Source of the DNA: an uncultured Planctomycetia bacterium
GTDB taxonomy: Bacteria; Omnitrophota; Gorgyraeia; Duberdicusellales; 4484-171
NCBI GenBank assembly: GCA_964483625.1
Contig: CAZABB010000003.1
Span: forward strand, 21,895-85,894
Length of the DNA: 64,000 nt
Direction of reading: 5' to 3'
Shown: positions 1-64,000 of the stretch, one piece after another
How positions within the stretch are numbered: position 1 is the stretch's first letter
Layout of the letters: every line of letters begins with the position of its first letter
The notes under the pieces: model-generated
The model's input: only the letters and a program-made list of their open reading frames with translations
Database searches by the model: none
Told to the model about the DNA's origin: nothing
Position numbers and translations under genes: made by a program

Positions 1-26
1 TCTCTACGCTTATCGTCAAGCATGCT

Positions 27-176
27 TTGGCGATAATAGGATTTATACTGGTGTTTTTTATTTCGGGGGGGATGATCTTTTTCTCAGGCCAAACCGGTAG
101 TCCTTACTTTTCTCTCCAGGGGATGGCGGGAGTATCTCTGGTGTGCTTTCTCGGTATGGTGGCTATATCTTCTCCG
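27..176 (+). other. N-terminal hydrophobic region of two predicted TM helices. Possible membrane anchor or signal anchor
   Basis: Translation reads AIIGFILVFFISGGMIFF ... GVSLVCFLGMVAISS. Confidence 0.5.
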
Positions 177-3100
177 GCGGAAAGAACGATAAAATTCCAT
201 TCGGTACGTTTGAATACACGGGAGATGGTTCAATTTACCGATGCTTTGGATCAACTTATTGCTGAGCGAGGCATGCGGATAAGTGTGGTTATCGGGGGAT
301 TAAGGGGCATCTTCGGGGATGAGGAAAAATTTTCCTGGCTGGCTGATATCAGCGAGAAAGAATTTTCCCGCGCCGTGAATCGATGCCGTAAGAACCATCC
401 GGGAATCTTTATGTTTTGGAGCAGTTCGGAACTGGTTGTGGGAAGCGAAATCCACGGGGATATCTTCGAAGCGTTACAGCAGGCGCAATCTTTACGAAAA
501 GACGCCTATGAGATTTTGGCGAAGAGAGAACAGCGCTGGTGTTCGGTTTCCTGCCGGGAATTCGAGGAAATCGTCGCGGTGTGTATCGCCGGAGAAATCC
601 ATTCTTCTGTTTCCCCATTTACGGAGCTGGATAGGGAAAATTCCTATGGCCGGTATCAGAATGTGGAGGTGAATCAGGAGAGGGTCATTGCGCTTTCTGA
701 CGCGATCTCCGATACGATCGATGAAGTGGGCCCGTATACGCCGGAAGTATTCGGGCGAGTGCGGGAATTTGAGTCGTGCGCGTGGATCGCGGAAATAGGT
801 TCAGACGAATTTTTCCGGTTTGCCGGTTATCTGAGAAAGGAATACCGGTATGCTTTCGACGTATATTGTTCCCGTACCTATATTATCGGTGAACGGCAGA
901 AGTCTTATGTATGGGAAGCATTGCAGGCGGCGCGTTCGATTCGTTCCGACGCTTTCCGGATCATAGCCGAAGCGTATCCGGTATGGCACCAGATGGGTGA
1001 AGACGGATTTGCCGACATACTTGCCTGGTTAAAACGGGGCGATGTATCCTGGAGTTTCCAGCGGCAACTTGCCGATTTAGATGAACAGAATCATTACCGG
1101 GTATGGAAACGGCACGCTATCGAATTAAGCAAGGCGCGGGTTAACGCTCTCTATGAATTTCTTCAGGGAGAAGGAGATGAAGATGAGGTGGACGCGTCTG
1201 CGGCGGGGATTATAGAGCAGGTAGGAATCGGCATGACAGAGATTCTATCGAGTTTGCGGAGAGAAGAAAGCTTTACCTGGGCTGCTTTTCTCTCTCGGGA
1301 AGAATTACCGCATTTTGTCCGGTACGTGTCTAGGCACTATTCCTTTCCTTTTTCCTGTACGGCGGTTTCGCTGATCGGTCCCGTGCAGGAGGAGTATATT
1401 CTGGGAGCTCTTCGTCAGGCGTGTTCTGTCCGCAAAGACGCTCTGGCGCTTATTGCCGGAGAGCGGCCGCTCTGGAGAGATGTGAATGCGCGGGAATTTG
1501 AGGAGATAATCAGAAAAAGAGGGCTGGCTGTTTCATATTTTGCTGAAGACGTAGAGCATCTGGATATCAAAAATATGTTCACCTGGCTGGTAAGATATAT
1601 TGATCTCAACGACCGTATCCCTGAGATAAAAGAAACAGCGGCGGCTTTTTCTTTCGATCACGCCTCCGTAAGAAGAATAATCCCGCTGGGTGAATTGAAA
1701 CAGATCGGAGCCGACTCGATACTCGCTCTGCAGGATTACCTGTGTGACTCTATCCTGCACGGAAGGCCGCTGCAAAGCCTTGCCGAATATATGTATGAAC
1801 AGGGGGTACACGATTCATATGCCTGGATAAGCCTGAGTCGGCAAAAAGAACTGTTTGAGGGAGCTTTGCTTTTATTCCGCGCGCGCGGCAATCAGTCCGG
1901 AATGGAACGTTGTTTTCGGCACCTGGGTTTTACCTATGAGAGTATCGCGCTGACCGGCGCGACGCCGGGATCATCTCATCGGCAGCTTTATTATCGGGCC
2001 AAGGCTGTCGTCGCGCACCTGGAGGCGGCACAGGTTTCCCGGGATTTATGGCGAAAGGGGATTCCTTGTGAGCCGGGACAAAGATCGTCCAGTTACTGGG
2101 AGGAAGCGGTCGACCGTCTCTGTAACGCGATCGAAGTGATGTATCGTGAGGACGAGCAGAGAGTGCTTGATGAACAGGATGTGCCTTTGTTGGCGCGCCA
2201 GTTTAGAGGCGGGTTACACTCTGTAGGGCTGGAGGACTGGCTGTCGGCTGGAGAGCGGAGAGACATGCAGGAAAAAATTATATGGAGACAATGGTTTCGT
2301 ATGGTGCAGAGATTGTCCCGGTCGATGATTATGACTTCCTATATCGATGCCCTCGATCCTTCTGACGAAAGAATGCGTATGGATGTCTTGCGCCGTGAGA
2401 GTGAGACCTTTTCTCTGGCTCATCGCGCTTATGACGCGATAGAACAGGTATGTGCCGCAAAAAGCACGGGAGAACGTTTCCGCGATGATTTCCGCGCGCT
2501 TCATGCTCCGTATCGTGCCGTTTTTGCTGAACGGCAGGCGCAGGTAGTGGCGCACGTGGCCGAAGCGGAAGAAGTGATAGATCGGATACGAACCCGGCAG
2601 GGGGAAGTCTACGCTGAATTCATGCGTTCTCTCCTTGACAGTATTCAGCGCATTCTGCCCGAGGATCATTACCAGGAATTCGTATTGGATAAAGAAGGAG
2701 GCTTACTTTACGGTATTACCCTGTGTCAAAAGGCGCTGGCATCGGTCGATAAGAGATGTTATCAGGGGCATCGCGTGGATATCTGTTATCTCGTCGCTAT
2801 GGCTATTTTAGAGAGCCTGTTACCCCGGAGCGGATTGGAACGTGCCGCGTATGCCCGGGCGCAGCTGGCGGCTCCGATCTTGGAACGGGCCATTTTCCCT
2901 GCGCCGGATTCCACTGCGCCGCAGCAAAAAGAGAAGAAAAGGGAGTTCAATGCCCGGGTGATAAGGGGGGTCAGGGATCAGTTTGGCCGTAAGAAACTTC
3001 ACCGGGGAGAACAGCCGTGCATTGAGGAAATATTATTGATGGATGCGTGGGAGATGATGACGACACCTTCTTTGCGTATGGGAAGGCTTTTGCGTCAGGT

Positions 3101-6100
3101 AAGAAATATGCTTGAGGCGGGGAAACTGCCGATTATCGTTACCGATAAAGATTATTCGTTGATCGAGGTGGTCATTGATCGCCATATGTGCCAGTTGCTT
3201 TTGGCGTTTTTTGAATTAGTGTGGGATCGTTTCGGCATTTCTCTGCCATTCATCATTCTTACCAATAATACGAAATCAAATACCATGAAAACGGTGTGGA
3301 AGATTCTGATGGAAGAATTCGAGCAGAGATATCATCATCTGTCTGAAAGCGGGAAACGGAGAAAAAAACGTGAATTATTCGGCAACTTCATCATTAATTC
3401 CTGCGGCGGGCAAGTCTGGGTATGGGATGAAGCGGCAGACAGTGAGGAATTCCGGTTCATTGAAGAGCTGACGATGGAAGACGAAGTCGTTGCCGTCGTC
3501 CGGGAGGGATTTGATTGTCTCATCACCGAATATACCGATACTACCCGGTATGCTCCCGGGGAATGCATGCCGGTTCATCCTTACGGTGAAAGGATAGATC
3601 TTCGTCCCGGCGTTTCCGGCGACATGATCGGGATGACTCTTAAAATTCCCGGCCGGGATATTCCCAAAGATGAAAAGCGGCAATTCGATCCCGATAAGAC
3701 AAAACGGCAGATATGGAAAAAAGCGCTTTGGAGCATTTTAAAAGAACTCTGTCATGGGCTTGAACCGGATCTTGCGGAAAAGGTGAAAAGTCTCACCATA
3801 GAGATCGGCGGGACAACTTCAATCGACGTGACGGTGGGAGATAAGCGCCGGCGGATACAGCAGGTCATACGGCAGCTCGCTGTCCGTATGGAACTTCCGG
3901 AGGACGAAATAAAGAAAAGAATATTGTATTTCGGTGATGAATTCGATGTTGACGGCGGGGATTTTACCTTAATAGGACTGGTAGCGTTACTGGTGAATTT
4001 AGGGAGGACAAAGGTCGTTGCCGCCGAAGCGGTACGTGCCGGCCACATCTTCGTCAATCCCGAAAGCGACGAGCTTATCGGTCCGGAGCGGATGCGTGAA
4101 TATCTGAAGGCATTGATGGTACTTATTAACGTATTGCTTTCTCCCGATATATCTCCCGACGCTCTTCGGGAAAACATCGGGGAAGCAGTCCAGCCCGAAA
4201 ACTGGCATCTAAGCTCGTCCGTGGAAGTGGGGGCGCTCATCGAGCGGTATTTTATGCTCGATGCCGATATGTGGGAGTTAATACAGGATGTCGCTCGGCA
4301 GGGAGAGGATATTACAAGATTTATTGAAGCATTATATCAGTGTGAAGATTATGACGATATTGTCGCAGAAATATTACGGTCATTTTTCGCCCGGGAGCCT
4401 GAAGATGCCGCTCCCGACCATGATATCTTCATCGGTTTTGTCCGCGCCGATATCGCGTATCAGCCGACAGAACAGCGAGTTCTCCATGCAATTGAGTGGC
4501 AAGCGACGCTGAATGAATGGATAGGACGTTCGGATGATATAAGGGAATATATTAATATGTATCAGGTATTGAGAGATATGTTTGATGATTTTCTTCATGT
4601 ATCTTATTCGGAAAACGAATCTGGTATGAGAAATATCCCCGGACAAGGTGTTATCTCCGAGGACGGCCTCTCTTCCGTGGCTGCAGGTGCCCTCACCTTT
4701 GTCTGGGGTGTCTTTATGCCGCATGCGGCCGGGCCGAATTACCCACCAATCACGGGAGAAAACGAAAGCGCAGTGATTATCCTTGTCGTATCGGGATTGA
4801 TCCTTGCCGGTTGGATAGCTCTGGTATTGTTCCGGCAGGAGATATTGTTTTACAGTATCCGGAAACAGGCGCCGCCGTTGACGATACGGATAGTGATCCG
4901 GGTACTTTTCCCGCTTGGTTCTTTCCCTCAATGCGTGCTTGTCGTCGGTCCCAGCGGTGTAGGGAAAGACAAATTAACCGGATCATTATTTTCCCGCTAT
5001 CCGTCTCAGTTCACCCTGCTTCGGTTGACAACGACGCGCCGGCCCCGCCCTCAGGAAACGGATAATCCTTCAATGAAGAAGAACTATATGAGCCCGGAGA
5101 AATTTTCGGCTATGGTTAAACAGAACGCGTTTCTCATGAGCTGGGGTAACTATACCCATGCCTATGGATTGGAAGAACGGGAACTAAAACGATGTATCGA
5201 AGCGAGAAAGACCGTCATCATCCATACCGCGTCTCCCAAGGGAGTAAGACGCTGGAAAAAAGCTCTGCCTCAGGCAAAAGTCGTCCTTGTCTCGCCGGTT
5301 CCTATGGTATCCAGCCCGCTCCGTCCCGAGGAAAGAGATCAGGTAAAAGCGGTTCTCAGGCACAGGATGAGACAGAGAGAGGCTTTGATGCAGGCTGTGT
5401 TTGAGGTTAGGTTAGAGAAAGGAATAAAGCTCCTGGACGCGTTTCGTCGGGGAGAACTTGATTATGACGTGTGTGTCACGAATGGAAAAAATTCCGGTCT
5501 AGAAAGAGTCCAGCATGAATTTTGCCGGACGATTATCTCTGAAATTCAACCTCAGCGTTATGCGGGGCCGTTGATGGTAGGGGTTGCGTTAGGGATCGTT
5601 GTGATGGGATTGGCGAGCCCGGCCGGTTTTTCCGCGACCTTGGAGTTCTTTCTCCTAATGATCTTCCTGGGGATGATGTCCCCGGTCCGCGGCGAAGAGG
5701 ATCAGCCGTCTCCCGCTCAGAAAAAAGTCGTTCTTTTATTGGAGGAACATTCAGTGACTGGCGGTGCTATTTCGGAAATACCTTTAGATGATTCGATGAT
5801 ATTACGGGATAAGGTGGGAGTAATTGCCTTAAGAGAGCGGGTGGCTCGGGAAAATATCCGGCAAACGACCGGGCGGGGAGTGCGGGCGCTTGAGGGTGTT
5901 CTGAGAAGACCTGACGGGGGAAGCAAGGTCGAATCGATTGCCGCAGAGATAGCTCAGGCATTGACCGAATCCTTTATCTGGCTGGCGCAGGCTCCGGTTG
6001 AAGAAGTGATTCAACGGTTGGACTGGGTTCCCGTCTCTCTCGAACGGATAAGGAATATTGTTCAGGGTGATTCTGTTATCCAGATCGTGGGAGGAGTGGT

Positions 6101-9100
6101 AGAACCGTTGAATTTTTCCCGTCTCTTATGCGAAACAATGAATAGACAGGCCGGGAGATCTTTATCATATACGCTTTCTCCTTACCCCCGGACCGAAAAT
6201 CTCATTGGTCTGGCTCGGGGATTAGGTAAGACAGGTTTGCTTCGGGAGATAGCTGCAGCTTACCCTGAAGCGGAGACTATTCGCGTCCCGGTAATTGACG
6301 TGGGACGGGCTTTTATTAAGGTGGGATATGCCGAGTTTCGCCCCAGCGGCGTGTTGCTGCGGTTGGATTTAATCAGCAGTGTGGAGAACCGGTATATCGA
6401 TACTCGGATGCCGGAGAGAGGATATGAATTTAGCCTCAATACTCTCCTGAATACTCTTTTCCGGTGGGCGCAAGATCAGAAGGAATCAAAAAATCTCCAG
6501 CTGAGGCAAAAAGAGATTATTGTCAGTCCTTATCAGGGAATAGCGGTTTCTACTTCTATCCCGGAATATGTCCCGATTATTGAAAAGGAATATTTCATGT
6601 CGGAACGGTGTTCAGAAGGAGCATTTTTATTTCTAACCGATAATGTGCTTACCCAGACATGGGCAGCCACCCGGGAAAATACGTTGATCCTTACTCTAGG
6701 CGTTGAACAGTCTCTGGTATTGTCCCGTGAAGATCCTGAACTTTTCCCTTTAGCCAAAGCATTTGAAGTCGTTGATTGGATACGGGTGAATGAATGTATT
6801 ACTCTGATTCAAAACATGGGGTTGCTGGAGGAACCTCCCCTGGTGATGGTATCCCGCTACTGGGATCTTTACCGGAGATATCCATTGACGTTTCAGGAAG
6901 CAAAACGAATGCTGTCCACGCCGGCCGGCGTAAACCGTAATTATGAAATATGGAGCTGGCGTTCCGATCTTCATCCTCAGAAGACGTTACCTTCTCCCAG
7001 TGTGAGCATGATTTTCTGGCAGACATTGCTTACGTCCTGGCTGGAGCGTATTTATCCCCAGATACAGGAATTTGAAGACAGGTACGGTACGATATTCAGT
7101 AACCAGTTCGAACCGGGAGAGAATATGACCGGATATCTTACGCAGTTGCTCATCGGCGTTATGGTAGACTTGAAAGTCCGCTGTCCCGATCTGCTGAGAG
7201 ACTGGGGGGAGACATACGGGGATCATGAATTAAAGCACGCCTTTATGGTCATCCGTCAGGCTTTGGATTTTACCCTCAAACAGATAGCATATCAGCAGAG
7301 TACCGTCCCGGAAGATATTGCGGTGATTGCCAGAGAGCAGGCCGATGTGCGGGCGATTATCGCCGGTTCCCTCATCCATGACCTGGGACAATTGTACGGG
7401 GAGCCTCATGAGTGGGTCGGGGCCCGGCTGGCCAGAAGAGTTTTTATCTATTTAGGTATGCACCGCCGGGCGACAATCTATGAAAATATGACCCTGTTAC
7501 AGCTTGTCATGATGATTATTCTCAAACATTCTTCTTCCAGTAAGGTGCCTCCCGCATGGGATGATCCGCTGGAAGTGCGTATCGTCCATGCCGCCGATGA
7601 TTTTCAGCAGACGGTTGAACGTATTCATATTGTCAATAAGCGGAGAAACCGCTCTTTCTTCAAACGGGCCCGTACCACCCTGGCGCGGGTCGCGTTCATC
7701 GCGCTCCGTTCCGGTTCCTACAATGATATGAAAGACGGGCAGGGAGATGTGGATACGTTTACCACTCTCCTGAAAGCCCTGCTCATTATCACCGATCCCC
7801 AGGCGTATTATCTGGAAGTAGCGCGGCAGGAAGCGACGACTACGCTCCAGAGGAGATTCCTCAATGACTTCTGGGATCTTATTCAGCGGGAAGTCTCTCC
7901 GTGGGAATTGCCTTCGGTGATTGCGGCGGCAGAGGACTTTTTCCGCATCTGGGCTCAGTGGCGGGCCATGCCGGAGGTTATATACGCCCGAAAAGAAAAA
8001 TGGACAGCCGAGAGTCTTAAGAGCGTATTGAACGAATTAGGATGGTGGGATAAGATTGAGCCCCGTCTGAAAAGATCCGTTCCATCGCGATCCTATCCGG
8101 TCGAGAAAATCATCCCCGCGGTGATAGAAGAATACGGTCCGGCCCGGCTTTCCGAAACGGACGTTTCTGCCGACTCCTATGTGGCCGGCATATTATCGGA
8201 TTGGCGGGATATCGTCAGTGACACCGTGCCGCCGCAAAATCTTCCGATGGGATGCATGCTGTTCCTCTTGTCTCCGATAATACTTCCCCCGGACGGAGAG
8301 ATCCTTGTCAGAACAGATTGGATGTCTCTTGTCGTGCTATGCGTCGTATGTTTTTTGATTGTCTGGTGTGTCCGTCGCTCGCTGCGGCAAGATTGGATAC
8401 ATATGATGCTAGTGTTGGGAGGAGTATCGGTCGTTTGTTTAACTTACGCCGAAGCCTACGGGCCTTTTATGTGTTTGTTCCTGGGAGCAGTCCATATGGG
8501 ATCCGAGAAACGCGATGTATCCTCGACCGACGGCCGTATTGTTCTTGAACCGATCAATCTGGGAACGGTACGTCAGCACAGAGATCATATTCATTCCGAT
8601 CTCCTTTGGTTTGTCCTGCCCGATTTTCTCGAGCACGGGATATTGGATGGGTGTCGTCGTCTTATCGTTGAAGAAAGTGATAACTGTATTGAGGTCAAGA
8701 TAAAAAACCGTGATTTGATTTTGAGATTACCTTCCCGGAGGTTGCCGGAAGATGCTCTGCGGCGGGCTCTGAAGCTTTTCTTTGTTCAGCGTGAATACGT
8801 GGGGGCCGACGGAGATTCTTTGATGGTCGATATGAGAACACGCAGTGAGCTGGATGAACGTTACCGGCAGGCGTATGAGCAGAGAAACGAACGGGTAATC
8901 GACGCTTTCTTATGTGATCCCCGGCCGGTGAAAGCGGTCAATATGCTCACGCGTGATGGAATGTTTATTCGTAATCATCAGGAACTCTTTCCTTATATGG
9001 CCCTTCTGGCGGTACAGTATCAATATCAGTGTATTAACCACGACTATACTATCGAAGCGGATGAGTACGGGACGGAGCTTCCCGAAGCGATCGTAGATGA

Positions 9101-12100
9101 AGTGTATATAAATTATCCCGGCCGGGAAGACGCTGCGTTTGAAATGGTACGTGAAGCCGCAAGAATATTAAAAGATAGAGGCGTGCTTACCATAGTCTCC
9201 GGACAGATAAATTTACGTCTTGTCGAAGAAGAACTGAACGATATGGGGTTTTTCGGCTGTGAGATAACCCACGTCCAGGAAGAATATCCCCGTACCGGCT
9301 ACCAGGATGACGGATATCGGTATATGCTTCGGGCGGTGAGGAGACGAATGGATGAAACCAGAGGAGAAGATGGGAGGATTTCTCTGGCTGGAGCATATAG
9401 AGAAGCCGTGGCGATGATGGAAAGAGCGGCGCAATTCATCGGCGGCAAAGGCATTATCGTCACCTTGCAGTTTATCGAGAATTACATGCGGATATGGGCA
9501 CGTGATGGCATTTTCATCCTCCTGGCGGCGTTGATTTCCGGAAATTCAACGCTTATCGCCGCCGCCCGGCATATACTGACGACGTTACGCGACCATCAGA
9601 TAAAGACCGAAGCGCAGTTCGAAACAGTGTTCGACCGGGGCCGTATCGATGAGTTCGGCATTAAGCGGCAAATGGAAAGGATCAATCCCATAGGGATGAT
9701 CCCCAGCAACGTCGCTCGCAACGGACATACCAGTTACGGTATGCCGGAGATCGGCATTTTACGCGCCGATCCCACCCTTCTCTATATCGTCGGTTCTGCC
9801 ACGTATTATCGTTTTTCTCAGGCGAGGGAATTTTTAGATGAACATTGGGAATCAATACGGCTTGCCATGCAGTTTCTCGAAAACCAGTTCGGCCGTGAGG
9901 GGAAAGAATTGCTCTATACCAACCGGGCGGCGGATTGGGCCGATGCGTTTATCCAGAAAGGGAATGTGTTGTATATCAACACGTTATGGTATAAAGCGCT
10001 GATTGATTTTGCTTACCTCCATGGCCGATTGGGTAATAGCCGGGAGGCAGAGCGATATGGAGGGAAAGCACAGCGAGTCAAAGCGGAAATACAAAAAGAG
10101 CTGTGGATATATCGGGATGGAGACGACTATCAGGGGGGTCCCTTTTCGATATACGCGACGATGGGGGTGCCGTTGCCCAAGAAATTCGGATATTTCGCCC
10201 ATTTCCGCGATCCCGATCTTGATGACCAGTTAAGCCAGAAATATTACGGCGGATGTGATGTCATGGGGAACCTGCTGGCGGTCCTCTTCGGGATTGCCGA
10301 TACCGGACAGGCAGGACAGATTGTGGATTTCATCATATCGATTTCTGATAACCGCTATCCCCTGGCTCCGGCTCATTATCCCTTTGTCCGAGCCGAGGAC
10401 CTGAAAAAATTACTCCTGGCGAGGTTTAATTTCCGCGAGGAGGAAGGAGAGTATCATAATGGCGGTTTGTGGACGGTGATTACCGCTCTCCTTGTCGCAG
10501 TCCTGGCCCGTGTGGGATATGCCGCACGGGTTAAGGGAGATCCTGAGCAATCCGAGAAATATTTTCGTCTTGCCGGACAGTTTTTATCGGGCATCAAGGA
10601 CGCCAATCAGAGAGAGGGAGATACGGGATACCGTTATTATGAATGTCATCGCAACGATCCGGAAAAAGAAAACAGGCCGCAGGGGACCTATGACTTCATT
10701 CCCAGCGCCGCCGCGTTTGTCATCGCCTCTCATCAGTACGTATGCTGTTTGCGTCAGGTCGGCCGGATGCCGTCCAATAAAGAACTGGAGGATTTGACGG
10801 AGAGAGTAAGTGTTCCCGACAATTCTGTGTCGAAAACATACGGGGAAGAATTATTACCGAAGGAGCACGTATTTTCGTGCGTTCTCTTCATCCTCTTGAG
10901 CGTATTCCTGATGGGGCAGGGGGCAGTCGACGGGACGCATCTTTCTTATCTGGCCGCGTTTTCGGATGTTTTCGCGGCCGGTTCCTTTTTCTTCGTCTTT
11001 CTACTCGGAGCATGTACGGAAAGAGATGATGATACGGGAAGAATTCTGAGGCAGATGAACCGTTTGAAGCGCAATCTCGAAACCATTGCGCCGGATGAGC
11101 GGGAGGAAATCTTACGGAGCTTCCGGACGTATCTTTATTCATTACGTGAGAATCTTACCGCTTATGATATCAAACTTGAACGGCATGTAACCATTGATGC
11201 CGTCATTGGCGGGATCAGGGCCGATGTCGGGAACGCGGTGAGGGACAGCAGGTTCGTACGTAAATTCAAAGACGAATTGACCGATATCGTGGACGATACC
11301 GACCGGGTTGTCGCCGTCACCCCGGCAGGTTTCGTGCATATGTTCGGATTGCGCCATCGAAGTGTCAATGCGTTTGTCATGAGTCCGGCCGGTGACGTAG
11401 TATTGCAGCGCCGGGTACATAATAAAGCCGAAGCGAAACGCCTCTCGATTTTCGGAGGGCATGTCGCGGCCGGGCAGAGCTATAGGGAGGCGATAGAACG
11501 CGAATTGCTGGAAGAGCTCGGTCTGGACACGATCGGAAAGGTTCTGGGCGGCACATTGATTCTTCTCGGTGAAGAAGGACAGTTCCGCAACGACGCCCCG
11601 GCGAACAACGAGTTCCGGTCGCTCTATGTGTATATTTTGACCGGGCGAGAATATGAGCAGGTACGGTGGATGCGGGGCGATATCAACGAAAAGAAGAGTC
11701 AATATACCGAAGAAGAATTCCCCGACTGGATCGAAGTACAACAGAAGAAAAGAGAAGGGTATGGCGAAGTCTGGGGATACCATTTCGCGTCTTTAGAATC
11801 AGTCTTTGCCGGCTCAGGCCTCTCGGTCGAAGAAACGTATTCCGACGGCACGCTTACCGAAACGGTCGATTATACCCACGATCTTCTTCTTCCGCTCGTG
11901 CGGGGGAACGCTCCTTTGCGGGATGACGGGCGGGGATTTGATCTGCGAAAGGAAATTGAAAACGTTTTGCCCGATATTCCGGGAGTGTCATTCTTCGCCG
12001 GGCTTATCCCCGTGCTTTTTCTCGGAACGGGTTACTTTGCCGGTATGTCCGATATCCTTTCATCCCTTCCTTTTTTCTCATTTATGGACCTGCCGGTGTC

Positions 12101-15100
12101 CGGCATGTTTCTGTCTCTGATCTTCTCATGCCTGTCGATTCCTTTTCTCCTGGCCGTCATGGCCCCCTACGATGATACCGTGGTGTGTCGTTTGGCTGGG
12201 AAAGTGTTCGACCGTACATTTACTTCCGCAAAGGAAGCAATGAATGAACTACAAAAAGCACTGCGCAGCAATGATGTCGACCTTTTTATGTCGGCCGCCT
12301 CGGCTCTGAAACGAATAATTGAACAAAGTAGTAATCCCTGGAAATTATTCGTTTCCTGCCGTGTTCACGGAAGTGCTTTCGAGAAAAATATTGCCCGGTA
12401 TGCCGTGGAGAGATTGATTTCTGCCGCTCAAGAAAACCTCAATTCTTTCTCTACCCGGCTGAACCGGATGCGGGCATTTTTGAATAACGTAGGGATCGTC
12501 ATATTTATGAGTTTTACACAGGAAGGTGATTTTGTTTTGGGGTGGGAACAATTCAGGGATTATTTTCTCGAAAAAATTCCACATTTCACGTGTGATGATG
12601 AGTTGCCTGAAGAGCTGGAATTTCCCGCCGGACCGGAAAAGCTTGATGTGAGCGCCGTACCGGTCTACGAATCGCCTGAGGAAATTTTCCGGGCACGGGG
12701 AATAACGCACAACGAGTATGTGACGACGTTGGGAAGAAAATGGATAGGACGGGATTCCGCCGCTCCCGATGCCTGGGAATATCTGGTACTGAAGATGCTC
12801 CAGAAAGGTGAGCAACCGGAGATTTTGGTCCGGGAGGGGAACAACTTTATTTTTCTGAATAAGGCGCGAACGTTTTTAAAATTAAAACAACAATGGGCCC
12901 GTCCGCTTTCAGCTCAGAAAAGAGGAGAAGCGTCGGATTACAATGAAGACTTTGTCTGTAAAGTGAAGATAGATGAAGACCGGCTCTCCAGCCAAAGCCC
13001 TCTGGTATCCCTCAAAGATCCTTCGGTACAACAATACGATGGATACTGCCTGGTCCTGGTATGCCGGGAACGGTTAGAAACGTTGAGCTGGCTGGACCGG
13101 GCCGAAGACATCGAAGGGAAAGAAATAACCGAGCGGCGCTTCATGAAAGGAATTTTCCTCGCCGTTCATGATTTATTTGTCCTGTTGCGGTACAGAATCG
13201 TTCATCCTGACCTGGCTGAATTGTTTCACGACGAACGCATTCCTTCTCCCGGAAGCACGGTTTCTGTAGGACAAAATCGTGATGACGGCGGAATCTATCG
13301 CTGGCCCGATTGGGGAAGGTTGGGAGCCTGGAAAAGGAGCGTGACATATTCCAACCTCCGCCTTTCCGGTTTCTCCGATGCGGCAAATATGTATTTCATC
13401 CGCTCGCTAAAGAAAGATCAACCTCTGACGGATCATTTCGCGAAATGTGGATTAGACGGTGATGCTTCTTTAGGGGAGTGGTTTTACCGTATTGCCGGGA
13501 GGTATCTTCTGGTCGTGGCCCTGGTTATTGCCTGCTGGCGCATTGAACGGGAGAAGTTCCACCGCCAGGATGAGCCGGCATTATCCGGACAGCTCCGGAG
13601 GGTATTCGCTTATGCCGTTGCCGTACATACCGGTGTCAGGGGAAAAGAGGGAGGTGTTGTTGATAGTGTATGTTCACTTCTTGACTGGGACCGTCTGGCG
13701 CGGCAGATGCTCTATTTTATGGACGGGGCGTATACGGCCGATTTTCTCAGTGAAGAAGCATCTCATCAAATAAGGAGGAAAAAGATCTATGCGCATACTC
13801 AGGGGGTTTTTATCCCGTCTCCGGAAAAGCTCATCGAAGAATCCCTTGGCTGGGATCTCCAACGGAAAGATCGTAGTATTTTTGATGAAAAGATCGGATG
13901 GAGCATGGTTTCCGGATATGCTGATTTAGGTGCGCCGAATGGGAAGAATCCTCTTCTGCAATTGCATAAAGCTCTTACCTTGATTGCTCTGTTCATGGTG
14001 GCTTCGCGGGGTATCATTGTCGCTCAGGAGGACCGCATTTCCGTTGAATCCGCTCGTGAAGAATATGTATTGGGTTCCTGGATGTTTCCTTTGGTGCTTC
14101 TGGCGGTATGTTTCGGAGTACATATCGATTTTTCCGGAGATATCCTGGTCGGTACCTGTACGTTTTGTACCGGTGTGATATTGATACCTGCGATACTGGG
14201 AGTGATGACCGTAAGAAGCGATGAAGTAACGTATGTTGAAACGGTTTTGGCCGAATTGGATGAACTTGACCGTTTCCGTCCGGGACATGCGGCGCGGATC
14301 ATAAGCCTCTTAGAGGAGATCAGAAGTTTTGAACAGCGTGCGTGGCGTTCCTTTCAGACAGAACATATCGTACTGATTTTTGAATCGTTACATTCATTGC
14401 AGCGGACCCTTCCTTTGCAGGAGGGGGTAAGAGAAATCAGTCCTTTGCGTGAAGCGATTCACGAACATATTGAGGACAGTATTGAGCACTGTGCGTTTTC
14501 CATGCTCAAGGAGTTAACGCGGCATCCCGTGATCCTTAAGCATTTTATCTCATCGTTCGGAGAGAATCTGATCCCCTTGATTGTATTTGCCGAGGACAGG
14601 GAAGCGCTCAAATTTCTCAGTGAGCTTCCTCAGATATCATATGAGTTGCAACGATCTCAAGTCGAGCGGAATCCTCATTTGGTGGTGAAAGATTCCGAAC
14701 TGTTCTCTGCCTGGGAATATTTAGCGTTACACGGGCTTACGTTCGATGCCCTGCTTGTAGGAGTCACCAAGCTGAGTGTGAGTGTGAACCAGGCCCCTCG
14801 GGAAAAAAGCATATATAGTAAGCTTGTACATTCCAGCCGGACATTAAACTGCCCCCATATCCATCCCGACAACTTGTCCGGCGCAATCCATGCTCTTTTA
14901 CCTTTATATTTCGGTGAATATCTCGAACCAGCGTTGTCTTTTGTTGCCGAGGCCCGTAATGCGGCGGGATCAGAGACAGTGCGGCCGGAGGTGTTAAGAT
15001 CTCTGTTCTATGATAGATTTCTCACTACGAGAAAAATTGTCGTTCGTCTGAGTGAAAATTACGGCGAAACCCTGCATGATTTTTATCGTCTTACCCGCTG

Positions 15101-18100
15101 TTCCGAACCGTTCATCGCTACCGCGGCTTTTGAACGCGTCCTGGAGATTTCCGCGGACAGTATCGGGGGAAGCCGCAGGTGGGAGTCCGAGGTGAATGTC
15201 CGCGAATTAATACAGGTGGCACGGACATTTCTGATACCATCGTTGGTTTCGCTGATAGACCATGAAGATGAACTCGTACGGTTAGCTTCCTATGACCAGT
15301 TGGTCCATCTCGCTGAAGACAAATATCTGTGGGAATGCGCCGATGAATCCTTATCCTTGTCTTCCGCCGGCTTAATGCGGGAAGCCGGCCGGGCTTTAGA
15401 GGATGTCCGTTCTCCTCTCCCGGCGTCTGGCGACGGGGCTTCGACCGTATTCATGCCCGATTGCCGGATAGGCATTACGGTTGAGGCCGTGGCCCGTACG
15501 GGGAAAGATTTTCGGATTGTAGGAATGGATTTTGGTGTCGAAGTTGCCTGTGAAGCATGGCAGAGGAACGTGATATTCGAGCGGGTGACAATTATGGTAT
15601 GGAATAAATGGCGTCCCGGTTTTACGCCGGAATCAGTTGCCGCCGTTATTTGTTTGAATCCCTTCCTGGGGCTTAAGTCGCTTCCTCTTTTGCATCCAAA
15701 GGGATTAGTAAAATTTTCTTATTCTCCCGACTATCTTGAAGAAGAAAAAAGACAGATGGAAGAACGTTGGATTGATACTATTCTTATTCCGGGCGGGAAA
15801 ATCATAATGGCTGTCGCCGATATTACCGAACAGAATGAATACGCTCAGATATTCTTTGAGCGGTATCTATGGGCCCGGGGGATCTGGGAACGGGTTACCG
15901 GATGGGAAGGGGTTCTTGCCCTGCTTCCCGGGATCTCTTCGGAGGATAAGAAAATGTTCATGTTTACCAAGCACGCTGAAGAAGATCCGTTCATACTTCT
16001 GCCCTGGCCTCTGCGGACGATGAAAGAAGGAGATCGGTTGCCTCACCTTAATTATTTTGCCCATGCGCTCAAAGAGGCATTTCGGGAAAAAATGGCCGAT
16101 GTCATCGAACGTTACCAGGGACGAAGAGCCCGATCCGGATTGAAGCCGGTTCGGAACATCATGGTGCTTATTGGCCGTCTCTCCGGTACCGATGGGGTTT
16201 CTCTGGAAACCATGAAAATAATTCGCCGGTTAAAGGCTATGGGACACAATGTAGCGGTGTATACCGGTAAGATCGATGACGTGAAACGGAGAGAGTTGGC
16301 TGAGTTAGAGGTTCCCGTACGCCTCAACAAAACGGCGCGGTTTCGACGCCAGACACTGGAGGGTTGGGGGATCCTTGAAGGGGGCGTTGCCGCCGACTGG
16401 CTTTCCTGGACGCACCCGACCAGCCTTGAAGATGAAGATAAATACCAATGGATGGCCGATACGCTTATTGACGATGTAAAAGAACTGATTGAAGATATCG
16501 TTGAGTTTGTAGATGAGCATGATATCGATGTCGTACTCGGACAGAACCTTTCACTTCCCTGGTCATATCACCTTTCTCTGGCGGTTATCGTTCTCTATGA
16601 AATTTTCGGGATACATTTTATCGGTCATGACCACGACTTTGCCGGTCAGCGCGACTATTGGGGGAAGATAGCCGAAATACTGAGAGAGGTCTTTCGTGAA
16701 CTGTGTCCGCCTCACATCCCCACGGCGATTCACCAGGTCATCAATACCGCGTCTATCCGGGCCGTTCAGTCTTCGGCCCTTTTCGGCCGGGTCGTCCTTT
16801 TGCCCAATGTGTGGTATTTTGATACCCCGCAGGAAGAACTTCCTCCCGAGTTGCGTTCCCGTACCCCCGAAGAACTGCGGGAACTGCGTAAGGTGCTGCG
16901 TTTAGAAGAACACCATGTTCCGTTTCTGGTACCCGTTCGTCTGGTGGAACGTAAAGACGTGATCAGTAAACTGTTAATCGCCTATCGTTTGAAACGAATC
17001 TGGCATGAGGAGGGAAGAGAGTTAACGCCGGTTCTGATTGTCACCCATGATGTAGCCGATGAAGGGGAGGCGTATTTTCGGAGGATCCGGCGTATAGCCG
17101 ACGCGTTACATCTGGAGATGCGTTTTGTCCATGATGAATTAGACAGGTATGAGGGATCGGTGCGTTTTACCGAATGGGATGCCTATAAACTTCCCGATGT
17201 CATCGGTTTTTATCTTTCCACCTGCGAAGGGTTCGGGAATGCTCTGCTGGAGATGATTTTCTTCTTCTGTCCGTTTATCATTCATCCCTACCCGGTATTT
17301 GAAGACGATATCAAACCGAAAGGAATCCGAGCTCTTGAAGAATATGTGCCCGCGGACCGAGGGGAGCTCAACCGGCTTATTGAAGAAATGGAGGTAACGG
17401 CGGCAACCCGGGATTCCGCCGTCGTCGGTGCGGCTCGGGCTGTTTCCCGTGAGGTCCTGCATTTCCGCAGTACCTGCATACCGGGTAGGTGGGACGGCCG
17501 CTGGACGGAGGAGACAGAAACCATGCTTAAGAGGAATTATGAAATTTGCCGGCAGTATTATGCCATGGGTACGTTAAAAGATATCCTGGAGGGCACATTG
17601 CATATGGTCGATAAAGTCGCTGTTATTGAGTGGGTTTACCATCGTCTGCGGGAAAAATTAAGAATGATTTCGCTGGAACATTCTATCCCGCCCTTTTTTA
17701 CCGCTGAGACCTGGGAGAAGGTGATTATGAGGTATATTGGTGAGAAGTTCGAAGAGGTCCTCATTGAGCTTGACCGGGAAGTAAGATCGTTCATGGTAAA
17801 CGGAGGCAATATCGGCAGTGAGATTGTGCGGCGGCAGTTACGGAATGATTTTATGCGTTACCTTGGCATTATTATTCCCGCTCTCTCTCAGTCGCAGAAC
17901 TCCATCTTTTCCTTAGGGCGTCTTTTCCTGCCGCGTGAGGAAGACGGATATGGATTGGATGTATTACTGCGGCAGTATTTTCATTCCCAATGGGGCGTTA
18001 CCGTGGAGTTTTATCCCGAAAATGAACCGGCTGTTTCTCCACAAATACAGCCTTCCTATCTGCTTCGAGCTATCGAGTCCCGTTACGCTCATGGCCGGCC

Positions 18101-21100
18101 GCTCTGGTGGGTTCGCGCCCTGTTGAGCCCGGTGGTCGTACCGCATGAGGCGGGTAATCTTATCCAGGCGCGGGTGACGGGCAGGTGGGATGATATCGAT
18201 TGGGACAGTTCCAGTATATTCGCCGGTATTACATATCAAGGGCGAGCGCCGCCGTGCGCGGGGGGGATTATTGGGAATATCATTTGTGCCGTTGTTTTTT
18301 TAATATCATCCTTTTATTTCCCTGGCTTGCTTGTTCTGGCGGTTGCTCATCTGATTCATATTGGATTTGAACTCCGGAGATACCGGCAATATAGTCGGGA
18401 AGAGGTTGTAGCCGAACCGGAGGCATTGATGTCTCCGGCTTGCCGTTTTGACGGATATAGGCGTCTGACCGCCGCCAGTCAGTACGATGCGGCCCGACGT
18501 TTTCAGGATGAAAAGATAGCCGCTGAGGGATTCAACCATCTCGGCGACATATTATCGCGTATCGGCCATTATATTTTTTATACGGGACATTATCAGGGGC
18601 CGGATCTCGCGGAGGAGTGTATTGATGAACTGGTCATTGCGGCGAATGACCCTCAGACGATGTTTCGTTCTATTCAGACGCATAGCCGCGAAACCGCCCG
18701 GAAATGGTTCCTCTGGCATCTTGAAAACCTGCCGGGATTGCGGCTGTCCGCCGCAGATATCCATATGGTCATGCAACATATTGAGACCTATGTGGAAGCT
18801 TCTACGCAGGAAGCCGCGTTCGCCGCTCAGAGAGATTTGTTCCGAAAGGGAATAAAACCGTCAATCGACTATTCGTTCCTGCCGTACGCGGTCGTTTCTT
18901 TCGATTGGAGTGCTCTCCAGATTTTATTTATAAGAGTAGAAGGATTTCGTGAATTTGTGCGTTATCTTATCACACGTGACGATGTTATTGTTCTGATAAA
19001 TACGCGCGGCGGCAATCACGAAAAGATCGCCGAAGAGATGACGGCACGGTTATGTGGTTTTCGCGAAAGCCTGTATTATCAGGGGACGCTTCCCTGGCTC
19101 GATCTTGAAGTGGATATGGAATTTTCCCGGGAACAGGTGGTATCCGCCCCTCAGGGGATCATGAATAAGTTCGATGCGCTTGAAAATTGGCTGAGCCGGC
19201 GCTATATAGCTCCCCGATATATTATCCATGTCGACGATAAGACCGTTGAGTTTCTGGCGTTTCGTAATAACATCAGTCATCTCAGAAGCATGATGACTTC
19301 GTTTATCCCGATAGATATGGATCCGGATCCTTCGCTCCAGACCGATGATGCCACGGTCGAGATAAAAGCCCGTGAGGCGTTTGCCCGTTTAAAATCTCTT
19401 CTTGCTTTTTCTCCCGGCGATCCCGCGCGCAGTTCCCGGGAATTGAACGAAGAGGAGGTTGAAGAACTCAGCCGGATCCGCGATACCCACTGTGTTACGA
19501 TTGATGTGTCAGAGACAGTCCCTCTCTACACAGAAGAAAAAGAAAAAACCGCATTTCTTCTGCACCGGCATGGGTACCATGCTGTCGCCGAGGTCTTAGA
19601 AGGTTCGATTGTCATTCAGGCTCCGCCGCGGCTGCGCCGGGCAGTAGAAAAATTTCAGTCACGTCATCGCGATCCTGCCGTAACCGTCCACGCGCTGAAC
19701 GCTGCTGTTCGGAAACAAAACCTTATCATCATTCTGGATGAGGAGCATATCGAACGTTCCCTTATTCATGAAGCCGGCGCTCTTGCCGGCTATGCCGATA
19801 CCTATAACTACCGGCTGGAGAATATTACTGAATCGACGGAAGAAGAGGTTCTTTTCCATTCAAAAATATCCCCGTTTGTCGAACCGCGTGTTCCTTGCGT
19901 AGAGGTAACCTTCGATTTTTCCGATATCCCCGCCGCCCTCGATACTGTCGCGGCCGGCGTCCGCGCCCGGACCGGGTATACCGTGGGGGCCCGCTTTGAG
20001 GTGAGAATCGACGGATTTGAGCCTGACGAATACATCCAGTTTAACCGGGGAGGGGAGCCGAAGATACTTTTCCTCGCTCCGGCGGGAGAACGAGTGATCC
20101 ATCACCGGATTAAAAATCCTCACACGTTCACTTCCGAAAAAGAATATCTGGCTGATTTACAACAGCGTCTGATTTCTTCCGGAATGAGTCCGGACGGATT
20201 GAACGTAAGGATGAGCTGTGACGGAACGCCGTATCAGATTACGGTCGCGATGAGCAGCCCGATCCGGGAGAAAGAGATCGAGAGGATACGCCGGATATGT
20301 GCCTTCCCGTCATATCGTATGCGGGCAATGATGAAAGCTGTCTGGGAAGAAATGGAGCGGGGCCTGCGCGGATTAGCGAGTTCTTTGCGAATGCTGCCTT
20401 CCTACACGGATATCCCCCGCGGAGAAAAAGGTCTTTATCTTGCGCTTGATCTGGGCGGCACCAATTTCCGGGTATTAATGGTTCACCTTCGCGGCCAGGG
20501 TGAGAAGCCGGTTGTAATCAGTAAAAAATATAAGCTTGATGAGAAGTATATCCGGGGAACCGGCCGGGATCTTTTCGATGCGCTTGCCGGATATATCAAG
20601 GAATTTTTGCGGGAACACGGTTATGAAGATGAATATGTCGTAGGATTTACCTTTTCTTTCCCCGTCGACCAGAAAGCGATAGACAAAGGGGTTCTTATTG
20701 AGTGGACTAAAGGATGGGATGCGGCAGGGGTGGAAGGAGAAGACGTCGTCCGGTTGCTGAATGAGGCGCTGGAACGGGTAGGTGTGAACAATGTAAAAGT
20801 AGTCTCGCTGGATAACGATACCGTAGGAACTCTTGTCGCCCGGGCTTACCTTGATTCCGAATGTGATATTTCCGCGATTCTGGGTACGGGAACGAATGTG
20901 AGCTATCGGGAGATGGCCGCCAATATTATAAAGTCCATCGGTCCGTACGCCGGCACGCATATGATTATCAACATGGAATCGGGTAATTTCAATAAAGCTT
21001 TGCCCGGTACCGAATATGATTTGCTCCTTGACGCGCTGTCGGCGAATCCGGGCGCTCAACGCCAGGAAAAAATGGTCTCAGGGAAATATCTGGGAGAGCT

Positions 21101-24100
21101 CACCCGTCTTATTCTGATCGATTTGATCGAGAAGGGAGTACTTTTAAAGGGAGACGTTCCTCATCTTTTGCGGAAAGGAGATAGTTTCGATAGTATCCAT
21201 ATGGCTACGATCGAGGGGGATACGTCGCGTGCGTTCTGGCGTACGCGCTGGCTCCTGCGGCGCTGGTATATCGTTCCCTGTTCGTGGGAGGACGCCCGGG
21301 CCGTTCAGGAAATCTGCCGTTGCGTTTCCACCCGGGCGGCTCAGGTTGCCGCGACATTACTTGCGGCGACGGTAGTAAAAACAGATCCCGATCTTGCCCG
21401 GCATCATACGATTGCCGTTGACGGAAGTATATTCGAAAAGTACCCCCGTTTTGCCGAGAAAATGGAAGAGACATTTGCGATACTGTTCGGCGAAAAGTCT
21501 TCCCTGATTACCATGAAACTTACCCATGACGGGTCCGGTATCGGCGCGGCGGTTATCGCGGCGATCGCGGTACGGATGGCTCAAAAATCGTCTTCGAGGG
21601 TATCGGCAGATTCAACGCCGTATCAAGCGGTACCGGGATTCTTCCTGGGAATATTCAGTGCCAATAGCTTTTTTATTGAAAGAGGGGACATCTCTTTCTC
21701 GTCTTCCGTATTTTTATATATTCCGGTTTTTCTGACGCTGACCGGTATGCTGATTGTGCTTTATCTGCTCTTGCGGTCCCTGTTGCCTCCCTTTTCTCCC
21801 GTTCCGGTCTCTTCTCCCCGCAGACCATCCCGTTCGAGCCGTGACGAAGGAGAAAAAGAAGGTTTCGTATCAAATATCACACAGCGGTGGTATGTGGTGG
21901 GCATCGGGATGCTCATTGTCATATTACTCCTGGCGATAGCACTGAAAAGCGGAGCGGTAAGTGTGTTCTGTTTTGCTATTCTTGGTTCAGTATTGACTGA
22001 CGGCGATAAGGTGGGACAACGGAAAAACGGGTATACCCTGATTGAAGAGGATATAGAAAAGATCGTCGAAGCCGCACTACATGTTCTGGAGAACACCGGA
22101 GTTAAAGCTGATGAAGGGTCTTTGCGAGAATGCTGGCGTCAGCTTGGCGCTCGGATAGATGAAGAAGAGAGCCGCGTGTTGATATCCCGTGATCTGGTTG
22201 AGTACGCTCTCGGGGAAGCAGCCTCTCAGGTGCGGTTATACGGAAGGATTCCTGATCCTGATGACGGTCGTAATCATGATGTGGTCGTGGGAGATGGAGA
22301 GGTGTATCACGGAACAGGAGGCAAATGCGGAAAGGTGATGGATACCACGGGAGAAGTGCGTGAAAGTAGATTAGCCGATTTATTCCATATCGGACGGGTC
22401 GTAGAGACCTGTGAACATCTTAAGTTCTACATCTCCCCGGTCAGCGCCCGGGATATCCCTTCCAAAATCGAAGCGGTGAACAGGTTCTATGTCTGTCTGG
22501 CGGCGACTCATAAACACGTGATGACCAATTGCGAATCGCTCGTTTTAGAGGATGAACCCGCCGGGATAGAGGGAAAAGACGGCACCGCTTTGGCTGTCGA
22601 AAACGTACGTGAAGTGATCGAGCTTGCCGCGATGATCGCGGGAGATAAAAAATCATTGCGGGAACGTCCGATCATTTCCTTTATTGTTACCGGGATTATC
22701 AGCCCCCTGTCGTTCGATTCGTCGGGGATGAAAATATTGGACGAGATACTCGACCAGGGAATTCCCGTGATGCTTTCTTCGGCCCCGCAGACAGGGACGA
22801 CCGGTCCGGCGGCGCTTGCCGGTACGCTGGTTCAGGTCTATGCCGAACAGCTTGCCCTTCTTACCTATATAAACCTCAAAAAATCGGGGTATCCGGTGCT
22901 TCTGGGAGGAATGCCTTCGGTAGCCGATCTGCGTACGGGAAGCTTTTCCGGCGGGGCGCCGGAATTTGCGATGATGAACGCCGCGGCGGTACAGATCGCC
23001 GGTTATCTGAAGCTTCCGATCTGTGTCTCGGGAGGGATGCCGGACACAAAAGTCCTCGATTGTCAGGACGGATATGAGGAGACCTTGCGGATGTGGACCG
23101 CATTTTCCAACGGTTGCGCCCTCCGGCATGCCGGACTGATAGAGGGTGGGCTTACGGCTTCATATTCCCAGTATCTGCTTGATGATGAAATGATTGGCCT
23201 CCTTGTCCGGATAAGACGGGGAATTCAGGTAAACGATGATACGCTTGCCGTCGGAGTTATCGATGACGTGGCAAGAAGTTCCGGTCATTATCTAGGACAG
23301 GAACATACCTTACAACACATGCGTGATGGTGAATTCGTGTACCCGCGATTGATGGACCGCAACGCGCGTGAGATTTGGGAACAGTCGGGAGGGCTCACGA
23401 TGGCCGAGAGAGCCGCGCGGGAGGCGGATAAGATTCTTGCTGAAGAAGGAGGAATCGTTATCGATAGTGAAACGGACGAACGTATACGCGAGCGATTTGA
23501 TATACGCCTGCCGCGAAATATCGGAAAGCCTCTTGGAGACCGGCCGGTGTATATTTATATCGAACCATCGCGGGAAATGGAAGAGTGTCCGGAAAGGGTA
23601 GAAGATACCGTGAAGGTTGTAGAGCAGATATCCGGAGGGAGAATAGAAGTGTTTTCTTACGGCGATATTACCATAGAAGAGGTTAAGGAACTTAATCCTA
23701 CCGCTCTTATTCTGGGAGGTTTCTATCACAGCTGGGAGGATATTTCAGTGTCTTCGCTGTATAACATTCTTAAAGTCATCCATTGGGTAAGTATTCCTAT
23801 CCTGGGGATCTGCGGCGGACATCAGCTTTTGGGTTTCGCCTTCGGTCGGTTCTTGGGTGGAGAAGTCTTTGTCGATCAGTCGATCGTAGACGAAGGGACT
23901 GTCGTGGAAGGTTTTTATCCCATTACTCACGCAGAAAATAACCCTCTTTTTACCGGTGTTCCCCAGCAGGCCTGTGTGTGGTGTCATCATTCCTGTGAGA
24001 TAAAAGTAAAACAACTATCTCCGATGTTTACCGTGACTGCCGGGAGTGGGCATTGTGCCATCGAGGCGATCCAGCATCTGTATCTTCCGGTGTTTGGGGT

Positions 24101-27100
24101 GCAATTTCATCCCGAAAGGTTTAATCGGGAACATTCCTATGGGAAGAAGGTATTAGAGAACTTCTTTTTTCTGGCGGAGAGGTATCGCAATATCAATGCT
24201 GGTCTTCAGGTCGGCTACCGTCAGGGGGGGCGTATTTTTGTGAAGCTGTTCACAATGCGCACCTATGCCTTTTTATTGCGGCGATGGCGTAGAATAAAAA
24301 CCTGCATACATATCGTCCGTCCTCGTATCGTCGATACAATACATAAAATAACGCAGGGATATTCACAGTGTTCTCAGAAACTTAAAGATGTTTTAGGGAA
24401 GCGCTTCCGGGTGTTCAAGAGATATGTAGCCCTTTCCGGCAAACGTACGGATTTGTCCCAGAGGGATGATTGGAATCGTTTGTATCAGGGATTGGCATTA
24501 TTGGGATTGTTAAATATAGATTCTGATACCGGACGTCCGGTATTGGTGCAGGAGTTGAGAAAACAAGGCACATCGATCCAGGATGTTCATATTCTCCTTT
24601 ATGTCACGATTATGTACGGATTGATCAGAGGAAACGTGACTGCCAGTGATGGAGAAGGGAACTTTGTCATGCAGAGTGCTCTAAGCCGGCATCCGGCGAT
24701 CGCCGAAAGATTACTCGTCTACATTCATGCCCGGTTTCATTATATTGCCGAGGGAGACAACGAATATGTTTCTCAGAAGAGGAGAGATATCGAAACAGTG
24801 ATTGAGGAAACCGCGGGAGGCGATATCGTGTTGTTTCAGAACTATCTTGTCATGTGTGATGCTCTGGTGACATCAAATGCGCTTTCCTGGCGGTACAATT
24901 CACGGGATCCTCCGGTGCTGGTTTTTGACGGCCGGATATTGCCTCTGCCCGACCACAGCCCGGATATCTATCGGGTGATAATGATTCCCGACCGTACCGG
25001 AAGCATTTCTCTGGTGATTAAGACCGATGAGGTTTCTGCCGGAGGTATCCGTGTGAAGTTCCTGGATGGCGGTACTACGTGTTTGAACGATATCTTTGAA
25101 GAAGACAGCGGTCTGGCTATGGGAATGGCGTTTAAGGATGTCTGGGCTTCTTTGGTGAGCAATCCCATCCCTTATTTGGGATCAAAGACTCTCACCGTGT
25201 TGGCTCCTGATGCCGATATCGATAATGTACTTATCCGTATGGGACGGTCTCTCGTCAATGTAATCGGCGATGACGGCGTTTGGCCCAAGAACATTGCCGG
25301 TCCGGACATGAATTCCGCCGGGCATATTCAGGGGTTGGTCGATGCCGTACGGGATGAATACCGGCGGCACGCCGAATATGAATGCGCTCTGCTTCTTGGC
25401 GAATCGGGAGGAGCAGAACACCTAGTTGAACGTGCGTCTTTGGGAGAAGAATCTCCGCGGAAGAAGCTGATGTTGTACGATTTCGATGATCCCGCCCTGA
25501 AGAAATATCATGACGTGTTAGCCGGAGTCGAACAAAAACGGGGAAAGTATTTTCTGCGTGATCCGTTTATCTGGGCGATGCGCGAAGAGATTCTGGCAGG
25601 AATACGCCGGAATCAGATACGGCTCTCCAGCGGCTGGCAGGGATTGATGTGGTACATCGGGAATGTTCTCCGGCGGCTGGCTTCCGGCGACCCTACGCGT
25701 TTCGGTATACGTCTGCGGTTAGATCGAGACACCGAACGGACGCTCAACAAAATTATTGGTGTGGCGGTAGGAGGAGGGGCACGTCTCGAAGGTTCATTAG
25801 TTGCCGATGCCGATCTTGCCAATATTACCGCGTTAGGATGTGCCTATGAGCTTGTTCATGTGGTGCGGTATATGGTTGCCTCCGGAAAGGTAGAGCCCGG
25901 TGAAACTCTGAAACTTGCCGTTACCGGTACCGGTCAGGTCGGCGGCGCGATGGTTTCTCTCATTGAGGAAATAAACGGACAGTTGACCGGTACGGCCGAA
26001 ATCGCCGTTGTTGCGATCGCCGAGAAAGGATCCGAACAGTCCGGTGTTATCTATAATCCCGGCGGGTTTACTTTCGAGCAGCGTGAAATTTTACGACGTG
26101 CGCGGGAGGGAAGAAACGATGCGGTGCGAAACGGATATACCGTCGAAGCGATGCGGGGGATACTCCCGGCAGAACAGATTATCGAGGTTCCGTCCGAAGC
26201 GGATCCCCGTGATGCGCTTCTTAATGCTGAAGTGGAAGCCGATATCCTTTTTGCTGCGGCTGCCGGTCCTACGGTAACGGCGGAGAATATCGAGGCTTAT
26301 GCCGCGAAATTTCCTCTGGCAATCATCGCCGGAGAAAACAACTGTTTTGGTACCAACGCGTTCTCCCGGGCGGAGATTGAGGATGCGTTGCATCGGGAAG
26401 GTGTCCTTGCGCTGGAAGGAGATATCGGGAATTTCGGTACGGTATATATTGTGTGTGCTATGGAAGGATTTCTTAAACATAGATATTCCGTGCCGGAGCT
26501 GCGAAAAATATGGAGAGAGATCAAAGAACAGGCTCGATGTGATGTGGTTGAAAAAGAAGCGGGATTGATTCCTTTTATGCTCCACGTCAGTGCCGCCCGC
26601 GATATACCTGCCGGAGAGTTCCAGCGTACGATCGTCAGCGAAATGAAAGACGAAATCGTCCGCCTGATTGCGTCGTATGAGCAGGGTGAAAAGGAAGTAA
26701 CCGCGAAAGTTGATACGTTGATTCGTGACCGATTACGTGTGCCGCAGCATTCGGTCCCGCCTTCTTATATGCCTTTTGCGGTCGCCCGGATCTGGGCGGT
26801 GATGCAGGTTGCGCGAAAAGAAGTTTTTACCCGGTACCAGAGAGAGATATCCGACGAGAATATACAACTGCCCCGGCAGCTAAGCTGTGAAGAAGTCTCT
26901 CCTCCGGCGCGGGACGGCAAAGAAAAGCTTCTCGTCCAAAGAATTGTCCGGGCGAAGCAGAAACTTCTTTGTGTGTGGCGAAGAATAAAGAGCCTGTTGG
27001 TGTATGGGAAGAATAAAGGGGTGGGTATCATTACCCGGTTGAAATACGGCAGTGTGCTTATGGTTTTGCGGATAGTACGATATGGTACTGCGCGTCGTCT

Positions 27101-30100
27101 TGCTCAGCGGACCAGAAACGTCGTTCATATGGGGGCAGGCGTGCTGCCGCCGGAAAACCGGTACGCGCCGCTTTCCCGAAAAGAAATCCGAAAAATTGTT
27201 GCGGCTTCTTTAGAAATACTCGAAACCGTGGGGATGGAGGTCCCCGGAGATTCTCTGGGGATCTGGGAAAAAGCGGGTGCGAGAATCGATATCGATCGTA
27301 ATCGTGTCTACCTGCCGGTATCTCTTGTATTATCGGCGCTTACTTCTGCGCCCTCGCGGGTGGTTCTGTATTCACGGACAGCTGAAAATGAGGGGGTAAT
27401 TGTTGATGAGAATCATACGTCTTTCGGGAGCGGCGGCCAAGCGGTAAAAGTGGTGAAAGAAGAAGGGGGGGTACGGGAAAGTACCCTGGAGGATATTTTC
27501 CATATCGGCCGGATTGTCGACGAGCTTGAACAGATTCATTTCTATCTGCGGCCGGTAGAGGCGCAGGATGTTCCCGAAGCCGAACGTGATTTGAATGCCT
27601 ATTACGCCTGCTTAGCCGCGACGCAGAAACATGTGATGGGAGCTTGTTCTTCGGCGGAGAGCGTAAGACAGGTGGTGGAATTGGCTTCTTATATTGCCGG
27701 GGACAAGGAAGTGTTACGTGAGCGTCCCTTTATTTCGTTCACTACTTGTTGTGTCGAACACCCGCTTAAATTCAATCCCTATGTACTGGACATACTAAGG
27801 GAAATTATTGCCGCAGAACTCCCGGTCGTACTTTCTGCCGCACCCCAGCCGGGGGTGACCGCTCCCATCACATTGGCGGCGACTCTGGCTCAGGTGTATG
27901 CGGAGTTGTTCGGATCTCTTACGTATGTACATCTGCTTCGTCCCGGCCATCCGGCGTTGATTGGCGCGACCTTATTTACCAGCGATATCAGGAGCATGGG
28001 AACATGTGCCGGGTCAATTGAAGCCGCGGTATTGAACGCCGGTGCCGTGCAAATCGCCAATTATTTGAAATTACCGCTTTACACTACGGCGGGGGTTACT
28101 GAAAGTAAGCTTCCCGATGATGCTCAGGCGGCAATGGAATCGGAATCGACGCGGACGCTGGTAAGTCTCGCGGGAGGAAGTTTGGTCCATCATGCGGCCG
28201 GTATGCTTGAGACATTGCTTACCGTAGCCCCCATAAAGTATGTGCTTGATAACGAAGGAATTGCACGCATAGTACGTCTGACGCGGGGGGTTAGTGTTAA
28301 CGATGAAACACTGGCGTTGCCGGTGATCGCCGAAGCCGCCGAAGCCGGCGATACATTTGTCTTTATGGCCGGAGACCACACTCAGTCTTATATGCGCACC
28401 GAGCTTGATCTGCCCGGCCCGGCTATTGATCGAAATGCTCGTGAACAATGGAGTGCCGCGGGAGGATCAAGTGCGGGACAACGGGCGGACGAATGCCTTC
28501 AGGGAATGGAGCTTCAACCAGAGGGAACGTATATACCTGATGAGGTCGATCGCTTATTACGCGAGCGATTCGATATCCGGCTGCCGCGAAATCCTGTGTC
28601 CCCTGTTTCTGAAGCTGCAGAGGCAGCAGATCATTATATTACCTCTGCCGCGATGTATGCGGCGGCGGGAGAATATCCGCGGTATGCCCGGCAGTTCAAC
28701 CAGACGGGGGATATGCTCAATGTGCTTGAGGAATATCTGATTGAATCCGGCAAAGTGACCGGACCGCCGTGCGTCGCCGAACGTAAAGATGGCAGGGTTA
28801 TCTGGCATCTGAATGTATTTCAAATTATCAATATATTACGCCGTCAGTATCGTCTTATTTCTATCCTTTCTCTGCTTATTCAGATTTTTATCCATGAATC
28901 CCGGCCGAATGAAGAAAAAGCCATCCGTGCCCAGATACAATATTACACGTTCCTTGCCCGCCTCTCTACCCTTCCGCCACTCCGGGAGTGGAGGTCGGGT
29001 GTGGTGAGAAGCCGGCCGGATCGGTTCGACTTGGCGCCTTCTCCGGTCGGTAACGTTGAAGTACATCCGACCAACCGCTGTAACCTGCTGTGCCAAGGGT
29101 GCACGTATATCGCGTGCGATCGCCGGGAGACGTTGTCTTTCGGCGCTTTAGATTCTCTGGCGCAATTGTATCCGTCAGCAATACTTATCGTCGGGGGAGG
29201 AGAACCGACCTTATACCGGGACGGGGATAAGAGATTCAATGAGTTCGTACTGCGTGTCAGAGAACTTCTTCCCGATGCGCATATCAGCCTTACAACGAAC
29301 GGGATTTTTATTCCGCCCGGTACATGGCAGGATCATGTCGGTTTTATAGGTATATCTTTGCACGGAAGTTCTCAGAGAGAGTATGAGGATTTTACCCGTA
29401 CAAAGAAAAAGGATTGTTTCGAAACGGTATGGCGGAATATTTTTGAACGGTATCTGCGGGACAGTCCGATTCCCACCGTGGTCGTGTCGTACGTCTACTC
29501 GCGGGATAATTATGAGAATATCCTGCCGTTGACGAGAAAGTTGTGGCAGGCCTGGGAGGAAGTGGAAGCTCAGCTGCGGGTCCGGGGAAGAGAAAAAGAA
29601 TTTCGTTTTGTCTTGCAGCCTTACGCCGATGATACGCTTCCCGCCGATCCCTATGCATATGCCAATCTTACCGGCCCCCAGAAAGAAGCGTACCGCAGGA
29701 GGCTGGAATCCATAGAGAAGGACGAACCTCTCTTCTGGGAATTCATCAAAAAGCACGCTTCACATGTGCGCACATATCCGTTGAAGGAACATAAAGCTCC
29801 CGGAGTGAATTCCTGCTGGATGGTCGCCGATTATGTATTGTTGGGCGCCGACGGCATTTTTTATCCCTGTTGTGTTATGGCCGCGGCGGCGCGCGCGTGT
29901 AATCTCGGCCCCGTGGAAGATGGCATTGATATGCTCCGGGAAGAACGCCAGCGTCTCATGGAATCCGTTCCTCCGCGCTGCCGGCAGGGATGCCGTCTTG
30001 TCGGTACGTATATGGGGAAAAAGGTGCGTGCCCATTTACGGAAATATTCAGAAGAACAAAGTCCGGGTAGCATGTATAATCTGGGGGTAACGGGATTGTT

Positions 30101-33100
30101 ATTAGGTTTGAGCGTAACGAATCTTGGTATGCCGCCGGCCGGCGTTATTGTTCCCGGCAGCGGCGCCCCTTCATCCGCCGGCTATGTAATCCCTCTGGTT
30201 GCGTTTCTCCTTGTGGCCGGTCTCATTGCGCTGGACTTTCTGATCTTTGAATATGAAAAGATACGGTCATTTATCCGCACGGTTACGGTGAGGGTGAAAA
30301 GGAATATCGTCGTCGGGACGGGGATTGTATTACTTATCTTCATGTTCGGGATTACCGGATGTACAGGGGACTCCGGACGTACCGATCCCGTTCCTTCACC
30401 GTCTTCGCCGGCCGTTGTCGGGGTGTCAAAGACGAAGGAGTTGAATGCGATGTTTCTCGTCGTCGACCAGGAAAGTGCTTACGCGATGCATCGGGTCGTG
30501 GGAGGGAATTGTGAAGACGACTGGGTTTCTACCTGGCTTACGTTTCAATGGGAGGTATTTCAGCGTTCGATACGGGAACAGTACGGTGTGGCACTTATTC
30601 TGCGCGATGTTGCCTGGCCTCCCTGTAAAAAAGTCAACGTTACCCTGGCTCAATTCCCCGGCGGCGTTCATATCGGCGGTGATATCCCGGAAGTGCGGGA
30701 AGTTATTGCCCGGGAACATCTGCCGGTTGATACGGTTATTCTTACCGTCGAGGATCTTGAGTGTCCCTACGGTTTAAATGCCACAGAGATTCAGCGCTGC
30801 TCCATGAGAGAGAACGGCAGGGAGATTGAGGTGAATCAATGGTGGCAAGAGGAACTGATCGAGCAGGGCGTTCTGGAAGAGATATCCGGTGAATCTTCAC
30901 TCATACCTTTACAGGATGATACTCCGCCGGTACTGCGCTCCTCTGTTCTTTCCGGATATCCGTTATTTGTTGAGAACACGCAGTGGCTTTTCGGGTGTTC
31001 TCTTCTCAATGTGTTTATTGGTTTGTCCCTCCGTATCCGTTCTTTTTTTAGAAATAAAATCCCCGGGCAAGTACTCTCCACCTTGGGGGAGGCCTCTTCC
31101 GTGACTGTAGGCGCCCTCCTTGCCCGGGATGTATTTAAAAAGTATCATTGCTCCGCCGCCGCGTTTTTGCTGTTTTTCCATTCTTTCCAAAGTATGGCAG
31201 GAGACGGCAGACAGGCGATCGGTCTGGCGCTCATTGGCTTTATGTGTCTGATCGGATTGTGGATTACCGTGGAGACGGTTTTGTTCGCCCGGAAATGGAT
31301 CTATACGATTAATCCGCAACAGATGCTGGAGAAACAGTTCATCGGAAAAGTTTCTCTGCGTGATTTTATCCGGTATGCCGCGCCGGTAGTGCTGATAGAC
31401 GTGATGAGTAAACTATCCGTCGTTTTTCTCACCGATATCCCCCGGACGGCCGGCGATACGGTGACCGCATCAACACCCCATATTGCCCTGGGAGAGTCTC
31501 TCTGGTGTGCCAATTTCCGTTTAGACGCGGAAAACTGGATGGGGATATCTGTAGGAAACATTCCCTGGGTTATCTTCGCGGGATTTTTTGCGCTGGCGTT
31601 GGGGTATCTTCTTATGATGTTCCGTTTCCATCGTTCCCGGAAGTTGAGGAACGTCTCCGAAGTCGGTTTGATAGTTATTTCTTTTCTGCGTATGCTTCTG
31701 TTTGTCATGGCCGGAACAGGTATTGCCACAGCCATCTCCCTTCAATGGACGATCCTTCCGACCGACTGGATCGTCTTTAATACGCTCGATGGCCCCATTC
31801 CTACTAATTTCGCTGATATAATCGGATTGTTCACCGTGGCGGTATGGCTTCTGATGTGGATAACTCTTATGACCATGGAGTCGATGGATCGAACGCGGTC
31901 AGGTGAGGGAGGAATATGCCGTCTCGTAAGCGGATGTCCCGTTTGTTCACCGCAAGAGGATTTCCCGCCGGGATTTTTTTACGATGAAATATCCTGGGAC
32001 GAAGAAGGTCAGGTTGAGGTTGATAACGTACTGTGTGATTTATCCCGGCGTCAGGCGGAAGAAGGGTTTGGTTTTCCTCATTACTGGGATCAATTGCTGA
32101 CCGTAGGTGAGATGTGCGAGGGAACAACGGACGTGAGTTTGAGAGAGCGGTATCGTCAGGCATTACGGGAAGAGGCCGAAGATGCCAGGATGGTCGAAGT
32201 AAAAGATCTGGATATGTTTAAAGTCATCAAAATACTCTGGCGTCCTCTGCGTCGTTTCGGGTTTCCCGGGACCAGACGGAACGGGCAGGCGGTCAACGAG
32301 GGATGTTTTATCTGTATCCCCAATATGTCCTCGTTACAGAGGGGAGTAAGAGTGGAAGGGGGATTGCCCGTGCCGCTTCGTCAGCCGGATGCGCCGTCAG
32401 GGCCGATTGCATCGGCACATCAAACCGTTTTGTTTCGCAAAGATGGTTTGATGTTAAGTCAGCTCGATAGGCCGTGGCCCAACGTTGTCTATGTTGCTCA
32501 AGGGGATATTCGGGATATCGCACGGTTTATCATGTTCATGAGAGAAGGTTTACGAAATAAGTTTCCCGCTGAGAGTCAAAGGAGAGGGTTTAACATTCTC
32601 TTTACCCGTGATCAGAACAGGGAGGTAAAAGTATTCTTCATCCCCCGGCGGAAATTAAAGCCGTCGGGATTCGGAAATGAGTTCGCCGCGTTTGAGATGT
32701 GCGGAATCATTGTACTGCATCGTACCGGGGATTTTATCCAAATGCAGGAAGAACATATTTATAACGCATTGGCGGAATGCGGGTATCCTCAGGATGAAGA
32801 CGGCCGCATGCGCGAGGTGTTTGATGATGCGGTAGCCGCTTTATCCGAAAGAGAGAGCGATGAAGAGGATTCCTGCGACACTGATTTTGCCGCTCTCTGC
32901 AATCCTTTTGCCATCGTGCCCCATCATATCACACTGGCTTCTTTATCCCACATTCCGCAGGAGCTCACGTTTTCTTGTCTTCTGTTTATTCTTCATCTTA
33001 CCGGGCATTGCCGCGATTTCCGTTTCTGTTTTAATTCTATCGACGGCGGAGCTTCGATCGAGAAACATCTGCATTTTCAGGGGACAGACCTGCCGTTTCC

Positions 33101-36100
33101 CGTCGAAAACGGGAGAAATGAAGCGATCGATGCTGCGCTGGCGTCAGCATCTTCGGATACCCCGGTCATGTACGGATTCGTCTTCTTCGGTCTTTATGGG
33201 TTTTTCAGCGGTACGCTTACTTTTCTTTTAAACGTTCAGACACTCACTAATATCCTTAATTTAACGGCGATTGTGTTGTTGATCTTTTTTATGGTTCATA
33301 CGTTGAGACGGGGAGGTATTGATTCCGATTATCGTTCTGCTTTCCTGGGGGCGCGTGGGATTTCGGCTTCGTTGTCTTCAAAGATACGTCCCGGAGAAAC
33401 GGCTCAATTGCAGGGGGCCGGTATCCTTACGGTCCATGTCACCATACGAGCTCTTATTTACCCGGTGGCTCTTTTTTACATCAATAAATGTGATATTTCT
33501 CCTCCGGGAGAATTCTCTCCCTTCTCTGTGTACATACTTATCCTGCGTAATGCCGTTGTTGTCCTGGCGTTGTTTATCTACGTTTATGTTGCCAATCGTA
33601 CCCGGCCGGAGGAGAGGATATTTGTCGACCGGGGCTACGACTTCGATACGTATAGCCACCCTTTCATTAAAGGCTTTGTGAAGATCGCTTCTCTTTATCC
33701 CCGTGCTACTGTCGGTCTGTTGGGAATCCTTGATCAGACGTTACAGACCGGATTGGCGTTTGTGGCAGTATTGACCCTTACGCCGGGAGAACTCACCCTG
33801 ATTCTTTTTTCTGCCTTTGTGCCGACAAAGATCCTGGCGCACTATGTCCTCGGTGAACAATTGACGTTAAGAAAAGTCGGCGGCGGTATTCTGGCGTTTG
33901 CCGGCCTGTTTATCTTTACCGTAGGGTTTGGTTTTGATTTGAACGTTCTGGAAATTGGGACATTGCTGGGTCTTATTTCGATGTCTTTGATCGCCGTGCG
34001 TAATATCCTGTATAAACCCATAGCCAATATGTATTCCAGTCCCTGGCTGACCTATATGCAGTTTCTTGCCGGTACCGTACTCCTGGGGGCGACACTGGCA
34101 TTTTTCCCTCCATTTACTCACGCTCAGAGCAGTCACATCTTTTCTCACTTTACTGATCTTCTGGCCGGCGTGATGTTAAGTGCCGGCATCATTGTTATTG
34201 CTTATATCACCAATCTGCTCGCTTTGCGTACCCTTAAGAGTTCTACCGTATCCATGGCACAAGTTGCCATACCGGTCTGTGCCGCGTTCTGGCAGCTGGT
34301 ATTACTTTCGATTCCTCTTACCCTGATTAAATTTCTCGGGATGCTTATTGTTATTATGGGGAATCTTATGAGTGGGATGAAAGGAAGTATCAGACGGTTG
34401 ATCAAGGATGCAGGTACACGTGTTCTTTCCCGGCGGGCGCGGAATTCGGTACATATGTGTGTTGATGTGTTCGTTTTTATACCGGTCTTTCTAGGGGGAA
34501 ACCCTTTTTCCGGCCCATTTTTTCATTTAATCGTCGGTATTTTTGTTTTTTGGTGTATAATAATCATAGGGGATTTTTCAACTCATTCTTCTTCCAAGAA
34601 CATATCTCGGTCCAGACAAGTATTCCCCGCATTGAGGGTGACCTCTTCCGTGGCTGCAGGTGCCCTCCTTGTCTGGGCCGTGTTTTCTCTTTCCTTATCC
34701 GGCCCTCCTTTCCCGGCAGATTTTCTCCTGTTACAATCTATTCCGTTGATTGGTATGCTGGGAGGAATCCATCATGTTATTCCGTCCCGTCCCGAAGATC
34801 TAAAGAAAGAGGATGTCCTTGAGCTGATAAGAGGTGATGGAGAGCGGGAACGGTTTACTCTCTGTATGGATCCTGTTGTGCCTCCGGGGCAGGAATATTT
34901 TACCAAGGCACGCATCGAACATGGCGAATATGTTTCGTTGACCTTTCCGGCTTCTTCCGCCGAAGTGGCGCTTGTTGAGAATGTCAATGCCGAAGGATTG
35001 ATTCATGGGGAAGGACTTACCGACGCCGCAGAAACATTCGTTTTAGTCTGCGATTGGATCGAAACCATACCCGGAGACGCCGAGTCAGGCTTAAAATTCG
35101 GGGAGTTGATCGGCCGCCGGGTAGAGGCACCGGAATACGCTCTGGCGAAATTTATTGTCCTTGTCCAGCGCATGGGTGCCTTGCATGAGCAGGGTGTGTT
35201 TATGAGAGAGGGATTTGGCTACGAGGACATCCTTGCCGATCGGTACGGAGATCCGGTTATATACAATGTAGAGTCGGTGGTAAAAACAGCTTTTTTCCCG
35301 GGAGACAAAGGCGGGAAGGAGTATGTTGCCTCTGACATCGCCGTGTTGGGCGACATGTTGACGTTGATCTCTCATAAACCGATATTACAGCATCCTGTCC
35401 TGACGCAATCGCGCCGGGAAATAGAACGCATCGCGTCCTATACCCGCTCCGGTACGTATGGCGATACGGTAATATTCATAAGTGACCTTCAATCGGCTTT
35501 GAAGACTCTTCAGGAAGCCCGGCTTGTATATGAATACGGCGACCAATGTGTTTCGGGCCTCATTCTGGATATCGATGGAACATGCGCGACGGATACCGGA
35601 AAGGTGTATCTTCCTGTGATGAAAGAGGTGGCGGCCTGTATGCAACAGGAAGTAGTCAGCCTCTTTGCCACGGGCAGACGGTTCCTCAACTGCCCATTCC
35701 TTAGAATTGTCCGGCAATTTCCGCAGGAAATGCGTACAAAAGCACGCTGGTCTTTAGGGAACGGCATGTTATATTTCGGACAGATTGAGGATGCCTACGT
35801 GGCCAGAGAGCAAGGTGAGATTGAAGCGGGACAGGAGTGGATATTTGCCAGCCACGATTACAGGTACCCGGATGAGGAAATGGAACGGCTGGAGGAAGTG
35901 GTGGGCCGGATGTTGGAGGATGTCCCTCAGCCGTGGTTTACGTGGTTCTGGTTGCCTGATGATGTCCATCCCTGGCGGTTTGCCGCAGATCTGCGTACGG
36001 CTCTTGCTGTTGCTGCGGTCACCGGTACGGTACATGTTTGCTCCTATCGGCGTGATCAGAGAACAGCGGGTATAAAGACGCAAGAAGATCCCCCGCTGTC

Positions 36101-39100
36101 CGCGCGAAGATTCAGTGAGTGGCATCGTCCCGGAGAATTGTCGTACGCGATTGCCATTGATCGGGTAGGGAAAATCAGGGCGCGAAATATATTGGCCGGG
36201 GAAGTCAATGCAGAAATTCCGGAAGGGAAGATCGTCATGATCGGTGACGGATATAATGATAAAGACGTTGTGACCGTATGGGTGGGAGAAATTGGAGAAC
36301 CGGTAAGCAACGGGCACGGCGAACCCGTCTACTTTGGCGGGAACGAAAAAGGGACCGCCCGGGCTTTGCACATTATCCGACGGGTAGCCCGACTGCCTAA
36401 CCCGTCATCCCTCTCAGGGGATGATCTTCGGGATCAACGCCATATGCACGTATTCGTGGGGATCCTTCTCGCTGCATTTTTCTTGCCTCATTTCGAATTG
36501 GGCCTTGACCGGAAATCTGCCGTAACTTTGTCTATAGAGGGCGAAGCGATGAGAGGGGATATTGTGCCCGCCGCCGATTTTGTCAGAAGGGCGGGAGCAG
36601 ACCGAAAACAGTATGCCGTTACTCCGGTAAAAGACAGCGGTGCGCTGAATGTCATGCGAAATATTTTCAACCTTTCCTGCGATCCGGTACGGATAAGTGT
36701 GATAAGTTGGGAACGATACCCTCTGTTTGTGCATTGTTCTCTTGCTCCGCGTGACGAATACGTGATCGACCTTACGCAGGGATTAGCTCGGGTTCCTTTA
36801 TATGAAGTATCCACTTCTTTCCCCGAAAAGGACACGATTTTAAGCGAGTGGCTTCTTTTTGAAGCACACATCCATCGACAGCGGATTCCCGTCGAACATT
36901 TGACTTGGGAATATATCGGCAAGTGGGGGATAGAAAGGATGATACTCTTCCCGGGGATATATCCTCCTAATTGTCCCTATACGTGGCGGATGATTGAAAC
37001 GGTTCTTGCCCGGCACCGGATGCAGGGAAAGAGATCTCTGGATCTAGGATGCGGGAGCGGAATCATCGCGTTGACCCTGACTTTGGCAGGAGCCCGGATG
37101 ACCGCTTTGGATATTGATCCTTTAGCTATAGCCAATACCCGGGCGAATATGGCTTTATACGGAGTACGCGGTGTCAGAACTTTCGTGTCGGACGCATTTG
37201 AGAATATACCGTCCGAAGACATATTCGATATAATCGTGTGGAGCAATCCTCCTCCGGTTTTTACAGAGGATGTACAGGTATACAAAATATTAGTCGAGGT
37301 AAAGAGGCAGGCGTATTCCCGAAATTGGCAGATTATCCAGCTCCGTCCCGAGCGGATTATTGCTCGTCTACCTCAGCCATGTCTGTATCCGGCTCTGGCA
37401 GCGATCGTATGCCTGTTGGTAATGCTGATGGTGTGGGGAGGATATATCCATTCTCTCGAAGGTACTGAGTATGCCTGGACCTCAGCCTATTTACCTCTTA
37501 TCCTGGGCAGTGTCGTTTCCACAAAAAAACATTATGGCCCCGCGGAAGTGAAAGAAATCGTCGAACAAGCGATAGAACAGATTGTCCGGTTCTACAGAAA
37601 GCTGTCGATCCGTCAGCGCAGTGCTTTAACCGGTATGCCTACCTGTGAACAGCTTTTCCGTTATTTAATTACCGGAGACAAGAAAGGGGTGCCGAAGGAT
37701 ATCGTCACCAACAAGCAGAAGAGTCTTATCGACGTCTGCCGTGACTACTGGAAAGACGGAGAAGAGGGAATTATTTCTTTGATGTTGTTTGCCGGTGCGG
37801 GAGGAAGTGGAAAGACCAGTATCGCCAAAGCATTCATTGCCGAAGCGAAAGAAGCGCTCAGGACGCTTGCCGGAAGATACGATATTGACCTTGAAAATTT
37901 ATTCCTTCTGTTTTCTTTCGACCGATATATTCTCCAGTACTCCGATAGAGAGATCGATCCTATCACAGGGAAAACTACGGAAAATCCCGTTAAGAAGTTT
38001 CAAATAGCCCGTTTCGTGGAAGCCATGAAAGCTCTTCTGAAAGGGGAGGTGATTTACGCGCCGATTTTCGATTTTAAACAGCGAGGCAGATTAAGGATCG
38101 GCCGGACTCAGAGAGGGGTGGCGATATATAACCGGAGCAGTCCTTCTCCCCGGGCCGCGACGAAATATCTGAATCGTGCCGTTATTACCTTCGGCCCGGA
38201 AGCGGTGCAGGTGGAGGAAGAGATATGGAATGAAGGCGCGGAAGAATGGATTCCGGCAGAATCGGAGGGTATCCTCGAAGAAATAACGCCGGAGCATTAT
38301 TCCTATGGACGGTTGTATCGTTTCGGAAGCATTTCCTGTGCCTTTCGCAGGGAGGAGAATGAATCGGCGCCGGCGCAATTGGTGATTCGTATCGCCGATA
38401 CCGATCATTACCTCATTCCGGATCAGGAAGGAGAATTTCAGGGAATACGCGTTGACGAACGCGAGTGGTTTTTTGACAATGAGAAAGACGGTCTTTGTGA
38501 GTTTCGGGAACGTGTTGACGCCCGAGGGAAAATTTTTATCGCCGAGGGTATTCTGACCCTGATTGATGAAGACCTGAATCAGGATGCGGTTTCGGTATTC
38601 CTCGATGCTTTAGAATGGGCACGTATTTTACGCATGATCGTACGTGCCGAAAGTGAAACGGGACGAAAAGGCGGAGTTGAAGAAGTGCTGGAAAAAAGAA
38701 TCACCCTGCTTTATACCGAGGAAGCTCCGCACATCTATCCCACCCGGGACATTGCCCGTTTTGTGGTGAGCACCCAGACCCGTTCCGAAAGTGTGTTTGT
38801 TTATTTTACCACCGGGGCCCTGCAGGAGCCCCATCGATTAAGTAACGAACAACTGGAGGTTCTGGAAGAATTGGGGATTCAGCCCGAGCATCTTGTCGCA
38901 AGCTTACGGCGTATGCATCGTGAACAGCTGGAATATCGACTGCTTAACTGGTGTCTGGCCTATCCTCCGATCGCCGGAAGTTCTTTCTGGGTGTTCCACC
39001 TGGTCGACCCCAAGTTAGAGAAAGAAGTCGGGATTAAAAACGGTGTGGCATGTATTGATAAAAGAGATTTATTAATGGTAAAAGTCGCACGGAACAGCGC

Positions 39101-42100
39101 GATTGCCGGGAGGTCGATCGAGGCGTTTTGCCGGTTTGTCGGCAATATATTAAAGAAACGGCTGGGAGGATTAATGGTTCCTACCACGGTGTATGATGCT
39201 TCGGCACTAAGACGGGTCGTGCAGATCCCGGGGAGGGAAATAGAGCTGGGTCTGGTTATTGTTCAGAGTAAGGTTGAAACGCTGAAAGAAAGAATAGATC
39301 TCCTTCTGGGAAATAGAGAGAAGATCATAACGTTGATGAAGGAAAGAAAATGGACCAGGGACGATGTGGCTGTTCAGAGGCAACACATCCGGCAATTGGA
39401 GGGAATCGATAGGGCCATGCGAGGATTGATCGATCAGTATTTTGGTTTACAGCGGGAGTTATGGCGGCGGGGCGTCATCGATGCCGATCCCCGCTTTATG
39501 GAAAAGTACGGGCTGATGCTGCTCAACGGCCGGGAAAAACTGGTTGTCATCGGTATCGACGGATTGACGATTGAGCCGGCCCGGTTTAATTCCGGCATAT
39601 ATCTTTCTTCGGATATACGCCCTGAGGGATTGCCCCGGCATATCGAGGAATACTATACGCGCCGGGCCAGGGAGGTTACCGCTGAATTTAACGAAGTGTT
39701 CAGGAAAGGGATGAATGAAAAACTCCCTGTTCCCGATGCCGCGGACGTTTCGATGCACGCTCTTTATATGCATCAGATCGTAAGTGAGCTTCGCCGTCCG
39801 AAAAAGAGGTTTTTGCGGGAAGGGTTTGCGCATATAGATTTCCGGGGTATTTCTCCTATATTCTTCTGGATCAAACTGTATCTTGATACCATGTATGTGC
39901 CGGGAACGTATCAGTATGAAATGATCGAAGGGATTTATGAAAAGATGATGGGAGAATACTTTGAAGAATTCATGCAGACGGAAGAAGACGCGGAAGTGTT
40001 CGCTTTGCTCTATAGGATTGCTTTGGAAGTCATGCGGGAAGAACGTGTCCCTCTGACGCCGATTACGGTGAACATGCTCATTCAGGAGTTGATCCAGTAC
40101 CAGCAGACAAAAAATCATTATGCGTTAGGGAACGGAGCGTTGATGGTCTCTTCGGATTCGGTCTTGCCGGGAGAAGCTGCCGACGATAATGAAAATGATG
40201 CTCCGCGGCAGCTTCGCTTGTTTAATTATGTACCGATCATGTTGATGATTATGTCGGGGGCTGGCGATGTTTTTCTTAAAGACGCTGCCAGCGAAGCATT
40301 ATGGATTATGTTCCTCGGCATTCTCACCGGTATTCTCATCGTCTTTCTTGCCGTTGATGTGGGGCGTATGCTTTACATCCGGAGTATGGGCAGACCATTG
40401 TCGACTATAGATCTGGTGCGTTTCTTCCTGGAACTGGTGGTTATCGTTGCCGGTGTATATATGCTGACGTCTCTTGCCTGTCAGTACCTGGACGGACTGT
40501 TTTCTCTGGGATTACTGGGGAGCGTCGTATTCATGGGGAGTATGAGTTCTGTAGGTTCGGTCACTCTCGAAAGAGAAGAGATGATCCTTCACGCCTTTGA
40601 AACAATGAATTTCCGCCGCAAGGCAATGCAGTGGATCCATGACAAGCGATCAGAAGATAATACGATAACCCCGGTGATTGTGGCCAATCGATCGTCGGGA
40701 TATCTATTTACCGCTGGTCTTATGGAGAAAAGATCCAGAATCGAGATAAGTAAATATTCCCGGGCGCTTTTGCGTAGAATAGTATTTTTGGAAGGGAAAG
40801 GAAGCTGGATTACAATCGCTGTGGTTATAGTAATTTTCCTGACGCGGGTGATGTTTGACCACGGCTGGATAGAAAAAGACACGGCGAGTTACACGTTTTC
40901 GGTGATTATTCTTCTGCCGCTAGGGGGGATTCTCGTGTGGCATGCGATGCTCTTTTTTCTGAACCGCGAAGATGGTGAGTATTTCCTTTGTGAGCGTTTC
41001 ATACCCAAGGAGCTGAAAGCGTTGGGAGTCGCTGATATCAGGGTCGTGACCGGGATGACCATACGTTCGGCGTCATACGAGAATGAAATCAATCGTGATA
41101 CGCTTCGCATCGAGAAGATTTCCCAAAAGGATTGGTATCTTCTGATGCGTAGAGATGTACTGCCCCTGGTGGTTGATGCTACCGCTCGTAAGGAGTCGAC
41201 CCGCCTGCCGCTTGCCTTTATGGGGTATCAATTATTTTTCTTTTTGAAGGAGGCGTTATACACCGCCCGAAAACGTGGCTGGGAGAACGATATGTCTCCC
41301 GAAGACGTATCATCTGTCCGTTTCGAATTTGACGGAAAAGGGATCTCAATCCATTGGGTTCTCTGGCCGGAGCCGGTTAAAATCGCTTCTGGATGGGCCA
41401 GGGAACTTATCGATGCGTACAATCTAAACTCCTTTCCCGAACAGGAGAAGGTCATCGATCAGGAGGGATATCGGATTGGGTTTGCCGGGGACGGTCCGTC
41501 GCGATCCGTAGCTTCCCTTTGGCAGGTTGCCCTGGAAGCCGAATTTCTTCCTGTTTTTATACAGGATTTCCGTCAGGGCAAACGGCATCCTTTCGATGAC
41601 GTTTCCGTACGGTTGTCTCCCTTGGGACGGGAATTGTTTGAAAAAACCTATTCTCATCACGTCAGTCATTACTGTAAGATGATATGGACTTTATGTTCAT
41701 TTATGGCTGCGGCCGGTTCAGGTGAGATGCGTAACGGGAGTTTCTTTGTTCTGGATATGGATGGTGTGCTTCTGGAGAGGAGGCAGGAAATCATTCCCTT
41801 CGTGTTGGAAGAAAAAATCGCCTTTCTCCTTTCCCATGGCCATACCGTTGTCATAGTTTCCCGGGCGGGTAAAGATACAATAGGGGAGAAAGTAAAGTAT
41901 CCTCTGAAACGATTTACCCTGCAATATCAGGAGTATTATCCCGGTGCGGTGGAGGCGTTGGAAGATCGCCTTTTTATTCTTTCCACAGAAGGAGGAGAGA
42001 ATAAGAGAGCCGTACTCGGTGAGTTTTTACAGAAACATGATGTGCCTGGTACGGTATTGATTATCGGCGATAATGAACATGGGCTGAGCTCGATTGACAG

Positions 42101-45100
42101 GGAAATGAAGGAGGCGTTTCCTGACGGAGGGGTATACTTTATCGAGGTAAGCGATACCGTAGACACTTTTTATCTCTTCCGGTTCCTTGTCGACTCGGGA
42201 ATGTTCATTGCGCGAAAAAATGGTGAAGAGGACGAATTGCCCGATACGTCTTTTCTTTGTCTGACCGGTATCATCGCTGCTATCCTCCTTCCTTTTTCTC
42301 TGAGACATGCTGTATCGGCGGAGCAGGTTTTTTGCTTTCTGTTCTGCATTTCCAGTATTATTTCGCTCGGGCATGTTTTATCGGGAGTTCGGGGCGGACA
42401 AAAGGGAAATGGTTCGCTATCCGGTGCCATAGAAGATATAGAGTCCATGAGTATAGAAGCCGTAAAGAAGGCTGTGAATGGCGACAAAGTCATTGAAGCC
42501 AGCGGCAGTCCCCGGGGAGGAAAATTCTTTATCTGGACCAGGGATAGTTGTCTGGGTATGTTGGGTGTCCTGCGATGGGTAGAGAGATTATTGAGGCAGG
42601 GTAATTGCGTCCCGGGCGAGTCGTGGCTCGAGGTTATCGAGAAAAACGTAGTCTTGCTTTTGGCTCATGTCCGAGAGGATGGGGCTGCCCCGGTGAATCT
42701 GGGACAGAAACGGTGGTATACGTTGCTGGGAAAACGTCATTTTCTTTCCCGTTTCCTTGACCGCTTCGTGTATGATCATTATGATCCCCGTTATGAAACG
42801 GCTTTTATGAAACGTAATGGTATGGCTTACGATAATAACGCTTTGCTGATAACCGCCGCCGCGGAGTATTATCAGATATGCGCCGAATATGATCCGGAGC
42901 GGGCGGATTCGTTTCTCAAGAAATGGTATCCCGTACTTTGTCGCTTGCTCCGGTGGTATTGGGACCACGCCGATGAGAGACGGGAGGTAATTCATGCGCA
43001 GGGACGGTTTGCCACTTGGATGGATTCGGTCAATAAACGAGGGCACATCGGTCTTATTCAGATTCTCTACCTGAACGCTTTGTATGCCTGCGCCGAATTA
43101 TCGCAGAGATACATAGCGGCGGGTGGGAAGGCGGAAACGATCCGGGCCGCACGCCGGGAGAGAGAGGTCTGCCGGATGTTGGCACAGCGGGTGAAAGAGA
43201 ATCTCCTGTCGGAATTCTGGGTTGAGAATGGTGATGGCACCGGGTATCTTCTCGACTGGATAGATGAGGTAGGCGAACCCGTTGTCCATTTCGATACCGC
43301 AACCAATTTACTGGCGATCTATCTGGGAGTTCTCGGCGAAGAACGGATACGGAGCGTGTTTACTTACATTGAACATGCCGGAATCGATCGGCAAGGGTTA
43401 ATTATGACCCGCTATCCTTCGATGTTTCCTGAACGTTATGTGGACCGGGGATACAAATTCATCGGAATGAAAGATTATCACGGAGGCAATACCTGTTGGC
43501 TGTGGCTGGAGGGGCTTTATCTCGGTGCTCTTTGCCGGGCGGCGGAACGGCGGGTATTCTCTTATGGAGAGCCGTATTATAGGAAAGCCGCCGAGAGGGT
43601 GGAAATACTTCATGCCGCTTTAACCGGGAAAGGGGAGATATATGAGGTGGCCGATGTCCGGGGTAATCCGCGGATATGGTGGCTCGGCCCGTGGCCGTGC
43701 CATCGCAGTCAAGGCCAGTTCTTCTGGGCCGCGGGGATGATCCTGGGAGGGATTACGCATTTTAAGATGAGGGAAGAACCAGGTCTTTCCGGCAGGTCGC
43801 TTAAAGATGTTTTTGCTGCGGGGAAGAAACTGGCGGTGCTGCGGCGCAGTTACGAAGAAAAATTGATTGTCGCGGTGATTCCTGCCGTGTTGATCGGGAT
43901 TGTCTTGTTTCTTTTATACGTTTTTTCCGTGGGAGGAGAGGAAATATCTATTCTCCCCGCAGGTTTTTCTCCCCTGCTGGGAGGGATGATCTTGGGAGTA
44001 CCGGATATGTCCCGGCCGTTGACTCGCTTGAAGAAAGCATATAAAGACGGGAGGGATTTTCTGGAACGCGTCGGATTACGTTGGTATGAAACGATTTCTC
44101 TTAGTAAAGCCTTCCGGTTATTGAAGGCAAGGAACAATCATCTTGAGTTTGAAGAAAAGACGATCATGGATTGTATTATGAAAAATATTGTAATTCGGAT
44201 TATCGATTTCAGGAACGTAGGCGCGGACGTCCAGGAAGAGAGGATAAGCCTTTTGAATATATTACGGATTGTTTCGTCTCTCTATCAGAAGCAGCATGAT
44301 TCTTTGCGTTCGGTCATCGTGAAAGAACTGTTTTATCCCGAACTGGAGCAATTACTCATCCCTTCGCCCTATGTGGATCCGGAGGCAAGTCAGGTGCGTA
44401 TTCATAGGGTAGAGGAGAACATTGTTCGTTTCTGCGAAGAAGGATTGGGAGTCGATACGGATTTGCGTGTGATCAATTCCCAACGCGCGTGTCTTCGGCC
44501 GAGTAAATACCATTGGATTACGCTTACCCTGAACGGCCGCAGATACGTCCGGCTGGTACCGGCGAATCTGCTTCTGGTCGACCTTTTACGGGAAGAATTC
44601 GGCATCACCTCGGTGCAGAAATCCTGCGCGAGCGGAGAGTGCGGTGTCTGTGCGGTGATCCTGAACGGCAGAGCACTGACCAGCTGTATCGTGTTGGCGG
44701 TAGAGGCTGACGGCGCGGAAATCGAGATTTCTGAGTCGTCGTCAAACCGCTTCTTCCAATGCCGCGGCTGTCAACGGGCGGCGGAAGCGGTGTGCCGCAG
44801 CTATCTCCGGCAAGGCAGTCTATCGTCGGGTGCGGTGTCTGAAGAAGATATACGGCAAGCCTTAGCCGGCCAGTTCTGCGCCTGTACCGGATTATCGTCA
44901 CCCGCGTTGCTCAGGGAAATGAGAAGGATGTTTCAAACAGAAGAAAGGGGGAAGGTGCGGAAAGATATGGTGAAAATTCCCACACCGCATCCGTCCAATC
45001 TAATTCCTACCAGTGGAATCCCTCCGTTTGATTATTATACGCCTCGGACGCGCGAAGAACTGTTCGCCATCGTCGAACACGCCGCGAGCCGCTCACGAAA

Positions 45101-48100
45101 TTGGATTGTCCGTGCCGGCGGCACGGATTTAGTGAGTCGTTTCAAACAGACCGCAGGTACGTCGCACTATCCGGAGGTCGTCATCTCTCTGCGTCTGATA
45201 GAGGAATGTAGTGTAGTTGAGGTACGTGATGGCAGGGTACGCATTGGCGCGGGAATTACCCAGAGCGATTTAATTGACCGCCGCCGAAATCCGAAGTTGG
45301 TCGAGTTTTTCCATACCGTTTTACCGGCATTGCCGCAGGTGATCGGCGTGATGAGTTCCGGCCGGATCCGGGAGAGCGCCACGATTGTGGGAAATGTAAC
45401 TCGCGCGTCGACTCGCGGCGATTTGATCCCGGTCTTGATGGTGATGGGTACCGAAGTGGTCGTTGTGCATCGGAATGCCGACGGTCGTATCGTCGAAAGA
45501 ACGGTTCCTTTACCGGAATTTTTATGGGCGGTTCCTCGCTTGAAAGAAGAAAAGCAAATCGTCGTTGCGATTAAAATCCCTCTTGCCGCGCGGCGTCAAG
45601 TCGTATTCGCAAAAGTAGGCGGTCGGCAGACTGAAGGTCAGTTCAAATGTAAAGTGAATGTGGCCGCCGGCTGGGAGCATCCGAAACAAGGCTTTCCGGT
45701 ATTGCGGGTGGCCTATGGCGGTATCCGGCGGCGGGCGGAGCTGATCGATCCGGGACTTACTGCGGGGTTAGTACAAAATTGGTATAAACAGGATGGGCAT
45801 CTTTCCGATGAGGACCTTAGGGAATTTGCCTGTGCCAGTACCGTCCACTATACCGATGAACAATATCATCCCGCGTTTCATGATCGGATTCACCGCGGAT
45901 ACGCCCAGCGGGTTGCTTTTACGCAACAGATAGGAGCGGAGTTGTTACGAGAACTTTTTCCTGAAAGTACTGCAGACTATCCTGTTCCCATCGAAATTCC
46001 GGCATCGTTTCATTATCATCGGCCCATGCGTCAAATAACGACAGGAGGAATTGATACCGCTGATCGTTATCCGGTAATGACGGCCGATACCGTCGTTTTT
46101 GATATCCTTTATGGTCACCGTTCGCTGCGGGTAATCGAGGATATTCCCGCTTACGTCCTCGCGCGCGCTCAATGGAAACAGCTGTTTCGTGACCTTTCCC
46201 GCCGTTTTCCCGACGATGCGGCGCAGAAATTAATCAATACCGTGAAAAGGCGGATCGCTCAGGAACGAGAGTACGCAAAAAGACAGGCGGTAAAAGCACA
46301 GATAGCGACGTTGGAGCCGACGGTAAAGACAGAACATACGTATGTTCCTGATGTGGCCCAACGTTTACGGGCGGTATTCGGTGATGATTATTATCACGTA
46401 CTGCCGTTGCGCATCCGGGATATCCCACGGGTATGGGAGAAATACGGTACTCATTTTGTGCGCCGCGATGAAGACGGGGCGTTATGTTTCCGCGCCCGGC
46501 TGAAGCGTATCGGAGTGAGTGAAGAAATGGCTGCATTTCTTTCTGACCCGGTACAGCGGGGTGTGGTATTTGGTAAAGACGTTCCCCGGGAGATAACCGA
46601 CGAAGCATTTCAACAAATCAGATTGTTTTATCTCTGTGATAATTCTGGTTTTATTGCGAGTCCTAATACCGTAGTGGGCTTTGTCTATGCCCGTAATAAA
46701 AATGATCTATCCCGCATTGTACAGGATATCGAAGTTAAACTGATGCCGCTTGATCCGGTAACGACGATTGCCGAGGCACCCGCATATCAGGACAGACAGA
46801 CTTATCAGCGGGGCGCGGAAGCACACGTCCCGGAAGGGGAGAATTCCGGTGAACTGCGCAGGAATATCGGCATGAGAAGTATTCCGACCATCGGCCAACG
46901 CAGTGAATTGGCCGTCTTTAATCTTTTTGACCAATCCGCTGTCTCGGAAATCACGCTGTTCAGCGATACGCAGAAGTCGGCGCGGACTCTTGTCTGGCTG
47001 AGAAAGCTTACCGGTGTCGCTGCGCGGCTGGTTATGACTCCGGCTGCCGGGGCGTTTGGAAAAAACCTGTTTGTCGACGCGCCGCTGGCCGGATTCTTGA
47101 TTCAAGGAATGCGACAGAAAATGAGGAGCGTCGCCGCGGTTTCGCGTCGAGGCGCGTTTTTGCTCGATTCTGAGAAAATATTTGACGCGCGCAGTGTGGG
47201 AGCGAATTTCCATTTGGAGTATACGTATGACGAACAAGGGAAAATAAGAGCACTCACGGCACGTATCGACGTGGATAATGGATCTGTGCCGCTGATAGAG
47301 GAGGTCAATGAAGAGTTGTTGAACCGGTTCAAAATATTGACCGTGCCGATGATGGATATCACGGCATTTGGGTATCATACCAATATCGAATGGTGCCCGT
47401 ACGGGATACGGGGATTTAACGCCGAGCTGTCGTTGACGGTAATGAATCAGATGATTGCCGATATCGCCCGGCATATTGCGCAAAAATACAACCGGGATGA
47501 ATGGGAGGTGTTCTGGGAGGTGTGGCAGATGAATTTGCCGGATGACCCGCGCCTTACGGCAGTTATCGAAAAAACGAAACAACACCGTCTGCCGAAAGAA
47601 GATGAAGATTCGTTTCTCGGCCAGGCATTGGTGATCAAACACGCGGTCTTTCCCGGTATGTCCGCGCGCGGCAGTCTCATCCGGCATGGGCCGGGACAAT
47701 GGGGGATGAACATCCCTGCCTATGAGTTCGGCACGAAACTGGGAGAGACGTTTGAGCAGGCGTTCAATGATATCCTTGGCCAGCGGTTTTCAGCACAGAA
47801 ATTGTTACACATCAGTCATCGGGAAGTTATCTGTGCCGGACCGGACGAGTCCGGTGATGATGTGGTCGGTCTCAAAACAACCGATGCTTCCGCTTCGACG
47901 GAAAAACTGCAGGCACTCGCTCAGGATATTATCGAGAGCGGGTTACAAGTCATCCGGCAGGATGAACGGTTTTGCATTGAGGGAGATCCCAAATCAGTGC
48001 GTATCTTTGATCATCAAAGCAATCGACCTGTAGAATATTTTGATGCGTTGGAGATGGCGATGACAGAGCTAAACCGGCGGGAAATCCAGGGGAGTATAGA

Positions 48101-51100
48101 CTGGAAGATTACCGATACAAATATTATCGATCATTCCGCGATCGGCACCGCACAGATGCGCGTTGAATACGATGCCGAGGCGGGGCGACTCGCGGTTACG
48201 GATATTGTCATCGTAGCGTCTGCCGGGAAGATCATGAGCGAAGAGCGTGCCGCCGAAAATATCCGCGGCGGGATTATGCAGACATTGCCGTTTCTTATCG
48301 TCGGCCGCGACCATGATGAATACCGCCAGCATTCCTTGGATCGTGCCAATGTCGTCATCCATTTTGTGCCCGGCTTTCTCGACCATGCCATCGGGATCGG
48401 GGAATTCCCGGTACCGCTGACTATGGCTGCCGGACTTCATGTGCTTGGCCAGACTGACGCCGACATCACGGGCCTGCCTGTGCGGGAAGAAACTTTGTTT
48501 CATGAATCTCCGCTGGCGGCAGGAGGGGGGCTTTTATTGTTCCTTCCGGCAGAAGGCCTCCTGTTCGAGGCAAAGTATTCCTTTCCCGTTCTCTTTATCG
48601 GTGCCGTTATCTTTATCTCCGCGGCAATCGGTTTTCTTTTCTTTTTGCGGAAACAAGAAGGTTCAATTATCCCTATCCTCGATGCGTTCTGTCCCTGTGT
48701 GACGGTATTGTCGTTTTTGATTCTGGGGTATGCTTTCTATCGCCATACTTTCTCAACGTGGTATGTTCTTCTCAGTGTAACCGTCGGCATTGCCGCGTTG
48801 ATCGCCATGCGGTGCGCGAAAATCTCATTGGAAATCGCTGCCCAGGACGTAGCGGCACTCAAACATTTCGGGTACAAAAAACGCGAGTGCCTGTGTACCT
48901 CGGGAATCTATTCGGTATTGAGACACCCTTATTATAATATGTTCCGTCTTTTAGCGACGTACAGCATCCTTCTGTACCCTTCTCTCTACACGGTTCTTGG
49001 CGGAATGTTTATTTTTCTCTATACCGAATATGCGGCGCATGTTGAAGAACAGTATCTCGAGGCAGAATACGGCGATGAATTCCGCATGTATCGCGATGAG
49101 GTTCCTGCCTGGCTGCATCAGTTTCCCGGCCGGTTTCTCTTGGTCCTTACGGCAATGGCGGTGGTGATCTATGTTCCCTGGCCGGCCGTAATTTCTTGGT
49201 TTGTCGTCGCCGGACTGTTCTTTCTGGGAGGGATCGATGATGTGGGACGCGACAGTAGATCCGAGAATAGAGACTGTGTGTGTTGCGGTTTAAAGGATCG
49301 TTATACCGATGTATTCCTTGATGAGGCCGGGGTATGTAATTTCTGCAGGGATTTTGCACGCCGCAAAGACACCGATGAAGGTCTACAGAAAGTTTTGTCG
49401 GAAAACAGGGAGGAACAACTGGAATATCTTGGCTCTCTCTTTGCCGCTGAAAGAAAGAGAACCGGGCAAAGGGGCCGTTCTTACGATGTTCTCGCCATGG
49501 TCAGCGGAGGAAAAGATAGTATCGCGATGTTATATGAATTGATAGCGATACACCGATTAAGAGTCTTGATCTATACCGATACTTCAGGCATACAGACCTC
49601 GACCGGGGTCGAAAACATTAGGGATGCGATGCAGACATTACATATTCCTCCCTCAAATTGGGTACATAACGATACGAATGCGGGGGTAGAAATATTTACT
49701 CCTTACCTGAGAAACAGGCAGTTACGGAATGCATTGCACCCGTGTACTTTCTGTAATTTTTTTCGAAAAAATCTTGTTGTAAGAGCGTATGAAACCGCAG
49801 CGCAATACGGTATTACCCTTATCGTCGACGGACAATCATATAAGGATATGGCCATATTCGATAACTATTATGCTCAACAGAGGCAGATAGCGAGCCGTTT
49901 TATCAGAGAGCATCCGGAAGAGACAGATTTGATTTCGGAACGTTACGGATACAGTGATTTCTACGATAGAGACTGGCTGCGGGAAAGATTCCCTTATATC
50001 CGGCAGATTTCGTACTGGCAGGAAATCTTTTACGATATGGACTATTATGTGGACTTTATAAAACGTGAGCTGAAATGGAAGGCGGATAGAGAGCCCTGTA
50101 CTACTTTATGTTATATCCCGGAACTTAAAAGACTCCTGTGGGAGGTTTTTGAAATAAACGGCGGGCAGAACGGATACATTCCGCCTCATGAGTGGATAAA
50201 AGCTTTTGAACGGCGTATCGGAGCAAGACGGAAAATTATGAACGGAAAGGCCTGGCCTGGTTCGGAGGCTGAAACGATACAACGGATCAAAGGAATACTG
50301 AGCCTTTTCGATATGGATATGGAAGATTTACTGGTTCAGTTAGACCAAGACAAGCAACGGAAAGCCAGAGAAATATTGGCGAGATTCCAGGGAGAAAAAG
50401 AATCTGCTCAAAAGGGATTTGCTTTTCTGCCAATATTGGTTGTTCCAGGAGCGATAACGGAATTTCAGCAGTTATCTCCTCCCATCATCCAGTATATCCT
50501 TATTTTTGTTTTCCTCCTGATACTATCTCTGTATATTGCTTTTCTTCTGCGGGAAAAGAAAAGGTTCTCTAAAGAAAGGAAATATTCACAGCGTTTTGAA
50601 CATGAAATTGTTCTCCCCGCCCACGAATCATGGCAGGCAGTGAGAGGGGTATTGCTGGATACGGTACGGGATGGTTGGCGAGAGCTATCGGCATATGGAA
50701 TTGAGACCGGCAGGTATCAGAATCCCCAAAATTGGCGGTTTAGTGAAATCGAGGGTGTACAGCGGTATATTCTGCGGACACTTTCGGGAGAAAGACGGTT
50801 CCTGGCGCTGGTTACCTTAAGCTTTACCCGGATGCTCATATCGGCCTTTTCTGATCATTGGGAAACCGCCGGGCCCCCGCAATTACTTCAGACCTATCTG
50901 GATGAGAAAGAGCGCTTCGTAAAGTTGACCCGGGCCGCCTTAGCCGGGCTGACGCCGCGGGAGACCGAACGGTATCTGGCGGGAGACGAGGCTGTGGTTC
51001 ATAAAGTCTTTCGTGCCGTTTCTCCTCTATCTCCCGAACGGGTGGGATCGTTCTTTGCCCGGAAAAAACACCGGGATCTTTTAACGTACTTTTCGCAAGG

Positions 51101-54100
51101 CCCACCCGAACATTCGATAGAAACCGCGACCCGCCGTTTTTTTGCTTCACAACGGTTTTTCGGATCATCACGGTATGCTTCCCGGATAGCGATTGTCCGA
51201 ACCCATCTCCATACCTGCATTTTCCACGGAATAGATCATTCCAAGACCGATGCCGTCATCGATATTGTCGGCAGGGAATTGGAAGAAAATCCCCGCGCGA
51301 AAATCCTCATAGTCTGTCCTTACCTCGTAACCATGGACGCGCTGGAACATGCGTTAACTCACGCTCCCTTATTGGAAGGAAAAGCGCACGTCGTTACCTA
51401 TCGCGCTTCCACCGGTACTCCGCACCGGCGTGCCATATTGAGCCGGTTCCGTCAGGCCGAAATACTTATTGCCCAGACAGCAAAAATGGCCGAAATCGGT
51501 ACGTTACCGGATACGGTCGATGTCGTTATTTTTTATGCGCCCGATTCGAACGAGGACAGGATCATAAACAGATTCTCCTCTCTGCCGGAACGCGTCCATA
51601 TTCTGATCGCCAAAGGGACCAAAGACGTGGGACTATCCCGTATTGCCGGAGAAAAGATTACGTATCCTCCAGCGGCGTATGCATTTCTTCCCCTGCTGGC
51701 TGGCGGATATCTGACCGGGGATTTCGGATACAATATGTGGCTGCTTGGATCATGTTTTCTTGCGTGTCTTATCCTTGCCGGAATTCAACTGCCTTTGTGG
51801 CCCGACGCTTCCGGCCGGGACGACATTTCCCGGCGGGAAAATGAAGATATCGTGCTCACCCTGGCTGATGGAGATGAGTTCATCGTTGGCAACCAGGGCG
51901 TTCCTTATCGGATATTCGGAATCGACATTCTTACCTGGACGATTGCCCGGGGAATCGCCCAAAGAGAGTATATCGAGTGGGTCGAGAGGATGATAGAACA
52001 GAGAAAGACTTTGTTACATACGATGATGCGTAGACGTTCCCGGCCGCACGCCGGTAATATGAGCGAAATCGAAGAAAAAATAAAATGGTGGTGTGACCAG
52101 ACAGGAATGGCTTTACCCGGTAACTGGCAGACCTATAAATCCACGCCGCGCCGAGAAGATCGTATACGCTATCTTGATGCCTGGATTGAGGTTTTTCTCG
52201 CCGAAGGATTATGTGTCCAGACCGATCCCGGGGTCGCCCGGGCCTATCGTCTCTTCGGCATACAGAGGCTCTGGCAGGTGCCTTTTTGGGATATTCCCAT
52301 CTGGCCGGTTACCGAGGAAGGGATAATACGGGGAGATCTGATCGGGTGGATGAGAGACTCTCGGATTCAGATTCCCGGCGAATACTTTCAAGCGGAGAAG
52401 AAATCGCTTGTTGCATTATTCGGGTCGCATCATTTTTCCGCATCTAAAAAAACGCAGGGATTCTCGCCGGGAACCTCAATCGTTCCGGCAATAATTTTAT
52501 TTTTTATTTTTATGCTGTATGTATTTTTCCGGTCCGGGCATAATACTGTCCCCGCAGGAGAGGATCCCGTGGCTTTGAACCTCTCGTTTGCCTGGGCCGG
52601 AATCTTTTTCCTTCCCCTTGCCATGGGAGTTTGCACAGAGAATGAAAGTCGTGAGGTTATTGCCGCTGAGTTGAGAAAAGATATAGGTCAGTTTGAAAAG
52701 AGACGGCGTATCCTGATCGAGTCGCTTCGCGGAGGATCTTCATCCGGCCGCCCGGCAGAATTTGGCAGTACAGAAGAAGTCCAGGCGGCGTATTGGGATT
52801 TCGTGAACCGGACAAACAGTGAAATCAAGCACATCGAAGAACACATTGCTCGGCTGGAAGAAAGGTTGGCCTGGTTGGGGACAGGGTTCTTTGCGAACCT
52901 TTTCCCGTCTCATGTCGAATCTATCCTTGCCGAAATCGACCGGGGAAATCATCGGGAAATAGAACTGGATGAAAATGATCCGGTGAAAATGAAAAATATT
53001 CTGGTACGATTTTTTGTGATGTCTGAACGTATCATCTCTGTCCCGGCATTTTTTATCTATGCCCGTTATCGGGAAGGAACCCTTGAGATTTATTTATCTC
53101 GGGAAACGTACTCACTTTTTACGAAACTCTTTTCCGAAGCTGAACTTCTTATTGTCTTGCAATCGGTCTCCCGTCACGAATATGCGGAGACAGTCGAGAA
53201 AAAAAATCATCTCCAGGCGGTCGCGGGCCAGAAAAAAACCTCCAAATATGCAGCGGTGCAGGAGAAGCTCGAGTCTATTCAGGATGAATTTTCCCGTCCG
53301 TCCGATATCCGCCGGGAGATAACAGGAGTAAAAAAGACATTGGTGATAAGCGTCGCGGTTTCGGTAAGCGCCGGTATCCTGTTATTACTGCTTGAGGCGT
53401 TCCTTGGAGAGGGGACGATGTATACCCCGGGTATATTGTGTTTTGCCGCCGCGACCCTCATCGGCATTATGTATTGGTACGGCTTACCCGTGCTTGCTGC
53501 GATACAATCGCTGAACGAAAGAACAATGCAGGTCGATGACTGCGGATATTTAAGCGAGGGGTATCATAGCGGGGAGTCCGGGGCCGTCCACGATATGGAA
53601 TTTCTGGCAACGGAACAGACCATATGTTTCGTGGGAAGAAAAGCGATGCGGGAGATGACCGGGTGTGACGACCATCTTGCTCATACCGACGCGGATTCGA
53701 ATGTGCTGTATTTTCTTGGCGGAGAGGTGGAAGATCTCTATGAACGGGGAATGATAACACCGGTAACGGCGATGCAGGAATATATCAAAAAACAGGCGCT
53801 TCGATTCGGCCCTTCCTCGATAGTGAAATATGTGACGCGGCAAGAGATGCTTATCATCTCAGGAAGGATCGGCTCGGGAGTATTCATTGAGGAGATGCAT
53901 AACGTGAAGATATTCTATATCCTGGTGGGATATGTTCTGGGCGAAGAAGAAAAGATAATGACTGAGATCCATCAAAAAATCATTTTTCTTCTTATTTTTT
54001 ATTCCCGCATGAAACAAAAGTGTACGGCTCTTTTATCGTGGTGCTCCGATTCGATATTTGCCGGTACCCTTGCCTGTATTGTGACGATACTCTACTCTAT

Positions 54101-54515: not shown

Positions 54516-54683
54516 AACGCCGGACCGCGTTAGGATTCTGGGAAGAAATACACCCGGCCCTGGCTCAGATCATCATCGACAAAGTGAGGCGGAAGATCAA
54601 TCGTTCGCTTTCCTGAGGTATCCGGCTGGATCGCGTATTGCCCGCCATTGCCCGATAGCGGTGGTAATTTTACTCTTTCCAGT

Positions 54684-54703
54684 TTGTCTCGTTATGATAT
54701 AAT
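54684..54703 (+). promoter_or_regulatory. Candidate sigma70-type promoter for hisI (extended -10 TGATATAAT), followed by an SD
   Basis: tgatataat at 54695-54703 with a poorly spaced TTGTCT upstream. SD AAAGGAGG at about 54718-54725 and ATG at 54736. Confidence 0.3.
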
Positions 54704-54735
54704 TCCCTTTAAAACAGAAAGGAGGCACCAGCAAA

Positions 54736-55065
54736 ATGGATGAGATTAAGTCAGTGTCGGATCTGAAATTCGACGAAAAAGGGTTAATTCCCGCCATTAT
54801 TCAGGATATAAACAGCGGCGATGTTTTAATGGTTGGGTATATGAATAAAGAGTCGTTACAGATGACGCTTGAGGAGAGGCGTACGTGCTTCTGGTCCCGG
54901 TCGCGGCAGAAATTCTGGCGCAAAGGAGAGACCTCCGGCCACGTACAGCGTGTGAAAGAAATATATTACGATTGTGACGGCGATGCTCTTCTGATCAAGG
55001 TCGAGCAGACCGGGGTTGCCTGTCATACCGGTCAGTGGAGCTGTTTCTATAGGAAATTAATATAA
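54736..55065 (+). CDS. hisI: Phosphoribosyl-AMP cyclohydrolase (monofunctional HisI)
   Basis: 109 aa. LIPAIIQD...[12 protein letters not shown]...[20 protein letters not shown]...[26 protein letters not shown] are all HisI hallmarks. Strong SD. Confidence 0.9.
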
Positions 55066-55285
55066 GGGATTACAGTGATTAGGATTTCGTCGTGCGCACC
55101 GCGCATCGCGTACTGCGTAAGAATACAATGATAGAGAGAAAATGCTAATACGCGTTTAGTTCTTTTGCGCGATACGTAATACTCAATACGTAATACGGAC
55201 ATTATCAGTGATCATCTGTATGAAGAGATTACAATGATCATTCTGAATGTGATTACGGTGATTAAAGACAGCGGTCATCTGCGGA
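55066..55285 (+). promoter_or_regulatory. Repeat-dense hisI-trpE intergenic region. Candidate operator/leader for trpE
   Basis: At least 4 copies of GATTAC[AG][AG]TGAT[TC], at 55068-80, about 55200-12 (degenerate), 55227-39 and 55251-63. Two copies of ATACGTAATAC, each with a palindromic TACGTA core, at 55172-82 and 55186-96. An 8-bp palindrome GTGCGCAC at about 55092-99. Confidence 0.3.
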
Positions 55286-56764
55286 ATGTATAACATGAAT
55301 ATTAAACCTAGTTTAAAAGAATTTTTAAAAATCCCTAAGGGAAAGAATCTGGTGGTATTTTCCTGCACGTTCAGCTGCGATTACCTTACTCCCGTATCGC
55401 TCTATGATAATTTGCGGCGTACGGTTAAAGGTGACGGTTTCCTGCTTGAGTCGGTAGAAGGCCAGGAGAAGATATCCCGCTATTCTTTTATCGGAGCGCA
55501 TCCTTTGCTTACGTTTAAAAGTTTCGGCAAAAAAATAATCATCGAAGGTATCACTCCTAAACAATTCACCACTAAAACCGATCCGCTTTCGGAATTAAAA
55601 AAGCTGATGGACCAGTTTCGTGTCTGGCCTAAAGAGCACCTGCGGTTTTTCGGCGGCTTTATCGGGTATGTGGGGTACGATTATGTTAAATTCTGCGAAC
55701 CGGTGGGAACCGATCTTCCCGACACGATCAAGAGCCCCGATCTCCATTTTATCTTACCTAAATATCTTATTATATTCGATCACGTCAAAAAAGAGATCGA
55801 AGTACTTTCCTTTCTGATCTTGAAGGGAAAGGCGACGAAATCGCTTTATCAGAAAGAATTGAGATCTTTAGACAGGCTTATTTCCCGTATTACCTCAGCC
55901 GGCAGGCTCAAACCGCTGGAATTGAAGAAAAAGCGCCGGTATGCGTTCAAATCGAATTTTACCAAAAAGAAATTTACCGATGCCGTTAAAAAGGCGAAAA
56001 AGCTCATTCGCGAAGGAGAGATCATCCAGGTGGTCCTCTCCCAGAGATTACGCGTTGATTTTAAGAAAGATCCGTTTATGGTGTACCGGTACTTGCGGAT
56101 ACTCAATCCTTCGCCGTACATGTACTATCTGGATTTTAAAGATACCAGGATCGCCGGGGCATCGCCGGAGATGCTTCTGCGGTGTGAAGACAAAAAACTT
56201 ATTACCCGGCCGATTGCCGGTACCCGCAAACGGGGGAAAGATGAAGCTGAGGATCAGCGTCTGGCAAAGGATTTGCTCAATGATCCCAAGGAGCGTGCCG
56301 AACATATCATGCTGGTCGACCTTTCCCGCAATGACCTGGGGCGGGTCGCCCGTAAAGCAAGCGTAGAAGTGCCTGTGTTTATGAAGATTGAACGATTTTC
56401 CCACGTTATGCATATCGTCAGCGAAACTACAGCAATACTCGATAAAAAGCATGATATGTTTACAGCTCTGCGGGCCTGTTTCCCCGCCGGAACGTTAAGC
56501 GGCGCGCCCAAAGTCCGGGCGATGCAGATCATTAATGATCTTGAGCCCCAAAAACGGGGGATTTATGGGGGAGCCATCGGATATTTTTCCTTCACAAACG
56601 CGCTCGATACCTGTATAATAATCCGCACTGTCGTATTCAAAGGCAAAAAAGCCTATGTCCAGGCCGGAGCGGGAATTGTCGCCGATTCGGTCCCGGAAAA
56701 AGAATATCAGGAAACATTGAACAAAGCGAAAGCGCAACTCATTGCGCTGGAGATGGTTGAATGA
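55286..56764 (+). CDS. trpE: Anthranilate synthase component I
   Basis: 492 aa. N-terminal Trp-feedback motif GFLLESVEGQEKISRYSFIG (LLES...RYS). Also NPSPYMYYLDF, GAIGYFSF and AGAGIVADSVPEKEY, which are chorismate-binding enzyme signatures. An alternative start at ATG 55295 is possible. Confidence 0.8.
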   Translation: MYNMNIKPSLKEFLKIPKGKNLVVFSCTFSCDYLTPVSLYDNLRRTVKGDGFLLESVEGQEKISRYSFIGAHPLLTFKSFGKKIIIEGITPKQFTTKTDPLSELKKLMDQFRVWPKEHLRFFGGFIGYVGYDYVKFCEPVGTDLPDTIKSPDLHFILPKYLIIFDHVKKEIEVLSFLILKGKATKSLYQKELRSLDRLISRITSAGRLKPLELKKKRRYAFKSNFTKKKFTDAVKKAKKLIREGEIIQVVLSQRLRVDFKKDPFMVYRYLRILNPSPYMYYLDFKDTRIAGASPEMLLRCEDKKLITRPIAGTRKRGKDEAEDQRLAKDLLNDPKERAEHIMLVDLSRNDLGRVARKASVEVPVFMKIERFSHVMHIVSETTAILDKKHDMFTALRACFPAGTLSGAPKVRAMQIINDLEPQKRGIYGGAIGYFSFTNALDTCIIIRTVVFKGKKAYVQAGAGIVADSVPEKEYQETLNKAKAQLIALEMVE

Positions 56765-56777
56765 ATGCAGTCTCTAG

Positions 56778-56799
56778 TCGACAGTCTATAGTATATAAT
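56778..56799 (+). promoter_or_regulatory. Weak candidate promoter upstream of rpsP
   Basis: TATAAT at 56794-99 with TCGACA at 56778-83. The spacing is poor. The leader contains AGACTAACGACTAA twice (56827-40 and 56848-61), then SD AAAGGAGG at 56871-78. Confidence 0.2.
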
Positions 56800-56883
56800 A
56801 AAAATACGGCATGTTTTAATATTTACAGACTAACGACTAAAGACCATAGACTAACGACTAACGACGAGTAAAAGGAGGAACAC

Positions 56884-57168
56884 ATGTTAACAATTCGTCT
56901 GCAAAAACCGGGGAAATCAGTCAAACGGAGGTATCATTTCAGCATTGTTGTGATAGAAGGGAAGGCAGCCCGTGACGCGAGGTTCACCGACCGATTGGGT
57001 TACTACGATCCTTCTCATCAGCTTCTGCATATCGATCTGGAAAAGTATCAGCAATGGGTTAAAAAGGGCGCCCGTCCCTCAGCCACCGTAGCGAGTCTGT
57101 TTAAGAAGTTGACGAAAAAAACTGCGAAAACAAAAACAGAGAAAACGAAGGAAAAGGAAAAAGAATAA
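56884..57168 (+). CDS. rpsP: 30S ribosomal protein bS16
   Basis: MLTIRLQKPGKSVKRRYHFSIVV...RDARFTDRLGYYDP...GARPSATV, with a Lys-rich C-terminal tail. SD 6 nt upstream. Confidence 0.9.
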   Translation: MLTIRLQKPGKSVKRRYHFSIVVIEGKAARDARFTDRLGYYDPSHQLLHIDLEKYQQWVKKGARPSATVASLFKKLTKKTAKTKTEKTKEKEKE

Positions 57169-57190
57169 ACCATAAGTAAGGAGGAATATA

Positions 57191-57478
57191 ATGCAACCTG
57201 ACGCCAATGTCGCTATCGCCCAGTTTTTACCGCTGATTTTTCTTTTCGTCGTCTTTTACTTTCTGCTTATCCGTCCGCAGAAAAAGAAACAGGCTGAACA
57301 TAAAGCTCTCATCGAAGGACTCAATAAAAACGATGAGATCGTAACGGTCGGAGGGGTACACGGCACGGTAATCAATACCAAAGAGAAGACGTTCGTGATC
57401 CGGGTCGATGACAATGTGAAATTCGAAATCGATAAACAGAGTGTAGCCTATTTAAAAAAGAAACAGAATAATGGTTAA
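57191..57478 (+). CDS. yajC: Preprotein translocase subunit YajC
   Basis: A single N-terminal TM helix, FYFLLIRPQKKKQAEHKALIEGLNKNDEIVTVGGVHGTV. SD AAGGAGG. The 3' end overlaps the secDF start. Confidence 0.9.
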   Translation: MQPDANVAIAQFLPLIFLFVVFYFLLIRPQKKKQAEHKALIEGLNKNDEIVTVGGVHGTVINTKEKTFVIRVDDNVKFEIDKQSVAYLKKKQNNG

Positions 57479-59636
57479 TCCCAAAGATCTCAGATTCCGT
57501 CTCATCGGAATCCTCGGCATCATCTTCTTAAGTATCTTCTATATCTTCCCTTTAGGTGAGAAGATCAACCTCGGTTTGGACTTAAAAGGGGGGATGTATC
57601 TGGTGTTAAAGGTAGATACCTCCAAAGTTGCTCCCGATAAGGTGAACGATGCTACCGAAGTTGCTCTGGAGATCATTCGCAACCGTATCGATGAGTTCGG
57701 CGTTAAAGAGCCGACGATTCAGGTGCAGGGGAATAATTCTATCCTGGTACAACTGCCCGGTGAAGTCGATCGCGACCGGGCGATCAAGTTGATCGGTCAG
57801 ACGGCGTTTTTGGAATTCAAAATGGTCGAAGATGACCAGCAGAAACTCGATCAGGCGAAAGAAGGCGCCGTTCCCGCAGGGTATGAACTGAGCTCCTATG
57901 ATGGGAAACCGCTTTTACTTACCGAAGAAGCCCCGATTTCCGGCGCGGATGTCGCCAGCGCCCAGTCGAGTTTTGATTCCAATATGTTTCCTCTGGTGAC
58001 CCTGCAGTTTAATAGTGAGGGAGCCAAGAAGTTCGCTGCGGTAACCCGGGATAATGTAGGCAACCGTCTGGCCATTGTGCTTGATGGAGTAGTTAAAAGC
58101 GCTCCCGTGATTCGGGAGGCGATCGGAGCCGGTGAAGCTCAGATTACCGGCGATTTTACCGTACAGGAAGCGCAGGATCTGGCGTTGGTGTTACGGGCCG
58201 GGGCTCTCCCGGCGCCGCTGGTGATTGAGGAAGAACGTACCGTAGGGCCTCTTCTGGGGAGCGATTCTATTCGCCGCGGCGTTCAGTCGATCGCGGTGGG
58301 AGCGATTCTGGTAGCTATATTTATGCTCATCTATTATCTTCTCGGCGGGGTTGTAGCCTTGGCGTGTCTGGTGCTTGATCTCCTTTTTGTCATGGCGGGC
58401 TTGAGTTTCTTAAAAGCGACGCTGACGTTGCCGGGCATTGCCGGTATGATCTTAACGCTGGGGATGGCCGTAGATGCCAATGTCCTTATTTTCGAACGCA
58501 TTCGGGAAGAGCTTAATCAGGGTCGGCCTCTAAGTGTTGCGGTGAAGAACGGGTTTGACCGCTCCAAGCGGACGATTTTCGATGCCAACATTACTACATT
58601 GATTGCCGCGCTGTTTCTCTTCCGGTTCGGGACCGGGCCCATCCGGGGATTCGCCACGACTCTTTCTCTGGGTATTGTCGCCAGTATTTTTACCGCGGTT
58701 TTTATCGGCCGGACAATTTTTGCGATCCTCTTGAATACCAGGATAAAGAGGATGACCATGCTGCGGATTCTCAAGGACCCCAACATCAATTTCGTAAAAA
58801 TCAAAAACATATGTCTTATTGTTTCTTTGATTCTCATCGTTATCGGGGCCGTAAATTTCCAGTCCCGCGGCGACGATATGTACGGTATCGATTTTAAAGG
58901 CGGCCAGATCCTGCAATATCAGATTACGCCTGCGCCGGAGATCGAAGATGTGCGTGACGTTCTTGAGACCAATATTGAGCAAAAAGTAACGTTGCAGTCG
59001 TTTCGAGATATCGCCGGCGGCGTTATTATTAAAAGCAAAGAGGATATTACCGCTCAAGTCGAACAAACCCTCAATGAAAACTTCGCAGACGCACAGCGTC
59101 TGAGTATCGATACGATTGGTCCGGCGGTAGGGGAGATCCTGCGTACGAAAGCTCTCCTGGCGGTCACGCTGTCGCTTCTGGGCATATTGATCTACATCGC
59201 CTTCCGGTTCAAACATTTTGATTTCGCCTTTGCCGCGGTATGCGCGGTGTTTCACGATGTGTTGATCAGTATGGGGTTTCTTGCTTTGTTCGGATACGAA
59301 ATTAATCTTCTTACCATTACGGCACTGCTTACCCTTGCCGGATATTCGGTAAACGATACCATTGTCGTCTATGACCGGATACGGGAACTCTCTCCCAAAC
59401 TGTACAAGCTGCCGTTACCGGAGATCATCAATCGGGCCATTAATCAGACGCTTTCCCGTACGATCATAACCTCATTTACGACCATTGCGGTTGTCCTCTG
59501 TATCTTTATCTATGGGGGTGAAGCTCTGCGCGGATTTTCATTCACTCTGCTCGTCGGGTTTATGGTCGGGACTTACTCCTCGATATACATTGCGTCTCCT
59601 TTAGTTCTCTTTTTCCGTCGGGCCCGTCTCCACTAA
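57471..59636 (+). CDS. secDF: Fused protein translocase subunit SecDF
   Basis: 721 aa. A SecD periplasmic domain and 6 TM helices, then a SecF-type periplasmic domain and 6 TM helices. The start overlaps the yajC stop (ATGGTTAA). Confidence 0.9.
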   Translation: MVNPKDLRFRLIGILGIIFLSIFYIFPLGEKINLGLDLKGGMYLVLKVDTSKVAPDKVNDATEVALEIIRNRIDEFGVKEPTIQVQGNNSILVQLPGEVDRDRAIKLIGQTAFLEFKMVEDDQQKLDQAKEGAVPAGYELSSYDGKPLLLTEEAPISGADVASAQSSFDSNMFPLVTLQFNSEGAKKFAAVTRDNVGNRLAIVLDGVVKSAPVIREAIGAGEAQITGDFTVQEAQDLALVLRAGALPAPLVIEEERTVGPLLGSDSIRRGVQSIAVGAILVAIFMLIYYLLGGVVALACLVLDLLFVMAGLSFLKATLTLPGIAGMILTLGMAVDANVLIFERIREELNQGRPLSVAVKNGFDRSKRTIFDANITTLIAALFLFRFGTGPIRGFATTLSLGIVASIFTAVFIGRTIFAILLNTRIKRMTMLRILKDPNINFVKIKNICLIVSLILIVIGAVNFQSRGDDMYGIDFKGGQILQYQITPAPEIEDVRDVLETNIEQKVTLQSFRDIAGGVIIKSKEDITAQVEQTLNENFADAQRLSIDTIGPAVGEILRTKALLAVTLSLLGILIYIAFRFKHFDFAFAAVCAVFHDVLISMGFLALFGYEINLLTITALLTLAGYSVNDTIVVYDRIRELSPKLYKLPLPEIINRAINQTLSRTIITSFTTIAVVLCIFIYGGEALRGFSFTLLVGFMVGTYSSIYIASPLVLFFRRARLH

Positions 59637-59694
59637 CAAATCAAGAAGCAACTTAATGCCTATACGTATCTCATCCGCTCTTTACTACACAAAC

Positions 59695-59719
59695 AGGTGA
59701 CACCTAAAATGTATAGTTA
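59695..59719 (+). repeat. 25-bp direct repeat, left copy
   Basis: AGGTGACACCTAAAATGTATAGTTA. It ends 2 nt before the transposase ATG. Confidence 0.9.
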
Positions 59720-59721
59720 CC

Positions 59722-60591
59722 ATGGAATTATATGATTTAATTGAAAAAGGGAAAGTAAAGCGATACTTGAGTGCGAAAAACAAAGTAGTCTATCCAGGAG
59801 GCGTCTATCATATTACCCATCGGGCTCCTGGCCGGGAAGTCCTTTTTTTAGAGGATACGGATTATCTGCGTATGTTAGCATTATTAAAAAAAACGGCGCA
59901 AAAATTTCAATGGGATATTTTTGCTTTTGTCCTTATGAAAAATCATTTTCATGTTTTATTAAGAATAAAGGAAGCAAATCTTTCCCAAGGGATGAAGAAA
60001 CTATGTGAATCCTACGCGATGTCTTTCAATGCAAAATATGAAAGGAAGGGGAGCGTTTTTTCTCGTCCCTATCGTGCGGCGTTATGTGTTGATGATGTCT
60101 ATTTGCTCGCCATATCGTTATATATCCATCTTAATCCATTGAAGGCGAGGATTTGTGAATCGCTTGATGAGTATCGCTGGAGTTCTTTGGATCTTTATAA
60201 ACGAGATAAGAAAAAATCTTTTGTAAATGCTGATTCCGTATTAAATGTTTTATCCAATGATCGGACACTATCAACGAAGAAATATAAAAATTTACTTCAA
60301 CAGATGACCCAGTTAGAATTTAAAAACATTATCGAAAGGCCACGTTTTATTGAATTTTTCTGTGAAAAAACAAGGGGTTATTTACGTAAAAATAGTAATT
60401 TGAACGATAGAGTAGAGGAAGAGTTATTAAAATTTAAGGATAAAAAGAGATTACGAGAACCGAAGGAAATTCAAGCGCGGAAATATTTAATTGAACAGTT
60501 ACTGGCGAGAGGATATTCAGTTTTAGATATTGCTCGGCGATTAAATCTTACTCGTAAGGCAGTGTATGATATTATTAACTATACAAAATAG
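59722..60591 (+). CDS. REP-associated tyrosine transposase (IS200/IS605 TnpA-like HUH Y1 nuclease) with a C-terminal helix-turn-helix extension
   Basis: VYHITHRAPGREVLFLEDTDYLRMLALL...WDIFAFVLMKNHFHVLLRI is the HuH motif. ...GSVFSRPYRAALCVDDVYLLAISLYIHLNPLKA carries the catalytic Tyr region. The C-terminus is YLIEQLLARGYSVLDIARRLNLTRKAVYDII, an HTH. Confidence 0.75.
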   Translation: MELYDLIEKGKVKRYLSAKNKVVYPGGVYHITHRAPGREVLFLEDTDYLRMLALLKKTAQKFQWDIFAFVLMKNHFHVLLRIKEANLSQGMKKLCESYAMSFNAKYERKGSVFSRPYRAALCVDDVYLLAISLYIHLNPLKARICESLDEYRWSSLDLYKRDKKKSFVNADSVLNVLSNDRTLSTKKYKNLLQQMTQLEFKNIIERPRFIEFFCEKTRGYLRKNSNLNDRVEEELLKFKDKKRLREPKEIQARKYLIEQLLARGYSVLDIARRLNLTRKAVYDIINYTK

Positions 60592-60614
60592 GTGACACCT
60601 AAAATGTATAGTTA
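60590..60614 (+). repeat. 25-bp direct repeat, right copy. It overlaps the transposase stop codon
   Basis: AGGTGACACCTAAAATGTATAGTTA. Confidence 0.9.
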
Positions 60615-60623
60615 AGCGTTGAT

Positions 60624-62516
60624 ATGTTTGAAACGTTTAAAATCTATACGCACAAAGAGATTTCGCTCAATGAGGTCAGTTCTCAGCTGGCTCATCTGGG
60701 ATATCGCCGCGTCGATGACGTAACCGAGGAAGGTGATTATTCGGTGCGGGGGGATGTTCTGGAGGTTTTCTGCGCCAATTTCAATTTCCCCGTCCGCATG
60801 GAATGGACGTTTGAGATTATCGATAAGATATACAGTTTTGACAAAACCATCCAGAAAAAACTCATCGATTACGATTTCCTCATCGTCATTCCTTATCGCA
60901 AGAAGATCAAAAAATATACCGAAGATATCCCCCTGGATATTGTGTTGAAGATAAAAAAAGGAGATTTTGTCGTCCATACCCAGTACGGTATAGGCAGATT
61001 TCTCGGTGTAAAAAAGATGGAAGTGAAAGGTGCCCAGGAGTATTTTTTTGCGATCGAATATGCCGATAACGCCAAACTCTATATTGCCAAAGAACAGGCG
61101 CATCTGGTTCAGAAGTACGTAAGTTTTACCAGTCGTGCTCCCAAATTATCAAAGCTGGGGACGAAAGAGTGGAGCCGCCTGAAAGAGAGGGCGCAGAATG
61201 GAATACGGAAGTTTGCTCTGGAACTTCTGCGGATGGAAGCCCAGCGTAAGCTGATCGGAGGATTTCGCTATGGTTCCGATACCGACTGGCAGAAGCAGTT
61301 CGAGGACCTTTTCTCGTATCAGGAGACCGAAGACCAACTTAAAGCTACGGCTCAGCTTAAAAAACATATGGAATCGAATGCGTGCATGGATATGCTTGTC
61401 TGCGGCGATAACGGCTACGGGAAGACCGAAGTCGCGATGCGAGCGGCATTTAAAGCCGTCATGGGCGGCAAACAGGTTGCTTTTCTTGTGCCAACGACAA
61501 TTCTTGCCTACCAGCATTACATTAATTTGAAAGAACGCACCAGAGATTTTCCCGTCGAAGTTCAGATGCTTTCCCGTTTCCGCACCGGGGGCGAACAAAA
61601 AGATATTGCCCGCCGGCTGGCTGAAGGAAAAATTGAGATCATCGTGGGGACGCACCGGTTGTTATCGAAAGATATCGCCTTCTGTGACCTGGGACTTCTG
61701 ATCATCGATGAAGAGCATCGTTTCGGCGTCTTATCGAAAGAGAGGATAAAAAAGATAAAAATAGGCATCGATGTCCTCACCCTTACCGCAACTCCTATCC
61801 CGCGTACGTTATACATGGGATTGATCGGCATTAAGGATATTGCCCTGATCCGCACTCCGCCGAAAGAACGCCTGGCGGTAAAGACTGAAGTCATGGAATT
61901 CTCTTCTGGCCGGATTCACGCTATCATCACCAAAGAAGTCCGACGCCGTGGCCAGGTGTTTTTTATCCATAATCGTATTGAGAGTATCTATAAAATAGAA
62001 AAGAAACTAAAGAGTATTCTTCCCGGCGATATCCGTATCGCGGTCATCCATGGCAGAATGCGACCTAAGGAAATCGAAAAGATTATGCTTCAATTCATTG
62101 AAAAAGAGGTCGACGTACTCCTTTCTACCGCGATTGTTGAGTCGGGGATCGATATCCCGGGCGCGAATACGATTATCGTCAACGATGCGCATCGGTTCGG
62201 ATTAAGTGATCTGCACCAGTTACGCGGCCGGGTCGGCCGGAGCACCCGGCAGGGATATGCTTATTTTGTGGTCGGCCGGTTTTCCTCGCTATCTACCGAT
62301 GCCGAAAAGAGGCTTCGTTTGCTTGAGGAGTTTTCTCACCTGGGGGCGGGATTTGAGGTGGCGATGAGTGACCTGGAATTGCGCGGCGCCGGCAATCTTT
62401 TGGGGACCCAGCAGCATGGTTTTGTATGGATGATCGGATTTGATTTGTATTGTCGTTTATTGAAAAAAGAGATAGAATATCTCAAAAACACATTTAAGAT
62501 CGAGATAGGAGGATAG
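60624..62516 (+). CDS. mfd: Transcription-repair coupling factor, compact form of 630 aa
   Basis: LGYRRVDDVTEEGDYSVRGDVLEVF, then the RNAP-interacting block DFVVHTQYGIGRF, SF2 motifs LVCGDNGYGKTEVAMRAAFKAV and LLIIDEEHRFGV, motif VI HQLRGRVGRS, and the TRG motif DLELRGAGNLLGTQQHG. Roughly 500 aa shorter than canonical Mfd. Confidence 0.8.
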   Translation: MFETFKIYTHKEISLNEVSSQLAHLGYRRVDDVTEEGDYSVRGDVLEVFCANFNFPVRMEWTFEIIDKIYSFDKTIQKKLIDYDFLIVIPYRKKIKKYTEDIPLDIVLKIKKGDFVVHTQYGIGRFLGVKKMEVKGAQEYFFAIEYADNAKLYIAKEQAHLVQKYVSFTSRAPKLSKLGTKEWSRLKERAQNGIRKFALELLRMEAQRKLIGGFRYGSDTDWQKQFEDLFSYQETEDQLKATAQLKKHMESNACMDMLVCGDNGYGKTEVAMRAAFKAVMGGKQVAFLVPTTILAYQHYINLKERTRDFPVEVQMLSRFRTGGEQKDIARRLAEGKIEIIVGTHRLLSKDIAFCDLGLLIIDEEHRFGVLSKERIKKIKIGIDVLTLTATPIPRTLYMGLIGIKDIALIRTPPKERLAVKTEVMEFSSGRIHAIITKEVRRRGQVFFIHNRIESIYKIEKKLKSILPGDIRIAVIHGRMRPKEIEKIMLQFIEKEVDVLLSTAIVESGIDIPGANTIIVNDAHRFGLSDLHQLRGRVGRSTRQGYAYFVVGRFSSLSTDAEKRLRLLEEFSHLGAGFEVAMSDLELRGAGNLLGTQQHGFVWMIGFDLYCRLLKKEIEYLKNTFKIEIGG

Positions 62517-62523
62517 GTAAGGT

Positions 62524-63408
62524 ATGAAAAACATCATAACAGGCATCATCGTGGTATGTTGGCTGACGGCAGTGGGGTGTAATTTGAGCTATGGCGAGCA
62601 GATCGGCCGGATCGTCGCTCAAGTTAATTCCGAGATTATCACCGAGAAAGACTGGAACGATTACATGAAAATCTTACGGTATAAAAACCCCAACATGCAG
62701 GTTACCGATGATATGCGGGAGGAAATACTGGAACGTCTCATTGAGGATAAGCTGATTCTTTATCACGCGGTCAAAGAGGGGATTGAGGTGCCCGCAGGGT
62801 GGATTAAGGAGAAATTGAACGAATTTATCGCCTCGTATGGTTCTTACCGGGAATTTGAAAAATCGCTTATTTCCGAAGGGCTCAATGTTACCCTGTTAAA
62901 GGAACGCCTTAAAAGCCAATATCTGACCCAGCGTATTATCGATAGATATGTTCGTTCCAAAGTGTATATATCTCCGGCGCAGGTGACGGAGTTCTACCAG
63001 GCCAATCCCGAACAGTTTTCGGCCGAACGAATGTTTACGTTATGGATAGCCCAGTCGAAATTCGATGAACAAATCTATATGCTGATGGATGCGATTAAGG
63101 AGAAAGGTATAGAGAATGTTGACCGGGAAAAATATAATCTTACCCGTGTCGAGATCGATGAACCAAGCCTCAAAGAAGACATCAAAGATATCGTTTTGGA
63201 TTTAGACATCGATGAATCGACGTTCGGGGAAAAAGACGGAACCTATTATTACATATATCTGGAGAATATTTCCGTTTCCGATCCCGTAACCCTTCAGGAA
63301 GCCAAGGAGCAGATTTATAGCTACCTCTGGCAGGAAGAATTCCGCCGGGAATTTACCGAATGGATCGAAGAGTTGAAGAAGGAAGCGATTATTAAACGGT
63401 ATGAGTAA
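62524..63408 (+). CDS. SurA-N-domain-like periplasmic chaperone with no parvulin domain. Possible lipoprotein
   Basis: Signal peptide MKNIITGIIVVCWLTAVGC. The body is a SurA/PpiD-type N-terminal helical domain. It overlaps pdxA by 8 nt, matching the conserved surA-pdxA synteny. Confidence 0.45.
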   Translation: MKNIITGIIVVCWLTAVGCNLSYGEQIGRIVAQVNSEIITEKDWNDYMKILRYKNPNMQVTDDMREEILERLIEDKLILYHAVKEGIEVPAGWIKEKLNEFIASYGSYREFEKSLISEGLNVTLLKERLKSQYLTQRIIDRYVRSKVYISPAQVTEFYQANPEQFSAERMFTLWIAQSKFDEQIYMLMDAIKEKGIENVDREKYNLTRVEIDEPSLKEDIKDIVLDLDIDESTFGEKDGTYYYIYLENISVSDPVTLQEAKEQIYSYLWQEEFRREFTEWIEELKKEAIIKRYE

Positions 63409-64000
63409 ACCGGTCGTTATAACGACAGGAGATCCCGCCGGTTGCGGGCCCCGTATCACCCTGCGTGCCGTTGAATCGATTAAAACCGGAAACATACGAT
63501 GTATTGTCGTCGGAGATAAAGAGGTGTACTGTCGGATCAAAGGCGGTAGCCGTATGTTGAACCGGGTTGAATTCGTTGACGTCGGGACAAAGAACATCTC
63601 TCGTCTTACCCCGGGCCGGGCAAGTAAGCTTTCCGGCCGGGCGAGTCTCAACTATCTTGAGCGCGCTCTGGATATCATCGCCCGGCAGAAGCTCAAGGTT
63701 CTGGTGACTGCACCGGTATCCAAAGAAGCCGTGGCGACCGGTCTTCCTTCTTTCAGAGGTCATACCGAATATTTAGCGCAGGCGTTTAACGTTTCTTCGG
63801 TTGCGATGATGATGTATTCAAGAAGGATAAACGTTGCGCTTCTCACCCGGCATATTGCCCTGCGAAAGGTTCCGGCTTCGCTGACGGCAAAATCGTTGCG
63901 AGAAACGATACGCCTTGTGGCAGCTTTTTTAAAAAAAGAATGCCGGATTCGAAATCCCCGTATTGCCGTTGCCAGTGTCAACCCTCATGCCGGCACCGGT
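63401..64000 (+). CDS. pdxA: 4-hydroxythreonine-4-phosphate dehydrogenase, 5' portion. Truncated by the window end
   Basis: MSKPVVITTGDPAGCGP ... RGHTEYLAQAF, which are PdxA signature motifs. Confidence 0.8.
   Translation, partial: MSKPVVITTGDPAGCGPRITLRAVESIKTGNIRCIVVGDKEVYCRIKGGSRMLNRVEFVDVGTKNISRLTPGRASKLSGRASLNYLERALDIIARQKLKVLVTAPVSKEAVATGLPSFRGHTEYLAQAFNVSSVAMMMYSRRINVALLTRHIALRKVPASLTAKSLRETIRLVAAFLKKECRIRNPRIAVASVNPHAGTG

Follow-up and report, generated by a model that had tools for sequence, protein, structure and literature searches.

A xanthine-dehydrogenase-type FeS-FAD-Mo module fused in frame within an Omnitrophota giant multi-enzyme membrane protein

The host reading frame and the borders of the module

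Does the region at 44.5-48.5 kb of this DNA encode an enzyme of the xanthine oxidase/xanthine dehydrogenase (XO/XDH) family inside one giant protein, and could such an enzyme still work? An earlier note had described here a complete module in a eukaryote-like FeS-FAD-Mo order. All of the motifs that it quoted were found in frame in an open reading frame (ORF) of 18,162 aa, which covers the region in a single frame (Table 1), and colinear HMM matches bear out an XO/XDH-family module in this order within a membrane-rich protein. The segment is very probably a complete colinear XdhA-XdhB-type module, one soluble bead of ~1,500 aa that is fused in frame into an Omnitrophota giant multi-enzyme protein with membrane anchors on either side, and that is composed of two [2Fe-2S] domains (first plant-type, then helical), an FAD domain, a long linker, a hammerhead and a two-lobed homologue of the Mo subunit.

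At about 50% GC, 18,162 open codons cannot have arisen by chance. The hydropathy scan showed ~65 hydrophobic segments along the ORF, and Pfam matches include guanylate kinase, NUDIX, GH-like, hexokinase, GATase, Glu-DH, MTTB, radical SAM, EamA, SAM-MTase, GDE_C, PEMT-like and Helicase_C. The MTTB (558 bits) and hexokinase modules are near-canonical, and the Glu-DH (29 bits) and GDE_C (20 bits) modules are eroded to a similar extent as the Mo part described below. The adjoining SecDF gene is 60-70% identical to those of Omnitrophota MAGs, and the host ORF matches the 'multi-enzyme giant protein' type of Omnitrophota already described in preprints. No genes or domains for Moco biosynthesis, moa, moe or xdhC were found by Pfam along the ORFs of the window (the whole 64-kb stretch of DNA analysed).

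The hairpin that anchors the module on its N-terminal side carries 10 K/R in its 15-residue flanks and none in its short GGEE loop; because of this bias, the positive-inside rule suggests that the module lies on the cytoplasmic side. The linker that follows gave nothing in a Pfam scan of 43980-44510 at E<=10. The insert between the flavin and Mo parts likewise had no Pfam domain match, its helices are of low confidence in AF2 model 1, and the canonical linker at this point is far shorter in the alignment. After the closing hydrophobic cluster comes a PEMT/ICMT-like membrane methyltransferase (PF04191, E 3.3e-4).

Table 1. Positions of the module, its parts and its motifs in the window
Feature	Position	Strand	Evidence
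Giant multi-enzyme membrane protein	27..54515	+	ORF listing, hydropathy scan, Pfam matches
Transmembrane hairpin, N-terminal-side anchor (giant aa 14614-14658)	43866..44000	+	Hydropathy scan
Linker, ~170 aa, no recognisable domain	44001..44504	+	Pfam scan
Two [2Fe-2S] domains, Fer2-like and Fer2_2-like	44505..44930	+	NCBIfam, PDB search, alignment
CASGECGVC	44625-44651	+	Motif in ORF frame
QCRGC	44757-44771	+	Motif in ORF frame
CACTGL	44877-44894	+	Motif in ORF frame
PCMH-type FAD domain (FAD_binding_5)	45024..45584	+	PF00941
AGGTDL	45114-45131	+	Motif in ORF frame
TIVGNV	45381-45398	+	Motif in ORF frame
Probable, strongly diverged CO_deh_flav_C-like C-terminal flavoprotein domain	45588..45980	+	NCBIfam alignment reach, motif alignment
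Helical insert/linker between flavin and Mo parts, ~170 aa	45981..46490	+	Pfam scan, AF2 model 1
a/b hammerhead-like segment (Ald_Xan_dh_C)	46491..46757	+	hhalign match, AF2 model 2
MoCoBD_1-like domain	46947..47519	+	PF02738, hhalign, local HMM
MoCoBD_2-like domain	47568..48500	+	PF20256, NF043082, hhalign
GIGEFPVP	48393-48416	+	Motif in ORF frame
AAGLHVLGQ	48426-48452	+	Motif in ORF frame
Hydrophobic cluster closing the module (giant aa 16179-16260)	48561..48806	+	Hydropathy scan

The FeS and FAD domains

The FeS part matched the NCBIfam models glyceraldDH_gamma (E 1e-22) and 4-HBCR gamma (E 5e-20), and 4zoh_C in the PDB (E 2e-17). The ligands of cluster 1 form C-x4-C-x2-C-x11-C at 44625-44687, and those of cluster 2 are supplied by QCRGC and by CAC at 44877-44885. 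In the alignment with XdhA-type proteins six of the eight cluster cysteines (C50, C55, C58, C70, C134 and C136) stand in invariant columns, and the other pair is present as a QCxxC motif. The Fer2_2 match spans only profile positions 21-67 of 75, the helical domain being without about 15-20 N-terminal positions, and the CxxC is found ~11 residues upstream of the canonical position assigned by HMMER and MAFFT; because of this shift, the second FeS domain can be called remodelled.

Among the domain families named in the earlier note, FAD_binding_5 (PF00941) was well above its cut-off of 27 (88.8 bits, E 4.9e-25), Fer2_2, like Fer2, scored below its Pfam cut-off, and CO_deh_flav_C and the hammerhead domain had no Pfam match anywhere in the module. 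The FeS-FAD half also matched the xdhA model TIGR02963 (E 2e-24), and the alignment with XdhA-type proteins shows that the GGTDL, ATxxGN and ASxxGD patterns are kept, as AGGTDL, ATIVGN and ASTRGD. The NCBIfam xdhA and glyceraldDH_beta alignments extend to residue 475-478 of the 1433-aa sub-sequence, and 'FAKVGGRQ...RVAYGG' aligned with canonical 'YKVSKRR...RLAFGG'; the stretch after FAD_binding_5 is thus probably a strongly diverged CO_deh_flav_C-like domain.

The Mo part: homology and divergence

The FeS, FAD, MoCoBD_1 and MoCoBD_2 matches are colinear and in the order expected for the family. Both Mo domains scored 20-24 bits, below the Pfam gathering score (27), with E 4.7e-4 for MoCoBD_1 and 3.4e-4 for MoCoBD_2, or 1e-4 and 4.2e-5 when the Mo segment was scanned alone; the NCBIfam XdhA model NF043082 matched the MoCoBD_2-like region (E 4.7e-4). 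By hhalign against seven canonical Mo proteins, the segment matched at 92.5% probability (E 4.8e-7) along 300 columns (query 252-594) that take in the hammerhead and MoCoBD_1; for the MoCoBD_2-like region the E value at the colinear position was 0.039. A local HMM scored the MoCoBD_1-like domain at 12.3 bits, compared with a maximum of 6.6 among 2000 shuffles. With a family-guided alignment (AF2 model 2) the Mo part was modelled at pLDDT 64.5 and pTM 0.67, the hammerhead segment as strands and helices at about 70-80, and the model matched only full-length Mo subunits of the XO family (E 5e-27 to 1e-23, TMq 0.55-0.63), a fold match that is partly circular since the model was built on the family alignment. 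Taken together, the colinear domain matches, the hhalign result and this model support the Mo segment as a full-length homologue of the XO-family Mo subunit, at about 18% identity to XdhA-XdhB-type enzymes.

That the weak matches at 46-48.4 kb arose by chance, leaving an FeS-flavoprotein alone, is very improbable. Both MoCoBD matches fall below the gathering score, the hammerhead lacks a match, the Mo part modelled with a shallow alignment reached a pLDDT of only 38.9, and single-sequence searches returned nothing genuine from the PDB and no true relative by phmmer among 1.84 billion representatives; a set of 5.8 billion clusters yielded none either. Against chance stand two independent Pfam families and two NCBIfam XdhA models that are colinear and lie downstream of FeS-FAD as in the family, the hhalign and shuffle results, and the match of the segment to family-invariant R, G and E columns.

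Residue equivalents were numbered through an alignment of a fused metagenomic protein (P0006) to rat XDH and through alignment A2. FSDTQ (46959-46973) holds the equivalent of Gln767, IRGFNAEL (47406-47429) those of Arg912 and Phe914, and LLNRFKI (47316-47336), tentatively, that of Arg880. The kept residues Q412, F440-G441, R558-G559-F and G888-E889 of the Mo segment correspond to Q767, F798-G799, R912-G-F914 and E1261, respectively. E889, the Glu of GIGEFP, is invariant in 22 sequences, and all of the alignments pair it with the family-invariant catalytic Glu, E1261 of bovine XDH; this bears out the earlier suggestion that the motif may include the active-site Glu. Several pterin-contact positions are changed: AAGAFGKN (47043-47066) replaces GGGFGGKE, YEFGTK (47721-47738) replaces TEMGQG with Gln1040 becoming Thr, PDESGDD (47841-47861) replaces TAASxS with the Ala1078-Ser1082 loop reduced to a gap and ESG, and ENIRGG (48255-48272) replaces GQxEGG with Gln1194 becoming Asn. 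Nothing is left of the KRHP motif, and Asn or Leu stands at the position of Glu802, a residue specific to XDH. The module is thus complete in architecture, but its Mo half retains only 18 of 40 family-conserved columns (45%), compared with 70-100% in full-length reference proteins ranging from plant AO to IorB-like, and its MoCoBD domains keep ~7% of the score of canonical fused XDH (281-307 bits), compared with 57% for the FAD domain. In the AF2 model, the stretches of low confidence coincide exactly with the four canonical Moco-contact loops. So diverged a Mo part may have lost cofactor binding.

Does the module still work?

We tentatively favour a module that still works in the usual way of the family. 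A substrate would be oxidised at a remodelled pterin-Mo site, in which the catalytic Glu (GIGE), the Gln (STQ-type) and Arg-Gly-Phe are kept, and electrons would flow by way of both [2Fe-2S] clusters to FAD and then to a soluble acceptor, on the cytoplasmic face and held at the membrane beside sugar-handling modules. The chief argument for a working Mo centre is that all cluster cysteines and FAD motifs survive in an otherwise fast-drifting protein, which would make sense only with a remaining source of electrons; the Mo centre is the sole other redox site in the family.

It is possible, though doubtful, that the module instead serves as an FeS-flavin redox unit whose Mo domain is dead, in which loaded clusters and FAD move electrons between pyridine nucleotide or another donor and a partner, and the Mo-subunit homologue, its pterin cofactor lost, is kept only as a packing scaffold for the FeS and FAD domains. 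The strongly uneven divergence of the FAD and MoCoBD domains, the clear outlier in conserved columns, the loss of Gln1040, the AAS loop, Gln1194 and KRHP, the poorly modelled Moco loops and the erosion of the Glu-DH and GDE_C modules all point this way. Yet the catalytic residues that are most diagnostic (the Glu1261, Gln767, Arg912 and Phe914 equivalents) remain, the FeS cluster nearest the Mo centre would be left without an obvious partner, and we know of no Moco-free member of the family as a precedent. An unlikely reading takes the entire module for an inactive relic or spacer: a xdhAB-like pair, once captured, would bind no cofactor and be decaying in a structural or adhesive giant. Such decay would suit Fer2 and Fer2_2 scores below cut-off, the result that no relative of the module turned up in any collection searched, and reports that giant Omnitrophota ORFs are poorly conserved with highly divergent domains (PMC10066038; bioRxiv 10.1101/2023.11.21.568195), but neutral drift is unlikely to have kept all cluster cysteines and FAD motifs at about 25-35% overall identity, the frame is intact over 54 kb, and the near-canonical MTTB and hexokinase modules indicate that the giant is more than a collection of dead domains.

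Comparison with known systems

Eukaryotic xanthine oxidoreductases and aldehyde oxidases (bovine and rat XDH, human AOX1) are likewise single FeS-FAD-Mo polypeptides, share the Gln767, Arg912, Phe914 and Glu1261 equivalents, and match the fold at TMq 0.57-0.62. The module has no specific affinity to the eukaryotic clade, and a bacterial xdhAB fusion explains the common order equally well. Of the metagenome loci found through their FeS-FAD similarity to the query, one (L082) pairs an xdhA gene (FeS-FAD) with a downstream xdhB gene (Mo), and two are single fused FeS-FAD-Mo ORFs (L088, 1221 aa; P0006, 1255 aa). Several matches take in both halves, from about query residue 19 to 466, which is the layout of XdhA-type fusions, and Pfam confirmed L082 as one of these. 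Because bacterial pairs and fusions share it, the order is not specifically eukaryotic, and the earlier label of eukaryote-like is not supported.

The bacterial XdhA-XdhB enzymes (Rhodobacter capsulatus type, PDB 1JRO, with P0006 and L088 as fused forms) have the same domain order as the module, namely Fer2, Fer2_2, FAD_binding_5, CO_deh_flav_C, hammerhead, MoCoBD_1 and MoCoBD_2, and the FeS-FAD half matched 1jro_A at E 9e-12. The module differs from them in its extra ~170-aa insert before the hammerhead, in its truncated helical FeS domain and in being a bead in a giant membrane protein, not a free enzyme. Sulfolobus glyceraldehyde oxidoreductase (PDB 4ZOH) came out highest in three comparisons: the PDB sequence search with the FeS part, the NCBIfam FeS models (glyceraldDH_gamma) and the fold search with the Mo part (4zoh_A, E 4.8e-27). 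In the fold search, enzymes of bacteria and archaea (4zoh, 1t3q and 1rm6) ranked first. The margin by which the Sulfolobus enzyme leads the rest of the family is negligible and, unlike the module, this enzyme consists of three separate subunits. With hexokinase, GH-like and GDE modules as neighbours, a sugar-acid role would fit.

A xanthine-dehydrogenase or molybdenum module is not mentioned in the main text of either giant-protein preprint (bioRxiv 10.64898/2026.06.07.730766 and 10.1101/2023.11.21.568195) or of PMC10066038, the former preprint noting only unspecified 'oxidoreductase content'. The multi-enzyme giants of Omnitrophota (class 1, bioRxiv 10.64898/2026.06.07.730766; 'Archaeovorins', bioRxiv 10.1101/2023.11.21.568195) resemble the host ORF in exceeding 10,000 aa with many transmembrane segments, and in both, varied and often highly divergent cytoplasmic-type enzyme domains tile one polypeptide, among them hexokinase, NUDIX, methyltransferase and radical SAM, with a helicase-type domain near the C-terminus.

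Results

An in-frame FeS-FAD-Mo module in a giant ORF

The module of the xanthine oxidase (XO)/xanthine dehydrogenase (XDH) family at ~44.5-48.5 kb lies inside one ORF on the + strand (27..54515, 18,162 codons), and an ORF listing places the module interval in the same frame. Because the single frame stays open over 18,162 codons at ~50% GC, it is not due to chance. According to Pfam and hydropathy scans, the encoded giant protein exceeds 10,000 aa and combines many transmembrane segments (~65 membrane-like segments by hydropathy) with at least 15 distinct Pfam families. An antisense ORF of 330 aa (46707-47699, - strand) inside the Mo segment, the stretch resembling a Mo subunit, shows no sign of being a gene, and its open frame is probably a side effect of the long sense frame's composition.

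Translation of 43899-49199 yielded all the motifs quoted in the earlier note, and a 1433-aa sub-sequence (44301-48599) was scanned with Pfam and NCBIfam. FeS-subunit models of NCBIfam matched residues 69-210 of this sub-sequence (E 1e-22 to 1e-16); the plant-type [2Fe-2S] domain has its C-x4-C-x2-C-x11-C pattern with 4/4 Cys in invariant alignment columns. For the second cluster, CAC is aligned with the canonical CRC and its CxC falls in invariant columns, and QCRGC is present ~11 residues upstream of the position that HMMER and MAFFT assign to the canonical CxxC; the Fer2_2 match is below the cut-off of 30.3 and covers only profile positions 21-67/75, the first ~20 being missing. The FAD domain scores above its cut-off, with FAD_binding_5 (PF00941) matched over profile positions 2-169/170 (88.8 bits, cut-off 27, E 4.9e-25), the NCBIfam xdhA FeS-FAD small-subunit model at E 2e-24, and the motifs GGTDL, ATxxGN and ASxxGD retained in the alignment. 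After it, CO_deh_flav_C gave no Pfam match even at E<=10, and this region was aligned only in its first half by NCBIfam models and the family alignment.

Homology and predicted fold of the Mo part

Pfam matched MoCoBD_1 at residues 883-1059 of the sub-sequence (E 4.7e-4, profile 58-232/244) and MoCoBD_2 at residues 1260-1329 (E 3.4e-4, profile 185-250/283), where two NCBIfam XdhA Mo-subunit models also matched (E 4.7e-4 and 3.5e-3). When segments were scanned separately, E fell to 1e-4 and 4.2e-5, respectively. Both domains score under the gathering score of 27, and the Mo part would go unannotated under curated thresholds. In the profile comparison of window 45738-48500 with seven canonical Mo proteins, hhalign gave 92.5% probability (E 4.8e-7) over 300 columns, extending from the a/b hammerhead through MoCoBD_1, and the C-terminal third alone was aligned at the colinear position with E 0.039. 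The putative hammerhead (Ald_Xan_dh_C), which had no Pfam match, lies inside this hhalign match and was modelled by AF2 at pLDDT ~70-80. Moreover, a local HMM of the seven Mo proteins scored 12.3 bits against the giant protein (maximum 6.6 in 2000 shuffles), and MAFFT alignments of the Mo segment with 7 and with 21 family members were colinear to the last residue.

An AF2 model of the 921-aa Mo segment from an 8-row alignment had a mean pLDDT of 38.9. The 687-aa core, modelled with a 22-row family alignment, reached pLDDT 64.5 and pTM 0.67, and Foldseek matched it in the PDB to XO-family Mo subunits only, in full-length alignments (E 5e-27 to 1e-23, TMq 0.55-0.63) that include glyceraldehyde oxidoreductase 4zoh_A, quinoline oxidoreductase, 4-HBCR, CODH, XDH and AOX; because the alignment rows were themselves family members, this match indicates compatibility rather than an independent fold discovery. 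Model confidence is low at all four of the cofactor-contacting loops of canonical enzymes.

Uneven preservation of the module and of its Mo site

As a control for domain preservation we used P0006, a canonical fused bacterial XDH, with which the query (the module's translated sequence) was compared domain by domain.

Pfam scores of the query and of the canonical control
Domain	P0006 (bits)	Query (bits)	Retained
MoCoBD_2	306.7	20.6-23.6	~7%
MoCoBD_1	280.6	19.8-22.0	~7%
FAD_binding_5	155.6	88.8	57%
CO_deh_flav_C	91.8	none	0
Fer2_2	87.7	15.8	18%
Ald_Xan_dh_C	81.2	none	0
Fer2	38.9	16.2	42%

Family-conserved columns were defined as those conserved in >=85% of 21 diverse members, which include plant aldehyde oxidase, CODH-like, IorB-like and Se-dependent XDH proteins. 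Of 40 such columns the query retains 18 (45%), as against 70-100% for 20 full-length references in a leave-one-out comparison and 61% for P0019, a fragment of 504 aa with 17 gapped columns.

Residue numbers were transferred via P0006 to the rat/bovine XDH alignment, and the roles of the numbered Mo-site residues we take to be those known from the published bovine and R. capsulatus XDH structures. Equivalents of Gln767 (query FSDTQ), Phe798-Gly799, Arg912-Gly-Phe914 (IRGF) and the catalytic Glu1261 (GIGE) are kept, as is, tentatively, that of Arg880 (LLNRF). LFDQ was ruled out as the Gln767 equivalent, the rat XDH alignment placing Gln767 in an 'STQ' motif that corresponds to FSDTQ. The GIGEFPVP block, suggested earlier to hold the active-site Glu, does align with bovine E1261 through E889 of the Mo segment, and the columns of E889, Q412 and R558 are invariant or nearly so in 22 sequences, a figure to be read with the reservation that alignment anchoring favours matches at Mo-site residues and inflates their apparent conservation. 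The Glu, Gln and Arg equivalents expected of a Mo site are present, but the pterin-contact residues are changed: the GGGFGGKE loop reads AAGAFGKN, E-M-G-Gln1040-G reads EFGTK (Gln1040 to Thr), the Ala1078-Ser1082 loop is replaced by a gap and ESG, and G-Gln1194-x-E-G-G reads ENIRGG (Gln1194 to Asn). Gly915, Gln918 and the KRHP motif are also lost. No genes or domains for Moco biosynthesis or XdhC-type maturation were found within the 64-kb window.

Domain order and relatives

The FeS-FAD-Mo order, which had been regarded as eukaryote-like, turned out to be shared by bacterial xdhA-xdhB pairs and fused bacterial ORFs. Locus L082 from metagenomes has xdhA (Fer2, Fer2_2, FAD_binding_5, CO_deh_flav_C) followed by xdhB (hammerhead, MoCoBD_1, MoCoBD_2), locus L088 has all seven domains in xdhA-xdhB order in one 1221-aa ORF, and P0006 (1255 aa) is likewise encoded by one fused ORF. 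P0010 and P0011, prokaryotic single-chain XO-family proteins of 1232 and 1242 aa, have the permuted order FAD-FeS-Mo, which shows that fusions in non-eukaryotes come in several orders. The simplest reading of the module is that of a fused xdhAB-type unit rather than a eukaryote-like oddity.

An alignment-driven scan of metagenome contigs retrieved 80 loci with 23-40% identity, all confined to query residues 6-466 (FeS-FAD). A separate scan of metagenome contigs for close relatives gave no match. An exact 45-mer had no occurrence in the genome contigs searched, and SecDF, encoded downstream, had no identical protein on record. A whole-module search gave eight weak matches: seven involve the FeS part alone, and the eighth, P0006, spans 27% of the query. 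The Mo segment by itself had no match in 5.8 billion clusters. The sole phmmer match to the Mo part in 1.84 billion representatives, P0009, is an artefact in which a 33-aa stretch is matched nine times in a repeat protein. P0003 was rejected as a second degenerate module, as its FeS domain is canonical and runs into low-complexity sequence of frameshift-like character.

Topology and neighbouring modules of the giant protein

The soluble stretch carrying the module motifs comprises giant-protein residues ~14,659-16,178 by hydropathy. In the hairpin preceding it, ten K/R lie in the flanks while the loop is devoid of them, and from this bias and the positive-inside rule the module is predicted to lie in the cytoplasm. 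Loading of FeS, FAD and Moco would have to occur in the cytoplasm.

Features of the giant protein and of the AF2 model of the Mo core
Feature	Position	Observation	Method
Transmembrane hairpin	giant aa 14614-14658	N-terminal border of soluble stretch	hydropathy scan
Hydrophobic-segment cluster	from giant aa 16179	C-terminal border of soluble stretch	hydropathy scan
Hexokinase	nt 20277-21566	near-canonical, 196 + 215 bits	Pfam
MTTB	nt 27084-28565	near-canonical, 558 bits	Pfam
Guanylate kinase, NUDIX, GATase, radical SAM, SAM-methyltransferase	giant ORF	intermediate preservation	Pfam
GH-like barrel	giant ORF	strongly eroded, 24 bits	Pfam
Glu-DH	giant ORF	strongly eroded, 29 bits	Pfam
GDE_C	giant ORF	strongly eroded, 20 bits	Pfam
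EamA, PEMT-like domain, Helicase_C	giant ORF	further matches	Pfam
Helicase_C	giant aa ~17,077-17,182	sole helicase-type match near C-terminus, 27.4 bits, E 4e-6	
AGAFG loop	model residues 201-211	pLDDT <50	AF2
RGF loop	model residues 319-325	pLDDT <50	AF2
EFGT loop	model residues 427-432	pLDDT <50	AF2
ESG loop	model residues 452-484	pLDDT <50	AF2

Preservation among the modules of the giant ORF is very uneven, with Glu-DH, GDE_C and the GH-like barrel as eroded as the Mo domains. A divergent SecA-DEAD/helicase was looked for near the C-terminus, and SecA_DEAD had no Pfam match in the giant protein. Residues 7306-10055 (window ~21945-30190) form 2,750 aa without transmembrane segments and carry GATase, Glu-DH, MTTB and radical SAM domains. 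Of the two hairpins that border this stretch, the inter-helix loops have 7 and 6 K/R versus 2 and 1 in the flanks, and the positive-inside rule would thus put these cofactor-dependent enzymes outside the cell. Such a placement is the reverse of that predicted for the XDH module and is implausible on biological grounds; the hydropathy method is a crude one. The radical SAM domain (35 bits, window 29064-29525) directly follows the MTTB-like domain in the same polypeptide, and Mob_synth_C had no Pfam match beside it. The transmembrane block right after the XDH module contains the signature of a PEMT/ICMT-like membrane methyltransferase (PF04191, E 3.3e-4, window 48860-49080, giant aa ~16280-16350).

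Genomic surroundings

SecDF, encoded downstream of the giant ORF (57471-59636), is 60-70% identical to that of ~30 Candidatus Omnitrophota MAGs, some of which carry the label Planctomycetia, whereas its identity to SecDF of other phyla does not exceed 48%; therefore the giant ORF belongs to an Omnitrophota genome. Further downstream, an ORF with an IS200-type Y1 transposase domain and a C-terminal HTH (59722-60591) directly precedes a short Mfd-like ORF of 630 aa (60624-62516) that has UvrB-interaction, RID, DEAD and Helicase_C domains but apparently not the N- and C-terminal parts normally present. All 2-kb bins have a positive GC skew, the cumulative skew climbs steadily over the whole window and all long ORFs with domain matches are on the + strand, which is consistent with a window that lies in a single replication arm and includes neither origin nor terminus. 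Searches of the window for Rfam families and tRNAs found none.

Discussion

The observation in the earlier note of an in-frame FeS-FAD-Mo unit was confirmed, but the interpretation attached to it is only partly supported. We are highly confident that a full-length, in-frame XO-family module resides inside an Omnitrophota giant protein. It is extremely improbable that the Mo segment, predicted at 46-48.4 kb, has no homology to Mo subunits; significant matches were found there, and homology to XO-family Mo subunits is supported by Pfam (E 1e-4 and 4e-5), hhalign (4.8e-7) and Foldseek (5e-27).

As to activity, we lean slightly, and tentatively, towards a module that may still run the Mo to FeS to FeS to FAD chain of the family, because a very fast-drifting sequence has kept its cluster ligands, its FAD motifs and the catalytic Glu, Gln and Arg, and because the module offers the clusters no other redox partner. 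On the other hand, the query is an outlier in its loss of family-conserved and pterin-contact positions, and the retained Mo-site residues are those at which alignment programs anchor, so that their conservation appears inflated. Both points would suit a live FeS-flavin unit on a dead Mo scaffold, which we consider unlikely on balance, as well as a wholly inactive relic, which seems quite improbable. A more far-reaching picture, which we regard as rather doubtful, makes the module an active molybdo-flavoenzyme that faces the cytoplasm, has a remodelled pocket for the pterin and acts on a new substrate. FeS, FAD and Moco would then be inserted into it as part of a polytopic membrane protein of 18,162 residues, and the enzyme would be one of the stations of a metabolic array tethered to the membrane of an ultra-small Omnitrophota cell.

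Giant Omnitrophota proteins are mostly unannotated, and adhesion, predation and metabolism are debated as their roles. A redox module needing three cofactors can be assembled in the cytoplasm only; hence the module gives a tangible clue to how this part of the giant protein is oriented in the membrane, and argues against a role that is purely extracellular and adhesive. Should the Mo site be alive, the module would be the most diverged XO-family member seen so far and would raise the question of how Moco enters such a polypeptide; if it is dead, this would be, to our knowledge, an unusual case in which the fold of a Mo subunit is kept as the scaffold of an FeS-flavin unit. The general significance is limited for now, because this is one module in one unique protein for which no conserved relatives were found.

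Nothing relevant was found in the literature on Omnitrophota with molybdopterin or molybdenum cofactor, and the main texts of the three sources cited in this paragraph mention neither xanthine dehydrogenase nor molybdenum. Within an already described class of giant proteins, the module represents a known enzyme family in a new and extreme form. Among Omnitrophota giant proteins, the giant ORF agrees with the class called 'multi-enzyme metabolic cluster' (bioRxiv 10.64898/2026.06.07.730766), and, being transmembrane-rich with divergent domains, it also fits the many transmembrane segments and highly divergent domains described for Omnitrophota giants (bioRxiv 10.1101/2023.11.21.568195; PMC10066038).

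Follow-up and report, generated by a model that had tools for sequence, protein, structure and literature searches.

The closest described relatives of the locus considered here are the TnpA_REP proteins that Quentin, Siguier, Chandler & Fichant (2018; PMC6006769) placed in subclass 2.1 (2.1.2), which correspond to the TIRYTs (gene plus repeats, 'TIRtron') of Di Nocera et al. (2013; PMC3733652); HTH-tailed TnpA_REP proteins and repeat-flanked TIRYT genes have both been described already. Members of subclass 2.1 are recognized by a HuH-to-Tyr distance of about 58–67 aa, a short Ser motif after the Tyr, and a C-terminal HTH of the Bac_DnaA_C, HTH_23 or HTH_28 type, the HTH_23/28 and DnaA_C tails being possibly related to each other (PMC6006769). 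Quentin et al. looked beside the genes of subclass 2.1 and report no secondary structures resembling REPs, and they doubted that the HTH reads the flanking repeats (PMC6006769); Di Nocera et al. list unrelated as well as self-complementary TIRs in addition to those with the GGGGWSAS motif (PMC3733652).

The locus lies within a window of 64 kb (the whole stretch of DNA analysed), in which the gene for a Y1 (HUH) protein sits between secDF and mfd, exactly where the sequence-only reading had put it (ORF 59722-60591, between the secDF end at 59636 and the mfd start at 60624). It is probably a REPtron/TIRtron-like unit, consisting of an HTH-bearing RAYT-like Y1 gene and two cognate palindromes, which is resident and not an active transposon. 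Its features are as follows.

57471..59636, + strand: secDF, fused, adjoining the Y1 gene upstream
59681..59719, + strand: upstream dyad copy, 39 bp, centre A59700
59722..60591, + strand: gene for a Y1 (HUH) nuclease/transposase-like protein of 289 aa, RAYT/TnpA_REP-like, with a C-terminal HTH
59941..59952, + strand: HUH metal-binding motif N74-H75-F76-H77
60121..60138, + strand: motif Y134-I-H-L-N-P139
60460..60576, + strand: tri-helical HTH domain (helices 247–262, 267–273 and 278–285 in the model)
60575..60615, + strand: downstream dyad copy, intact, TTAACTATACAAAATAGGTGACACCTAAAATGTATAGTTAA, centre A60595
60624..62516, + strand: mfd, compact, 630 aa, adjoining the Y1 gene downstream

The protein matches Pfam Y1_Tnp (1e-11), and it scores 69.2 bits (E = 3e-19; model positions 4–146 of 146) against the REP_Tyr_transpos model of NCBIfam (NF047646), which falls below the equivalog cutoff of 80, compared with 15.9 bits against the IS200 model (NF033573), for which the cutoff is 55. 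Among 34 homologues, N74, H75 and H77 of the HUH motif are invariant, as are Y134, I135, H136 and N138 of the second motif (P139 nearly so), which homology identifies as the RAYT-type motif that bears the catalytic tyrosine. The spacing from H75/H77 to Y134 is 57–59 aa, and downstream of Y134 comes the sequence YRWSS (151–155), with Y151 invariant and R152-W153-S154-S155 kept in at least 90% of the homologues. Against the sequences of solved structures the family profile gave only marginal matches, to 4er8 (E = 0.3) and to YlxM-, ComA- and resolvase-type HTHs, and the core could be placed only by comparing folds. The AF2 model of the protein has a pLDDT of 88, and the top Foldseek match in the PDB was 4er8_A (E = 2.4e-6, TM on target 0.78), with the TnpA proteins of IS608 and ISDra2 ranking behind it; 4ER8 is E. 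coli TnpA_REP bound to a REP hairpin. The RAYT-like nature that had been read from the sequence is supported. As to the C-terminal domain, which had been called DnaA-C-like, the HTH itself stands and the label is not supported: Bac_DnaA_C matches none of the 34 family members, while HTH_23 matches 27 (best 1e-8), HTH_7 24 and HTH_28 18. In the window protein HTH_23 is detected at E = 6e-4, under the gathering score.

In the whole window the 25-mer AGGTGACACCTAAAATGTATAGTTA has two exact copies, both on the + strand, at 59695-59719 and 60590-60614, just as first reported. Two nucleotides (CC) separate the first copy from the ATG at 59722, and the second begins on the A of the TAG stop codon (60589-60591), two of whose three bases it covers; with one mismatch the repeat lengthens to 29 nt (59691-59719 and 60586-60614). 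This 25-mer represents positions -5 to +19, that is, the centre and right arm, of a 39-bp two-tier imperfect palindrome, the two copies of which are in direct orientation in the window. In the intact downstream copy, outer arms TTAACTATACA and TGTATAGTTAA and A-rich spacers (AAA on either side) enclose an inner palindrome, TAGGTG-A-CACCTA. The left arm of this copy codes for the final N-Y-T-K of the protein plus the stop, and the copy ends 8 nt short of the mfd ATG. It is predicted to form a DNA hairpin of -10.1 kcal/mol (z = -5.1), a value matched by none of 200 shuffles. In the upstream copy the centre and right half (59695-59719) have the same letters as downstream, and the left arm has decayed through a 1-nt deletion and two substitutions, the whole folding no better than shuffles (z = +0.3). 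Folding the 25-mer with its flanks, a check that the sequence-only reading had proposed, thus gave a hairpin downstream and not upstream. That reading had set 'direct repeats' against hairpins and REPs, a contrast that is not supported, the repeats being hairpin-capable palindromes of the kind expected beside such genes.

Further matches to the 25-mer were absent from the 64-kb window even with three mismatches (none expected in shuffles), and no additional copy of the 11-bp palindrome core was present in the window when one mismatch was allowed; the 25-mer is not abundant there. Searches of a genome contig collection with the pattern AGGTGNCACCTAAAATGTATAG and of a metagenome contig collection with AGGTGACACCTWAAAYGTATAGTTA gave no match. 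A weak promoter-like sequence, TTTACT-18-TAAAAT, lies inside the upstream dyad copy (59681-59710); a search for intrinsic terminators found none, and nothing was matched in an Rfam search for known RNA families.

A large branch of HTH-bearing proteins of this kind is represented by 411 loci in a set of 185,579 species-representative genomes. About 85 homologous loci from several phyla were compared, and at most of them the gene has on either side a palindrome that is lineage-specific in sequence but shares one geometry: an inner 5-bp stem (±2–6) is followed by an A/T-only spacer (±7–9), a conserved ACA/TGT (±10–12), and an outer arm that is lineage-specific from ±13, most variable at ±13–16 and complementary out to ±19. 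The arms covary across homologous loci. When 108 palindromes were stacked on their centres, Watson–Crick pairs were found at ±13–16 in 91–96% of cases (controls, 29–49%), with all four pair types represented, and at ±2–5 in 80–93% (controls, 38–49%), and even ±1 was complementary in 65% (controls, 27%). At the 40 loci scored for orientation, 25 had direct and 13 inverted flanking palindromes, and two were ties. At 17 of 66 loci the cognate palindrome also recurs at distances above 250 bp from the gene, 37 of these 40 copies being extragenic (by comparison, 72% of random positions fall inside long ORFs). These extra extragenic copies are kilobases distant, so that the repeat acts like a REP at those 17 loci; there are also arrays of solo copies far from family genes, and the source genomes of L064 and L078 are examples with many copies. 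The strand bias of stem mismatches (G·T versus C·A), which was aimed at discovering which strand (or RNA) forms the hairpin, was inconsistent between sides: 16 bottom-strand to five top-strand for upstream copies, and six to 10 for downstream copies.

Of all 289 residues of the protein, 279 and 283 covary best with the bases at ±13/14 and ±15/16. In 33 sister-pair contrasts between these residues and outer-arm bases the p values were 3e-4 and 7e-5, the covariation statistics being confounded by phylogeny and divergence, and control residues not being significant. Both residues (K279 and D283 in the window protein; position 279 is Q in another lineage) belong to the recognition helix, and we infer that this helix may read the outer arm, whether as duplex or as hairpin stem. 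The residues that covary best with the inner stem lie here and there in the protein's variable middle region. They resemble divergence proxies, and we make no claim from them.

The gene order secDF-Y1-mfd-surA is common to the window and four further lineages (L001, L003, L164 and L165), with 55–78% identity for Y1 and 63–78% for Mfd across the five; between L164 and L165 Mfd is 75% and Y1 60% identical, and the tree of Y1 does not agree in full with that of Mfd. Compared with L001, the closest syntenic lineage, the Y1 gene has a dN/dS of 0.11, and the palindromes are about 90% conserved while the remaining spacer is unalignable at a dS of about 1: gene and palindromes are both under purifying selection. 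The gene is AT-rich (34% GC against 47% in the flanks; GC3 31% against 55–58% in the neighbours), and its dS against L001 is lower than that of the neighbours, which could mean that it arrived later than synteny suggests. The comparison with relatives for an empty site, which the sequence-only reading had proposed, did turn one up: the secDF|mfd junction of L019 is empty, with about 2 nt from stop to start and nothing resembling the palindrome, and in L084 the site holds something else. (L084 was the sole informative locus from a metagenome scan with Mfd, which returned mostly distant Mfd proteins.) Relatives that have the gene retain the repeats. Homologues at similar divergence also occur in unrelated contexts, for example in L168, L004 and L171, where the gene is inside an rnf operon; in both L164 and L171 the downstream palindrome runs straight into the ATG of the next gene.

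There is only one tblastn match to the Y1 protein within the window, and a look-up of the window protein gave as its sole match an identical 5-kb Logan contig, adding no further genome. Identical proteins on 8–10 contigs had the same context every time, and homologues are rare on plasmids and phages. Some genomes have several paralogues, about 45% identical and each with a different palindrome; near-identical duplicate copies of the element were absent from every locus set examined. The Y1 gene is thus single-copy (in 64 kb), chromosomal and vertically inherited.

How does the locus compare with the described systems? Its assignment to the subclass 2.1-like TnpA_REP proteins, or TIRYTs, would rest on shared features and not on a tree with reference sequences. 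These features are a RAYT-like Y1 protein of about 290 aa, a HuH-to-Tyr distance of about 58 aa, a Ser motif (YRWSS) and an HTH_23/HTH_28-type tail; the lack of GTAG REPs (neither dyad copy has the GTAG or GTGG foot of canonical REPs); and repeats that bracket the gene, can extend into it at the 5' or 3' end, and are moderately abundant in some genomes only. Unlike subclass 2.1 as described, most homologues here are bracketed by strong two-tier palindromes, the outer arm of which covaries with residues of the HTH recognition helix, and unlike most described TIRs the flanks of the gene lack GGGGWSAS. With the classical REPtron (E. coli TnpA_REP, 4ER8, and its REPs and BIMEs) the locus shares the best structural match of its Y1 core (TM 0.78), a single-copy vertical gene with flanking cognate palindromes, a separate repeat family for each paralogue and, in relatives of the window locus, cognate repeats that are extragenic and dispersed in some genomes. 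However, there is no 5' GT[AG]G guide tetranucleotide, ACA/TGT at ±10–12 being conserved instead; the palindrome has two tiers, and its symmetry runs through the centre; a helical and HTH tail of about 130 aa is added to the protein; and the flanking copies of relatives are more often direct (25) than inverted (13). Moreover, as no extra copies are present in the 64 kb, the REP-like dispersal that is the hallmark of classical RAYTs is not seen for the window organism.

By analogy with E. coli TnpA_REP and IS608 TnpA, a single-copy, chromosomally fixed Y1 gene, paired with two copies of its own palindrome, might work as follows. The HTH, on the outer arm, would position the HUH/Tyr core over the inner palindrome, and the core would cleave and rejoin one DNA strand at a single-stranded or extruded site. 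Because the palindrome has not spread here (within 64 kb), the unit would be a resident, probably self-regulating gene.

A bolder proposal, which we regard as less likely than not, is that the HTH-tailed Y1 proteins of Omnitrophota, Elusimicrobia, Desulfobacterota and allies make up, with their 39-bp dyads, a distinct, unrecognized REP/RAYT class with split recognition, residues 279/283 providing a simple, re-programmable code for the variable outer arm and the HUH core acting on the inner palindrome. In genomes left with the two flanking copies alone, as here, such a system would no longer serve to spread repeats; it would have been recruited for site-specific regulation, both of itself and of its neighbour (mfd in the window, rnfB in L171).

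It seems unlikely that the locus is an autonomous, still mobile minimal IS of the IS200/IS605 type, a 0.93-kb unit moving by 'peel and paste', with the palindromes as same-strand left and right end hairpins. The HUH/Y1 fold is that of IS608 and ISDra2 TnpA, and the two window copies, similar imperfect palindromes that lie on one strand close to either end, are direct like the ends of IS608; the 34% versus 47% GC gives the gene a foreign look, the site is empty or otherwise occupied in L019 and L084, similarly diverged homologues are found in unrelated contexts (L168, L004, L171), and several paralogues coexist in some genomes. But the window has one copy only, and no genome has near-identical copies, the paralogues (about 45% identical) having different palindromes; the same locus is occupied in five lineages whose neighbouring genes have diverged as far as the gene itself, implying long residence, and identical proteins are only ever in one context. 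End orientation, too, is not conserved among relatives, and the mutually inverted flanking palindromes at 13 of 40 loci conflict with a same-strand end mechanism; solo palindromes have spread without the gene, and the upstream palindrome of the window is partly decayed. Finally, at 289 aa the protein is twice the length of TnpA (about 130–155 aa), and its score with the IS200 model (16 bits) is far under the cutoff of 55.

Might the palindromes instead be mainly operators, and the protein chiefly a dimer that represses or regulates its own promoter through the HTH, and perhaps the downstream gene (here mfd) too, with the nuclease secondary or vestigial? Dyad symmetry through the exact centre (±1 complementary in 65% against 27%) would be needless for a hairpin, the conserved ACA/TGT half-sites are 22 bp apart, or about two helical turns, and it is recognition-helix residues with which the outer arm covaries. 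The promoter-like TTTACT-18-TAAAAT overlaps the upstream copy, which lies right beside the ATG, and the downstream copy is 8 nt before the mfd start, with the next ATG directly after it in L164 and L171. Nevertheless, promoter-like matches are no commoner than in shuffles, and autoregulation fails to explain arrays of solo copies far from family genes. Moreover, no family member departs from the catalytic residues of the HUH and Tyr motifs, so catalysis is under selection. As the main account we think this quite improbable, yet it is compatible with a REPtron/TIRtron-like unit and does not exclude it.

The least credible idea, to which we attach hardly any weight, is the earlier one of a target or attachment site that was duplicated when a foreign gene inserted, leaving the 25-bp repeats: they are indeed perfect and direct and bracket an AT-rich gene exactly, but a palindrome that keeps its geometry while its sequence covaries with the protein, on both sides of the gene at most of some 85 loci in dozens of unrelated insertion contexts and several phyla, must be part of the element and not of the target, and this, with the empty secDF|mfd junction of L019 that holds nothing like the repeat, contradicts it (nor is target duplication expected by likeness to IS200/IS605, whose Y1/HUH transposition is not known to produce any).

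The REPtron/TIRtron-like reading accordingly leaves the interpretation of the sequence-only reading partly supported, and for the window itself the result is modest: the locus is a fairly ordinary resident member of a poorly studied REP/RAYT branch, and not a new kind of insertion. For the family it means rather more. The largest TnpA_REP subclass, that with a C-terminal HTH, has so far had no known DNA partner, and in the branch of 411 loci, unlike the report of the reference survey, a palindrome of fixed geometry nearly always brackets the gene. This gives a concrete candidate substrate, and a testable recognition rule, for an uncharacterized family of domesticated HUH enzymes, and offers a route to asking how REP-like repeats arise and vanish.

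The 25-mer AGGTGACACCTAAAATGTATAGTTA occurs exactly twice in the window, at 59695-59719, where it ends 2 bases 5' of the ATG of a 289-aa ORF (the Y1 gene), and at 60590-60614, where it begins within the TAG stop of the same ORF. The sequence-only reading had described this arrangement accurately, coordinates included, and its placing of the gene between secDF and mfd also holds. No third copy with three or fewer mismatches was found in the 64 kb (none being expected by chance), and searches of two large collections, one of genome contigs and one of metagenome contigs, gave no match to the 25-mer. The features concerned are:

57471-59636, fused secDF, upstream neighbour of the Y1 gene
59722-60591, Y1 ORF, 289 aa
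60575-60615, downstream palindrome, TTAACTATACA-AAA-TAGGTG-A-CACCTA-AAA-TGTATAGTTAA
60624-62516, mfd, downstream neighbour of the Y1 gene

What had been overlooked is that the 25-mer is a mere part of a longer self-complementary element, comprising positions -5 to +19 of an imperfect palindrome numbered from its centre base. Folding of the repeat with its flanks, a check that had been proposed, revealed a hairpin in the downstream copy (-10.1 kcal/mol as single-stranded DNA, z = -5.1, none of 200 shuffles being as good), and the other strand of this copy folds nearly as well. The upstream copy has kept its centre and right arm perfectly, while its left arm (ACTACACAAAC) has lost one base and has two changed, and shuffled sequences fold at least as well as it does. 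The 11-bp palindrome core has no further copy in the 64-kb window, even with one mismatch allowed.

Over 1,300 relatives of the protein stand in the protein database, most of them from Candidatus Omnitrophota and Elusimicrobia, and the 411 loci in species-representative genomes also include Desulfobacterota, WOR-3, Stahlbacteria, NPL-UPA2 and Thermodesulfovibrionia. At most of about 85 loci whose flanks were inspected, an imperfect palindrome of 33-47 bp lies from a few to about 100 bases 5' of the start, and a second copy overlaps the stop or comes after it; in about a dozen (L039, L042, L056, L036 and others) a gapless detector scored no strong palindrome on one or both sides, which may reflect true loss, copies with indels or misplaced gene boundaries. 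The palindrome sequences vary from lineage to lineage, and in one metagenome-assembled genome (assembly CAYNIO01; loci L005, L015, L016, L030 and L073) at least five paralogues, 41-51% identical to the query, each have a different cognate palindrome. The repeats are thus part of the gene family and not of the target: they are not a duplicated target or attachment site, and, far from being anomalous beside the usual hairpin or REP flanks, they are the cognate palindromes to be expected of a RAYT-like gene. When 108 palindromes were stacked without gaps on their centres, with shuffled partners as control, a fixed geometry emerged, with complementarity extending to ±19.

Watson-Crick pairing in the palindrome stack, by distance from the centre base
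±2-5: inner stem, 80-93% (control 38-49%)
±7-9: A/T-only, poorly paired, 57-68% (control 38-51%)
±10-12: ACA/TGT, about 90% conserved, 95-97% (control 55-81%)
±13-16: outer arm, all four pair types, 91-96% (control 29-49%)

The relative nearest to the window is L001 (Y1 proteins 78% identical, dS about 1). About 3 of 41 palindrome positions differ between the two, and the remaining spacer is unalignable, so the palindromes are under selection. The left arm of the downstream palindrome often codes for the final residues of the Y1 protein, which accounts for the recurrent C-terminus L-N-[YFL]-T-K. Some variations on the arrangement may be recorded here. Locus L003 has the palindrome in two tandem copies on either side of the gene (2890-3000 and 3855-3960); at L164 the downstream palindrome (4860-4900) overlaps the Y1 stop as well as the start codon of mfd, whose ATG lies within the right spacer and arm, AAAATGTTT. 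About 17 of the best 120 homologues are found only on Logan contigs of 934-1054 bp that carry just the Y1 gene (the contig of L002 starts and stops inside the palindromes); the flanking repeats are evidently where the assemblies break, independent evidence of how widespread the bracketing is.

The Y1 gene encodes a RAYT-like HUH enzyme whose tail is a generic tri-helical HTH. Pfam gives Y1_Tnp (1e-11), with HTH models matching weakly over residues 256-286; the NCBIfam RAYT model scores 69 bits in an end-to-end alignment (under its cutoff of 80), and the IS200 model reaches only 16. In an alignment of 34 homologues the HUH motif (N74, H75, H77) and Y134-I-H-x-N are invariant, as is Y151 of the YRWSS motif, whose four other positions show conservation of 90% or more, and the C-terminal HTH is likewise conserved. 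A confident AlphaFold model made from this alignment (pLDDT 88) has three C-terminal helices (247-262, 267-273 and 278-285), and its closest solved structure is 4ER8, E. coli TnpA_REP with a REP hairpin (TM 0.78 on target), followed by the IS608 and ISDra2 transposases. The original identification of a RAYT-like transposase with a C-terminal HTH is thereby borne out; the label DnaA-C-like is not, Bac_DnaA_C matching 0 of 34 members, as against 27 for HTH_23, 24 for HTH_7 and 18 for HTH_28.

The outer arm is probably read by this HTH. When protein columns were scored against palindrome positions by mutual information (67 loci, average-product correction), residue 279 with +14 and +13 came out on top, and the pairing of residue 283 with +15 and +16 was also among the high-ranking ones. 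In the predicted recognition helix these residues occupy positions 2 and 6, and the correspondence at 279 looks like a code:

Residue 279 and outer-arm sequence
Q: TGTAA
R: TGTGA or TGTGY
A: TGTCNC
S, T, V, F or H: TGTTGC
K: TGGGTAA; in the window TGTATAG

Across 33 phylogenetically independent sister pairs, change at 279 accompanies change at ±13/14 (2x2 = 13,2/4,14; p = 3e-4) and change at 283 accompanies change at ±15/16 (p = 7e-5), these being the best of all 289 residues for the respective positions; the controls in this test (neighbouring variable HTH residues and the inner stem) were not significant. Such reading would work equally well on a duplex dyad, with half-sites 22 bp apart, or on a hairpin stem. 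TnpA_REP and IS608 TnpA bind hairpins and cut single strands, and by analogy the inner palindrome may be the substrate of the HUH core. The symmetry reaches ±1 (65%, control 27%), which a hairpin loop does not need, hinting that the duplex form matters too. The upstream copy adjoins the start and overlaps a weak promoter-like match, and may conceivably serve as an operator.

How mobile is such a gene? Several findings point to a resident gene. The order (rpsP-yajC-)secDF-Y1-mfd-surA-pdxA is common to the window and to L001, L003 (with dcd added between secDF and Y1), L164 and L165, with identities of 55-78% for Y1 and 63-78% for Mfd, and Y1 has a dN/dS of 0.11 against L001. The two family proteins recorded from the largest numbers of contigs (10 and 8) each keep one context throughout. 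Plasmid homologues are very rare (21 distant matches in 72,556 records), and there is one in phage. The orientation of the flanking copies is direct at 25 loci and inverted at 13, a poor fit to a strict same-strand requirement for left and right ends. There is also evidence that the gene was inserted at some past time and can be absent. Inspection of syntenic regions for an empty site, as had been suggested, found secDF adjoining mfd (about 2 nt apart) in L019, where the family gene is found some 3 kb downstream of mfd; in the comparably diverged relative L084 (Mfd 66%) the gap (2450-2821) is otherwise occupied, by an unrelated AT-rich ORF of 123 hydrophobic residues, with neither Y1 gene nor palindrome. 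Similarly divergent homologues occupy other sites (L168, and L171 within an rnf operon). The AT-rich composition of the gene, given below, points the same way.

The L171 homologue (2910-4010; JGI Ga0438317_0003421) is placed between rnfA and rnfB, a position shared by every contig returned for it (the protein is present on 10), with the same palindrome of about 41 bp on both sides and an ATG directly after each (Y1 gene, rnfB). The mfd of the window encodes only 630 aa (UvrB_inter, CarD_TRCF_RID, DEAD and Helicase_C domains), with no match to the C-terminal TRCF domain and most of the N-terminal UvrB-homology module missing; this compact Mfd (630-636 aa) recurs in L001, L003, L084, L164 and L165. 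The Y1 gene is AT-richer than its flanks in 71 of 79 loci (median 4 points; in the window, GC 34% against 47% overall, and GC3 31% against 55-58%), and this persists despite apparently long residence. Its dS against L001 (about 1.0) is well under that of mfd (2.6) and surA (saturated). Candidate causes are composition constraint, gene conversion and later replacement.

Of 66 loci with a strong palindrome, 17 have extra cognate copies more than 250 bp from the gene, 40 in all over 0.81 Mb, partly in arrays (L037, L064, L078) and in both orientations. Long ORFs contain just 3 of these 40, compared with 72% of random positions, so in these genomes they are literally repetitive extragenic palindromes; this REP-like behaviour is seen in relatives and not in the 64-kb window. 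The overall profile is that of a domesticated RAYT-type gene, and neither that of an active IS nor that of a fresh insertion accompanied by target duplication.

Subclass 2.1 of TnpA_REP comprises long proteins in which a Ser motif follows the Tyr, those of subgroup 2.1.2 having a C-terminal Bac_DnaA_C, HTH_23 or HTH_28 domain; Quentin et al. (2018; PMC6006769) found no REP-like sequences near subclass 2.1 genes, thought their flanking repeats perhaps not recognised by the HTH, and equated them with the TIRYTs of Di Nocera et al. (2013; PMC3733652). TIRYTs are RAYT-like genes within inverted repeats, some of which are self-complementary, overlap gene ends or form moderately abundant families (PMC3733652). 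Later studies of REP recognition do not address subclass 2.1. Since the window gene has these protein features, no GTAG REPs and repeats on both sides, we infer that it is of this kind. It differs in its strong palindrome of fixed geometry, in the absence of the TIRYT motif GGGGWSAS, and in its family's evidence for an HTH that reads the repeat. The sequence-only reading had come upon something real and mistaken it for an anomaly: the locus belongs, as a resident gene, to an HTH-bearing branch that has received little study, and its interest rests in the family-wide regularities uncovered from it.
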